From Amoebophrya sp. A120 (taxonomy: Eukaryota; Protista; Dinoflagellata), in the NCBI GenBank assembly GCA_905178155.1, contig CAJINV010000020.1:1240001-1304000 (forward strand): a DNA stretch of 64,000 nucleotides, read 5' to 3'. The translations under genes were made by a program, and so were the position numbers. The notes under the pieces were generated by a model. The model did no database searches, was not told the DNA's origin, and saw only the letters and a program-made list of their open reading frames with translations. Numbering within the stretch: position 1 is the stretch's first letter; each line of letters begins with the position of its first letter. Of this stretch, positions 1 to 64,000 are shown piece by piece.

Positions 1-3000
1 GTCTGTTTTCTCCACAAAGGTAAAGTAATCCTTTTTGATACGCCTCTCAACTTCCCTCACATCCGACTGGAATTCTGCGGTTGTAGTTCTGGCTACTCCA
101 CCTTGCGGCCATTGCTCCTGTTCAACATTAGTCGACCCAGCATTACCACTCCTCCCCGCCATCGCAGCCAGATCGTGCTCGGAGACCGAGGGCGGCAAGG
201 TTGCGTCCATCAAAGGCGAGCTATCGTCGTATTCGTGATCGGTGTCCATCTCATCCGCTTCATCTGGATACAGCAGCTCCGGGGTGCATGTACTGGAGGT
301 CGTATTTACCCTACTGCCGTTGATCGCTGCCATCGGCAGCAACGGCGCTTTTGGCGTGTGGTATTTGCTCCGACACAGTAACTGGCCGCTCGCGGCTGCG
401 CCGGATGTTGAACAAGGGGAGATTGGGCCCCCGCTGCTTCCGACGCTGCAGACCGTGCTCGGGGTCGGAAAGTCTTTCAGGGAGCTGGTGTTCAGTTTCG
501 AAAGGGAGTTCCCGCTCGCGCTCGTGCAAGAGTTCTTCGCTTTTTCCAGGAGAAACTCCCTCGGATGGAAAGTTCCGGCGCCAGCGCCAGCGGTGGCGGA
601 CGCAGGCGTACTATACTCGGAGGACAGATCGTTATTTGTTCCCGTCTGCAAAAAGCTACTAGATCTTGACGCCGCTGGGGTTGTCCTTTCCTCAACCTCA
701 TCCGATTTGCTTGTGGGGCCGTCGGTTGCTGCAGACAGAAAACTGTTGCCGCTCGTGCGGATTTGCTGGGGCGGATAGGGAAGGAGGTTATTAGCATCAC
801 GAGCGGCTGAATCGCTCCCAATGAATGCATGCGGCTGCAGTTCCGCGCCTTCGCGCTCGCCCGTGTGAAACGGGAATGGTGTTTCTTGGCGCGGAGGCAT
901 GTTGCAGCTGAAGTACTGAGTTCTTTTCAACAATTTTACTTCATCTTCGTGTCTCCTTTTCAATAATTTTACCAGCTCCTCTGGCGGTACCCATTCGCCC
1001 GGCAAAACAACATCGAACGCGGGCCCGTGGTCCGGATTATCGGTCGTGTCTTTGCCCCGTGCGTGGATTTCCGTGATTTCGTTGGCAAAAGCTTCTTCCA
1101 GGTCCCACCGGGCAATGAGGTGCAAAATCGATTGCTGGTCGAAATCTGGCTGTGTCAAAGCGGCCACTGGGAAGAACTCGAGCAGCAGACGGACTTGCGA
1201 AATGTCGGCCTTCCTCGCCGCTTGCAGCAACGGCGTTTCGCCGTGTGTGTTTGTTTGCTGGAAGAATTTTTTCGCAAACAAAAAGTAGGTCGCCCGCTCG
1301 TCCGCTTTGCGGGTGAGGGTGACGGCCGGGACTGGTGGGGCGAGGTCCGGGTATTTGTATTTCGGTGCGGGCTTATTTGGCTGTAGACTGATTTCGTCAT
1401 CTTTAGTACCGATTGCAACATCGCTCGCAGCCCATTCCCCGGTCGTATTCGTTCCGTCCAGTGAGCCCGCCCAGCGGTTCCAGATTGAATTTGAAAAATT
1501 TGCGCTTTCTAAGCCAGCGACGTCGGACACCGAGGAAGCCGCACTAAGCCGGCTTCGGCCGCTACATTGGCGTTCATAATTAAAGTCGCCACCCAAGTCG
1601 TCGTCGCCACCCAAGGCGGGCGCCGAGGAAGCCCTGCTACACTGACGATCAAAATTCGTTTCGCCCACGGGATCCGGGAGAACAGCAGAGACACAGTCTA
1701 GTACTCTTTGCATAGACATGGAGGTGGTGTCTCCGTTTCCTCCGGCAGTGCCACAAACAGTGGCGCCAGCTGCTGCTACCGTCCTTTTTCCCCCCTCAGT
1801 ACCGGCAAGTAGACCGGGAGCTGCTGCAGCTGCTGCACCTTCAGGCACAGTCTCCTTCTTCGGAAAGGAAAGCTGTGGCTCCGGTACGAGCAACTGCCGC
1901 AACAATATCCTGTGCAAAAGTATCGCACTCGTACAAATCGAAATCGCTGTCATGCATTACAAATCCCTTTCTTTGGTGGAATCCGCATTACAAATTCCAT
2001 TTCTAATGCTGAGGAAATTTGTGATGCTATTCATACTAGTACGATACTTTTGCAATGCATAAACAGATGCACATCGCCGTACTCCACGACGTCGTGCAGG
2101 GGTGACGCGTATCAAATGTAAAAATGTCTGGGTCTGGAAGAGTCCGAACTTGTCATGCAGGTTTTCCATGACCCTCGAGGTCTGGAATGCGGGGCCTAGC
2201 ATGACAGAGTCTGTGAGGTCTCTTTCATGCCTATTCTGCATGAGAAACTGCCTCGAGCCTTGTTCAAAAGTGGACCTCTTTTGGCAATCATGCAATACAG
2301 ATTTTTGCATGATTCGGATTTAGCATGACAAGTTGCAATCTTCCAGACCCAGACATCTTTGCAATCCATAACGCGAACGGCAGCGAGGTTTGGATGCTCG
2401 CAAACTTGTTTTCCTTATCCAGGAAAAACACCCATCCTCATCCATTTTTTGCATGACAGACACTGGATTTTATGCATGTTTTGCATGACAAATTGGCTGG
2501 GGATGGGTCTTTATTTTTGTGCATATTCCTTGTCTCCGTACTTGAAGCCTCCAAACGCGGCGGGGGCTTGGGGCGAGAAGGGCAGGCGGTGTTCCGTTTC
2601 CAGTTTCTGCTGGTACAGAACGACCTTCAAAAGACTCAAATCCTTCGCCTTGATGATATCCCGGAAAATCGACAAGAGCGCGCGGTTGAGCCGCTCGTCA
2701 ATGTCTTCCAGAAACGTTCCATTCCCCTGCATACGGGGGATCACAGGTTCGTAAAGTTCGACCACTCGCTCGGAGAGGTTCACAAGCTGGAACAACACGT
2801 TGCGACTGTTGACAAAATCCGCGAGAAGCTGTAGCTCATGATGATAGAAATCATCACCATGAGCATCTGCATGTTGAGTCGACGGGTTATTATTCACATC
2901 CTGTTCTTCGCCTGCTTCGGCCATCTGCTGCTCTCCTGCTCGTGGATCATGTGGCTCGCGCGATTCTGAGGACGAGCCAGATCCTTGAGGCAAGAAACGT

Positions 3001-6000
3001 GGCGCAGCTCCTGCTTTCATAGTTGCAGCTGCCGCAGCAACATCATCTGCAACGGATACGGCAGCCGGACCCAATAAAAATTCCTGCTCATCGTCCAGAT
3101 TGGGATGCGGTGTGGGAGTCAGTACGAACGGTGTTACGTCCCCTTGTACAAAATCGTCCCCGCCATCTACCGTGGCCGCTGCCGTTGTCGCTGGATTCAA
3201 TAGCGGAGTGCTTTGCGGGGTGTTGTTTGGCGGTCCTCTACTTGCGGGCAGGAGTTTTGGTGTGGTTAAACTAGGTGCGGAGTCTTCGCTCGGGAAAAAG
3301 TGTCGGAACTCGTTATCGACAAGGTCTTCGCTTTGTTGACCGTTTGCTACGCCCCCTCTACTTGCGGCACCTAGATATGAGGTTTGCTCAACGATTATAT
3401 CATCTGCGCCGGATTTATGTGACGTGGTTGAAGAGGACTTCCAATCCTTTTCGTGCAGCAGCCGCATCTTCCGGAAATAGCGGACCAAACGCAGCACATC
3501 CTGACTGAATTGCAGCATCTGCTCTTTCCCTACTTCCTGCTTGCTCTGCTTCAAAACGTCGCCTTTAATATTTCTCAACATCCGTGTGGATGTTTTTTCC
3601 CCGCCTTGGTGTGCCGGCAAAAACTGCTGCAGAGTTTGCGCGTCGACGCGTGTCTCTCGGAGCGCGTCAGCTACACTGTACAGCCGATGCCGGAGTCGTA
3701 GAAGCTTCTGGTTCAGCATCCCAGTCCAGGATGCGTGGCCCACAGTAGATTTGCGCTGCTTGTCCTGACCAGAACCGATTTTACTTGCGGTTGCGTCTCG
3801 GTGATCTCCATAATGTACTGCTGCAGTGAAAGGCCAGGTTGAAGTCGCTGCTGCAACCGTGGCCGCTTTTCCATCTGCGGCGGTGGAGTCCTCAAAAAAA
3901 CGACCCGCACCAGCGTTCATTTCCTCGTCGTCATTCTCCTGTTCCAGAAACAGTAGGAGCTGCCTCGCGATTTCGGCCGAGCACTTCTGGGTCTCGCGCT
4001 CTGTGGGGCTGGTGGTTCCAATCTGACCACCTTGACCTTCCCCACAACTGGAGCTGCTTGCGTGGGAGCGGAGCAGACCTGTGGTCGGCGAAATGGATAT
4101 GGAAACATCGTTTCCAACCAAGTAATAGTCATCGGACTCGACTTTTGCAACAGATGCATTGTAGCCTTGGACATTCTTATTTCCTAAGCCTGTTCTCGTT
4201 TTGTTCGTAGCACTAGCACTACTTCTACCTTCGCTCGACTGCCTCAAAGCTGCAGGGGCGTGTGCAGCCTTGCTCGTCGACGTCGATCCTCCAGATACGG
4301 CAGCCGTCATCGCAAGGTTACTGCAACTAGATTCCGTAGCTCCGGGTGCACTGGTGCAGCTGGAGGTGATTGAACTGTCAAAACTGCTGGTTTTCCTCAT
4401 TGCAGAGGCCTCGGACTCGCAGATGTTCACCCGTTTGCCCCACACCGCTTTCATCAGCGGCACGGCTTGCAGAGTATTCGCAGTGATTTGCGTTTTCACG
4501 GCCGTCACACTCTGCTGGGACCAGCCTAAATTTTCAAACAGCGGCACTAAACGGGCGTCCTGCACGACCGCCTGCCACTGTCGCGACGCCTTTTTCCACG
4601 GCTTTCGGGCCGGCCAAGCTTTTCGGGAAAACAAAGCTTCCTCGCAAAGCGGGTCCTGCTCGAGCGGAACACCGTCCGGCGCATTCTCATGAGTAAATCG
4701 CCACCATTTTGCAAGTTTTCGCCTGCGTCGCTCCAAGGGAGAAAGCGGTTGTTCCGTTGCATTGGAGCTCCTTGTCAACATGTAGCTATGGTCACCAATG
4801 CGAGCACGACCTCTTGCAGAAAGAACAAAATCGCGATCTTCTGTCCGACGGGGGTCATCGGGAGCCAACACAATGGGCGTGCGAAACAGGTTGACCATCA
4901 CGTCGCACCTACGTCGCGTTACCACCTCCTGGCTCTCGTGATCGACGTTGCGGCCCCCGAGTGTTTCGCGTCCGCGAAGGTCCTCTGAATTCAGTAAGGT
5001 TTTGAAACTCCGTTGGAAAAAGGAACTAAGCGTCAGCTTTTTCACTATTGCCGCGTCGTTGCTTGCGATCGCAAGGGACAAGAGCCGGTGGCGAAGCTGC
5101 TGAAGGTACTTGTACAAAAGAATCTTGCCACTCACCGTAACCATGCCCTCGACGGACCGCACGGAGTCGTACGTTTTTCGCAGCATCACATCGAGAATGC
5201 GGTGGAGCAGAGCGGAGATTTCGGAAACTTTCGGCTGCTGGGGATTTTTGTCGTGGAGGCCCATATCGGACAGATCCAATAAGGGAGACAGCACGGGAGC
5301 GTAGCTCGAAGAGAAAACGTCAACAGGCTCCGTCGACGAGAGAGACGACTTGGACTTGCAGGAAATTTTTGCTGTCGCTTCGTCCGCTGCAGCAGGGGCA
5401 ACTTTCGTTTCAGTTTCCTCCTTTCTCCGCTCTTGGACCACTTGCGTGACGGTTTGCGCGGCGGGCGCCGGGGAGGTAGAATCGCCCGTGGTATTTATCG
5501 GAACAGCAGCCTTAAATCTCTTCCTCGGATGTCTCGACGAGCTACTGGCCTTGCTTTCTCGATGCGATGTAGATATTGTACCAGGAGCGTCCCTGATGTC
5601 AGCATCTTCTTTATCGGATTCCTTCGCATTCGTTGTGGCCGGAAGGACCTCCGTTCCAGACAGGTGGCCAAGGTTCCCTCCGTTCCAGACAGGTGGCCAA
5701 GGGCTTTTCGCAAGGGTAGGGCGGGGCGCAGGCACTTTGACCGCACTACTAGTAACTACACCGGCTGCACTTGCGCTGGACACCGCTCCATCACGAGGAA
5801 CTGCACGAGCCGGATCATAATTAAGCGGCAGCTCAAGATCTGGGATCCGGAGGTCATCCGGGAGTGGGTGCCGCACGAGCTGGAACTCTTTTGCGCGCAG
5901 CGAGTCGGCTCCTCGCGCCACGAGAAGCGGGTCGGCGGCCTGCTCTTGCTCCTCAGCGGCACTCATGCTGCTGTAGCTCACGGAGCGGAGATCCATTTTC

Positions 6001-8198
6001 GGTGGGGCGAAGGCCGCATGATTCACCACGTCGTGAAACTGTTCGGGGGAAACGTCCTGGAGGTCCGCCAAATGTTGAACAGGAACAATTCTGGTGGGGT
6101 TCATCGGATTCCGCTCGCGGAGTGGCGCACTGTCTTCCGCGGGCGCGTCTGTTCTTGGAAAGGGTTCGGGTTCTCGTGGGTTTGCGTAGTTGGTGGGCGG
6201 GGTCGCATTCACTCGCAAAACGGAGGACAGAAGGTTGGACGGCACAGCTTCTACATGATCTTTGCTAGCCTTCCTATCACGAGCAGCGAATCCGTTTACC
6301 GCCTCCTCGTCTTCGTCGTCCTGCCGTTCCTCGTATTCATCCTTCCCATACCCGCCATTTGCAACTCCTTCACCAGTTTGACTTGTTTCTGCAACAGAGA
6401 TACTCTCTTTCTCAAGTGTCAATGCCACTCGCTGAAGCAAGATTTCCAATGGGTGCGCTTCTTTCAAAGCTTCGACGAACTCCGCCCTTTGCTCCGTCAC
6501 CAAGCGAGGTAAAAAAGACGACGCGCCGTCGGTCGTGGCCGCGAAGAAATCGTTGACAGGCCTCGTGTCTACCGCACGCAGAATGTTGCGGAAACTATCA
6601 ATTAAAGAACCTGGGTCGAGGCGAAACATGACGTGCCGCAGAACCTTATCAAATGCAAAAGTGTCTGGGTCTGGAAGATTGCCAGGTTTGTCATGCATAT
6701 TTTAAATGACCCATGATGTCTGTGATGCATGCCCTAGCATCACAGATTTTTAGAGGGCTTCTCGATGCCTCTACCGCATGAGAAATGCCCTCTCCCTGTA
6801 GCACAAACTTGAGTCCTCTTGCTGGTCATGCAATGAAAATTTTTTTAGGATCCAGAGACAGCATTACGAGTTTAGAATCTTCCAGACCCAGACATTTTTG
6901 CAGTTGATAAACCTCTACGAACAGCCGCGTCGGTGTGCGGTCCAGAACGCTGAAAATCTTCTTATACAATGCAAAAGTATCGCACTCGTATATAATTGCA
7001 ATCATGCATGACAAATTTCTTTCCGAACCTGAAACAGCATGACAAATTCAACTTGTGTTCTTGCCGCAACTACTTGTGATGCTCTTTATACTAGTGCAGA
7101 CTACTTTTGCAATGCATAATCCTGCAGCCGCGGCAAATTGAAGGCCCCAAACTGCAGCAAACTGACCGGCTCGAAGACCGAGAGCGCTGCCCGTTCGACG
7201 GGTGTGTTTGCCCGCGTCCGCGCAAAGGCAGCCCAGAATTCCGTGCGAGCAGTGGTGGCGTTTTGAATTCTCTGGGAGGGCAGTCCGAGAACCGTTCTCG
7301 GGGTGTTGTCGGGGTGTTCGTCGGATTGATACGCCTGATGTTGTTCCGCACGACGGTGCCTGTGCTTAGTACTTTTCTGAGTAGACGCACTGTCCGAAAC
7401 AAGCTTTTGGGTTTTTTTCTCCGACTCTGGCGCTTTTGCGATTAAGCCCAGGACTTCCAAGTACCGCAGCTCGCCGTCCTCCACAATGCCGTCGTACTCC
7501 TTCATTATCGGCCCGACGTCTTGGCGGTCAACATCTTCTGTCGCTAAACCGCGCAGAGTATTCCTCAATTGCGTCTCAAATCTGTCTGTACAGATAGCGT
7601 GGCTGTGCTGCCTCGCTGCTGGTACTGCCTCCGCGCCGGTAGCTACCGTTGGATTTCTTACAACTGTTTCTGTTACGTTACGTCCACCTTTAGCTTTACT
7701 CGGCGCAGCATGGGGAAGATCCGCTGATGTAACTGATGGCCACGGAGCTGCTGCTGCTCCCGTAGTCGGGCGGAATGTCGGCCACTCAGTTGTTGTCCCA
7801 CTTCGTGGGCGCGATCCTGTGCGCGTCCTGCCGCCGTTAGGACTGTGATTGTGCGGCTCCCGGTTGCGCGAGCTCGAGCGCGTTTGCGAGCGGCTTCGAT
7901 CATTTTTGTCATTATAATTCGTACGTCGTCGAGTTGGATTTGTACTTGCTGTTGCAGTGCCTCCAGCACCAGCGCTTGATGAAGATGCACCAAAGACGAA
8001 CAGCTGCGTCGGCTGTTCCGTTGTCGAAGAGGCACTGACTAGCGAATTGTTGTCGGGGTTACCAATCAAGCCGGCGAAAAAAGATGCAGCAAATAATGCG
8101 CTGCTCCGTCGAGAACCCCCTGTTCTTCTACCGGCGGACGAAGTTGCCAACGAGGACCGGCTCCCGCCATGCTTTTTCGGCAGCACGACCACGTCCAT
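1..8198 (-). CDS. Very large ankyrin-repeat-containing protein, 3' end outside the window; five introner introns (about 6961-7121, 6645-6912, 2414-2528, 2108-2373, 1904-2064)
   Basis: Removing five elements joins ORF 7101..8273, a micro-exon, ORF 2511..6698, two micro-exons and a stop-free frame running from about 1903 to position 1. The joins read LPRLQ|KIFSVLDRTPTRLFVE|VLRHVM and YGDK|ENKFASIQTSLPFA|SPLHDVVEYGDVH|LLRQLL. The last is an ankyrin repeat built across three exons. More ankyrin repeats follow: NTHGETPLLQAARKADISQVRLLLE and DFDQQSILHLIARWD. First ATG at 8198; hydrophobic stretch SALFAASFFAGLIG near the N-terminus. Confidence 0.8.
1906..2061. mobile_element. Introner, family A (156 bp)
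   Basis: TIR tatcctgTGCAAAAGTATCGcACTcGTA / TACtAGTaCGATACTTTTGCAatgcata. TSD aacaa (1901-1905) / aacag (2062-2066). Excision restores the ankyrin frame. Confidence 0.92.
2110..2370. mobile_element. Introner, family B (261 bp)
   Basis: TIR tatcaaatgtaaaaATGTCTGGGTCTGGAAGA / TCTTCCAGACCCAGACATctttgcaatccata. Perfect TSD acgcg (2105-2109, 2371-2375). Excision is in frame. Confidence 0.93.
2416..2525. mobile_element. Introner, family C (110 bp)
   Basis: TAT...ATA ends, imperfect TIR around ACCCATCC / GGATGGGT, perfect TSD ttcct (2411-2415, 2526-2530). Gives a GA-AG intron. Homologous to 20149-20257. Confidence 0.9.
6647..6909. mobile_element. Introner, family B (263 bp)
   Basis: TIR TATCAAaTGCAAAAgTGTCTGGGTCTGGAAGATT / AATCTTCCAGACCCAGACATTTTTGCAgTTGATA. 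Perfect TSD aacct (6642-6646, 6910-6914) supplies a canonical GT-AG on the minus strand. Confidence 0.93.
6963..7118. mobile_element. Introner, family A (156 bp)
   Basis: TIR tatacaaTGCAAAAGTA... / ...TACTTTTGCAatgcata. Degenerate TSD cttct / atcct. GA-AG intron 6961-7121 joins LQ|KIF in frame. Confidence 0.9.
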
Positions 8199-9688
8199 CC
8201 TGCTAGAAAATCTGCTTCTGCTTAGGTACTTGCGACCGCGCGTACTAGTATTTGCGATGAAAAGGGGCTGCACACACTCCTTTCAGGTTGGTCGTGTACC
8301 GGCGTCACCTTGCTGGTCAAAAATCTTCTTGTCCCGGTCTATGAAGATTGGTTGTGGTTGCCTTCATCAAAGTTCTTGACACATTCAGACGGAATGGACA
8401 TTCTTCAGCCTTGTTTTCATCATGATCATCATGTACTCCTGACAGACGAACGTTTTTTACCCTAGGTTAGCGCTAAACTAGCCCTATGGATGTTGTGAAG
8501 ATTCTTTTTACATCATTGTGTTAGTGTTAGACCTCAACGAGGTCTTGTGTCGGAAAAGAATCAAGATTGCACGAAAGGGAAATAATAAAAGGGTGTAGTT
8601 AAAAAGGTGCTGCTCAAGCACCACAAGGTACGGGTCTACTTTCTTGGATAGCAAAAATAAGTGCTATAGACACAGAGTTTATAGTTCTAGGCGAGGGCGA
8701 CAACTCTGGTCTTTAGTTAAGCTTGCTTCCAGCTGCAGGTGCAGGACTAGTTCTGTATACTTAATTTTTGTGGAGGACCTACCAAATGGGTCCCTTAATC
8801 AAAACACAACAAATATTTATCGCAAAAAACACGTTCACCCGAGTGCTTCATTCATAAAACTGAAGACCCTTCTTGACGGTTGCACTGCCGCTGAGAAAGA
8901 GAAACACATGAAATTGAAAATTGAGCGAAAAAACTGCAAGCATAAAAACGTGAGCGAGGTGTAAGAGCACGCTCTTGAGCATGTTGGGAAGATCCGTCAA
9001 TCTATAAACTGCCTGCGCTGGCGCTGCAGCTAGTACACACAAAAAAGATCAAGATAGAATGCCGGACATTGTGAATTTCCTGCAGCTGCATGTGCTAGCG
9101 TAACGGAGTAGATCATGGTGGTGCCATAGCCGCATTATGCAAAAGTGGACGACGACAATTGACGTAGAAGTATAAATCTAGCCATAAACTCCTGGATCTT
9201 CTCCTGTCATTGTCAATGGTTCATTGAAAATCTTTTCGCGGCGGAGAGTACCTATCACTATGTTTTGATCGTTGCGCCTGAAGGCGGAGTTCAACACTGA
9301 AAAAGAAACAGCAGGAAGATGAGCGACCTTCGGTGGTGATGCGGTAGTGCTAGTCTTCACATTTCGTCGTCTACATCGCGTTACCATGTGGATCACATGT
9401 AGAAGTCAGCCATGCGAGGTCGCATATCTTCTGGTCTTAGCAGAGCCGTTATTTGGATGTCGCTTGGGTGCTTAAGCTTTTTCAGCGCTAAATTTTTGAA
9501 ATTGAATCCATTTTCATTGGTTTGCGTACTTAGTTCCATCAGGTCGTGTTATATGTCGCTGAGGCAGCTGCACAGCACATACTTTTACTTTGTCATGCTC
9601 CTGTAGTCGCTTTGGTTCACAATCACAAAAAACTCAGTACATTAATTGTGCATTTTCTGCAGCAACCTCCCCACATCTTCTATTCCCC

Positions 9689-9910
9689 TCAAAACTTCCC
9701 AAAAGCGTCGTCAATCGCTTGTTCCCGTGCGTGAAAGGCTTCGTACTCCCTATCTGCGTTGGCCATACAGATTTCGATGGCCGCCCGGATTTGGTGGTGA
9801 AAGGGGCCTTGCACATTCATGTGCTTCATTTCCAGCAAGTGCGCCCGAATGCTGCGGAAGGATCGACTGCCAAAATTGCAGTCCGAGCAGCGGAAGAGGG
9901 GCACTGTCAT
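9689..9910 (-). CDS. Small single C2H2 (U1/matrin-like) zinc-finger protein, about 73 aa
   Basis: MTVPLFRCSDCNFGSRSFRSIRAHLLEMKH fits F-x-C-x2-C-x12-H-x5-H. Same strand as all neighbours. Short, so further exons cannot be excluded. Confidence 0.5.
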   Translation of the reverse strand: MTVPLFRCSDCNFGSRSFRSIRAHLLEMKHMNVQGPFHHQIRAAIEICMANADREYEAFHAREQAIDDAFGKF

Positions 9911-10085
9911 GGTAGTTTGAATTTTCAACTCCCGCAGAAAGAGAAACACATCACAAAAAGCTAGCTACAAAAGATACAGAGCAGTACCCGTAGATCGCTT
10001 AATATCCTGTTCAGAAAAAAGAAACGACGTAGGTATAGGTAAGACTAGTACTGAAATAAAAGCTCATACATCATTGAAGAAAAAA

Positions 10086-13000
10086 TCAGATACATCCAGC
10101 ATGGTCTGGTTCGTCGCGCAGGATTAAAGTCGAGGAGAGATAATCTTCTTCCACAAAGTCGCTATCGTCGTCGTCACTAAGAGCACGGTTCAATTTATTT
10201 CCCCTGCTCGTCGACGCTCTAGTACCCCTTTTATTACTCGGCGCCGCCACCGCCACTTTGCGAATGCGAGACGGCTCGCCCGGGCTGCCTTCAGAAGTGA
10301 GATTTTGATGGGCAGAAGTCATGATGTTTTCCGTCGTTGGAAGATTCATCTCGTCCGGCCCTCCTGCGACCCTTTTTGCTTGACCTCTCGCTAATAATCC
10401 TCGCGGTGGACGGTCGAAAGACAGAAGACCCGGAGGTTGTACTGGCCCGGTTTTCTTGCTGCTCGTTGTTGAACCTGTCGAAGTAACTGGAGCTCGAAGA
10501 TGATCTCCATTTATCACAGAAGGAGGTCCGGTGGTGCTCTGCAAGGGCAAGGCTGAGGATCCGAAAAGAGATGACGTCGTGGTCGACGACGAGGACCCCA
10601 TCGCTAGTTGTAAAGAGCTTGTGCTGTTCTTGTACGAGGATGTCACCGTTGTGCCACTGTTTATTTCTTGCGGATTTTTTTCCTGAAAACAATCGAATGG
10701 GGTTTTCGATCCCAGCACCTCGCGCATCTTCGCTGCGGAGTTCGACGCTTTCGTTGCGTAGTATCCGGTTCGAGATCTGGTTTTTCCCAAGGAATTCGTG
10801 ATCAGTTGCCCATTCGGGCCGAATTTCGATGGCGAGCTAGAATTCGATAAGGAGTTTCGCTGCGGCGATAGAATCACCAGAGCTGGGGAATGCGAAGTTG
10901 TGAAATAATCGCTACTGCCTCTGCCACTGCTGTGCCGGGAACGGGATGGGGGCTGCAGTAAGGAAGTGCGGCGGCTGATGATTTTTGTTTGTGGGGAAGC
11001 CAAAGGGCTCGCGGAACAAACGGATTTTGCAGTGCCTTGAGGAGGTGGGGAAGAAGCCGCCAATTGTGTAGTTGAGCCGCGCTCCTTCTGTGTAGTAATC
11101 ACTGGTCCACCACCAGGTGGTCCATCTGCTCCAAGATGAACTGTAGAAGAACTACTGGCCGCACCGAGAAGCAGTGCGCCGGAGTTCGCCGCCAGCGTGC
11201 TGGCTTTCGCACTCGGAGGTGGGTACGTCACATTCGGTCCGAAAACAAGCACGTTCGGAGAGGGAGGGGCAAGATTCTTGGAAGAAGCACAACTAGACAT
11301 CGATGGCTGTAAAGAATACCCAGCCGGCGGCCCGGCAGCTGTAGCGTTCACACTTTGCGGCAGCTTCACTTCCGAGATCGCTGTTGTAAACAGGTTCTCG
11401 TAGAAAGATTGGTCCTCTTCGCCAGGAGAATCTTGTTGTTCTAATTCAGCACCTGAGAAGATGGAAGTAGCACAACGAATCTCCTTGTCCGCAGTTGACC
11501 TTGCAGCTGCGCCGCCAACTAGTACAGTGGCACCTTGATGCTGCTCCACGACCTCCGCAGCAGGTGGTCTATCAGAGATGAAAGATGCAGGAGGAACTAC
11601 TTCTGGCTGTGGCTCCTTTATTCGTTTCTCCACTTTGACCCCCACCGCCCTTGCAAATTTCTCAAACATCGCCTCCGCCGACCTCGCAATTTCCTTTTCA
11701 TTCTCCGCGTCAACTGTATGGCATTCTCAAGTGTTACATTCTCAACTGTTACATGAGTTTGTAATGCAAGAATGGCAAAAATGCAATGGTGAAGATTGCG
11801 CCTTTTGCATTACAGGTTCGGCACAGATTTAGATGCTGTTTAGCCCTACTTTGGAAATTTGTCATGAGAAGCAGCTTGGTGATAGTGATACGGATGAGAG
11901 TTCTGCATGACAAATCATGCAACAGTTAAGAATGTAACAGTTGAGAACGCCATAAACTGTCCAAAAGTCGTCGAAGCCTTCGTTTCTCCAGTCCGGCGGC
12001 TCAAAAGCGGACTCAAACCCGTTGACGATCCCCTTTGCCTTCGCCAAACTCGCATTTCGGATGGTCGCGTGGTTCTCGCGCTGCATGATCCGAAACACGC
12101 ACAGTCTGGCACTCATCTGCAGGTAAACACAGTGCAAGTGCAGGGTTGGCGGGGAAGATGACGGCAAGGAGGAAGTTGATATTAATACCGCGGATGAATC
12201 GTTTTTGTTCTTTGCGTTGTTCCTGTGATCTGCTATCAGCTGTGCCTTCATGGCGTCGATGAGGCCGTTGGCTTCCCGGACCCAGTGGGCCCGTTGCCCG
12301 GGGTCGACATTGGTGCGATCGATGATCACGTTGCAGCCTGGCTTTCCGGAGCCGTACGCAATTCCGACCGCGCGTCGCATCTTTTTGATGCATGCCTCGC
12401 GGGACTTTAGCTCGTCCTGGCAAATGACGTGGCAAAAATCGTTTGGTATTTCATTTACCTGCTCGAGTATAATTTGTGCGGAGCTCGAGCTTGTTTTCTT
12501 TTTCTTCTTACCACCAGTAGTGCCTGATTGTTGCGCCGTAGAAGTAGATGAAGGCGAACTACAACACAGCTGCGAAAACGTGCTTTTCCCCGACCCGGGC
12601 AACCCCACTAAAACGACGACGTTCAGGTGAAAGGGGTTCTGAGCAAAGATTTCTATTCTCTCGCCCTGCTCTTCCGCAAATTTCGCGAGGTTCAGCATAC
12701 TTCTCTCCCGGTCCCGGTTTGCGAAGCTCATCAGCTCTAGCCTAGCGGCGCTGGCCACCGATTCGGCGTATTTCGGTGGGTTTTGCTTCAACCTCGCCGT
12801 CTCCCGGGATGACAAAGTGGAGGTAAAAGATGCTGTAGGGGGAAGAGTTGCGTTTGGGTCTGTCCCTGTCAGGTCCAGCAGGCTCGTCCCAACAGCACTC
12901 CTCGCCCCGAACAAACCGCTGCTGCCGTGGAAGCTGCGCACCTCGCCGTCCATGTAGCGCGGACCGTCCTCCGGCTCGTGGGGGCTCTGCTCGTTGAGAA

Positions 13001-15406
13001 GTTCTTCCAATTCGAAGTCCGAATGCAAATCTTCATCATCCAGCCATGGCTCTTCTTCGTCTGGATTGTCCTCGTGTGGTTCCTCCTCGGAAATCCGGCC
13101 CAGAAGTTTGTTGTTCTTTTGCTTTTTCAAGTCCGGCTGAGGAACCAGACTCGTCCGCAGAGAATCGACAACAGGGACTTTTCTTCTGGACCGAAAGGTG
13201 AGCCGCATGTTCCGGATGCCGTTGCTGAATTCGGAGGTTTCGGGCCCTCGCGGACTGGAGTTGTAATTCTGATGAAAGAACCGGTCTTGGTCCGCCTCCG
13301 CTAAGTCAGCACTCGAGGATAATGCGGCTTTGGTCTCATCCACTACTTGGGTTGCAGCAGCCGCGGGAAGCTGCAACACGGTTCCGATGTGCGGATCCGT
13401 GACTAGGATCTGAGTGGCCTCCTTGACAACTTGATCTAATAACGACCGCCGGGCGTGAATCTGCACCGTGACGACAATTTTCTCCGTTCTCAAGTCGTAT
13501 CTCCATTTATCCTTCAGCACCACGTGCGCCACCCCGCGCCACTCTTTACTTAGTCTTTCAATCGCCTTCTCTGCGGAAGCGATGCGGATAAAGTTCTTAG
13601 CCGTGAGGGATTCTCCTCTATTCTGCGCCGCGCGCGTGTTTGGCGTTACGGGAAATTCGTCCGAGGGAGTGCAGATCTCCTCTGGTTTCTGCTCCAACTC
13701 GACCGAGAAATCCAGCGCCACGGCGGTTAACGGCTCCACGGTCAGGATGGTTTCGTGCGCCTTGCCATAAACCTCAAAAAGATGAAACGGGTCGGTCGAT
13801 AGCTCCAGACCGCCCTCCTCCCGCTTGAAGCTGATCGGCTGCGGGGACGGGCCGTGGGACTTGCTGGCTTTTTTCCTGTTTGACGGCGAGGATGCGAAGT
13901 TTTGGCTGTTCGAGGATTTCGTTGGCGACCTGTACCGGGGACGAATGCCCGTAATCACGTCCCCCTGGTTCAGGTGCTGGATCCACGCAGGGCCGAGGCG
14001 CTTTTGCTTTTCACCGTCGGAAGTGGCCGCTAGCCTGCTAGTACTACTTCCACCAACAGCTGCTGTGTGGTCCTTATCCTGCTGCACAATGGCCACATTC
14101 AACCTTTTCACTGCTAACCCCACGGATGTTCGCCACAGGTATTTTCGCATCTGCGCCGCGGGGCGTTTCTTGTTGGGAGACCGGGAGCGGGATCGTGTAC
14201 TAGGGGAAGTAGTAGACACATGATGATCAGTGGCTGCTCTTATTTTGGTGCCGTCAGGATGATGCTCTTCTTCTTCCTCCTCTACCTCCTCCTCGAACCC
14301 TTCAAACAAAATCGATTTCTCGTGCGCCACGCAGGCTGGAACTGCGATGCCGTGGTCAAGACGCGAGGGAGCTCTTCTCGCACGACCCGCAGGTGGAACA
14401 ACTTCTTCTTGTCCACCGGCTTGAAGTAGATTGAGATTCTTACCTTGCGATAATGAACTATCAATCTTCTCGACCTCGTCCCGGATTTGCTGCAAAGAGT
14501 TTTGCAACCGCTTCGTCATTTCCTCGACGAAGGATTCGTGGTACTCTAGAACTGTTTCGTCTTCCTCATCGTCTTCCAACGCCTTCAAGTGCAGCTGAGC
14601 GGCGGTCAGGTTGACAGCTCCCGGTGGACTGCTTGTCTCAAGCGCAACATTCTTATTCAGCGCTCGTACATCTTCTATGTGCAAGTTTTTCACCTGCAGA
14701 CTGGTGTATCCTATCTGCGTGAGCACGTCGCCGACTTCCAGCCCCGTTTTCTCCCTTTCCACTTCGGTGACAAGAAAGCCTTCCCCCGGGACAGCCTCCA
14801 TGTCGATATAACAGTGCACAACTCCCCCTGCCCCTCATTTGTATAGCATGAACGGCAATCGCAATAGAAGCATCAACACCAATGCTGGTTTTGCATGACA
14901 AATTTGCCCTGGAGCATGGTGCTATTTGGGCTACCAGAACTTGTCATGCAAACAGTGCCAAGAGGCAAGCGGTGGCTTGGGTATTTTGCATCACAAATGA
15001 GGAGGAGGGGGAGTTGTGCACTGTCATAGTCGACACCGAGTGTGCAGTCGCGGTCGAGGAGGAGGGAGATTTGCAGGGACTTTTCGTCGTATACTTCGAT
15101 ACTGTTCAACATCTGCTGGGTAGACTCGTTTCCTCTTTCTGGAGCTTGTTGTACTCGAGCACCGTGTTGTGGTGCCACGCCCAGGTCCGCCTCGGCGTAG
15201 TTCCAGAGCTGAAACGGAGAGGGGAGGTCCTGCGTTTGTTCCTGAAGTCCTTGATGTTCGCCTTCATCGTCAACCGAACAACCGGCTACAAGTCCTTCTG
15301 TAGCTCGGCCTGGAGTGATGTCCCCCATGACCCCCGGGGGGAAGGCTGGGAGGAACATTCCCGGATCTTGATAGTACGCACTGTCTCCGCCGGTTGGGGT
15401 GTTCAT
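10086..15406 (-). CDS. PDZ-like domain + AAA_33 / polynucleotide-kinase-like P-loop protein with long low-complexity regions; two introner introns
   Basis: Excising 14807-15028 builds a PDZ-like stretch: TLGVD|MEAVPGEGFLVTEVEREKTGLEVGDVLTQIG. Kinase motifs: Walker A VLVGLPGSGKST, ICQDELKSR, VIIDRTNVDPGQRAHW, RIMQRENH, FEPPDWRNEGFD. Excising 11717-11954 joins FWTV|DAENEKE into ORF 10086..11669. Confidence 0.8.
11717..11954. mobile_element. Introner, family D (238 bp)
   Basis: TIR of about 40 bp: TATGGCATTCTCAAgTGTTACATTCTcAACTGTTaCATGA / TCATGcAACAGTTaAGAATGTAACAgTTGAGAAcGCCATA, with an internal 14-bp tandem duplication. Perfect TSD aactg (11712-11716, 11955-11959). Confidence 0.93.
14807..15028. 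mobile_element. Introner, family E (222 bp)
   Basis: TIR of about 36 bp: TATaACAGTGCACAACTCCCCCTgCcCCTCATTTGT / ACAAATGAGGaGgAGGGGGAGTTGTGCACTGTcATA. Perfect TSD gtcga (14802-14806, 15029-15033). Confidence 0.93.
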
Positions 15407-16268
15407 CTTGTCGGCTGTTTAGGCCACGTTATTTTTTCGATTTAGGATTTTTGTAGTAGGGGGTAGTAAATGATCGCGAATGAGTCATGGTCGACGCAGG
15501 TATTTCTTGATAGGTAAATCTAAATCGAAAAGATCACTTTTTCCACAGGAGATGCATGCCAGTTATAGCACAGGACAGCACTAATAAAGAGATGAATTTC
15601 TAAAAAGCCAAACACTCTTCAGTGTCCTCCCTTTAAAAAATCTCTAAAATAGATCGTGGTCGCTGTCGCCTATAACGTGAAGAATGATCGACAAATGAAT
15701 ACGGACACTTCTCAGTGTGTTAGTCTATGTTTATGTAGCGCTTTATTTCATCCCTATTGCAGGTGGGAAATGCTACTGAAATCCAACGTAGAAACGGTAT
15801 ACAGGTTGCACAGCTGGGTCTGTGTGCGTAAGCTTGAAAATAGTGATCTTGCTACACCAGTAGATCGCGTTGCGTAGTGGATCTGAAGCAGGTACCAAGT
15901 GAGTACAGGCAAAAAAGCAAGATCCTGATCTTCGTTCAAATCTTGTTCCCGCACAGGGAGCTAGTAGAGCAGGTCACTGATGGAAGATCTTCTGTCACAA
16001 TCGTCAAAAAACAAGACGAGTACGAGCTTCTTTGATAGCCTGTCAAGACTTCAAAAAACAAAAACAAAAAGTCCAGAAGATGATGAACACACCACAAACA
16101 AATTAGCAGCGCCACGGTCGCTTTCCTCTCCATGTGGATCCGAAGATGACAATTTGGATATCCTTGTTTGCTTCCTAGCACAGCACATGTTGCAAAATAC
16201 CATTGACTTGAGGTTCTGACGAATGAAAGAAAGCCACCCCGCCCGCTATAAGCGAAAACAACGCTCTT

Positions 16269-17864
16269 TCACCCCAGCATCAAACTCCTCTGCACGAACT
16301 TGTTCGCCTTCTGCTTCCGGTTTGCCTTTTTCCGCACCCGTAACAAAGCCGCGCGGTTGGACTCCGGCGGCAACTCGCCCATGTTTCTCCTGTGGAAGGA
16401 CTGCATCCTTTCGGAGACGGCGGACGTGACCTGCGTGGACCGGAGACTGCTGACGGACTTCTCCGGCACGACAGACTGCTCCACGAAGCGGTTGCGACCG
16501 ATCTTCTTCGGCTTCAAGACGATGCCTGTTTTGGTTTTATGATTATGCTGGAAAAGTTTCAGTATAGATGATCATGACAGGCTGCTCTACTTCTGCCAGT
16601 GATTGCTCACAAGAACTACACCTCAGTTTTTTTTTACGAACAAGGGCCAGAAAGACCTGCGATTCAAACGAAAAGGGAACATTAGTAAACGTAAAAAATC
16701 ACTACCTTTTTCCTCGAGTTTCACGTTTTCTTGTTTCGCGTCCTCGATGAAAGCCTTCTGCTCCTCCTTCGCCTTGTCGTCCTTCACCATTTCGCGCATC
16801 ATGTTCGGAATTTGCCCGATCGATTTTTCCAGCAGTTTCTGCCGCTTCTTGGCGGTCAACTCCAGATCCATATTTTTTACCCGTTCCTCCTTGTTCCGCT
16901 GCGTCTTCGTCTTGCGCTCGTCCCGCTGCAGCTTCTTCTTGTCGCTGTTTGATGGAGTCTTTTTCGTCCCCTTATTTGCCCCGGTTGCAGCAGCTTCCTC
17001 GTCCTCGTTTTCCTCCTCAAGAACCGTATCCATGTCCAATTTGTGGTCTTCCTTCATCAACCTCTTGTACTCCTTCAACTTCTCCAAATCGCTCATCTGC
17101 AGCAATTCCTCCTTCGTATACGCGTCCAGCAACCGCATGGTCATCGGTTTTTTTGCCCGAAGGTCCTTCATCTGCTCCTCTTCGTTCTTCAAATGCTCTT
17201 CCGCGACGATCTCGTCCAGTTTCGTTTCGAAAATCTCTTCACCCGGGTTCATCGACAACCCGTGGTCGGGGAGCACGGTTGCGGGAGCTAGGGAAGTTTT
17301 CTGCCCGAGGGTTTGCGGCTTCGATTTCGGGCGCAGCACCGCTTCGCTGTTCACCTTCCGGAATTTCAGGTTGTTGTTGGTGAGGAGTGGTTTGAGATTT
17401 TTGTCCTTGATCAGCAGCTCCGAGTCCGTTTTCTTCTTGTCCGCATCCTGTTCCAAAGTCGTCGCCCACAGGTCGAAAGCGTGCTTCTCGCCCGCCTTCT
17501 TGTGGTGGAGTTCTAGTTGCTTGCCCTTGTGCGCTGGAATATTTGCAGTTTTGTCGTTGCTCTTCTGCACAGAAGCTTTCTTCTCGTGTTTCAGCCGGTT
17601 CTCCTCGCGTTTCCTCGTCTTTTCAATTTTTGCGAGTTCGTAGTTGGACAATTTACTTAAATTCTTTTGCTTCTTCTCCAAGTCGGTTTTTCTCCGGATT
17701 TTTCTCGGCAAATTCTTCGTACTTCCGACCGTGTCGAGAACGAAGAGTTTTCCGGTCGCGAGCTTCTCCTGAGCGGCTCTCTGCTCGTTTTTCCGCTCCA
17801 GATTCTTCACGGCGTCGCTCACGTCGATCTTGCGAGCCCGGGACTTCGCGTTCTTCTTCACCAT
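16269..17864 (-). CDS. NOP53: Ribosome biogenesis protein NOP53 (GLTSCR2/PICT1 family); GT-AG intron 16526-16705
   Basis: N-terminal RKIDVSD and LFVLDTVG (arch-interacting LFxxD motif); PDHGLSMNP (family pGxSYNP); spliced C-terminus EEKG|IVLKPKKIGRNRF...SSLRS...ERMQSFHRRNMGE. Confidence 0.9.
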
Positions 17865-19412
17865 GATCTTGGTTTTTAGCGAGGTTCTGCAATGAAAAAG
17901 GAAAAGTAGATTATTGAGCTGCTAGTGCTAGGTCGTGCAACGAGTCTTGTGAAGCAATCTTTTCACTACTTGACTCTATGTTGAATAATTGTCGTCCTGA
18001 GAAAACTCGTCGATGCGTCAGCACATTTTAACCATTGGAAAATAACGAAGAGAATTGCAACTGTTCAATCTTCTCATTTCTGACTTTCTCAAACAGGAGA
18101 ACTACTCAGGATCTACTTCATTAAGTAGAAGACCACGCATGATTTCATTGTTGCAACACATCAGAGAGCGGCAAACGAGCTCATTATGGGATCATCTGGC
18201 ATGTACTGTTGATCCTGATTTTTCACTTCCAACACAACTTTTTTGTTCTATAAAGCGATCTTTCATCTCCATTTGTTCGAACTTCAACATCCAATTACAA
18301 TGAAGAGTGTGACCATAGCTATTGATCGAGACAAATCAGAGCGTGTCGTGTTTGTCTTTGCTTTTCAGTTTCTGAAGGCCGGATGTTGATCATGGAGTTG
18401 TTTGATTGTTGATCATATATCCGTTTCACAAAAATGAACAAAAGCAGCAATGGATGCCAGAAGAACACTGGGCGCGCACGAAATCTCGTTCGCCAGGAAA
18501 CGCATGCGTCCACATGTTTTGCTCTTGCTTCTGTTTTTGTCGCCAGGGAACCTGATATCATCGAATCACAGGTTATTTCTGAATCTTAGCTCAGAGGGTA
18601 GGGGTTCGTCGTGTGAATTCGCTCGGAAAAGCAGAGACGTAGCTCTGCTAAAATAGGGTCATCAATCCGCCTTGCCTTGGTTGATGTCGTTGTGGTAGGC
18701 AATACAAGGGGTACTAGGGTGATCCAAATTGAATACTTTTTGTTCGCAAAATGTAACTTGAAGATTTGATTACTGGTTGTCTTGTTGACGGAAGTCAAAA
18801 CTCAACTCTTTTGCAGTTCTGCAATTGTTGACAATGGAGACGATACTCGACAAGTGTGAGTTCGCAGGAACCGAACTACAAGACCGCTTGAAAAAAGTAG
18901 AATGTGAGGGACAAACAGTTTAAAGATGAGACCATGCTGCTCCTTGTGCAGACCTAACTTCTCGACGATTGGTGGAATAAAGTGTCGTAGTCGCTTATTT
19001 TTTGAAATCTCGTTTTATTTTCTGTCTACAGTTTCTGTACGGTACGGGAGAGACACAGGAGTCCACCATGTTGATACAAGCAGCTAGCACACGCCACAGT
19101 AGCTTGCTCTTGTCAACATGATAACTACCGAAGCGACGCACTATTTCTGTTCGTCACCCAAGTACACACATGTTATGAAACACAATGGACTTGAAAATGA
19201 AAAAAATTGCGCACATACCGGGCTCGGATCGTTAAACACATTCTGCCTCATCACATTAAACCTGAGCGCTCTACTTGAAGTCTTACGGTGAATTCACATG
19301 GCTGCCGCGTCTCTACGTACTGCCTATCAAACAATAACAAGCTGAGCTTCTACACAAGAATAAAGGAAGGATCACCTCTACAGTTTCACTTTCGTCATTT
19401 GCTCCGCCTCTG

Positions 19413-22400
19413 TCACCAGTGCCGCGCCCGTTTGGCCGGTGGACTGGCACGCGCGGAGCCCTGGCTCTGCTGTGATTGATTTTGGTTTCGCTCCTCCAAC
19501 AGGTAATTGGTCACACCCTCATCATTGTACTCAAAGAGCACTAACGCCTCATGAATTTGTCTCGTCGTGGGCCATCCTTTCCCGTCATCCAACGTCGACT
19601 GAATTTGGCTGATCTGAGCCTGTTCAGTCTCCGAAAGATTTGCCACCCACGTCTGCTCATCTTCCAAGAGCAAATGGTTTATTGCTGCAACAGAATTACT
19701 TGAAGCAGGGAGCGCTCTACTACTTGCCGAGGAAGACAAAGCTGCGGCGTGGTTTTGATTTTGGTTGAAAATGTTCCCACTCACATTCTGACTTGGCAGG
19801 AGTTGCTCCTCTTTCCGCAACCGAGCATGCGGATTCGCAAGCTCGCCGAAAGCGAAATCGTCAGTAGTTTGCTGCGTATTCCCTGGGTAGCCGAAGGGAC
19901 GATTCGTACTCGATGAAGACAAGCCATGCGACATCACTGGAGAGGCGGCCTTGTACAACAAGCTGCTGCTTCGGAACGGATCGCTTGTGGGCGCGGCACT
20001 CCTCGTTGCACCATCGCCAAAATTCATTTTTCCTGGCTGGTCGCTACTGTCGCTCCTGCCCCGATCACTCGCTGCCGCAAGCTTCATCGGGGGCGGTAGA
20101 GCTGCACCAACAGCGCTTTCTCCTTGCTTATCGGCATCCGAATCCGTTAATCCACAGAAAAAAACCCATCCACATCCATTTTTTGCATGACAAACACAGA
20201 ATTTTATGCATGTTTTGCATGACAAATTCGATGTGGACGGGTGTTTTTTCCTGGATACCGTTGTAAGGATCGTGACTTGCTTGTCCTCCTCGTCCATTTC
20301 CACCTCCGAGTCCGAGAGTAAGTCGATGACCTCCCGCTCATTTTTTACTACTCCAGGCACAACAAGACTGTTCCCTGTACTCGCACGGCGGTTGCTGGCG
20401 CTGATGATGCAAATGTCGTTGTTCCTTTGCTCCTGACTTTCGGTGACCATCATCTGCAATGACTGCGACTGACTTTCGCGCCAATTTTCCAGATCCCGCT
20501 CCTGGGACTCGTTGTCTTCGGTAATGGTGTCCACCGCCCGCTGGAGCTCCCAGTTGTGATCCTCGAGAGACTGTTCTGCATCTTCGGGAGAAATGTCCTG
20601 CTCTTGAAAAATCTCCAGCAGCATCGCGATGTTCTGTTGTTTTTCTTGCTCCCATAGTGCGTGGAATTGGTTCATATTCTTATCCATATCGCCGTCAGTA
20701 GCTGTCAAAGCCGGCTTGTTGTTCGTGCTACTGCTGGATGAAGACGATGACGAAGAGCTGGACGCGCCAGCCGGGCCTGCGAGAATTCCGCCAAATGATG
20801 TGGAGGGCTGCTTGCTCGCAGAAAACGACGTCGTCGAGCTGCCACCGCTTCCTGCGCCAAGAGTAGAAGTCGCACCGGTGGTGGTGTTTTTGTTCAAATC
20901 TAAATTACCAACTTCGATCTCCATGTCGTCAAATGGATTCCAGTTTTCGTCCACCAAATAGCTCTCATCGTCCTTCTTGGTATCGACATCAAATGCGATT
21001 TTGTCTTTGTCTGCTTGATTTATTATCCCCGTGTGCAGCTGTCGATGCCGGTTCGCTTGGTCTAGAGTTGACGTACCTCGCACCGGTGCAGGGGCGCTGA
21101 TGCTCTTTGTCACCACGTCTCCAAACGGTAATGGAAGAGCTGGAACGGAAGACTCCTGTTGCTGCAGAGGAAGTTTCGAGGAAGACGAGGAACTAGCAGA
21201 TGATGTCGCGGGTAGGAACTTCACAGGCTCGCTGACGGCGCGCCCGCCCAAATCCCGCTGGGCTCTCGAGAGCGTCGGGACAGATGGCGGAAGTGGTGCT
21301 GGCAGTCCCCCTCCCCTTTTCTCACGTTTCTGGTCCATATATGCAGAGTATTTCGCAGCGACTTCGTCGTAGAGCTCCTTATCATCGCCCACGAAGTGGT
21401 GCCTGCTGCAAACGCGGACCTTGGCTTTGTTTTTCATCGCCTCGTCCAGCTCAGCCTGAATCTGCAAGCGCGCAGCGGACGTCTTGGCATTGAGTAACCT
21501 CTGCTCTAGCTGCTTGATGTCTCTTTTCTTCACTGTCTGATTCCTGGCTCGCTCCTCGTCCAATTTCTGCTGCGCCAGCGCGCGTTTCTCGGCCGTCTTC
21601 GCGTTGTTTACTTGTTCCTGCAGCTTTTTCTCGGTGAGCTTCCCGCCGATGTTACCCGCCACCGGCTTTCCGTTGTTGGTATTTGGACACCAGACCAGGT
21701 GCTGTAGCCCGGTCCTGACATCACGGACCATCTTCGTGTCGCGTGCTGGCCCGAGTCGGGGGTGGGCGGTGACGGAGTTGTAGCGGAGGTCGTTCAGTAG
21801 GTGTTGCTTGCCCGCGAGTTCCGACACACGTGGGCCAATACCGTACCCCTGGAACTCGGGGAGCACCACCAACCTCTGCTCCTGCATCAAAAACTCCGAC
21901 GCGTTGCCGACTAGTACGGAAGTACACAAGAACCCGGCCGCCGTCTCCTCACGCAGACACTGCAGCAGCGGGTGGGCTTTGCGGGAGGCGACGCGGAGGA
22001 GAAAAAAATGTCCATTGTTGGCCAACTTGCCGGACAGGTAGTGGTGGTTTTTAAATGCGCTGTCCCAGGCGGATTGGCCGACTTCCTTGTTTTCCATCCG
22101 GCGAAGCTCGAACCCAATCTGGACCGGAGAGAAAAGGCCCTCGACGTCCGTGGTGGTGAGGGAGGAAGAAGAAGAGCTGCTGCCGTTGTTGTTTCCTGGC
22201 GCAAATCCACCAGCAGCCGCGGCGCTCATGTTCCCGGCCCGTACCGGCGTCGGCGGGTCCCGCGATTTCATCTGTTGCGGCTCCACCGCTAATATGCTGA
22301 CTTTCCCGGTCAGCGAGTGCAAGGCCCAATTGGGTTTCAATGTGCCCAGGGTATCGGTGAAAAGCCCCGCGACGATGAGCCGCACCTTGCTGTAGCGGTT

Positions 22401-24577
22401 GTCCGTTCGCAGGACCTTCTGCAGGTTGTCCGAAAACTTCGCTGCCGCTATCCTGTCCATGCTGGACGTAAACTCGTCGACGCACACTATGACCTCGCTT
22501 CCTGGTGCCCACGATGCTTTGACGAGAAGCAGTGCTATCTGAACTCGCTGCTGCTCCGTCGTAGAGAGTATGCATTTCAAATATGTCTGGGTGTGGATTT
22601 CTTGTCATGCAAGTTTTCAAGGTGGACAGCGAGTTCTGTGACGCACGAATACAAATCGCCCAGCGCGTTTCCCTTTTTGTCGTGCTGCAAGTCAGTCTGT
22701 CAACATGCGATAGCGATTGACAATCACGAATGAATCTGCATTAAGAATCAACATCGAATAAAATAAACTTGTAATACGCTGATGATTGCTGTGCAAACGG
22801 CTACCCCTACCCTGCAGTGCGGGTATAGGCAACACAAGTTTCCAGACCCAGAAAAATTTGCAATGTATAGATAGCTCGACGTACGTCCTCCCAAGAGTCT
22901 CGGCCGGCAGCTGTGTCAACTTCGGCCCTTCGGGTGCATCACTGTCCGCGAAGAGATCCGAGACGGGTGCAGCTGTTGCTGTGGCAGCACTGCCCTGCAA
23001 TTCCTCCAGGTCCGCCAAGTCCGAGAGAATTACTGGCGCCTCCGGACCTCCTTCCACCTGCGGAATGGCAAGGATTTGGCGCATTGCCGTCGTCTTCCCG
23101 CTGCCCGAGGGCCCGACTATGTAGCCGATTTTTGCGCTGTATGTCGGCTGCCCGGGGGGCTTCGGATCCACTACGCCCGTGAACACGCGATGGCGGGGGT
23201 TCACCATGTGGACCGAGGTCGTGCTTTCGCCATCGAATTCGAAATCGAAGGCATGCGCCGCATCGTACACCTTGTCACTCATAGGAATTCTTCTCGTCAG
23301 CCGCTTATCCAAAAGAGAAAGTCAGCGCGCTAGTGTAGGCGTGATAACAAAACAAAAAATATGCTCTTGCACACCTGCAGCTACTAGCGGATTCATCAAC
23401 TCATGTCCATCATCATCAAATTCATAATCATAGATTACGGCTTGGCAACGAGGACATGATCTAACATGACACCTCCGTGCGTTGCTGTGGTGTGACAGTC
23501 GAATTAGCTGAAGCACAGAACTACACGAGCGTGCTCATCATTTGCGGGGATACTCTTTTTGTAATGTTGCGCCCGGACGTATCAGCTTTCTCCCGAGCTT
23601 CTTCACAAGTCCCTCATCCGCATCGAGGTCATTCGCTTCGTCCGCAGGCTGCTCGCCGGTCCACGCTTTCCTCGTCGCCCAGTATCCCTGTGGGTTGATA
23701 TACCTGTACTCGCGGTCGAAGATCTGCATCCCGGGCGCCGAAAAGGTCAGCACCGGACGGCAAGGTTGATCAGTGGGGCGGCGAATCACCTCACCGGAGT
23801 CCGCAAGGACTACCCACTCTGGCTGCAGGAACGCGACGGCCTCCGGCTTTGTCGTGGCGACCAACACGCCCTGGAGGTTCTGCGTCCGCACCAGTTTCCC
23901 GAACGACGACGCCATGGAGGCCGCGGAGTTGGGCTCGACGACGGCGGCGAAATCGTCGACCACCATGAAGCTCTTGACATCCGCCGCGAGTCGTGCTCTG
24001 CTTTGTTCCCCGTTCGACAACGCGGAGTAGGGTCGACACCAACTCGGTATCTGGGATAGTTATTTTTGTTCGAAGATCAGAAGCATTAGCATATCCATCG
24101 CGGAAGTGCTTTCTTGACGTCTCCACAAAACCACTGCGCATGTCAATGATACTGCTATTGCCATGAAGCAAGCATGAAAACAAAAACGCGCAGTAGCATT
24201 CTCTATTGAAGCAAAAATCATACATAGTCACGATAAACAAGAATCGACATTCGTACCTTATTCAAGCCCACCGATCCCAAGTTGTCCATGGACAATTGGG
24301 GATGGTCTATTATTGCCTTTTCCGCGTTTTCCCTGCGCCCAAACCAGGCTGTTCCACTAGCTGACTCGCCGACGTTCTGCTGCGATTCCACATTCAAGCC
24401 GTTGACCTCCCGTAGATACCTCTTCATCGCGATTAGCTTCCTTGTTTTTCCGCTAGCTGACGGTCCTATCACCACACCGATTGCAAACTGTTTCCGCAAC
24501 ACCGACTTGATGTCTTCGGAGAGTTGCTCGCCAGCGACCAGCGGGCCCGCGGTCATATCCACGTCTAGAGACGTCAT
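19413..24577 (-). CDS. Tandem ABC-ATPase x2 + Mom-like GNAT acetyltransferase with C-terminal CUE, SIM and UBA-like modules; introns 24051-24256 (GT-AG), 23304-23555, about 22567-22872, about 20147-20260
   Basis: ABC1: IGPSASGKT, GLNK|IPSWCRPYSALSNGEQSRARLA, MVVDDF, FLQPEWV. ABC2: FDFEFDG, VGPSGSGKTT, EL|STTEQQR, CVDEFTSSMDR, LKPNW. GNAT: FKNHHYL, RLVVLPEFQGYGIG, SVTAHPRLG. CUE-like NIAMLLEIF...NWELQRAVDTI; SIM-like EVIDLLSDSE; UBA-like IHEALVLFEYNDEGVTNYLLE. Confidence 0.85.
20149..20257. mobile_element. Introner, family C (109 bp); in frame and stop-free
   Basis: AAT...ATA ends (left TAT mutated), perfect TSD ccgtt (20144-20148, 20258-20262), clearly homologous to 2416-2525. Element plus TSD is 114 nt (38 codons). 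Confidence 0.9.
22569..22869. mobile_element. Introner, family B-related (301 bp)
   Basis: TIR tatgcatttcaaatatgTCTGGGTgTGGA / TCCAGACCCAGAaaaatttgcaatgtata. TSD gagag / gatag. Excision restores the ABC signature region VEL|STTEQQR. Confidence 0.88.
23306..23552. mobile_element. Degenerate introner, family F (247 bp)
   Basis: TATCC...AGCGCGCTAGTGTAG / CTACACGAGCGTGCT...GGATA. TSD largely eroded (ccgct / ctctt). GA-AG intron 23304-23555 joins LQK|RLTRR in frame. Confidence 0.75.
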
Positions 24578-25853
24578 CTTGGTTCCTTGCGGCCGCGCTT
24601 TCTCGTCAGTAATTCCGGAGTGGTTGGTGTTCGACGGAAGGCGAAGGCTTCACTTCAGAAAAGGAAAATCGACAGCACGGCGTTTAGGTGGTATCGAAAT
24701 CGATGAAGGTATAAAATTCATAAATCATGGTCACCATCACACACTTTGGTGCTAATGTACATTTCATTTTGTGTTCTTTGCCACGGAGAATGATGACGAA
24801 TCAATAAAGACAGTCACAGTTCATGTTGATAAAAAATGAGAAGCAATAGCAAATTTCAAAACTACTCACAACTTACACGATAATCATAATGTACTGGTCT
24901 CTTTCTCAGAACGAGTTGGTTCCCATCTTTTTGTTTCAATTACACATCACAATTTGCTTTTTCTTTTTCTACTCCCAGAAAAAAACGCTAGAAGAATTTG
25001 ATTTTCATTTTCTTTTGATTTTTCCCCCTCCATCATTCATGCTTGTCTATTATATTGTGGTCGTAGATGTCGCCTCGAGTTCAAGGTTCCTTTGTGTCGC
25101 AGCTAGAATAAGGGCGAGACAACCTACTTTCTAAAAGTTTCTTCAGCAACATTTGTAGTTGCGAGTAATTGTAATACTTACAGAGACTACGCATCAATCG
25201 ACCAGATGAAAATGTAACTCATCAATTCTAGAAACCCGGATGTACGAATGCCTCATACCAAACGACCACCGCCCTGGGCATTCCAACAAAAATTTCTCAA
25301 ATACACCCCCTAAGAACGTACCAAAGATCCCTCAACGCTCTCGCTCACTCGATTCGCTTCCACTCATATTTCTCATTTCAGGGTAGATAAGAAGATCAAG
25401 AAGATCAGAATGAAGTCGTATCAAGTAGCTGGGCTTTGTGATTTATGAAAATTTCAGGGTGGAAGATGGGACGCATTTTAGTTTTGTTCTCGAAGAGCGC
25501 ATTGATGAATAATTTACATTTTTTACAGGGGAAGACAAAGACAAGCTCGATCTGCACGCGATAAGATTTTCCTCAACGCATTTCGATTTCGATTTTTGTT
25601 TTTCGGAACACTAAGCCGAGCGGACCAGGACAAGGACATCTAGCAAGAGTCGCAAGGAAAACGACAAACCAAAACAGTGGCTAGTAGAACTAGAACAATC
25701 TGATGAAAATGAACGTTTGACTTCATATGGGCCTATGCGCCAGGTCGTTGTAGTTTTCCTCCGTCCACCTACAGAAGTGGTCTCAACAGTGTTCGTGTAC
25801 ATCTACATGTTCGAATGCATTTCAGCATCACAGATTATACGACGGTCGTCGTG

Positions 25854-28048
25854 TCATTTTGAGGACATCAAGATTCTCCTATCGCCGTGTTCATTCAATC
25901 CTCCCCGTGCACCACCAGCCACACCACCTGCTCCCGCATAGCCATACGGCATATAGGATGTTGTTGAGCTTGCATTCATCATATTTGGTTGCTGTGCGGC
26001 GGCGTAGATCGTTGGTGACGAGGCCTGTTGCTGCATTTGTGGCGGATAGCCACCTGTAGCATTCCCTGGATTCGGATTTCCGTACGCCATGCGCTGTGGC
26101 TGCTGAGTGTAGCCTCCGTAAAGTTGCGTTGGAATTTGGTGTTGCTGTGCTGGGGTTGTACCGCTGTTGTACATGATCGCAGTGTGCATGGGCGGACTGC
26201 TCGGTGGCGTTGCGTACACAGCCATTGGATTATTTCGTGGGGCGGGTTGGAAAAGCAGCTGACTATTTGACATCATCGGTGGCGAAGTTGTACCTCCGCT
26301 GACTGTGTCGTGTGTACTCCCCCGCCGGTACTGCGGCGAACTCGGCGTGCTCTTCGTGCCCGAGCTGTTGCGAAAAAAATCTTCTACTTCGTTGTGCATC
26401 ATGGTCGTGCGCGGCCGCGCGTACTCGTATTGGGGCGAGTAGGTCGACGGTGGCGGCGTCGGCCGGGAGAGGGACGACGTTGTTGATCCCTGCGCTGGCA
26501 TCGTCGCGCGATTCGACGCGTTGTACTGTTGGGATTGATTCAGCCTGGAAGACGCCATATTTGTTCCGCTCTGCACAGAAGTTAGTTCTGGTCTACTATT
26601 TCTCGCGCTGATCCCCTGGTCCTCGCCCTCCATATTGATTCCGAGCAGAACCTCGCCGATCTTCTTGTTTTTGTGCTCCAGCGTGACCCAACCCTCGAAT
26701 TTGCCGCGGAAGTTTCGGAGAACTTCCTTTACGGAGACGTGCGACTCGCCCTCGCGCTTGTTCATGCGAAATGTGCGTTGCCCGTGAAGAATCACCTGCA
26801 GGTAGCTGTCCGTGTGCCAGTGGAAAAAGGTGAAGTTCTCGACGCGGTCGCAGTAAACCTGTGGATTTCAATCCGTGAGTAGCGTTGAAAGTGATGAGAT
26901 GCAAATCGATAAAGATGAGATAGCGTTGCAAGAAAGCACCTCTTCCATGTATCAAGATAAAGATGAAGTTGTGTTTCAGATGCACCAGAAGTCAACAAGA
27001 CGATGCCGTAGCAGAAAATTTGTACCAGTGCCCTTGGTTGGTGCAACTCTGTCCAGGTCATCATCTGCTGGGACCTGCCGTCCAGCGCCACCTCGATTTT
27101 GAAGGTCCCGGCTTTCTCCAGATTCCGGAACCCCATCACGATCACTTCCAGCACGGAAAACTTTGTTTTATTGTTGTCCTCCTCCTCGTAGTATTGGTCC
27201 TCGTTTTCCTCGTCACTGAAGCCTGATTCGCTAGTGCTGCTGTCCGCGTCGTAATTCCTCTGCGTCTCCGGGAAATCGCCCCGTCTAGCTCCTGCCGGCG
27301 GCGCCATCGGCGAATTTCCGCGGGAAGTTGCGCTATGCCAGTCGGGGGAACTGGAGGAATTCGTTGTGGTGCGTTGGGGGTAATTCCCGTTATTGTTGAA
27401 TGAGCCCGGTCGGTTATTGAAATTGGAGTTTTGTTGGCCCTGCTGGGTTGATGAACCTCTGCCAGCTGCGTTTGGTCTCTGATTGTTACCAGTACGTTGC
27501 CCACCTCGCGAGAAGTCCTCAAAGGGGTCGAAGTTTGGCGGCACTGCAGACTCAAAAGGATCGAACCCGGGAGGCACTTCTTGCTTCGGCTGATTCGTCG
27601 TCCTGTTCGCAGATGAGGAAGCTGCGCCTGCAGCTCCGGGTCCGGAAGCAGGTGTTCCAGTTGTTGTTCCGGCCTTTGGCTTCGCCGCGCCACCAGTGGT
27701 CGTTCCTGCTGTGGCCGGTTTTGCTGTTCCAGCTGCTGCTGCGTTTTTCGCATTGCCTGCTGCAGTAGTTCCAGCTCCACCCGCACTGGACTTGTTTTTC
27801 GTTCCTGTTTTGTTCGCGTCTGTCTTTTTCTTCGGTTTGTATTTGAAGTTGCCCGTCTTTTCATCGTAAAGCCGGTTCAGTTCTCGGTAGGACGAGTCTA
27901 TCCGCTGAAACTCTGCCGTTTCCCCCTTCTTGTCCGGGTGGTGGATGCGAACCAACTCTCTGTACTTCGCCTTGAGCAACTTCTGGGTCGGATACAACAG
28001 CTGAATCTCGTCCTGGTCGGGACGGGAATCTAGGCCGTAGTACTCCAT
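25854..28048 (-). CDS. DnaJ (J-domain) + C2 domain protein with Pro/Gln/Tyr-rich tail; GT-AG intron 26859-27025
   Basis: J domain LKAKYRELVRIHHPDKKGETAEFQRIDSSY with HPD motif. C2-like LEVIVMGFRNL...RAL|VYCDRVENFTF...YLQVILHG...EGWVTLEHKNKKIGEVLLGI. An upstream exon is possible (AG at about 28070). Confidence 0.82.
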
Positions 28049-29270
28049 CGCGCGTACGAAAGCCCGCCTCTATTGGTCGGTGCGTGCTTGCCAGAAGAGC
28101 TTAGGCGGTTCCGCGCTCGCTCAAGAGAGCCTCAGGAGCTTCGCCATTGTCTTCTTGTTTGCAAAGACTCCCTGTTAGCTCAAATACGAGACTATAGGGA
28201 TCATGACGCTCCTGAGACGTGATTATATTGCGGTGAGTGAAGCCAAAAGAAAAAGATACTGCTATTGCATATGCAAATATTGTGCTCAAAGAACTTTTAC
28301 TTTATGGATCGCGCATGATAGAAAACATATGTTTCAGTTTACCTTTTGCGCAACCGCAATCGCAGTGGTATTGAAGTAGATGCTTTGGACTGAGGACATC
28401 AAAAGTTCTTCCCTATGTATGTGTGTGAACGGAGAGCGAAATACAAATACTCGAAAAACTAGGACTACGAATAAAACGTAAATATGCGTCGAAAGTTTCG
28501 TAATTCATATCATACTCATATGAGAACTTCTAACCACCGGGGTCCTGCATTTGCGAATGCTAGATTACTGCTTTGTTTTCATGGCACTTTGCCTGCCACT
28601 TCACAACCAGAGTTCCCTACCAAATAGACGTCTCCGCTCGGTAATTGCACGCTGTTTTCCGTGTAAGTACGACCACCAGTTTTGTGTAGCACGATAGCAG
28701 TTGTGATAAAGCTTCATACAGCCATGGCAACCGATGCGACTAGGCGTAGCTGCCTTGTAGTTTCGTAGCTGCCGACTAAACACTTCCGGTTTTTTCATCT
28801 CACGAAACGACAAAAACGATTTTGCGATGCGCATGCTCTGTGTTCACGAAAAAACAACCGAAACAATTTGAATTTTTGCCCGTTCAAAGATATTAACCGA
28901 TGCTGTTTCGGCCCTTGCCGTGCGGTGGAGGCATCCGAAGCAAAAAGAGCGAGCGCAGGCCCAAAAATGCTACTTGCAGTAGACAGTTTGCAAAGTAGTA
29001 GTCCTGAAGCTGTTCCAGTTGTCTGCTTCTTCAACGAAGTATTCTCTTCATTGTCTCTACTGTTTGTACGAAGACCAGTTTTGCACTGTAGTTCATCGGG
29101 TTGTAGGATGATCAAAAATCCTCGCCAAATTTTTTTCCAGTTTTGCACTGGTGGCATTCTGGCCTTTCTATTGATTTTCGGTATTTCTATTTGAATCGCT
29201 CTAATTTTTTGGCCCAGTAGAATATCGTCAGTTTCGAGTTAATCGGGATTTTTGTTGCAGATGCAAAACC

Positions 29271-32200
29271 CTACAAATTCGTCCCCGCCCCGCCCCCTCC
29301 GCTATTGGAAGCTGCATGCAACTTTTTCCAGCGCCCGAGAAACTGCGCCGCGTCCTTCAGCACTGCTTCCGCAAACGACCGGTAGATGGAGCGCTTGATC
29401 GATGTCGTGTCCTGCTCTACTGCAGGTCCGTTTGTTGCTGATCCTGTCCCAACATTCGAAAAGTTCGCACCCGGTTGCTGCGTCGTCGAAGCGACCGTCT
29501 GATACCAGACGACCGCCTGGATCAACACCCGCACAAGCTTTACACACCCCTCAAAGGTCCATTCCTCCACCACTTTCAACGTTCGCGGGGTGGCCAAAGC
29601 AATCAGCCGGCTCTTCTGCTCTTCCACACTCTGCCGCCGTCTGTCCTTCCACTCCTCCTCGTTTTTCTGGAAAATACCGACCACCTTGGCCGCGGTGGCC
29701 ACGTCGTGCGCTGCGGTCGAGAGCAACGTGGGGAGTTGATCTGCTGGATGCAAATTTTTATCGTCCTCGTCGACGCGGCCATTATTTCCTGCAGTGCGAA
29801 TATCACCTCCTGCGTCGTTAGTCGTTCCGCCTAAAACAACAGAATCTGCTGCTGCGGCCTTCGTGTCTATCATGTCAACATCCACTTCATCTGCTACTTG
29901 TTCGTCACCGCCTTTGCTTTCAAAAATCTTTTTGTTTTCGGCAAAAGACCCAACGGCTTTCTTCAAGTTTGTTCCATCTTCATTTTCACTTCCCGGTTCA
30001 GAATCATCTTCTTGAGAGTCTCGGGGTCGTGTGCCAGGGCCCGAGCTGTCCACGCTTTTCGGCGAGGTCGGACTGGTCAGCGCGCTGTCTTTGTTTACTA
30101 CAATCTCGCCGTTGTTGTTGTTGAAATTGAATTGCTGCTTCTTGTTTCTGTGGTTCATGTTGTGTCTTGGACCACTAGTACAACTGCGCTCAGCTTTCTC
30201 CTTTTCCTCCTCCAGAATAATGACCTGCCAAAGATCAAACACTCGCTCCAAAAACCCGCGCTCCCGCACGTGGACATCTTGCAGCGTACCGAGAAGCTCG
30301 CGTAGGAGGAGGAGCAGCGCGGATCGGACCTGCGCAGTCCGGATGGTTTTTTTGGACAAGTCCTGGTCAGTTTCGTCTTCCAAAAAATCGTCCTCGTCCA
30401 CTGACAAGCAGGCTGCAGCGGCCCCGCCTACCGGGGAAGCAGGCGTAAGGTCATGACCGTTCTTCGCACCAAACTTGTTCTCAACATCGCCTCCTGTACG
30501 AAAGTCCCCGACAACTACTTCCGTTGTCTTCATCTCTGAATTTACTGCAGCTGTAAGTGGTGAAAGCGCTGATGATGAAAACGATGTTCGTGCCTGTTCT
30601 TTCCGCACTCCGAACAGGTAGAAAACTTTTTCGCAGAACACGAGCTCCCTCTGCCGAAAAAGAAGCAGGGCTGCCGCGCGCTCCAGCAATTCCAGTGGTT
30701 GCACAATACGTGGAAGGTGCTTTTTTTCGTACTCTGGGAAAAGGTCAGCGACGTAATCCTCGACCGTTGCGGAAAACAACGAAGGGAGTTGGTGTGATTG
30801 TGAGTGGTAAGAAGAAGAGCTTTGTTGCTGTTGCACTGCTGGAGCTGGCCCCTCGTACAATCGCATACAGAGTCTGCGAAACACCGGCAGCACTTGCTGC
30901 ACCACAAGACAGGTGTCATTGCCACACCAAAAGGTCCTATTTGGTTGCTGGGAAGAACTCGTCGCGTTTTGACCGCTATGATTACTCGCGCCTCCTGCGT
31001 AGTAGTTCTGCCGACTTGTCGTCGCCCCCGCTGGCGTGGTGATTGTGACTCCGAGAGCGGACTTGCTCCCTCCCGAAGAGTGCTGCTTGCCGACTGCGTG
31101 GCCGCCTCGTTGGTCCTGCTTTCGCGCAGATTGCGCGCCACTATTGCCGGGGATACTCAGATGCGATGACCCATTCCTATTGCTAGTACCCATCCCAGAA
31201 TTCGTCTGTTTCTTGTTCCTGCTGTTTAGTTTCACGCTGACTAACAAACTGTCCAGAACCAGCGCTGGCATGGAAATGAGCGTCGCGTCAAATGTGCTGA
31301 GATCCGGGTAGCAGTACTCATCTTCCTGCGTTCTTGTGCCTGCTCCTGACGCTGCATCAAAGAAACAAGTTTGATTCGCCGCGGCTGCTGCGTTCTTGCC
31401 GCCGCGACCGTGCCTGTTACTTCCCCGCGCAGCTCCTCCTACTGCGCTCCCGCCGGTCTGCGGCGCGAACAGGCTGCCCAGGAGCGTCGGTGTGGATGAA
31501 GCCTCGAGCTCGGTTTTGTTCTTTGGAGACACGGCATTTCCACTGCCTGCGGACCCAGATTTGGAAGTACCACCACCCGGCCCACTGCCCGAAGTCGCTT
31601 GTCCTGGTCCACCTGCCGAAGAGGACGCTGAACTAAACGCATCACTCGGACACGCCAACAAAGTCCAGAGAAACGGAATCTTTTCCGAGGCACACAGTCT
31701 CCGCGCGCGGTCCACGATCCTCGCGAGGAGATCCGGCGGCAGCGACGGCGAGGCACGCCCCCAGACGGAGGTGAGTTTCGACCATGGTAAAAGGTGGAAC
31801 TCGTACAGATCGGAGGATTTATTGTTCCCGCCTTGATCCACATTCGATCGCGATGAGTGCTTCGCACCGACAAACGTCGTGGTTGCGTGACTGATCAGGT
31901 CCAAAGGTTGCAAATTGAGATTGCTACTTGCAATGTTGTTGCCGCTTGCGACGACCTGCAGTGTGCTCGAGCTGTGACCCCGAGAAGAGGACGATGTGGA
32001 TGTGCCGGTGAGTTGTTTCTTGTTGTTTATCAATCCCGTTGCGCCCGTGCTTGACTTACTCGACTGATTTTGTTCCTGTTGCTCTTCTAGCGAGCCGTGC
32101 CGAAAATTATTTGCTCCCCGCGAAGAAGAGGCTGAAGACCCGCCTACGACAGCACCGGTCGCGCCACCGTAACTGTGAAGATGACCGTGAAAATTATGAC

Positions 32201-35200
32201 CCGCGCCCCCCGCGTTGGAGGAGGAGTTCGTCACGCTGTCTTGGTCCGGCTCCCTGCTGGAAGACCCTTTCCGACGGCCTCCATGTGGAGATGATCTTGC
32301 TCCAAATTCTTGCTCAACGCCGCCGCGGTCGACGAGTTCTACTTGCGGAATAAATGCAGCCTTGTTTGCGCTTTGTAAACCGGCCGGAGTGCTGGACATG
32401 AGCGTGTACGGGTATAATTCGGATCCTGCTACGGTCCCGGCATGATTAGTCGACGTAGTATAACCAGCAGGAGAAATCGTCAGCACCAATCCGTTCCGCA
32501 GCAACCTCCCGCTGCGTTTCACCGTCTCCAGCCGCCGTCCGATCTTGGCAAACCGGTAAACCGCGTTTGTCTGCGCGACCATTTCCGACAGCAGGACTAC
32601 CCGGCTCCAGGGCCAGGCATTCAGGGAAAGCGTGTTGCTGTTCAGTGAGAAATAAATTGCGTTCAGCTGGTGCTGCTGATGGGTCCCAGAGTGGTTGTTG
32701 TATCCAGCGGAATTGTGGTCTGAGTCGCTCATTCCGTTTGTCGCCTGCAGGTAAACAAAGCAATCGAGTAAGTCCTCGACGGAAAATTGAAAATCAGCAT
32801 GATCTCCTCGATACAAGTTTACTTGGCGACTTTTATTTGCGTTTGCCACTCGTGGCGCGTGATGTGCTTGTAGTTGCCGTTTCGCCTTCAAAAAAGGCAC
32901 CACTCGACGATCCAATTCTTCTACGAAGGGGTCCAACGGCCGACAATAGGCGACAAAGGGCAGTAACCCCCGGTAGAGTTGTTGGAGAAAAATCTTTAGT
33001 TGCGAGTAGCGGAGGCATGAGGACGGCTGTGAAAATCGTCCTGGCATTGCCAAAGGGCCGGCAGTTTTGCAGCTTCCACCGTTTAGTATCCCGAGATTCA
33101 ACAGCAAACTCAATCGCTTCCGGACAGTGCTGGTGAGCAGCCGACTCGGATTATGTTCCGCCCCACCAGCAGCTCCCCGGGCCGCATTGACTTGCGCGAG
33201 CGAGGCGCTATTGGTTCCTGTTTGCACTTTCGGCAACCCGAGGTGGGCTTGCAGGAGGCCGTTATCTACCTGCTGTAGTCCGCGCGCAGCAGCACCGCCC
33301 CCTCGCTTACTTCCTTGTCCCCGGGCTCCGTAGCAAAGCGCGGGCGGACTAGAACGCGCACGAGTCCGTGAGGAGCAGATGAACTCCAAGAGAAAACCTT
33401 CGTCAAAGACGTCATTGAAAAAAGCCCCGTGCTTGTTTGTTCCTGCAGTAGTAGACACACCCTGCGCTGTATTACCGGCGCTTGTACTACTACCTGCTTG
33501 ATTCGACGCTGTCGAAGAGGTGGACGACCCCAACGCCACTGCAAACGCTTCGTGAAGCGGACTTGCCGCAGCTGCTCCTCGGTTACTACCGAGTCCAAAG
33601 CCGCCAGGCCCCCGCTGACCCTGTCCTCCGCCGCGTTTGCCACTCCGTTCCCCAGAGCCTCGGCGCTGCTCGCCACTGGAATTCAGCAACGACCCCTGTC
33701 GGTGGAAGCTGCTTTTTTCGGCGACCATGGCCCGGGACGCGGACCGGAGTAGGGTCGGACTTTTGGCATCTTGTTTCGTTGGGCTTGTTCCAAGGCTGGC
33801 GTTGTCCCGCCACAACACGGTGCACCGACCTTGCAGACTCTCTTGCTTCGCGGCCTCGTAGACCAAGAGCCAGTTTTGCTGCACTTTGGAGAACGGCACA
33901 TGCGACGCAGAACTACCCGCAGCGGGGAGCTTCCCAATGCGGGCCGCGAAGGGGGTGACCGCGGCATAATTTGCAGAAGCATCTTCGTGTCCTCGGAGGT
34001 GTTGCACTAGTCCTCCGCGTGCTACACCGTGATGTGGCAGAGAAGTTACACCCGTATAGCAAGCAGAAGAATTGTTCCAATACGAACAGCCCCCAGGGAG
34101 CCTTGATCCTGGCAGCAATCTCTCCGTCAGCGCACACCCACGCAGCTCTTGCGACGGATGAAGCGGTAACACCTCCGGTTTCCGCAGGGCAAACAGCGCC
34201 TCGCCTTCCTGCGCGAGCAGCAGACGGTGCCCCGTTCTGCTCGTGGCCTTCTTTTTGTTTCCTTGCTGCTCGGCGCCCGTGCGCGCCGGAGCCAAATGTA
34301 GGAGCTCCTCGCCGACCGAGCCGCGTAGCGAGGCCGTGCTAGTCTGCCGCATCGGCATCGCTTTACCCAACATCGTGCCGGCCTGGAGTGTGTTTGCAGG
34401 TAGCAGGTCACTTGCGCACAGAAGCAGCGCGTGCGAATCTTTTGTTTGCGTGAAGATTGAAGGTTGTAAAGAGAAATTTTCACAAGAGGCCACCACTCCA
34501 CGGAAAATTACACAACGATGTTGATGTAGTTTAAATTTTTCCGTGACATACAGATACATCAAATACATACAAATACCAGCATCACGAGCCGAAAGTCAAC
34601 AATACCGCAGCATTCGAAGCTCTTGCGCCACCTTGATTCAACTGTCCTGGACCTGGCCTTCCTGAATTTTTTTCTGATGCTTTATTCGCGCTACCAGTCG
34701 ACGTGTCAGATATCACGCATCTTGGATCACTTTGCAGACCCGCACAGCTCGTCACACGAAGGACGTCGATGGATTTTTGAGAGGTTGAAGTTATTTGTGA
34801 CGCAACTCGCAAGTCGTAAGCGAAGTTCAGACGGAAAGAGACATCTGCAAGAACGGTCGTCGAAGTTGATCCCGGGAAGAATTTCGCGACCGTTCCCCCG
34901 CCCGGGAGAATAGACGCTGCTGAGAGAGTTCCTGAAGATGCGACATTCGCTCCAGACGCATTTATCCCCGCAGACGACTTCACAGCAGCCGCAGATTGAG
35001 TACTAGACGCGCCCCAATTTTGCTTCGCCACGTAGGAGCCCAGCTCCGCTTCGAGCAACGAGAGGCGCGTAAGGGAGCACCCGGCGCTCGCCGAGGACCC
35101 GCGTTGTCCACCAGCCCTGCTCGCTGCAAAGCTTGTTGTCGTGCTCTTGCTAGAGGCGAAAAAGGACACTCGCTTGCTCTGTTGTATACTCGCACCGAAG

Positions 35201-38200
35201 CCCTGCATGAGGTGCCCAATGGTGGAGATGTTGTTCCGCGTCGAAAGTGTTCGATCCATTGGCAAAGCTCGGGTCGGTGCCGCAGGAGCGGGAGCTGTGG
35301 CCGCCACGGCTGATCCTGCAAACGTCACCTGCTGCTGCATTCCATCGCTCGTTGTGACTGCGGACGCAACGTCCACTGAGGCGCCGCGCTGCCGGTGGTC
35401 AAGAAGCTCGCTCGGAGCGCCGGCGGAAGAAGAAACTATAGCTGCAGGCAATCTCTCCCCAATACGCCGGCCTTCATCTTCCAGCAACCCTGTCTGTTCT
35501 TGGCTGCTTTGTTTTCTACTGCTCGCTTTATCGCCTCCAGTATTTGATGTTGACGCACCAGCAACCGCTGAAGCTGATACTGCGCTCGCTTTTCTTCCCG
35601 AGGAAGTACTTCCGTGTGTCAAAGAACTGCCAGCGGGCAACGTGGCCATGAACGCAGCGCGCAGTCGCTCTTGCGATCCTGCCCCGCATAGGTGATCTGC
35701 TGGCGTTCGATCGTGTTCCACGGGGACGTGACCGGTGCCCGCGAGGAGAATCAGCGGGGCGAACAGCTCAACGATGTGAATCCGGAACTCCGCGGTGTTG
35801 TAATACCGTTCCAAGATGAGGCAGAGCGAAACACCGTACGCCAAATCCTCCTCTTCATCGGACATAAGGTGCAGGAGATCCGGGGGCGACAGGTATTCTC
35901 CTGCGGCACAGGCAGCACCGGCGTGAGAAGTAGTCGCTCCAACACTGCAGATCCACTTTTCGCAAATTGTGCTCCAGTACTCGGGCGTGGTACGGAAGAG
36001 CAACCAGGACAGGAACTCGCTACGCTCCTTCTCCTCCTGGGATAGACGGTGCGGGGAGAGAGCTGCAGATCCGGGATGAGAGGGCGCAAACGCTCCTGCA
36101 CTGGACGCCGCAGTTGCCCCCTGCGCCCCAACGTCATGCTCGAACAAAACGGCAGAAAACTGAGACGCGCCCATCCTGGTACTAGGGTAGATAATGTAGA
36201 CAACCTATACCCGCCGGAACTGGATAGACCAGGCAGAAACTTTTGCATGCTGCTATTTCAGCAGCCACATACCGCCTCTTTCCTCACGTACTTCGCGACC
36301 TCTTCATTCAATTCTCTCAAAGAAAACGGAAAGTAGAAGCACATATCGTGCCCTATGAACACCAACCCTTCATCTAGATTGCAGCCCTTGCAGCGTAGTT
36401 GTCTGCAGCGGCTGAGTGTCGCAATCTCTTACTTCGCCGACGACGATGCTTCTCCCCCAGTCCAAGTATGGCGTCAATGGTAAGCACACCATGATCGCGC
36501 GGGGGCCGGGCAAGAAGCCGCTAAACAGCAATCGCAACTCCACCCCGAAGGCCGGCCACCTGTAGCTAGACACAGCGCCAGGCCGCGGCGAAGTATGCGT
36601 GAGTTGCGCGCTGGCCCAGTGGGTAAAGCGCGCGGATGTGGGCGCGCTCGGCCGAGACGGAGGGCCACCAGCGCGGGGCTACTGGCATAGCGGGCCCCCG
36701 CTCTTATGGAGGCCGATGTCGAAGGAAGCACGCTGTCAAGTTGCAAAGCAAAAAACTTGCGCGCCGGCCCCTGGCGGAGGCCGGCGCAACTAGTGCGCTT
36801 CTGACTGTTGGCGAGGCCGCGGCACGCCAGGGGGAAATCACGAACGCCATGGGCCGCCGAGCGAGGGCCGCCCGGCTGCGTCTTTTTTTGATGGCCGCCG
36901 GCTGGGGAGAGCGAAACGACTCGGCCACCGTAGCCCATCCCCCAACCGGCAGGCCCGCCGGCCCAAGGCCCGCCCGGCCTTCTTTGACGCCCTGAATCGC
37001 GGCGGACTCTCCTCGTCACCGACGAAGGAAACAGGGCACAGACAAACTACCCGCCCGCGGCCAGTTCCTTCAGACTCATATCGGCCGCAACGAATTGCGG
37101 CGCCGCCGGCGGTATTGGTCTCAACGTGTCAACGCGGGGGACTGCTGCACCGATAGCGGCCCCTCCACGCCACAAGCCCGGCTGGTAGGTGGCCGTGGAG
37201 GTTTGCAGCCTGCGCAGCTCCGGGATGTTATCCGAACAGCCGGCCCGCGGCTGCGCAGCCTCGTACTTCTTGGTGGCAATTTTCTTCCGCAAACGAGATC
37301 CAAAGACGAGACTGAGGCGCGCCCATCTTGGTCGAGCAATCTACTTATTTACTTAGCGCACTTGTAGGGCCTTCGCACTGAATGGACGAGGAGACAGAAG
37401 CTTGGGCTTCTCTCTGCACGCTGTTGCTGGAATAGCGGGTAAACTAACATCGACTCCTCCCTCCCGTAGGACACGCCCTGCCTCATGTGGTCACAACACA
37501 ATAAACTCCGACTCCAAGTACCACATATCGCGGACATAAACAACAAACAACAACCCCTCTAGCTCTGCCGCCACGTTCGCATCTTAGCCTGCGGCTGGTG
37601 TGATATCGCTATCTCTCTGCACGTTCGTCTCCGGCGAACATCGCCGACTTGCCTCGGGCCTGTCGCTCTGGAGGCGAAGATTGGCACACCATCGATCACG
37701 TGAGGCGAACCATTTGGCAAGCGCAATTCCCCAAGGGCCGCCCATATGTAAATAAGTAGAAGATCGGGCCGCAGCGCCCTATGTGTGAGCCCCGCCGCGG
37801 TCCAGTGGGAAGGCGATGGACGCGCGCGGCCGACGCGGATGGCCACCAGCGCACGTCATGCAGAGCAGACATGCCCGACACGGCTCTTCCTCCGCCCCGA
37901 AGAGAGCTTCTGACCCCCGCCTGGGCCTGCGCAACAGGTTTACTCCAGTGGGCGGAGGAACTGGTCGCGCGGGCCTGCGCGTGCGAATGAAAACCCAGGC
38001 CGCGGCAGGGCGCGGCCCTATACACACGGAGCCGAGACGCAGCGGGGCCGGCCGGCCCCGGGCCCGGCTGGCCGGGTGGCCGGCAGCTGGCACGCTGGGC
38101 GTGCAGCGCGCATGCCTTGCGAGACGGCCCGGCGCCTGTATGGCGATGCTGGGTCTGGGGGCGGGGCCCACACCCACACGGAGAAACGCTGGGCCTCCTC

Positions 38201-38700
38201 GCAAAGGAGGTCTTCCTTCCAGCGCGCCAGCGATCCTTCCGCGCCGCCTCCTGCCTGCAGTGCCTCGCGCGCGGCGGACGACCAGGCCACAGCTCGCAAG
38301 CTGGTCGCTATCTCCCGCAGCGCCTCCACTTTTCCAATCTCGTCCACGTCCAGGATCTTCATGGCTTCGGGCAGCGGAATAACGGTGGCGCGGCCGTCAA
38401 TCTTCACGACAGGCGACTGACTCTGGCCGATTACCTCCACTGTGCAATTTTCTAGGAGAAAATTCGGCACCGGAACGACATGCCTCTTCCCGTCTTCACG
38501 CAACCCTTTTTCGGGAGCGGAGCAATCCACTACCTCACCGACCTCGTACGCAACCTCACCCCTCAATCGCCTTCTGTCGCTCTACCTTCTCCTGAACGTA
38601 CTCTCATTCGTCCTCGGTGAGTACTATCGTACTCAAATGTAGATTATCTCACCTGGCTGTACCAAAAACAACCAGCAGGAAGCAAGTGGACCAAGACCAA
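29271..38700 (-). CDS. Large hypothetical low-complexity protein (over 2200 aa); exon structure tentative
   Basis: Long ORFs 29271..34568 and 34582..36174 can be joined by a tentative GT-AG intron at about 34439-34631. Small upstream exons 36273-36315 and about 38653-38700 splice in frame through GT-AG introns 36205-36272 and 36316-38652, giving WSTCFLLVVFGTA|RELNEEVAKYVRKEA|VVYIIYP. No family recognised with confidence. Confidence 0.6.
36570..38630. other. GC-rich island inside a putative 2.3-kb intron, probably a decayed insertion
   Basis: Abrupt shift to G/C-run-rich sequence with no coherent host-like ORF. Contains a disrupted coding fragment and a 13-bp inverted pair (37340-37352 / 37748-37760). 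Confidence 0.5.
38200..38625 (-). pseudogene. Disrupted coding fragment of unknown origin
   Basis: Protein-like reading VLTEDE*EYVQEKVERQKAIEG, then a frameshift into EVAYEVGEVVDCSAPEKG...VVKIDGRATVIPLPEAMKILDVDEIGKVEALREIA; one internal stop and one frameshift. Confidence 0.4.
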
Positions 38701-39061
38701 CCTGAAGATGACGATATACGATAATATTGCAACACTAACACAGACGACGACGTCAAAGTCTGCGTCCCAAAAACTGGCGCAGCAACAGCATTGAATGAAG
38801 ATTACACGTAGATCAGATCTACCCGGCCGCATTGCGCAACACATTCTCCATTCATAAGTAAGGACTTCTTCCTTCTTCCAGTGAAGCTGAAAGAAACTGT
38901 TCTTTATGCTTCACGATTTTCATTAATCTCTTTTTCGGTCTCGGTCGAACGCCCGGCGGCGCATTCATAATCTCATTTTCAGGTCGAGTTGTTCAGGGGT
39001 TTCTCTGTACATTCATCCTGCGTGATCAGCAACACCAACGAACGAACCAGCAAGCGCCTTT

Positions 39062-39568
39062 CTACGACGATCCTTCTGCGGCAGTCGCGGTTGCCGTCGT
39101 AGGCTCCGCACTGTTATTCCCCGTCGTCCCCTGCTCCCGCGTCGCGGTCTCCGGTCCCCCGAATATCCTGCCCGCGCGGGGGTTGCGCGCTTGCCAGATG
39201 CGCCCGGTGCCGCCCTCCACGTTGACCGCTTCTTGTCGACCGGGCTTAACCGGATTTTCCTGGACGTCGAAAGAGACCTCGTCCCCCACCTCCGCAATCC
39301 GTCCGTCCTTCAGATTGAAGAAGGTGAACATCAGGTCCTTCCCGTCGTCCGTACGCAGGGAGCTGGAGTGCGGCTCGATGAAACCAAACTGTTTTTTGAA
39401 CACCAACCCCCGCACCACCCCAGTGTGAGCGCCGAAGTAACGTACTTGAAGATGCGAGGTGGAGGTGGTTTTGTGGCAGTAAGGAACAGAAGCTGGCTGT
39501 AGTCCTGCAGGAGGCATTATGCAGCCCCTGCGACAGCTGCTGGTAAAACGACGGATGACAGGCTGCAT
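39062..39568 (-). CDS. Cold-shock domain protein with putative mitochondrial presequence
   Basis: TGVVRGLVFKKQFGFIEP...DGKDLMF...VGDEVSFDVQENPVKPGRQEAVNVEGGTG matches a CSD (RNP1 FGFI). The first ~45 aa are Arg/Ser/Thr-rich, lack acidic residues and end in VRYF. Confidence 0.85.
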   Translation of the reverse strand: MQPVIRRFTSSCRRGCIMPPAGLQPASVPYCHKTTSTSHLQVRYFGAHTGVVRGLVFKKQFGFIEPHSSSLRTDDGKDLMFTFFNLKDGRIAEVGDEVSFDVQENPVKPGRQEAVNVEGGTGRIWQARNPRAGRIFGGPETATREQGTTGNNSAEPTTATATAAEGSS

Positions 39569-40716
39569 CTTGTTAGGAAGCTACGACGAAAAAATATCGA
39601 TGTCTTGAAAGAAAGCTGTAGTGACGAGCGGCTTCGTGCTGTTTGTATTTCAGAAGGCCTGATTAAGAACGACAACGATCATAAGATTAAGAGCAAAGAA
39701 AAGAGCGTGCCCGAAAAAGAAAAAAGAATCTTATCGGACAATAATAGCTTGAGAGCGTAAGAAACAAGCGAGACCAGCATAGACTCCCAAGTCGGGCTGG
39801 TGTGCAGCTGCGTCGGAAGGTCTTGCACGCGAACCCGAACACACTAAAAAATTATGAAGAGGGAGCCGCCAACATCTAAAAATCATGCTAAGCTGCACTA
39901 TTGCGATCGACATGCGTGTGCAGATTCACGCAGGAACCCGATGCATCCGGCTTCCGGTGCTGGTTTTCTCCCGCTTTTTTTGTTTAGCTTTGTTTCTTTT
40001 TTGTATCTTGATCGTTGTCGCTTCTAGGTCTTTGTGCGATATAAGAAACGGAAACATCACAACGCACCGCCTGTGCGAATTTTCGTTTGAGATTGATTCT
40101 TCATCCTATCGAAACAAAAAACAGCTTCCAAACTAGAACCCTGCAACTGCATCGCGTTTTTGATCATTAGATGTGAGGGCGATGATGCTGGGAATCAATA
40201 GTACAAGCTAAAAGTTGTAGTACTTCTAAACCACTTGATTTTCTGCTAGGTTTGAGGAAAAGAGGCGCGCATAGATATTCAGTCAAGATTTTTTTCACAC
40301 ACACACATATTGATATTTGTGAATATCGTCCACAGATACGTTGTTTGGACGAATTCCCTGGTACCAACACCCGAAACACGAAACGGAAACCGCTACGTCA
40401 TGGAGACACTGCATCCTCTCCATCCCAGGACAATCTGTAGCTAACGATCTATCAGCCTAAAGTAATCATAACAGCAAAAACTTAAACTTCATACTAGCAG
40501 TCTTCTCTGCCGCGTCTTTACTTTCGTTCGATGATGTTGAAATACAGTTTTTTCAAAGCCGAGGATCAAGCTCAAATTTACTATTGGACACTTAATACTG
40601 GTGTTTGTCTTTTCAAAAAAAAAATGCAACAACCACAGATAGCCACAACCATACAAAAGCAAATTTTCGCTGTCAACACGATGCGCGAGATGAGCAGCGG
40701 GAGGAGCACGAACATC

Positions 40717-43700
40717 CTACGCCCCGATATCGAAGACCTCGTGACCCGAGCCGTGGACAAAGAGAACCCGATCGATTTTGTCCACCAGCGTTTCAGCGCA
40801 ACGGATATAGCGCACACACTCGTTGGGGTCGGAGTGGTCCCAGAGGTCCGGTAAGTTCATAATCACCAGCTCCGCCCGTCGGGAACGTGCTTGGATGATC
40901 GAATTCAAACGGCGGAAGGCCCTGAGGATAAAATTTTTGTTGGGCGATAAATTGATTGATGTGAGATATCACCATGCAGCGCTATTTATCCTCAACTAGT
41001 AGTTTTATAGTCTATAGACTAATCCGAACTTGACTCAAAGGCTGTAGACGAAAGTTCTGAGACCCTCAAACAGCATTAGAAATTGCGGCTCGACCTGCAG
41101 AAAACCTGAAGCAAATCCCTAGGGCTTTTCAAACTAGTTCTTTTCCTATTTGCTAATACGCACGGCAGAGACTCAAAAGATGAAGGTCTAGCCGTAGGAC
41201 ACGACCAAAAACCACGACAGACATGACGTCTGCCCACAAACTGAATCACCATGCTACTACGACAAAAGCTGAAGCGTTTCTGGGGCTCGAGCTCTAGAAC
41301 TTTTCATGTATCTGCCCGCTTTTTTTCGTAAAGTGCATGCTACTGTGAAAATATTTGCGACAAATTCTACGGCTTAAGCTGTAGCGGTTCGGCACGATAC
41401 ACGACAAGGAAGCCCCTAGGCGCTACAAAAATACCCCGAGCCCTGGACGCAGTGGCGCCCCTGCCCCCTCGCTCAGAAGGGAACCGCTTGCCCCCTTCAA
41501 TATAAAAGCGCCCCTCGTCGCCCCCCGCGCGGTGCGCCCTGCTCCTGGTGGAACCTCTTGCCCCTGCGTGCTGGCGCCTGCCCCTTAGCCCTGGCAGTAT
41601 TTCTTACTTGCCCTTTGCCGCAAAGGGCAAGTAAGAAGTTTGCAGTTAGGTCGAACCTAACGCAAAGGCTTTGCGTTAGGTCTTGCCCCTCGCGGTGCAT
41701 CTTGTCCCTCGCAGTACATCTTGCCCCCCGCGAGACATCTTGCCCCTCGCCGTACATCTTGCCCCTCGCAGTACATCTTGCCCCTCGCAGTACATATTGC
41801 CCCTCGCAGTACATCTTGCCCCTCGCAGTGCATCTTGCCCCTCACAGTGCATCTTGCCCCTCGCAATGCATCTTGTCCCTGCGCATACGCCTCGCCCCTG
41901 GTAGGACTTCTTGCTCCTTGTAGTGTTAGCGCCCCCTTTCCATCGCAATGCGTTATATCTCGCCTCGGCAGGCACATGCACAGCTTGCGCCTGATAGAAC
42001 TTCTTGCCCCTGGTAGGGCCTCTTGCTCCTGCTCCTGGTAGCACATATGGGGCCCGCCTTCTAATAACCCTAACGCCCTGCCGGCAAAGACCTAACCGCC
42101 CCGCCTTCGGAGAGCTAGCGAACAACCCCCACCGCACCCAGGTTGGGTCCCTGCTATGGGTGTGACTGCGACCCCGGCAGGCCCCGGGCCGCCCCTTGTT
42201 GCTCTCGCGGCGCACCCGTTCCCGCCGGCCTGCGCCCCTTACGCCCCCGCTCCCCTAGCGCCCGCCCGGGAACGTCCAGGGGCCCTGTTTTTTCCCCCTG
42301 CGCCAGCCATTTTCTCCTTTGCACCAAAGCGGTGGAGGAAGCGTCCACACGCAATAAACAGACACGCTGGCGCAAGTAGCTGCCAAAATATGTCGCGGCC
42401 GTAAGTACGTATCGGGGGCATGTTGCCGCTATCTTGCGGCGACTAGGTCGAGGCCCGCTGCTCTCCGCCGCCCGCCCTCCCAGGGGACAGCGGCGGCGCA
42501 CTCCTGCAGCCAGTCTTTTGGAAGAAGACGGCCGCCGCCCTCCCCCGCGTGGGTGGGGGCAGGGTGGGTCAGGCCACCGACCGGGGGGGCCACGGGGCCG
42601 GGCGAGGGGGCAAGCGCCGTGCTCTGGGGGAAGCTAGCGCTAGCGCGCCAGTCAGCGGCTGTGCCCCAAACGCCCGAGCCAAGCTAGCAGCGCGGGCGAG
42701 GCGGCCCCGGGTCAGGGTCTCGGCTAGGATGAAAAAAATGGCGGGGCGCAGCACTTTCGTAAATATATAAGCAAGCCGGGAGGTAGCGACCTGGCAGGCC
42801 GACTCTCCCCCCACCCCGGCCACCCATTGTGCCGCCCTCCGTCCCTGGTTTCGCTTGGTGGCGCGCCCCCTCGGCGCTAGTCAGCATGCAGCCGCGCGGG
42901 CGGGCAGCGCAAGACTCGGGGCACGGTTGTTAGTTTCGAAAGCGCGCGGCCGCCGCCCCTGCGCTCCGTCCAGCCGTGTCACTTCGGCGCCATCCCGCCC
43001 AACATGCGCAAGGAAAACGGGTGGGCCTTACTCCCTCGCACGCTCGCCCCTAGCAGCGCCACTACGGCTACGCCCTTGGTAAGGCCTCTGCTCTTGTACC
43101 CCTCGCCCCCCGCGATGCCGCTTCGACTACGTCGACTGCTACCCCAACAACCTGAACCAACGCCGACTGCTACGCCTACTTCTACTTCCACGCCTACTCC
43201 CACGCCTACCGCTACGCCTGCCTCTACGCCTACTGCTGCGCCTACTTCTGCGCCTACTTCTACGCCTACTTCTACGGCTACTCCCACGCCTACTTCTACG
43301 CCTATTTCTACGCCTACTTCTACGCCTATGAATGCGCCTAGTTCTTCCCCTACTCCTGCGCCTACTTCTACGCCTGCTGCCGCGTTTCTTGAGTTTTGCG
43401 CTTCCTTGTGCGCTTGCTTCTAACTACCTCCGTGGCCACGGCGATGCCTCTGGCAGGGTGCGTTCGCAAATGACCCGGCTCCCGGCACTCGGCGCAGCCG
43501 ACTTGCCCCCCCGTCCGCCCGTTAGGCCACTGAGGCTTTTTGATGCCGCGTTGGGTCAGTAGCCCCGGCGGAAGCTAGGGCCCATGGAATGTAGTCACTT
43601 TGCGTTTTCTTTGGGTCGGTTGTTTGCTTCATCCTTTCAAGCAACCGACCGCATGTGGACCAGGGACGGAGCGCATGAAAGTCTCCCGGGCTCCGTCCTC

Positions 43701-46700
43701 GAGGACTTCCATGCACTACATATCTACGGACGCTGCAAAATCTACAAGCCTTTGAGTCAGCTCGTCTATGTTTCTATGGTCCCTCAATTATGAAGAAGTT
43801 GCCGCGCCGTTGTGCCAACACGGCGGCGCGAGTGCAACATAGCAGTACTAATGGAACTTGAGTGAATTGCTCATGCGAGAGCGAGCAGACCAAACCAAGG
43901 ATATTATTTAAAGAAGCAAAACCACAATTCGTTAGTACAGCAAGCTGTGCTGCTCTGGAATTTCCGGGAGCGAGCTGCTTTTCCCCTTACTCCCTTGCCT
44001 AGAATTGGAGCCGCCACGCGTTTCGTTCTGCAGGGCGATTGTGACGGGATTGGACCGTCCTTGGAAGTGCCGGCCCCAGGACACCGAGCTCTGGTGTGTC
44101 GCGGAGGACGCCTGATCTCGGAGGCCCTCCGATGGCAGGTGGAGGTCGATGTCATCCACGGATCTCATGTCTCCAGGCTTACTCGGGGCTGCACTGTTGC
44201 GCTGCGCGACGAGAACTGATACGATACGATATAAGTAGTGTTTTTGAGCGGTCGAACCAAGATCGTGATCGTGATAATAGATTGATTGCAACAGAACTAG
44301 ATGCCCTGTCGGAAGGGGAAGGGCTGCGCGACAAACTCTTGTCTTCTCCTTCTCTCAAAACACGGACCAGCACGGTGTCGCATCTCATAATGTACACTTT
44401 CACATACTGACCCTAACGTCTGACAGGCAATTGTATACCTGCTCCCGTGCTGACGGCATGCGGCACTTGGCGATCCCCGCCAGTTTTTCCCTCGTCCAGG
44501 AGGACCGCGTCTGCGTCGTAGCTGCGGCTGCTAGATCCCTGTTTCGCGACCGCGATCTGCGCCAGCGCACCGTCCGCCGAGGCAGAGGACGAGGAGGACA
44601 GCCTCCCCGGGGGAATGCCGCCGTTCTTTGCACCGCCATTTCCATTTGGCGCGTTGATCTGGTCTACCCGCACCACTTTGGTGGTGGCTTGCTGCTTGGC
44701 CCCGGCCCCGTTCTGGTGCGCCCGCTGCTCGGTGTTCCGCGCCGGCGGGGCGGCGGTCTGGCACTGCAGTTCCCGTATAACGATCTGCTCCTCGTCCTCG
44801 TCACACGTACCAACCTTGCGGTCCCGAAGAATGTGGCCTCCCGGGGTCGTCGCTTCGATCACCTCGTCGTCGCGGCCCACGGTCAGCACGGAAAAGCTCT
44901 TTTTACGCATCGCGCGCCCGCTTACATCGCGCGTGCCGGCCGTCGCAGACGAGGAACTGAACCGAGGGTCACCATCCCTAGTAACCACGATATCCGGGCA
45001 GGAGTTCTGATGAAAATTTTTGATTGGCGGTTTTTCAACATCGTTGGATTTTTTTCTCCAAAAGAACAAACACAGGAAAGGCTTTCAAATCATTCTGAAC
45101 TTTGGTTTATGACAACACTTTCGTATCCATGACGGTGCAACACGTCGTATTAAACACAGCCAGTGCCAGTGCTACGTCGTGATCATAAAAAGTACCGTTG
45201 CGTGCGGCGAGTCCCCCCCTGCAACCCCTATCGCTGAGTCAGCGGCTCCGGACACTCTTGCGGCTGCGAGATTGAGGTTGTTGCTGCCTCGGGCTGCGAT
45301 GTTGATCTGTTCGCTCTCCCGCGCCATCGCGACCGACTTTTTGTGCTTCTTTTGCGGAAGCAAGTCTTCAATCGTTTGCGGGAGTCCGCGGTGGGGTCGG
45401 TGCGCCTTCTCGCCGCTGTTCAGGGACATTTTTTCCAGTTCCTCCAAGAACGCGGCCCGTTCCGCGTCCGCCCGCGCGTCCGCCTCGTTCAACAAGCCAT
45501 TTCCACTCATGCCATTCGCCACGAGCGCCCCGGGGGTCGCGCCGGAATAGGGCCCGTTCGCCAACACGCCGTTGCTCCCCCCCGACAGCCGCTCTCGATG
45601 CGCCGCCTGTCGCTCCACGTCCGCAATGCTATCGTAGAAGAGATCCAGGGTGGAGTGCTCGTTTTGGTGGTCGGCGTGGTGCGAAAAGGGTTCGACGAAC
45701 GCGTGTTCCGCCATAATCACCTCCACGTCCACGTTTAGTAGGCGCTTTTTCTGCAGTGTCTGGGTCAAAACCCGGGCGGCGATGGACGCTTCCTCCTCCG
45801 TGATGTTTTCCATCACGGTGAAAACCCGCATCTTGCAGTCCCGCCAGATCTTGTGTTGCTGCAAAAGCCAGGTCACCAGAATCATCAGTCCGCCGTCGTG
45901 GATCATCCACCAGACGTCGATTGTGCCGTGGCACGGCTGCAGGGGAAAATCCTTCGGGTCTTTCGCAATCAAAATCGTCTTGTCTTCCGCGTGCGCCGCG
46001 GTGACAATGTCGCAGAACGCCACGGCCTTTTCGCGCTTGATCGCCAGGGGCTGGGAGGCCCAGTTGGAGGGCCAGGCCATCAACACCGTGTTAGGGACTA
46101 AGCCGCCCAAACCCGTCAGCTGCAAAATGTAATTCGCGCCCTCCGCCCAGGTAGGAGCGACGACGACCTGCGCGAACCCGAGGATGTCGTTCTGCTTCAT
46201 GATGGAAATGATGATGTCCTTTTCAATCCGGGCCTTCTTCAGCATCTTCTCACTGTTCCGGTTCCCTTCCAGAACCGCCGCGACGACGCACATCCCTCGG
46301 CCTTTCCGTAGCTGGCTGTAAAACTGAAGAATCTCGTGGTGTCTGGTCCGTTTTGCGGAGATGCCCGCGGCGGCGGATAGGTCCGCCATGTGCACGCGGT
46401 ACAGGATCAGCACCTGGGGGCGCCAGTTTACCTTGTGTCTCTGCGTTTCTTCCAGGGAAAGGAGGGAGTTCAACGCGAGATGGAATTTGATCCCGTCCAA
46501 TCCGCTGCCCCACTCGCTACTCTCGGCGCGAAAGTCCACGTAGACGTAGAGACCGACGGCGAGAAAGCAGGTGACGAGTGCATATGCCCACTGGACGATA
46601 AACATGTATCCAGTGCAAAAGTATCGCACTCGTATTGCAATCATGCATTACAAATTATCTTTTTCTTAAGGTAAATAAGAATGTACAAATTTCATATTCA

Positions 46701-49399
46701 TTTCTCATACTGAGGAAGTTTGTATATGCATTTATACGAGTACGATACTTTTGCACTGCATAACATGATCACCACGCCAAGCACCGCGCCGGTCAACCCG
46801 CACACCTTGTACCATATGCGCCACCGCTTCCGCTGGATCCCCGCGGGCCGCCAGGAGGGGGCCTTGAGCCAGGTGAGGATGAAGCAGGACAAGTTCATGT
46901 TGATGTAGCACGCGAGAAAGCACATGGTAAGCAGCGGCGCGACTAGGTTCAGTTCGCCGACAAGCACCAGGGCAGCGCACACGACGTAGGTGTAGAACAA
47001 CGCGCGAATCGGTTCGCCGTGGCGGGACAGGGGGGCGACGTCATTTAGTAACGGGATGACGTTATCCCGCGCTATCGCCTGAAGGAGCCGGGGAGCGACG
47101 ATCAGGCACTGGAGGGCTTGGGAAATGGATGAGATGATGATCCCGATGTGCGGGGCGTAGGGAAACGGCGTCCAGGCAATTTCCTCAAACACGTACGCAC
47201 CGGCGGAGCCCCCAGCAAGATTTCTTCTAGCCGCGGACGCTGTGCTTGCGGCGTCAGTTCCTACTTCTGCTGCAAATGATTCACCCATGGTAGTCGCGTG
47301 CGCCGTTGTTACACCGTAAGTTGAAAATGATGTTTCATCCTGCAGCAATCGTTTCTGTCGACAGAGCTCGTCCTCGGCCTCGTTGCAGTCTTCCCAGTCC
47401 CCGCGCAGGTAGGGGTATTTCGCTACCGCGCCCCAAAAGATCATGAAGGTCGAGTACATGACGAGGGAAAACGTAATTGCGCCGAGGGTCCCGACCTTCA
47501 AGTCCCTCGGCGGGTTTTTCAGAATGTCCGCCCGGTTGGCGCCGGAGAGAATTCCGGTGAAGCAGGGGAAGAACAGAGACATCACCACGCCGAAATCGAC
47601 CCCGTCACCGAAGTGGCTCCCCAGGTTCGTCTCCAAGGTCGACGCCGAAATCCCCGTTACTTGCCCGTCGGGGCCCTTAAAATTGGTCCCCCCCGTGGCA
47701 GTCTCCGAGCCGTCGGTCATGAAAATCCCCACGTAGAACATTAACAGGGTGAAAAAGACCACCACGACGAACACGACACCCATTTTGGTCACAAATTTGA
47801 TGCCCATGTAGACCATCAGCACCATCCCGAGGAGCACGATACTCCCAAAGCCCCGCATGGCACCGCCGCTGTTCAATTCTGGCCTCGCGATTAGCAAGGC
47901 CTCGACGGCGCCTGTGATTTTTTCGTAGTTTTATGACATGCAGCAACGTGGTGTTCGTTTTCTATCCTTTGCAAGCAGACAAGATGGCGGTGGCATCAAA
48001 CAAGAAAAACGACACCAAGAAGAAAAATCGGTATCGCATAGCAAGCAGTGTGAATCATGTTAGTGTTTGACATTTACCTAGGGTCTCCAGCACTGCCAGC
48101 AGCGATATCCCGAGCCAGTAGAGCAGACCAACTGTGACACCGATAGCCGGGCCCATTGCCCGGGAGATCATGTAGTAGGGGCCGCCTTCACTGACGAAGC
48201 CGCCAGAAGAAACGACCGCGGACATCGAAGATGCGGTCACTGTAGAAAAGAATAACAATTTCAGATCACATTCACATGCTGATTAATTTGGCCGCGTTAA
48301 ACACTGCAATTGCATCAAGCTGCGTGCATCGTCCTTTATACAGTTTTGGTTTTCTGATTTCCAGCACATAGTCCAAACTTTCGCAAGAAATCCAAAGCAA
48401 AACAAAAAAAGTACGGAATGCCATGGAGAAGGACAAAAACACCGCGAGCAGCGCCAATCCCACCCCTGCGTTCCCGACGATCGTGTAGAACCGCAGGAAA
48501 ATGAGCACGCCCCACATGTTTTCGCACGTGGGCACGAACACGCCGGCAAAAGCGCCCACTTTCTTTGCGTCTTTCTTTTTCAAACTTGGGTTCATGTAGG
48601 TCACCTCTTCCCCGGAGTCGTCATCCGCCAAGTCCCGCTCTGACTGGCGCTGCTGCAGGCCCTTTTCCGTTTCCTTCCGCAGGACCGCCGACGCGTAGTT
48701 CAACTCTGCGGAGGTCATCCGGCCGATCATCTCCCCGCGATCTGATGCGGACGAGGGCGATTCGTGCGGGGCCCGGCCGGAGGACGAGTTTTTCGACCTC
48801 GTGTTACCCCCCGGGGAAAATAAATTATCCCCCCCTGCTGTCGGCGAGTCGCCGTCGTGCTGCTCCATGCTGGGCGAGTTCGTGCTGATCGCCCTATTTC
48901 GGTTCAGCCCTTCAAGAATTGTGACTGGGGCATGATCCCCCTGGGGTCCATTTTCATCTCCTGTGGTTAATATCGTTTGAAACGCGTCCTCGGTGAGGAC
49001 CAGGTTCTCCGAGTCCCGGCTGCGCATGGCCACCACCTGTATCAAATGCAAATATGTCTGGGTCGTCTGGAAGATTCCGGGATTTATTGTCATGCATATT
49101 TTGTATGACCCATGATGCCTGTATATGCATTCTCTAGCATCACAGATTTTTTGAGGGCTCTCTGATGCCTATCCCGCATAAGAAACGCCCTCTCCGCGTG
49201 AGAACACAAACTGGACTCCTGTTGCTGGTCACGCAATACAGATTTTTTTTTGGAATCCAAAGACTGCATTACAAGCTGCAACCTTGTTCCAGACCCAGAC
49301 ATATTTGCAATGCATAACCTGGGTTTCGTCGCCATTGTGGGCTGTCAGAGAGTTCGCCTTTTCCGTGCCGCCCCGCGTGCCAAACATCAGCGGTGACAT
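40717..49399 (-). CDS. SLC12 cation-chloride cotransporter (KCC-like); 8 exons, introns about 49037-49318, 48240-48414, 47912-48077, about 46604-46764, 45007-45195, 44216-44438, 40922-43938
   Basis: [22 protein letters not shown]; [13 protein letters not shown]; [14 protein letters not shown]; [11 protein letters not shown]; APSWRP; EWGSGLDG; NWRPQVL; GLGGLVPNT; [13 protein letters not shown]. The last exon [24 protein letters not shown]...[13 protein letters not shown] matches the SLC12 C-terminus. All joins are in frame. Confidence 0.93.
41601..41681. repeat. Cluster of near-perfect palindromes
   Basis: TTCTTACTTGCCCTTTGC-c-GCAAAGGGCAAGTAAGAA (41601-41637, 18-bp arms); ACCTAACGCAAAG-g-CTTTGCGTTAGGT (41655-41681, 13-bp arms); overlapping GTTAGGT-cga-ACCTAAC (41645-41661). 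Confidence 0.9.
41682..41886. repeat. 19-bp tandem repeat, about 10.5 copies (CTTGCCCCTCGCAGTACAT)
   Basis: Units counted directly from 41682 in 19-bp steps, with 0-3 substitutions each and no spacers. Confidence 0.95.
43150..43380 (+). repeat. 12-bp-periodic repeat (CTACGCCTACTT-like) encoding a PT-rich tract
   Basis: ORF 43004..43423 (+) reads [38 protein letters not shown]... Confidence 0.8.
46607..46762. mobile_element. Introner, family A (156 bp)
   Basis: TIR TATcCAGTGCAAAAGTATCGcACTCGTAT / ATACGAGTaCGATACTTTTGCACTGcATA. Perfect TSD acatg (46602-46606, 46763-46767). Excision gives VIM|FIVQW in an SLC12 transmembrane segment. Confidence 0.94.
49040..49316. mobile_element. Introner, family B (277 bp)
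   Basis: TIR tatcaaaTGCAAATATGTCTGGGTC / GACCCAGACATATTTGCAatgcata. Perfect TSD acctg (49035-49039, 49317-49321). Interior closely similar to 6647-6909. Confidence 0.93.
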
Positions 49400-50004
49400 G
49401 CAAAACGAACGAGACGAGAGGACGGGGAAATCTTGATTTGGTTCGTTTTTGGAGCGAGGCACATGAGGGTAAACATGTACATGAAGGTGGAATCAGAGTA
49501 CAGCAATAAATCCCGCCACAAAGGGGAATTCTTCTAGCGTTTCGAATTCGATCAGAAGTCTAATATGGGGTAATACTTAGCTTGTCAGAAGGTCAATGAG
49601 GTTGGCTTTAGCCTGATGTGAAGGTTCATGAAAATGAACTCCTCATAAATTTTCTCGGAAAGCACTTGTGTTTTTCGCTTTATTCTCTACCTCCCTCGTT
49701 TCACCTCCTGTCGTGTGGGTGGGCACACTTTCATACTGAGCCTCCTATGTGCTGTAATAGGTTGAGCAAGAACTTGTTGCCCACCACTTCTCATCTCTTC
49801 GTTTTTTTACTGTAATTCATCAATACTTCACGAACACTGGACACAAAAATATGAAAATATGCTGCTGCAGCGGCGACTACTTTGAGCAGCTCCTCATTTA
49901 GTTTTGATGTTCAATGCTTTCGTGACACAACTAGGGGCAAAGAGAAGTCATAACGTGTGTGGTATAACATTTGATCGTCTTTCTTCATCTCTATCATGTT
50001 GTCT

Positions 50005-51142
50005 TCACAAATCATCTGGATCAATTGCGGGTCGGTTATTTAGTTCCTGAGGCCCGTTTTCTGCCTCCCCGCCCTCTGCTGCGCTGCTGTTGACGATTTC
50101 GTAACTCTGTAGTGGCTTGGGCGCGTCGTTAATCGTGGGATCTCGCCAGTCGTTGGGCAGCACTTTCCGCTTTTTCGCCATCCGCTTGAGACGTTCCGTT
50201 TCTTTTCGGAGCCCGAGCACCGCGGCTTCCACTTTTCGGTTGTCATCCAGGTACCGGTCGTGACTCACTTGCAAGTCCTTCAGCTCGCTTTGCCCCGAAA
50301 TCTGGCCCAGTTTCCGCTTCTGATTGATCGATTCCGCCTCTTTGCGGAGTTGGGCTACCTGTGGGCGTGTGGTTTTTGGTAAAATACGGGTCTACTTTGC
50401 TTTTGGTATTTCATCTTCAAATTGAAACCTAGGATAGTAGCTCACGACACCGAAAATCACAGAAATCATTATCATGATGAAAAGTAACCATATGTAACAT
50501 TAGTACCTCCTGCGTGAGCTGTCCCTCGAGGCTCTGGTTTGCCTTTCTGACTTCCGCGGCCGCTTTCGGGCCGGACTCCAGCAACAGCTCCAGATTTGCC
50601 AACCGCAAATCGTTGCACCCGGCCATGAGCCGGGCGTTGCGCAGCGCGTCCTTCCAGGCGGCTTCGGTGCCCTGGGAAAATTGATCTGGACCATCGAGAT
50701 TTTGGTACTTGGTGTTGTCCAACTTCTGCATGCCCTGCTGCTTCGCCATGATCCGGTAAAATTCCTGCTTCAACAAGTCTCGCGAGACACCCTTACTATC
50801 GCTGATTTCCGCGGGCTCGTCCACAAACTGTCCGGCCGCCTCGAGCTGCAACTCGTCCGCACGGGTGAACAAGTGATTAGAGCTCTTCCCCAGCGACTGG
50901 ATGAAAATATTCGCGCCGGCTTCCAGCGTGTCGTGGCTGGTGGTATCATTGTTTGAGGGGCTATGTTCTGCCGCCTTCTGTCGCACTTCCTCCGCAACGA
51001 GTTCGTCCACCAGTCGCGCTTCGGCGCTATTCGGGTCCGCTTTGCCCTCGATGTAGAGTAAGCTGTCCACCAAATCGTGGTGCACATTGCTCTCGTGCAG
51101 CAAGGGGCCCGAGGAAGTAGTCGCTGAAGTTGAGGTCGCCAT
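50005..51142 (-). CDS. BCAS2: Pre-mRNA splicing factor SPF27/BCAS2 (Prp19 complex); GT-AG intron 50359-50506
   Basis: LVDSLLYIE (family VDALPYID); LVAEEV; LDNTKY; AAWKDALRNA...RLANLELLLESG; spliced LTQE|VAQLRKEAESINQKRKLGQ...NRKVEAA. Confidence 0.85.
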
Positions 51143-52090
51143 GTTCTTCGTTGTGTTCTATTGGGGAGGTTCCTTCTGATTCAGTTGTAAGGTCGTACGG
51201 CGCTTATGGTTTCGTAGTCCTTTCTTCCTTTCGATTGAATACTGAGGGTAATTCATATGTAGTTCGACAACTATCAGCAGCTACAAATTCAACAATGTCC
51301 GTCCCATCTCCTGAAATTCGTACTGACTGAGGTGTGTCGCTAGTGATGCGTGTTGAGGTTTGAAGCAAGTGGATTCTAATCGATAATCGGATCTTTTGTA
51401 CGGTTTCCAACGGATCCTGTCAACATCCTCCCCTATAACTTCTTGGATGGCAGCGACAGGTACAAGAACGGGAAAGGACTCTTTAATTTGATAAAATGAT
51501 AAAATGATGTTGATCCAAATGTTGGCGGGGCTATTTGCATCATGCCCTCTGAGCGTAGATTTGGAACAACAGCGACTTCTTGATGCACAAGTTCAAATGC
51601 AACGAGTGCTGGGTACTAGATAATGATCGAATGTGAACTTCAGGAGCATACCTGGGTTTTTTTCTGTTCTTCGACACTACCACGTAGACTTTTTCGCCAT
51701 TTCTGAGCAGAGGATCGTTACTATCACTTCATCATGCGCGTACGTCAGTCTGAATGTGCATTATGCTCATGCGGGCGTGCGGGATCGAAAAAAACTTCTC
51801 ACTGGTAGCGTTTTTCATTTTTTTATGTGTGGACTGTGACAGTCGTGCCTCTATACGATGGCCCTGACGCGTTTGACGAGCTTCACGTGAACTATCTATG
51901 TGTTGCTCCTGATGCCGTCTGTGATGCTAAGTTGTTGACTCTACCTGTTTGGTGTGTTTCGTAATTTTTGCGCCTTTCCCTCGTTGTCGTTGCCGCGGGG
52001 TGCCTTCTCGCTTTGCGAAACTGCGTTATTTCGACGAATACGCAAAAAACCCTCCGACTTGTTCTGCAGTGGACATTATCTTCATTGCCG

Positions 52091-54712
52091 TCACCTGCTA
52101 GTACCTGCGGCTGCTAGACCTTTAACTGCGTCAAGCAAATTCTCGATATCTCGCTTCCCCACGAAGAAGAGCGAGTCTGAGCGGGCCCCTTGCACGATCC
52201 GCGGGTGGTACCCCTTGACAAGATTATCCATGTCGGAGATGCGGAACAGAACTTTGAGCAGCATCTCCAAGCTTTGCCTCTTGATTCCGGGTTCCGCGCC
52301 AGATAGTCCTGTTGCGCCCTTGTTGGACAATGACGTCCACAACGCATCCCTGGTGGCAGGAGCTGTGACATTCGCTTTCATCGCATCAGCCTCTGTATTT
52401 CCCTGAATAGTTTTCTCGTCGGATGAAGAAAACGCTGCGCGTACAAGCGACTCGAGAATGAAGCGCATCGATCGGACATCCATTTTCCTGCCCAAAGTCG
52501 GGGCCTTGCTAGCCGCAACTGCCATCGTGCTCTCATCTGGACGACCAAGAAATGGGACAAGACCTTCGTTGGGCATTGTGATCATACTGCTTTCGCAATC
52601 CACTCCTCCAACGAGCCGCGCGACGTTCCTTGTCAAATCGAGTTCGCCAATCTTTCCCCTCATTGGCAACACGCGCTTGGGCTGCGCCAAATCCGGCCTC
52701 CCAGGCCCGTTCAAAAAAGTTTGAAAAGTTCCGGTGCGAAGACGGTAGGCGTGGACCGCCAGTCCGGGTCCGATGAAAAACAAGTGATCCTTTCTTCGAC
52801 TGGGGTTGTGAACCAGAAAGCGCTGGTACGGGTGCCCGCAGGGTCCGGTGACGCAGCACTGCTGGGTTTCCAGTCGTGGATAGTACGAGAAGGACCCGCC
52901 CAGGGATTTTTTCTCCTGTTCTTGATGTTGAAAGTACTTCCTCACCACCTTCGCAGGGTCAGTAGTCTGGAAAAATACGTCGACATTTTTCGGGTGCAAT
53001 TTGGTCACTGTTGAAACACTTTTCACATCGTCCCCTGCTTCTTCTATCAGCATCTTTTTCACTGTCTCGTTGATCTTCTTATCCAGCCCCAAATTTCCAA
53101 CACAACAGCCGCCCGCCACATTATGCGCTGCTCTTTCTGCTTGCGGAAAACGGTCCGAGCCGACCAAAACCAAATCCTTGACCACACCCTTGAAATACCG
53201 GTAGTTGCAGACAAAGAAAATCTCGCTCGGATCAAACTTCACCCCGTAGGTTCCCGCGTGGTGGGGCAGAAGAAGGGCGAAGCCACCTGAAGCGTGTCTT
53301 TGGAGGTTTTTCGCGAAGGATTTTATTAGGGTGGATGCAAGTCCGCGTTGAGGAGAAGCTGAAGCAGAAGTTGAAAGCGACGGCGCTGTTGTCCTTGTGT
53401 CTGAAGATGAAGAAGCAGAGCTTGAGTTGGAATATTTTTCCATGCCTTTTCCATGATTTTCCATTAGAAGCTCGGTTTTGACGCCATCAACCAGTGCTTG
53501 TTCGATATCAGTCGAGGACCAAGCGATTCCTGGCCGACCTGAAACGAGTCTGTTCAACGTCCTCGTAGGCGGTATCTCTGTATTCCGAAATAGCGCGTCA
53601 GTGATGTTCATGTTTCTCCATCTCGTTTCATCGTCGATGAAAATGTTTTCATGATTTCGAGAACCACCCGCAGCTGCACTCGCACGACCTTTTACCAAAG
53701 GATCATCACGATCATCAAGCTTGTGATACAAAACCGCCAGCTTCGCCAGGCTCTTGAAATTCACCGTGTGCGAGAAGAGCATATCCGGCCTGGAATACAC
53801 CAGCACGTCCCCTGGGCTGCGTGGAATCCTGTGTGCCCGCGATACTGCCTCCATTAGTGTATAGGCGTTTGTCTCGGGGTCGGCACGTGTGTCCGAAAGT
53901 TGCTCGTTCACGGCATAGGCAAAATTCACGTAGGATGTTGTAGCTTTCTTGTTCTCAAGTTGTAGACCAAGCTGCTTCCCGGCTTGTGAAAGGTGACGAC
54001 GCGGCGGCGCACTTGTCGGTCCACTGGAAGCGATCTTCTTTTGAAACTTCTGGAAATCTTTATCGCTCTGCAACTTCTGTATCCTTTCCGTCACACTGAT
54101 TTTCTGCAACCCCTCCCCGTTCCGCTTTCCCCACCAGGCGGATCCATTCGCCTCGATTTTTTCCCGCACGGTTAGAATTACAAAAAAGCACGGCGCAGAT
54201 TGCACGAAGCTCAGAAAGTTCGGCAGTTTCTTGTCGAAGGTCCGGAAGTGCCCGGAGAGGAGGAAATAGGTGATGGAGTGTTCCCGTTTATGGCATTGAT
54301 TGTAGTCACCAACGTTCACCGCCTTGAACTTCGACACTTTTTCGGGGTTCCAAAGCTCTTTGGCCGTGGACAGGAAGGCAGCTTCCGCTTGGGCTTTCCT
54401 GGAGGCAGTTTCTTGTGGGGGAAGTTCTTGGTCAGCGGTTCCGACAGAAGAAGCAGGATTAGATGATCGGCTAACATCATCAACCGTTGTACTTTGCTTC
54501 GCAGTGGTCGTCGAAGATGGTGCAGAACTCGACGCAGAAATTTTTGTTTTTTGCTGTGCCGCTGGTTTTTGATTTTCGCTAAAGACGGCACAAAGTAGCG
54601 AATCATACCTCCAAGAATCCCCCGCCCGGGCGTCGTACGGCCAAAAGCAAAATACGAACAGAAACACAAAGGACAAAAGTGCAACGACAGAGAAGTTATT
54701 TGCTAGAGACAT
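52091..54712 (-). CDS. Secreted or type II membrane protein, possibly glycosyltransferase-like
   Basis: ORF of about 870 codons; N-terminal hydrophobic VVALLSFVFLFVFCFW followed by an S/T-rich stem; motifs LLSGHFRTF and VYSRPDMLF. The function is an inference. Confidence 0.65.
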   Translation of the reverse strand: MSLANNFSVVALLSFVFLFVFCFWPYDARAGDSWRYDSLLCAVFSENQKPAAQQKTKISASSSAPSSTTTAKQSTTVDDVSRSSNPASSVGTADQELPPQETASRKAQAEAAFLSTAKELWNPEKVSKFKAVNVGDYNQCHKREHSITYFLLSGHFRTFDKKLPNFLSFVQSAPCFFVILTVREKIEANGSAWWGKRNGEGLQKISVTERIQKLQSDKDFQKFQKKIASSGPTSAPPRRHLSQAGKQLGLQLENKKATTSYVNFAYAVNEQLSDTRADPETNAYTLMEAVSRAHRIPRSPGDVLVYSRPDMLFSHTVNFKSLAKLAVLYHKLDDRDDPLVKGRASAAAGGSRNHENIFIDDETRWRNMNITDALFRNTEIPPTRTLNRLVSGRPGIAWSSTDIEQALVDGVKTELLMENHGKGMEKYSNSSSASSSSDTRTTAPSLSTSASASPQRGLASTLIKSFAKNLQRHASGGFALLLPHHAGTYGVKFDPSEIFFVCNYRYFKGVVKDLVLVGSDRFPQAERAAHNVAGGCCVGNLGLDKKINETVKKMLIEEAGDDVKSVSTVTKLHPKNVDVFFQTTDPAKVVRKYFQHQEQEKKSLGGSFSYYPRLETQQCCVTGPCGHPYQRFLVHNPSRRKDHLFFIGPGLAVHAYRLRTGTFQTFLNGPGRPDLAQPKRVLPMRGKIGELDLTRNVARLVGGVDCESSMITMPNEGLVPFLGRPDESTMAVAASKAPTLGRKMDVRSMRFILESLVRAAFSSSDEKTIQGNTEADAMKANVTAPATRDALWTSLSNKGATGLSGAEPGIKRQSLEMLLKVLFRISDMDNLVKGYHPRIVQGARSDSLFFVGKRDIENLLDAVKGLAAAGTSR

Positions 54713-55603
54713 CTTGAGCAGAGGTGAAACTGATACTGAAAGCAAAGGTTGTGAAGAAGCGTGCTAAACAACGAAACAATAGGAATAGCTAGATCAATCA
54801 CTTTAGTCCGCGGGTTTGTAGTAGTAAAGATCGTCAACATCGCAGAAGTTCCAACATCCACATCCAAATCCAATTGAAGACGGGCCGCTCCGACGCCGGG
54901 CATAAGATCATGCTTATCTGCATTCCTCGATCGACACTGAAATCGCAGAAGTCGACCAAACAGGACATACTAGCTGCACCATTGTCCGAACATAAAGGGA
55001 GATTCTTCCGCTGCATCGGAGTTGACCTTCAGGCATCGTGATATTAGACAAGCTCTCGTTCTTCGGAATTTTCATCTATCACAAAATCTTTTATCTTAGC
55101 TCAACACGCGATGGAGATGGTTGGAAAGCAACAACACCCACTATATTTAGGTGCTCCCTGATAAATTTATCTCCGGTTATCAAAGCTCGCTCTTTCATCA
55201 GATATCTCGACTAGTCTTAGCACCACAATTGAAAAGCAGAAGCGCGGCAGGTGAATTTTTCCAGCGATATCAGTGATATCGACATCAGCTGCTACCACAT
55301 GCACCAGATCAGCTCTGTAGGGGTATTTTTCCCTCAATCTAGTGCCTGTCAAGGCATACAAACATCGACACTTTGACTTTGTTTGAAATCTACTTCACGA
55401 AGGAAATATAACTGAAAGAAGTTGAAGTAATATCGCAAGTACATCAATTTCAATTTAGTGTAGAATCGAAGCGCAATTGAAAGTGAAAAACCCGAAATCG
55501 ATAATTTTTTCACAATGCTATCAAGTAGACGTCAAGAAGAAACTCACGATAAAAAATCTTTTCGTCCCACTTCAAGTTCAAACATATTCTAGACTTGCGA
55601 TAA

Positions 55604-56758
55604 TCAGCTCTGCCAATCGCCGGCATCGTACTTCTGCTTCGTTCCCCATCGCTGCTTCGGCGGCGGCAGCATCTGCCCGCCCACGCCGCGCGTCCACCCG
55701 GGGGGCAGCTTTTTGTGCTTCACTGCACTGCCGGTGGAGGAGACTCCTGCGCCAGAGGTTAGCTGCTGTTGCTGCGACGGCGCCCCGCCCCGGGTTCGGT
55801 TGGCGTTGCCCTGTAAACCGCGGGCGCGCTCCAGCCGCTCGACGATCTTCACGTTCTCCTGGTGCACCCGCTGCTCCTCGCGCTGACGGTTGATGGCCAC
55901 GGAAGACATCTTCGGCGCCTGCAGGCTTGGCGGCACGCCGCGGCTCGTCGAGCCTGGCAGAAACACAGAAGAAAAGATTGTTGCACGACAGTTGCAACAC
56001 TAGCTACTGGAAACGGGTGAGGAACAACGGAAGCTACAGCAAAACGCTTTTCCATACAGCACGAAAGTCTACCAGAACCATGCTACACAATAAATAACAA
56101 CGCCTACTGGTCGACGTATCATTTTCATGCCAAAATTCAAATTATGAAGTAGTGAAAAACGCAGTAGGTCCTCAAATACCTTTCCCCCCGCCCGCGGTGA
56201 TTCCCGATCTCGGGTCTCGCTCCTTGATCGCTACCAACTTGTTGAGCAACCTTTTGTTGCCCTTGTTGATGTCGTCGATTTGGTTTTTGTCGTGACTCCA
56301 GTCCACATGTCCCGCCGGTTTTGCCTGCTGTCGCCCCGCGCCCTTCCCATCGGTCGCGGGCCCGGAGGAGGAGCCACCGGAGCCTTGGGTAGTGGTGGAC
56401 ACACCCGCTCCACCCCGACCACGGCCTGCTCCTTTCGCGCCCGGGTGCCCGTACTGCTGCTGTGCGTTTTCGGCCTCCGATATCCACAGTAAATTTGCAG
56501 TACACGTACAAATGCTGTCTCTAGTACATGACAAAATTTATTACCTTCAATCTTAGTCAGCATGACAAGTTTGACACTCAAAGTTGGAGAAGTTTGTGAT
56601 GCGTTTTGTACATGTACGGGAAATTTGTATTGCATATCCGCAATCAGCGCCTTCAGCTTCTCGTTCAACTCTTGGGCCCGGAGAAATTCGCGCTCCTCCT
56701 CAGAATCCAGGTCGTCGTCGACCTGGTGCGCCGCAGTGACGCTCGTGGGGTTCTGCAT
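55604..56758 (-). CDS. CFAP97/hemingway-like (KIAA1430 domain) flagellar protein; introner at about 56479-56639 and GT-AG intron 55954-56179
   Basis: IDDINKGNKRLLNKLVAI and SSVAINRQREEQRVHQENVKIVERLERAR match the two halves of the CFAP97 domain. Joins LIA|EAEN and GKG|STS are in frame. Confidence 0.75.
56481..56636. mobile_element. Introner, family G (156 bp; family-A-like interior, different TIR)
   Basis: TIR tatccacagtAAATTTgcaGTACAcGTACAAA / TTTGTACaTGTACgggAAATTTgtattgcata. TSD tccga / tccgc. Excision is in frame. Confidence 0.88.
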
Positions 56759-57449
56759 CTTCTGTAGTTCTTGCGGAAGTTTTTCCGTATTCCTAGGTCC
56801 TACACCTACGTGTTGTTGAAGATTTCACTGGTGGAAGTGCGGCTTGTACTGGTAGATGGAACGAAGAGATTAAACTTACACTTAGAGCGAACTCCCAGAT
56901 GAGAAAGCCAATCTCGAATGCAGCGTGTGGAGGCTCTTGGTCTTGGTCTAGTACTTACTCGCAGGTCATGAAATAACTGGTTCATCGACTACAACGAAAA
57001 ACATCAATCCGACGTCAACAACTCTACCTCGAACTCGAAGAGAAAAACAACGCAAACGCGGCGGGCAGAGATAAAGATAAACCACACCTCCGCTCTAAAG
57101 TTCTCTTATCCGAAAACGAGCAGGACTCATCGACAAAGACGAACAACACAAAGCCAAAGGTCGTTTTCTCTTCTTCGCGATTGATTCAAAAAACAATCGA
57201 GAACCGAGAATGCGCAGAGTGCAATTTTTAGATATTACGACGCTCTTTCAGATTCAGACTTGCTTCCTTTGCCTCTTCAGCAACATCGTATATATTCACT
57301 TACACTCTATTCCATGCATCTTACATTGATTTTCACTACAAGGCAAGCACAGAAATGCTAAATACAAGTAGGCGAATTTCTACATTACATACAGTTCGTT
57401 TACCTTTGGAAACAAGAAGAACATACTTTCAATCATGTATTTGCTGCAC

Positions 57450-59296
57450 TCACGCTACCAAAACACTTGTTCCTTCGCCAGCACTACTAGCGGGTACTAT
57501 TTTGAAGTTGAACCTTGCGTGCAGGAGCTCGGTGTCGATGCTCTGTTGCGTTTTCTTGGCATCCAATACGTAGTCCACGACCTCTTTGGCGCGGTACAGC
57601 TTCTCAACGTCGTACTGAATCTCCGAGTCGTCCTTTTTCAGGACGGCCAGACTCCGCAGAATCCCGCCAAGCTCGTCGCGAAGCTCGGCGAGGACCTGGA
57701 AATGAATAAGAAGAGGCATCGACATGTATAAAGGTCGCGGGGCGCTACTGGTATACCAAGTGCGTGCGTGGACATCTTTCTAACCAGCGCGAAGGTCCAC
57801 CAGCCTTTTGCTTTTTCTAACATCGCCGCGCGCCGCACGGCAGTCGACGCAAACGAGAACAAGTGCCATCTATTGGAGAGCCGCCCCTTCTTCTTGAGCC
57901 GCGGGCCGCAGATTGCGGTTGCGGCCGCGAGCACAACCGCGGCCCGCGACTGAAGAAGAAGACGTCGAAGACATCCCGGGCCCCACAACCTCCCCGCGGA
58001 CCGACAGCTAAGTAGTGTCGTCCGCGGCGGCCCGCAGGCTCCTGCTGAGATAAGCATTGCGTTCGAAATCCGGCGAACTCGCAGCGGGGCATCCTTTCGA
58101 GGCCCCTGCAAACAAAGTAGCTTTTCTCGAGGCCACTATGCCGTCGCGCGTAACGTTATGCACGAGGGCATACTGGCCAGGGAAGGTGCGCAAATTCCAA
58201 GAACAAGTTGCACAATTCCGTCATTTGCGGCAGCCCGCCTTTGTGGCTGCCCAAATTGCGCATTTTCCCTCGGGGTGCTCCGCACTCTCCCGCCAAGCCC
58301 TTCCAGAAGCTCGGCGAGCAACTGATAATAAATCGATACTTTAGCCTGTCTTGGCGGAATGGCATCTTCGGCATGTATCATCTATGGTTGAGCAGATGCA
58401 GATCGTCCGCATTCATCGAAAGAGAAAACGGTGTCGCTTCATCTTCTTCTCGGTCTTTTACAAAACTCTTCAGATCATGCACGCACATCCACATGCTTTC
58501 GTCAAACTTCGTACTTTCAGATGAGCATCTGTGGGATCGATCATTTAGTATCTGAGGCCGGAAATGCTTTCATGCGTGATGTCTCCGACAGCCGAAGTCG
58601 TACGCATGTGCCGCGTGTTCTTTGTTCAGTCGCAATGTTGCAAATGTTTGTTATTGTTGCATTAAAAACCTGCATCCACAATCCGAATGCAACTATTTTT
58701 CGCGTTTATCAAATACCTGTGCCGCTACATCTTGGTTTCGTTTTTGCTTCAGCGCTCGATTCCTACCCGATTTCAGCTCCGTCTCCGTGCGCTGCTTCAG
58801 TTTTTGCTTTCGCTGAATCGCTTCTTTTATGCAGTGCAAAAGTATCTATCGTAGTCGTACTCGTGCTTCTAATTGCAAATATGCATGACAAATCTTCCTC
58901 CTAAAGTAAAACAGCATTACAAATTCCACTTTTCTTCTTGCGAAAATTTGTATATGCAATTTATACTAGTACGATACTTTTGCGATGCATATCTTCCAAG
59001 CGAATCCGGATCTCCTGCAGGTCCGTTAACTGCTTCAGAATATCGATGCGCTCGCTTTCGATGCCGCGGATCTCGGTCTCGCTCTCCTCGACCAGCTCCG
59101 TCACGGCGTTTTTGATCTGCTCGTCCAGGCCCTGGATGCGGTCCTGCAGCGCGTGCTTGTACTCCGCAACTTTGCTGTGCAACTTCTCACTGACCGTCTT
59201 CTCCCGGTGCACCGCTGCGAGAAGCTCGTGGTCCTGCGGAATCTTGCTGGTCGCGTCCCAGGTTGGAGGTGGGACCGTGGCTCCTGCGGTCAACAT
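57450..59296 (-). CDS. Tektin-like coiled-coil protein; introner at about 58826-58994 and GT-AG intron 57696-58716
   Basis: Coiled coil throughout. Joins RLE|EAIQRK and QDVAAQ|VLAELRDEL are in frame. C-terminal LYRAKEVVDYVLDAKKTQQSID resembles the tektin L..LE.DI..K...L.ID motif. Confidence 0.6.
57730..58330. other. GC-rich island inside a 1-kb intron
   Basis: Local GC jump with no credible ORF; same style as the islands at 36.6-38.6 kb and 41.4-43.6 kb. Confidence 0.45.
58828..58991. mobile_element. Introner, family A (164 bp; about 8-bp insertion in left TIR)
   Basis: TATGCAgTGCAAAAGTATC / GATACTTTTGCgaTGCATA. TSD tcttt / tcttc. Excision is in frame. Confidence 0.92.
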
Positions 59297-59937
59297 CGCA
59301 GTGGGCGGGGCGAATCTTCACAAAGAAGTTAAAGGACACGGACAATGTGGAGGCAATTAATAAAAAGCCTTACTCCACGTTTTCTCTCTGTTGACCACGT
59401 CAAGGTCGTTTAAACGAATATCAAGATGAACAACGGCACTCGCAGGTAATACAAATACTCTTTTTCCCTCGGTTGTAGTTCGTGTTCATGTCTCTTCCGT
59501 ATACGTGTCACAACTAATTCGTCTTCTACCCTCACCCAAGTCATCCCCCACTCACTGAAATGAACGTTGACCAGCGTACTACGAGCTTGCTTCAGAGCAA
59601 AGAGAAAGAACATGAACAACCAATTTTCTGCGCCGGTGGGGCTCGTGCATGTAACATCGTTAAACGGAAGCGAAACGAATAACTTTTTTTCGCATAATTT
59701 TTTTCAAGAATGAATGGGATGGTACTAGTTGCCTGCCGATTGAGATAGAGATTGATAGATAGTACGTAGTCAGAGTTTATTCTTAAGTATTCTTTTTGTT
59801 TCTTTTATTGAAGCACCTAGGACGCGGCGGAGCTTTTTCGCAGCTACCATCTTTAATATAGGGTTTCTTTGCGTTTGCCCGCCTTTTGTTCATTGTTCCA
59901 CATTCCCGTCGTCTTGCTCTTGTCCCATCCCGACCTC

Positions 59938-62900
59938 CTACCCTGCATCCTCATCCACCCCCGCAGCTACCGCTTCTTCTTGAAGATCTTGTTCAGCGTC
60001 ATTTTCGTTTTCGTTCTCCTGATTCGACTGTTCCTCATCGTCAACCGTTAGATCCAGGTCGTCCAGTGTAATCCCCTCAAAGTCGCTGGGAGAAAAAATT
60101 GGCTTTTCATCCTCTACTTCTCCCGGCTCGTACAGTCGCCTGTTTTCTTTCACCGCCGCAAAAATTTCCTCGTCCTGCAGAAACTCCCGCGGTATGGCCT
60201 TGACGGCAGCTTTCCGCCCCCTTTCGCCTCGCAACGCGGCGAGCATTAGCTGCTTTCCCTGTGCCGGGCTTCGAAGCAGGCCCGGACAGACGAAGCGCAG
60301 TGCTTTCCCCGTGTTCGTGACCGCTGCCATCGCGAGTTTGAAGTTGTGTCGCAGCGGCGTGTAGGCCAACGCTGTGCCGTCGATCTGCACGAGCTTCAGC
60401 ATACGGTCGAAGTTTTGCAGCGTGTTCTTATCGTGCCACTTCAAGCCGCTAAGGACCTCCACGTTGCCGGCGATGGCAACTTCGTACAGGAATTCAGCGC
60501 GACGGGAAACGAGCGGGTGATCATCCGCAACATCCAAATACGTGCCAGCGAGGTAGTGCACGTAGGTGGTACTTTTCAAAGCGGCTTGAAAAATATCCTC
60601 ATCCGCAACGCCGAGGAATTTCTCGCCGCGAGCGAAAAAAATCGCCTCCGGATTCTGCTTCACGGCTGCCAGAACGACAGCGCGGCACTCCATGCGCATT
60701 TTCATCGGACAATGTTTCAGCGCCAGGCCGTTCTGCGATACAGCGACAAGGCAGAGTTCCTCGTCCTCAAGCAACTTGACCGGGACGTGCTGCAGCGCCA
60801 AGCCGTCATGCTGCAAAGCAGCCCTGATTATTTTTCGATCGTTCCGCAAAGCCCAGCCAGCGTACCGAATCGCCTTTCCGTTCTGCTGCACTGCAGCGAA
60901 GACAATCTCGAAGTCGCACCGGTTTGCGCATGAAGTTCGCGACAATAGTGTGTCGATGGAAAGAGCGCCGTCCTTCAAAAGGCTCTTTGCGGGGTTTGTA
61001 TATATGCCCAGATGTTCGCTCCACTTCCGCAACGCCAGGGCATCCTCTTTCTGCTCTTTAGACAATTTGCTGCATGAACTCCTGATCGTCTGCAATTTCT
61101 CGGCCACCTGGCGAATTACCGCGAGAACGAAGCGTCGGTCCGCAAGTACTTCTGTGCTGGCAACCTTGGTGGCGAAACAGAAATCGATCTCCACAGCTTT
61201 ATGAAGAAATGCCGCGTCTCTTCGAAGAACCCACGGAAACTGGTAGTCAGCGTAATAGTAGCCGTACTTACGTCGTCTCTCCTGGGGCGACGTCGCATGG
61301 CGTAACACATTCAGCCAAAACTCGGGGCTGAATTGTTTCTCCGGAGGGAATTTCGCTAAGAGGTCGGACGACTCCAAAACCAAATCTGCGAAATTCGGGC
61401 CCATTTGCACCGCCTGCACCTTTTCCTCCGATTTGAGAAAGTCGAAGAATTTGCTGTCGATGCGGTGCGGCGATTCCGTTTCCGCTATACACCTCAAGAG
61501 CGACGGATCTCCTTGTTGTTCCGGACTCAGGCTCATCCAAAAGTCACACAGAGGCCCTTCATCCGGAGCGTCCTCATCCTGCGGATCAATAGGTCGATCG
61601 GTCCTCAAAACTGACCGCAAGAATTTCTTCGGCACCTCTGGGGCCAGCTCTGACCGATACTTGCTACGGAGGAGTTCCCATACCTTGTCGGGCACCTCGC
61701 AGGCGAGCGCTGCTACGACAAGGGGGAGCGCCTCCCTGGCAGATCCTTGTCCGCTCTGCTGGTGGTTCTTAGCGATTGCGAGAAGAAGATGGCGAGCGTT
61801 AGCTGCAAGCCAATTTCTGCTGTTGTCTAGGAATCCCGCAAAACGCCACATGTCTTCTTCTTGCGGCCAGTAGAGCAACCGCTCCCCCTTCAGAGTTGCT
61901 TCAGCTGCGGCGAGGATGACTTCTTGTTGCAGTCGAACGTCGTCATCGAGTCGAGGGAAGCACAGGAAACCGAACATGCGGGCGGTGGTCACCGCGAGAG
62001 CGGAACACGCCCGCGACTTCGGCGATGTGAACATCTCGAATGCAAGGGCGGTGAAATAGCTTCCGTATACAGCTTCACACATGAATCGCCCGTCCTTTTG
62101 CAGCACTTTGAGGAGCGTCGTATCGGCGACGGAAGCGAGAGTCGAGACCGAAGACTGTGGACGAGGAGCAAGGGCCCCCCGCGAATCAGCTCCTGTCGGT
62201 TGAAAAACACGACCGGCAACATTCACAATTTCATATAATGGCGGATGACCCCGCCTGGGAGAACTAACGTCGGGAAGAAGGTGACCGACCTCGCACACGA
62301 GGTCAGCGATTTCCTGCAGAGAAAGCGGTATCTTTTTCCACCCCGAAAAGAAGAAGTCACCAGGTTCTCCCAGGTTTTCAACAAAACGCTGATCACCGCG
62401 GATAAAAGCCTCCCGAAGTGCCCCTACAAGGCCAAGATGTCGAACCAGGGCCGCGGCTCCGGAATTCGTATCAGCAGACGAACGTCCTCGTCCTGGTCCG
62501 CGCACGGTGGTCGTCGTGTTGAACTCTGAGGCCGCCCCCGCGCCGCCGACAAGTGGGAGGTGGGCTTGGGCACGGAGAATGTCAGGAACTCCGTCAATAT
62601 CAGCTGTATTCCCAGCGGAGGCGCCTTCTCGTGACGACCCGGTTTTGTGCGGACCGATGTACTCTATGTACGTGGCCTTTGGATCAAAGTTGCGGTTGTA
62701 GGGCAGGAGCTCCCGTGAGAACGGGGTCAGAGCAAGATGTTCACCGCGGGTCCAAGATTCGAGGTACTTGTCAAGCCCGTCTCCGGAAATTCCGCATGCG
62801 AGCGCTAGTCGAGCGATTGCTCCGAAAGCGTGTATTGCCGTGGAGGTGCGAGTGCGTTTCCATTTCGGGGGCCGCGTCAGAACCGGTCTCATCTCATTGT

Positions 62901-63873
62901 CTGAATCTTCGCCGTCTCCTAAGACGAATCCGAGAAGGATGTGTGAAGAGTAATTCTTTTCGGAGAATGTAGTTGGGCCCATCGCGTACAGCAACATCAG
63001 CGGGATTTTCGGGCGGTTCGCAGTCCCCGTGCATACCCACTTGGTACCGTCCCGCAGTAGGCTCATTGCGCGCCCTGTTTTAATGGTTCTGCAGCTTTCA
63101 CCCAGACCGAAGTCTTCACTGTCTGTGATCTCCCGGGCGTTACACGACTCGCCCGAAAAGTCACTTGACGCAACTTTCGAAGCCCACGCCAGTAGCCAGA
63201 GATCTTGGTCGTTGGCCAACACTGATGGACTACCCTCGTCATAGTTATCTCCGTTTGCGCGAACGAGCTCACACATGAATTCCCGATTCCTTCGGAACTT
63301 GGCCCCGGCTGGGGTTCCAAGAAATGCCTTTACGACGCGTGGATCCAGTTTGCAAAAAAACTGCAGGAGTTGGTCCATAACGAAATCGGGAGTTGCAAAA
63401 AGCGTTGCAGTCTTCGTGTCAGTTCCAACCTCGTCGAAAATGACGTGCATTCCCGGCGGACCAAAATGGTCTTCAAGCGTCTGCAGATGCGCGTACAAGC
63501 AGTCGGGGTCGGCAGCGAACATCACATCCAGCTCTGGCAGTATCCCCAATGGCTGCGGAAAAAAATCATCATCATCACCGTAGCTGGTCAGATTGCGAAG
63601 GCGAAGAATATCTTGCGCGACGCAGATATTTTCGCTTTTCCATTTCGATGCGTCAGGAAGAAAGTTGAAGTGCTGGAGGATTTCACGAAGAACCAGCTGC
63701 TGCTCATCACCACGTCCGCCAAGATTTGAGAGCGCCTCCAAGATGATGTTGACGTCGCGCTTCAGCCGCGGACTCACTGAGTCTTCGTAACGGCATCCGT
63801 GCCTGCGCACCGCAAGCATGGCGAGGGTAAAGTCGTCGCGCAGCTCCTCTCGCAACCAACCGTCCGAGAAGAA
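59938..63873 (-). CDS. DUF4116 repeat-containing protein, 5' exons outside the window
   Basis: Repeats such as DFEIVFAAVQQNGKAIRYAGWALRNDRKIIRAALQHDGLALQHV and DEELCLVAVSQNGLALKHC. The frame opens at an AG acceptor (63874-63875), not at an ATG. Confidence 0.85.
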   Translation of the reverse strand, partial: FFSDGWLREELRDDFTLAMLAVRRHGCRYEDSVSPRLKRDVNIILEALSNLGGRGDEQQLVLREILQHFNFLPDASKWKSENICVAQDILRLRNLTSYGDDDDFFPQPLGILPELDVMFAADPDCLYAHLQTLEDHFGPPGMHVIFDEVGTDTKTATLFATPDFVMDQLLQFFCKLDPRVVKAFLGTPAGAKFRRNREFMCELVRANGDNYDEGSPSVLANDQDLWLLAWASKVASSDFSGESCNAREITDSEDFGLGESCRTIKTGRAMSLLRDGTKWVCTGTANRPKIPLMLLYAMGPTTFSEKNYSSHILLGFVLGDGEDSDNEMRPVLTRPPKWKRTRTSTAIHAFGAIARLALACGISGDGLDKYLESWTRGEHLALTPFSRELLPYNRNFDPKATYIEYIGPHKTGSSREGASAGNTADIDGVPDILRAQAHLPLVGGAGAASEFNTTTTVRGPGRGRSSADTNSGAAALVRHLGLVGALREAFIRGDQRFVENLGEPGDFFFSGWKKIPLSLQEIADLVCEVGHLLPDVSSPRRGHPPLYEIVNVAGRVFQPTGADSRGALAPRPQSSVSTLASVADTTLLKVLQKDGRFMCEAVYGSYFTALAFEMFTSPKSRACSALAVTTARMFGFLCFPRLDDDVRLQQEVILAAAEATLKGERLLYWPQEEDMWRFAGFLDNSRNWLAANARHLLLAIAKNHQQSGQGSAREALPLVVAALACEVPDKVWELLRSKYRSELAPEVPKKFLRSVLRTDRPIDPQDEDAPDEGPLCDFWMSLSPEQQGDPSLLRCIAETESPHRIDSKFFDFLKSEEKVQAVQMGPNFADLVLESSDLLAKFPPEKQFSPEFWLNVLRHATSPQERRRKYGYYYADYQFPWVLRRDAAFLHKAVEIDFCFATKVASTEVLADRRFVLAVIRQVAEKLQTIRSSCSKLSKEQKEDALALRKWSEHLGIYTNPAKSLLKDGALSIDTLLSRTSCANRCDFEIVFAAVQQNGKAIRYAGWALRNDRKIIRAALQHDGLALQHVPVKLLEDEELCLVAVSQNGLALKHCPMKMRMECRAVVLAAVKQNPEAIFFARGEKFLGVADEDIFQAALKSTTYVHYLAGTYLDVADDHPLVSRRAEFLYEVAIAGNVEVLSGLKWHDKNTLQNFDRMLKLVQIDGTALAYTPLRHNFKLAMAAVTNTGKALRFVCPGLLRSPAQGKQLMLAALRGERGRKAAVKAIPREFLQDEEIFAAVKENRRLYEPGEVEDEKPIFSPSDFEGITLDDLDLTVDDEEQSNQENENENDAEQDLQEEAVAAGVDEDAG

Positions 63874-64000
63874 CTATTGTTTTTATAAATTTTTTTCTTT
63901 GGTCAGCGTTGTCTGTGCTTCTGCTTGATTGAATGAATTCACTTCTTGTAGTACTTCTACTTGCATCAGGATGAGGCTGCATGTTCAAAAAAATTTTTTT

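Follow-up and report, generated by a model that had tools for sequence, protein, structure and literature searches.

Within the 64,000-nt stretch of Amoebophrya DNA analyzed here (the window), positions 24577..19413 of the minus strand hold one open reading frame of 1,428 aa, obtained by joining five exons at four transcript-supported joints. The encoded protein is ordered ABC-ABC-GNAT, UBA_4, SIM-like motif, weak second UBA/CUE and NLS-like end, and its neighbors in the window are Nop53 and a DnaJ-like gene. The source organism is a marine parasitic dinoflagellate. On the minus strand, as for all features below, the coding parts are exon 1 from the first ATG (24257..24577), exon 2 (23553..24050), exon 3 (22868..23300), exon 4 (20258..22561), which carries the C-terminal half of ABC2, the GNAT, a linker, the UBA and the SIM-like motif, and exon 5 to the stop codon (19413..20143). 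All four joints were found in contigs of two runs that are RNA-like by estimate (X1 and X3), and a single X1 contig of 5,570 nt spans all of them; run X5, which carries unspliced DNA, contains none. The gene is therefore a real, transcribed, single five-exon unit. The sequence-only reading had joined four coding pieces into one spliced gene; the joining is borne out by these contigs, which also rule out separate genes, while the count becomes five exons, with an in-frame intron concealed inside a long ORF. Bacterial contamination is ruled out by the introns and by a gene model, P0002, into which the same DnaJ-like neighbor is fused.

Three of the four introns have non-GT-AG ends, which makes Amoebophrya a likely host. 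Intron 1 (24051..24256, 206 nt) is canonical GT..AG, its joint present in X1 and X3 contigs and in none of X5; intron 2 (23301..23552, 252 nt, TA..GG) has a transcript joint and is non-canonical, but shows no inverted arms among the 25 longest pairs listed. Intron 3 (22562..22867, 306 nt) has 29-nt inverted arms (83% complementary), a short direct repeat and high-copy ends; X5 depth is 22,000–31,000 in bins that include these ends and ~44 elsewhere. Intron 4 (20144..20257, 114 nt, in frame and stop-free) has 33-nt arms and a 5-nt direct repeat. Introns 3 and 4 thus combine non-canonical ends, inverted and direct repeats, genomic repetition and absence from transcripts, and resemble the introner elements of Amoebophrya (Farhat et al. 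2021, PMC7789003) in their terminal inverted repeats, 4–5-nt direct repeats, non-GT-AG ends and many genomic copies. These elements add nothing new here, except that the gene is hidden from an ORF view because introner-type introns split it.

Both ABC ATPase domains retain Walker A, and the motifs previously named in the protein were all found in place. ABC1 (23784..24538, residues 14–196, across intron 1) has Walker A GPSASGKT at 24466 in exon 1 and, in exon 2, the signature LSNGEQ (24020), a degenerate Walker B, VVDDF at 23963, with Lys175 where the switch His would be. Lacking both the catalytic Glu and the His, it is weakened as had been suspected, and degenerate likewise in most relatives, site 1 being degenerate across the family. 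ABC2 (22296..23300, residues 274–506, across intron 3) has Walker A GPSGSGKT (23114) in its N-terminal half on exon 3, an intact Walker B CVDEF (22484) and the signature LSTTE; the DE reported earlier is present, but the switch His is replaced by F485 and the signature Gly by T419. The His-to-Phe change also occurs in 7 of the 13 close relatives inspected. When the family profile was searched against PDB sequences, ABCE1/RLI and ABCF proteins came out best. NCBIfam assigned no family to three pieces of the window protein, and relatives scored far below cut-off. An ABC transporter subunit was rejected, there being no transmembrane family match and no assignment to a curated transporter family.

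The GNAT domain (21393..22130, residues about 562–807; model pLDDT 84.6) carries HHYL at 22046, RLVVLPEFQGYGIG at 21875, R647, the QGYGIG acyl-CoA loop, THP..R and a conserved W708, and a basic helical insertion (about residues 728–796) precedes its last strand. H591, Y592, R647, Q655 and the Gly loop are 86–100% conserved among 85 twin-ABC proteins, and every invariant GNAT residue is present in the window protein; the Arg644 of the family is replaced by Gln here and by Val in relative P0001. In 88% of relatives the 60 residues past the GNAT core carry a net positive charge. An acyl-CoA donor is suggested by the intact QGYGIG loop. In fold searches the top matches were tied, generic GNATs at 4–17% identity (NatA/C/E/F, RimI, GCN5/PCAF and other protein or small-molecule GNATs, including spermidine, aminoglycoside and IAA acetyltransferases); they say nothing about the substrate. 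Among viral structures the top match was the ABC-GNAT of Leptospira phage LE4 (E 7.2e-7), and a PDB sequence search with the ABC2-GNAT piece gave no significant match.

The C-terminal tail probably contains ubiquitin- and SUMO-binding parts, judged from its motifs and profile scores. Its best-conserved segment relative to P0001 is a UBA-like domain at 20505..20640, which reaches 25.2 bits for Pfam UBA_4 when scanned alone (cut-off 21.8) and 20.5 within the 1,063-aa ORF. The domain proposed at about 20520–20640 as CUE-like is a candidate ubiquitin-binding domain that scores as UBA_4. The SIM with an acidic flank is present as a pattern match, VIDLL with an acidic serine-rich flank (20283..20330; VIDLLSDSE at 20330). 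The second, weak UBA/CUE-like helical domain (19479..19655) corresponds to what had been called UBA-like at about 19490–19625; its helical character agrees, but its sole profile match, HBS1_N, lies below cut-off (18.4 vs 26.4 bits), and CUE/UBA clusters at 0.75–0.78 in the ESM Atlas serve as a lead only. At the C-terminus lies the basic motif PPAKRAR (19422..19442; PAAKRRR in P0001), which we take to be of the NLS-like class. Single-sequence AlphaFold of the unspliced tail (mean pLDDT 48) placed helices at both UBA positions with no confident bundle, and PDB sequence searches with each UBA piece returned no significant match. The UBA tail is common to close relatives, as proposed: UBA_4 is above cut-off in the window protein, P0001 and P0133, the last also with a CUE, and UBA/CUE tails are confined to a small clade around the window protein.

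The core is of phage type, as the sequence-only reading had held: an ABC domain stands N-terminal to a GNAT in one chain and both match phrog_11143 (ABC1 piece, E 5.2e-20; ABC2 N-half, 2e-4; GNAT piece, 4.8e-19), and the motifs HHY, R.V..P..QG.G.G, THP..R and W are present, with one family Arg (644) changed to Gln. For phage and bacterial ABC-coupled GNATs, acylation of a DNA nucleobase was predicted by Iyer, Zhang, Burroughs and Aravind (2013), as restated in PMC7824862; Tenacibaculum phage pT24 is the paper's example organism. Our tblastn found a homolog in pT24, though under other accession numbers, and the literature consulted gives no measured activity for the phage ABC-GNAT predicted since 2013. 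The ABC and GNAT domains here are homologous to those of this group and follow each other in the same way, and the motifs DEF(T/S)S, HHY, R.V..P..QG.G.G and THP are common to both. The window protein differs in its introns, its long tail with UBA, SIM-like and NLS-like parts, and its duplicated ABC with one degenerate site. All 82 of the 82 nearest viral loci have a single ABC, and the search found no twin-ABC copy in viral contigs; a single ABC with catalytic Glu and switch His is not what the window protein has, the Glu being present only in copy 2 and the His in neither. Judged by these motifs, it is a variant architecture of the phage ABC-coupled GNAT.

Phage homologs have ParB-like, terminase and tail genes as neighbors, and in two Mu-like phages and one Porphyromonas phage the homolog follows the tail genes, the slot of com-mom in Mu. 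One phage-type subfamily has a formyltransferase immediately downstream (63 of 78 loci in bacteria, 59 of 66 in viruses) and a ParB-like gene upstream (28 of 77 and 53 of 72, respectively). Neither partner was found beside the gene within the window, and most of the nearest viral loci lack the linkage too. An N6-MTase-like gene lies two genes downstream of the homolog in PX29, below cut-off, and Asp-decarboxylase and CoA-transferase genes adjoin that of phage Jace. Blastn of a phage homolog against E. coli genomes gave no match.

The earlier label of Mom-like fails as a statement of family. Pfam Mom (PF25680) is absent from the window protein at E<=1, against 253 bits for Mu Mom itself; BLASTP against Mu Mom gave E 1.7, hhalign a probability of 0.6% and the family GNAT HMM -1.7 bits, and the QGxGxG CoA loop is kept here with no counterpart in Mom at the aligned position. 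Membership is excluded on these grounds. The window protein resembles Mu Mom (PDB 8bv8) in its GNAT fold, in an HY pair close to the N-terminus, in an Arg where motif A begins and in a basic insertion toward the end of the domain; some of its phage homologs also take Mom's place in the genome. The HY pair aligns non-significantly with Mom H58-Y59. Those two residues matter for Mom activity, and Mom uses Gly-tRNA as donor and has no ATPase (PMC13219725). A Salmonella-phage Mom model ranked 44 in the viral structure library. The matches listed by three PDB fold searches include neither Mom, which the PDB contains as 8bv8, nor TmcA; this excludes nothing. The RNA cytidine acetyltransferases TmcA/NAT10 (Kre33) resemble the window protein in placing an ATPase N-terminal to a GNAT with a canonical acetyl-CoA loop. 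The TmcA/NAT10 ATPase is helicase-type, whereas those of the window protein are ABC-type, with no TmcA/NAT10 sequence match in PDB searches and no match to the family in Pfam or NCBIfam; Kre33/NAT10 came at rank 40 in a fold search. TmcA acylates an aromatic base amine (PMC13219725).

Rather than a one-off acquisition, the window protein belongs to a broad family of protist twin-ABC proteins, a form seen in 85 of the 158 proteins analyzed, whose named members come from dinoflagellates, foraminifera and one labyrinthulid. An ABC2+GNAT FastTree gives the twin-ABC proteins a single origin (support 0.898); they do not form one clade in a GNAT-only tree (143 columns), so the single origin is a result of the former tree specifically. 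Most members have no ubiquitin-binding domain, and relatives show separate fusions to chromo, Strawberry-notch helicase, methyltransferase and AT-hook modules. Three of the 30 long proteins scanned carry modules of nucleic-acid or chromatin type (P0043, Strawberry-notch helicase; P0086, chromo; P0070, UPF0020 methyltransferase), AT-hook patterns occur in 6 of 85 tails (0.6 expected) and NLS-like patterns in 43 of 85 (23 expected). No description of the family was found, and Iyer 2013, Krishnan 2020 or their supplements may list eukaryotic members; the accessible parts of PMC12839542, PMC4738411 and 10.64898/2026.10.19.760177 hold nothing on it.

We propose, as a plausible reading close to an even call, that the window protein is a nuclear acyl-CoA-dependent acyltransferase of DNA bases, of phage descent, whose tail steers it to chromatin. 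Such an enzyme would likely work in the nucleus and there acylate a DNA base, probably with acetyl taken from acyl-CoA; the GNAT basic insertion would grip nucleic acid, and the UBA and SIM-like tail would probably direct the enzyme to ubiquitin- or SUMO-marked chromatin. In its favor count the phrog_11143 matches and the LE4 structural match, the phage homologs in the mom slot, the formyltransferase, ParB-like and N6-MTase-like neighbors, the modules and the AT-hook and NLS-like patterns of relatives, the UBA_4 scores, the conserved GNAT residues with the non-significant HY alignment, and the net positive segment after the GNAT core. Within the single chain the two ABC domains would associate head to tail, standing in for the dimer expected of the single-ABC phage protein. 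The composite site made of the copy 1 Walker B and switch with the copy 2 signature is degenerate and would mainly hold ATP; the other, which keeps its Glu, would serve as a switch that clamps or opens the substrate, one that the His-to-Phe change probably slows in this lineage.

It is rather doubtful, though a serious competitor, that the phage-derived GNAT was repurposed as, or always was, a protein acetyltransferase whose targets are chromatin proteins (histones, DVNPs, repair factors) recognized by the UBA/SIM tail. The canonical CoA loop, the NatA/C/E/F, RimI and GCN5/PCAF matches and the chromo and UBA fusions, which fit histone-modifying enzymes, speak for it; yet those matches are tied and silent on substrate, and the F..HHY and THP..R motifs are common to phage proteins, some of them in the mom slot. 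To our knowledge the listed protein acetyltransferases have no fused ATPase, a feature of nucleic-acid acetyltransferases such as TmcA/NAT10. An RNA base acetyltransferase in the manner of TmcA/NAT10 (an ATPase with a GNAT that makes ac4C), its twin ABC working on ribosomes or RNPs like ABCE1/ABCF, is in our view unlikely. The ABCE1/RLI and ABCF matches, the rank of Kre33/NAT10 and the relative fused to an RNA-methyltransferase-type domain (UPF0020) point that way, but the ABCE match comes partly from having two ABC domains, the phage neighbors are ParB-like, terminase and tail genes, and the chromo and AT-hook modules suggest that DNA or chromatin is the target.

The losses in both ABC domains (Glu and His in ABC1, switch His and signature Gly in ABC2) and the replaced Arg644 could also mark an enzyme partly disabled in this lineage that, in the role of scaffold or reader, couples the binding of ATP or acyl-CoA to ubiquitin/SUMO signaling. 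This is improbable given the retained invariant GNAT residues and Walker A motifs, and the recurrence of His-to-Phe among close relatives suggests an old, tolerated change and not decay. Acylation of a small molecule (nucleotide, polyamine or metabolite) in place of a polymer is more improbable still: the tied matches include spermidine, aminoglycoside and IAA acetyltransferases, and the neighbors of the Jace homolog count in its favor, but these neighbors could equally supply an acyl donor, and the twin ATPase and the chromatin and ubiquitin modules would be left unexplained.

The intact GNAT residues and repeated chromatin-type fusions of the eukaryotic branch speak independently for a target in nucleic acid or chromatin, and Symbiodiniaceae, Amoebophrya and Hondaea are cultured hosts in which to look for the mark. 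Should the substrate be DNA, this protein would be the writer of a new base modification in eukaryotes; acylated bases would be labile, so routine hydrolysis could have missed them. If protein is the substrate, the enzyme would be a lineage-specific acetyltransferase of moderate interest. In a broader scenario, possible but on the unlikely side, an early protist captured a phage DNA-acylating enzyme and duplicated its ATPase, and multiple paralogs spread across dinoflagellates, foraminifera and labyrinthulids, writing a hitherto unrecognized acylated DNA base as a chromatin mark under lineage-specific targeting modules: chromo, AT-hook and Strawberry-notch helicase in others, ubiquitin/SUMO readers in Amoebophrya. 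Dinoflagellate chromatin is largely histone-free, and such a capture, if true, would be a further viral-type contribution to it, beside DVNP and 5-hmU.

The region is eukaryotic DNA with introns. Between 19000 and 25000, contigs of the X1 and X3 sets (RNA-like, as guessed by software) carry four joints, at which 20144-20257, 22562-22867, 23301-23552 and 24051-24256 are spliced out; one X1 contig of 5,570 nt covers all four, and none occurs in X5, a set with unspliced DNA. Their removal leaves a single ORF of 1,428 aa on the minus strand (24577 to 19413). The sequence-only reading had counted four pieces; the spliced contigs reveal an in-frame, stop-free intron of 114 nt and thus five exons. 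Intron 1 has GT-AG ends, and introns 3 and 4 display inverted arms and short direct repeats, with X5 depth at their ends several hundred times that of single-copy DNA. These features of introns 3 and 4 fit Amoebophrya introners, as described in PMC7789003.

Among named homologues, the nearest come from Amoebophrya sp. Ameob2 (56%) and A25 (39%), which makes an Amoebophrya host likely. Pfam alone gave weak AAA and GNAT scores, and the phage family phrog_11143 matched the GNAT as well as the ABC pieces. From a 115-row alignment, AlphaFold modelled this domain confidently (pLDDT 84.6) as a GNAT fold in which a basic helical insertion (21 K/R vs 11 D/E) precedes the last strand. Family-invariant residues are intact, including H591, Y592, R647, Q655 with the Gly loop, T682-H684-P685, R691 and W708; Arg644, conserved in 89% of 85 relatives, is replaced by Gln. 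The tail contains a candidate UBA_4 domain, above cut-off when scanned alone, together with a SIM-like pattern, a basic C-terminal motif and a weak HBS1_N/CUE-like domain.

A profile search against 1.84 billion representatives returned 719 matches at E ≤ 1e-30, of which the best 150 were taken up. From 188 gathered sequences, 25 redundant cluster members and five without a usable GNAT were removed, leaving 158 (85 twin-ABC, 53 short single-ABC and 20 long single-ABC) in a sample skewed towards the window query. In a FastTree of ABC2 plus GNAT, a clade of 105 (support 0.898) contained all 85 twin-ABC proteins and was embedded among short proteins of phage type; the GNAT-only tree did not recover this clade. 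The organism was obtained for 12 of 30 proteins looked up: nine dinoflagellate (Amoebophrya and Gymnodinium smaydae, two each; Cladocopium, two; Durusdinium, Polarella and Pelagodinium), two foraminiferal (Elphidium and Nonionella, whose transcriptome-type records may include prey) and Hondaea. P0013, P0077, P0087 and P0113 form an early-branching twin-ABC group with no close viral match; P0087 lies on metagenome contigs of 22-33 kb.

Each site in an ABC protein combines the Walker motifs of one domain with the signature of the other. The first ABC domain had been read as weakened from the window protein, and this extends to the family: copy 1 is degenerate, since it retains the Walker B Glu in 28 and the switch His in 31 of 85 twin-ABC proteins (copy 2, 81 and 67). 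The signature Gly is kept in 82 first and 69 second copies. Among 51 short single-ABC sequences, including a few eukaryotic fragments, these residues are present in 50, 44 and 48, respectively. Because Walker motifs pair with the partner's signature, joint decay of Walker B in copy 1 and the signature in copy 2 is consistent with domains paired head to tail, one site being dead and the other working. In the window protein, copy 2 has an LSTTE signature and Phe in place of the switch His, a change common to 7 of 13 close relatives inspected.

Querying 50,697 phage records with P0004 (tblastn) matched 66. The ABC-GNAT gene of phiE255, Komp_PAO1_1 and a Porphyromonas phage comes after tail genes and before a formyltransferase, the position held by com-mom in Mu; its counterpart in Jace, LE3 and BiggityBass lies after a ParB-like gene, close to terminase. 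Of the 160 loci nearest the phiE255 protein, those with enough flank have a formyltransferase downstream in 63/78 bacterial and 59/66 viral cases. Of viral loci, the 82 nearest to the eukaryotic sequences are all single-ABC and mostly stand alone: no formyltransferase was found among 68 downstream neighbours, and ParB-like genes occur in 2/76 upstream and 3/68 downstream positions. A formyl partner would thus be unnecessary for the eukaryotic enzyme, and acetyl-CoA would be its simplest donor. In Jace (L002:3525-6290), ParB, ABC-GNAT, aspartate decarboxylase and CoA-transferase III genes are consecutive, which would point to a beta-alanyl or similar acyl-CoA as the donor there. LC168164.1 splits the ABC-GNAT of Tenacibaculum phage pT24 (L001:4983-6155) into two annotated CDSs.

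Within the window, all on the minus strand, a DnaJ-like gene (25854-28069; Pfam DnaJ below cut-off) lies upstream of the ABC-GNAT gene and an ordinary Nop53 gene for 60S ribosome biogenesis (16623-17921) downstream. In P0002, a gene model from a related organism, the DnaJ-like orthologue is fused to ABC-GNAT, which shows conserved gene order; the model is probably mis-merged, because P0001 lacks the DnaJ-like part. We take ORFs at 45172-49168 to resemble a cation-chloride cotransporter (SLC12) gene, a 1,311-aa ORF at 59938-63873 to contain repeated A(V/L)xQ(N/D)GxAL units, and the ORF at 11862-14834 (990 aa) to end in a P-loop kinase-like domain.

Extra domains were found in 3 of 30 long relatives (E ≤ 1e-5): a full Strawberry-notch helicase in P0043 (Pelagodinium beii), a chromodomain in P0086 (Elphidium) and a UPF0020 methyltransferase in P0070 (Polarella), each joined to twin-ABC-GNAT. 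A further scan of 16 relatives (E ≤ 0.002; three of them scanned a second time) disclosed UBA_4 and CUE above cut-off in P0133, an AT-hook in P0058 and a below-cut-off glyoxalase match in P0060. Across 85 non-core regions, AT-hook patterns occur in 6 (0.6 in shuffles), SIM-like patterns in 6 (2.1) and NLS-like patterns in 43 (23); a second count in C-tails gave AT-hooks in 6/105 vs 0.86. A local UBA profile matched, among the 85 proteins, only the window protein and P0001, both used to build it. With P0133 and, judged by eye alone, P0126, the UBA/SIM tail covers a small, weakly supported group near the window protein; the A25 protein P0003 has a SIM-like pattern only. This restricted distribution argues that the ubiquitin-reader tail was added within the lineage and is not a trait of the twin-ABC family.

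The phage ABC-GNAT system is a published, still unproven prediction, on which the eukaryotic twin-ABC family is a variant. Our literature searches found no paper on the eukaryotic family; Iyer 2013 and Krishnan 2020 may mention eukaryotic members. PMC6723414 deals with 5-hmU, DVNP and HLPs, PMC11572971 with a 5-hmU enzyme and PMC8722123 with 4acC in Arabidopsis DNA. The ATPase part has its best PDB matches in ABCE1/ABCF, consistent with an RNA acetyltransferase, which we nevertheless consider unlikely; acetylation of proteins is a somewhat stronger candidate, still well short of even odds. That the protein is a disabled scaffold seems improbable, and an enzyme for small molecules very improbable. 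The most likely reading, held tentatively, is a putative nuclear, acyl-CoA-dependent DNA-base acyltransferase, in which the asymmetric twin ABC would act as the switch and the UBA/SIM tail would target the enzyme.
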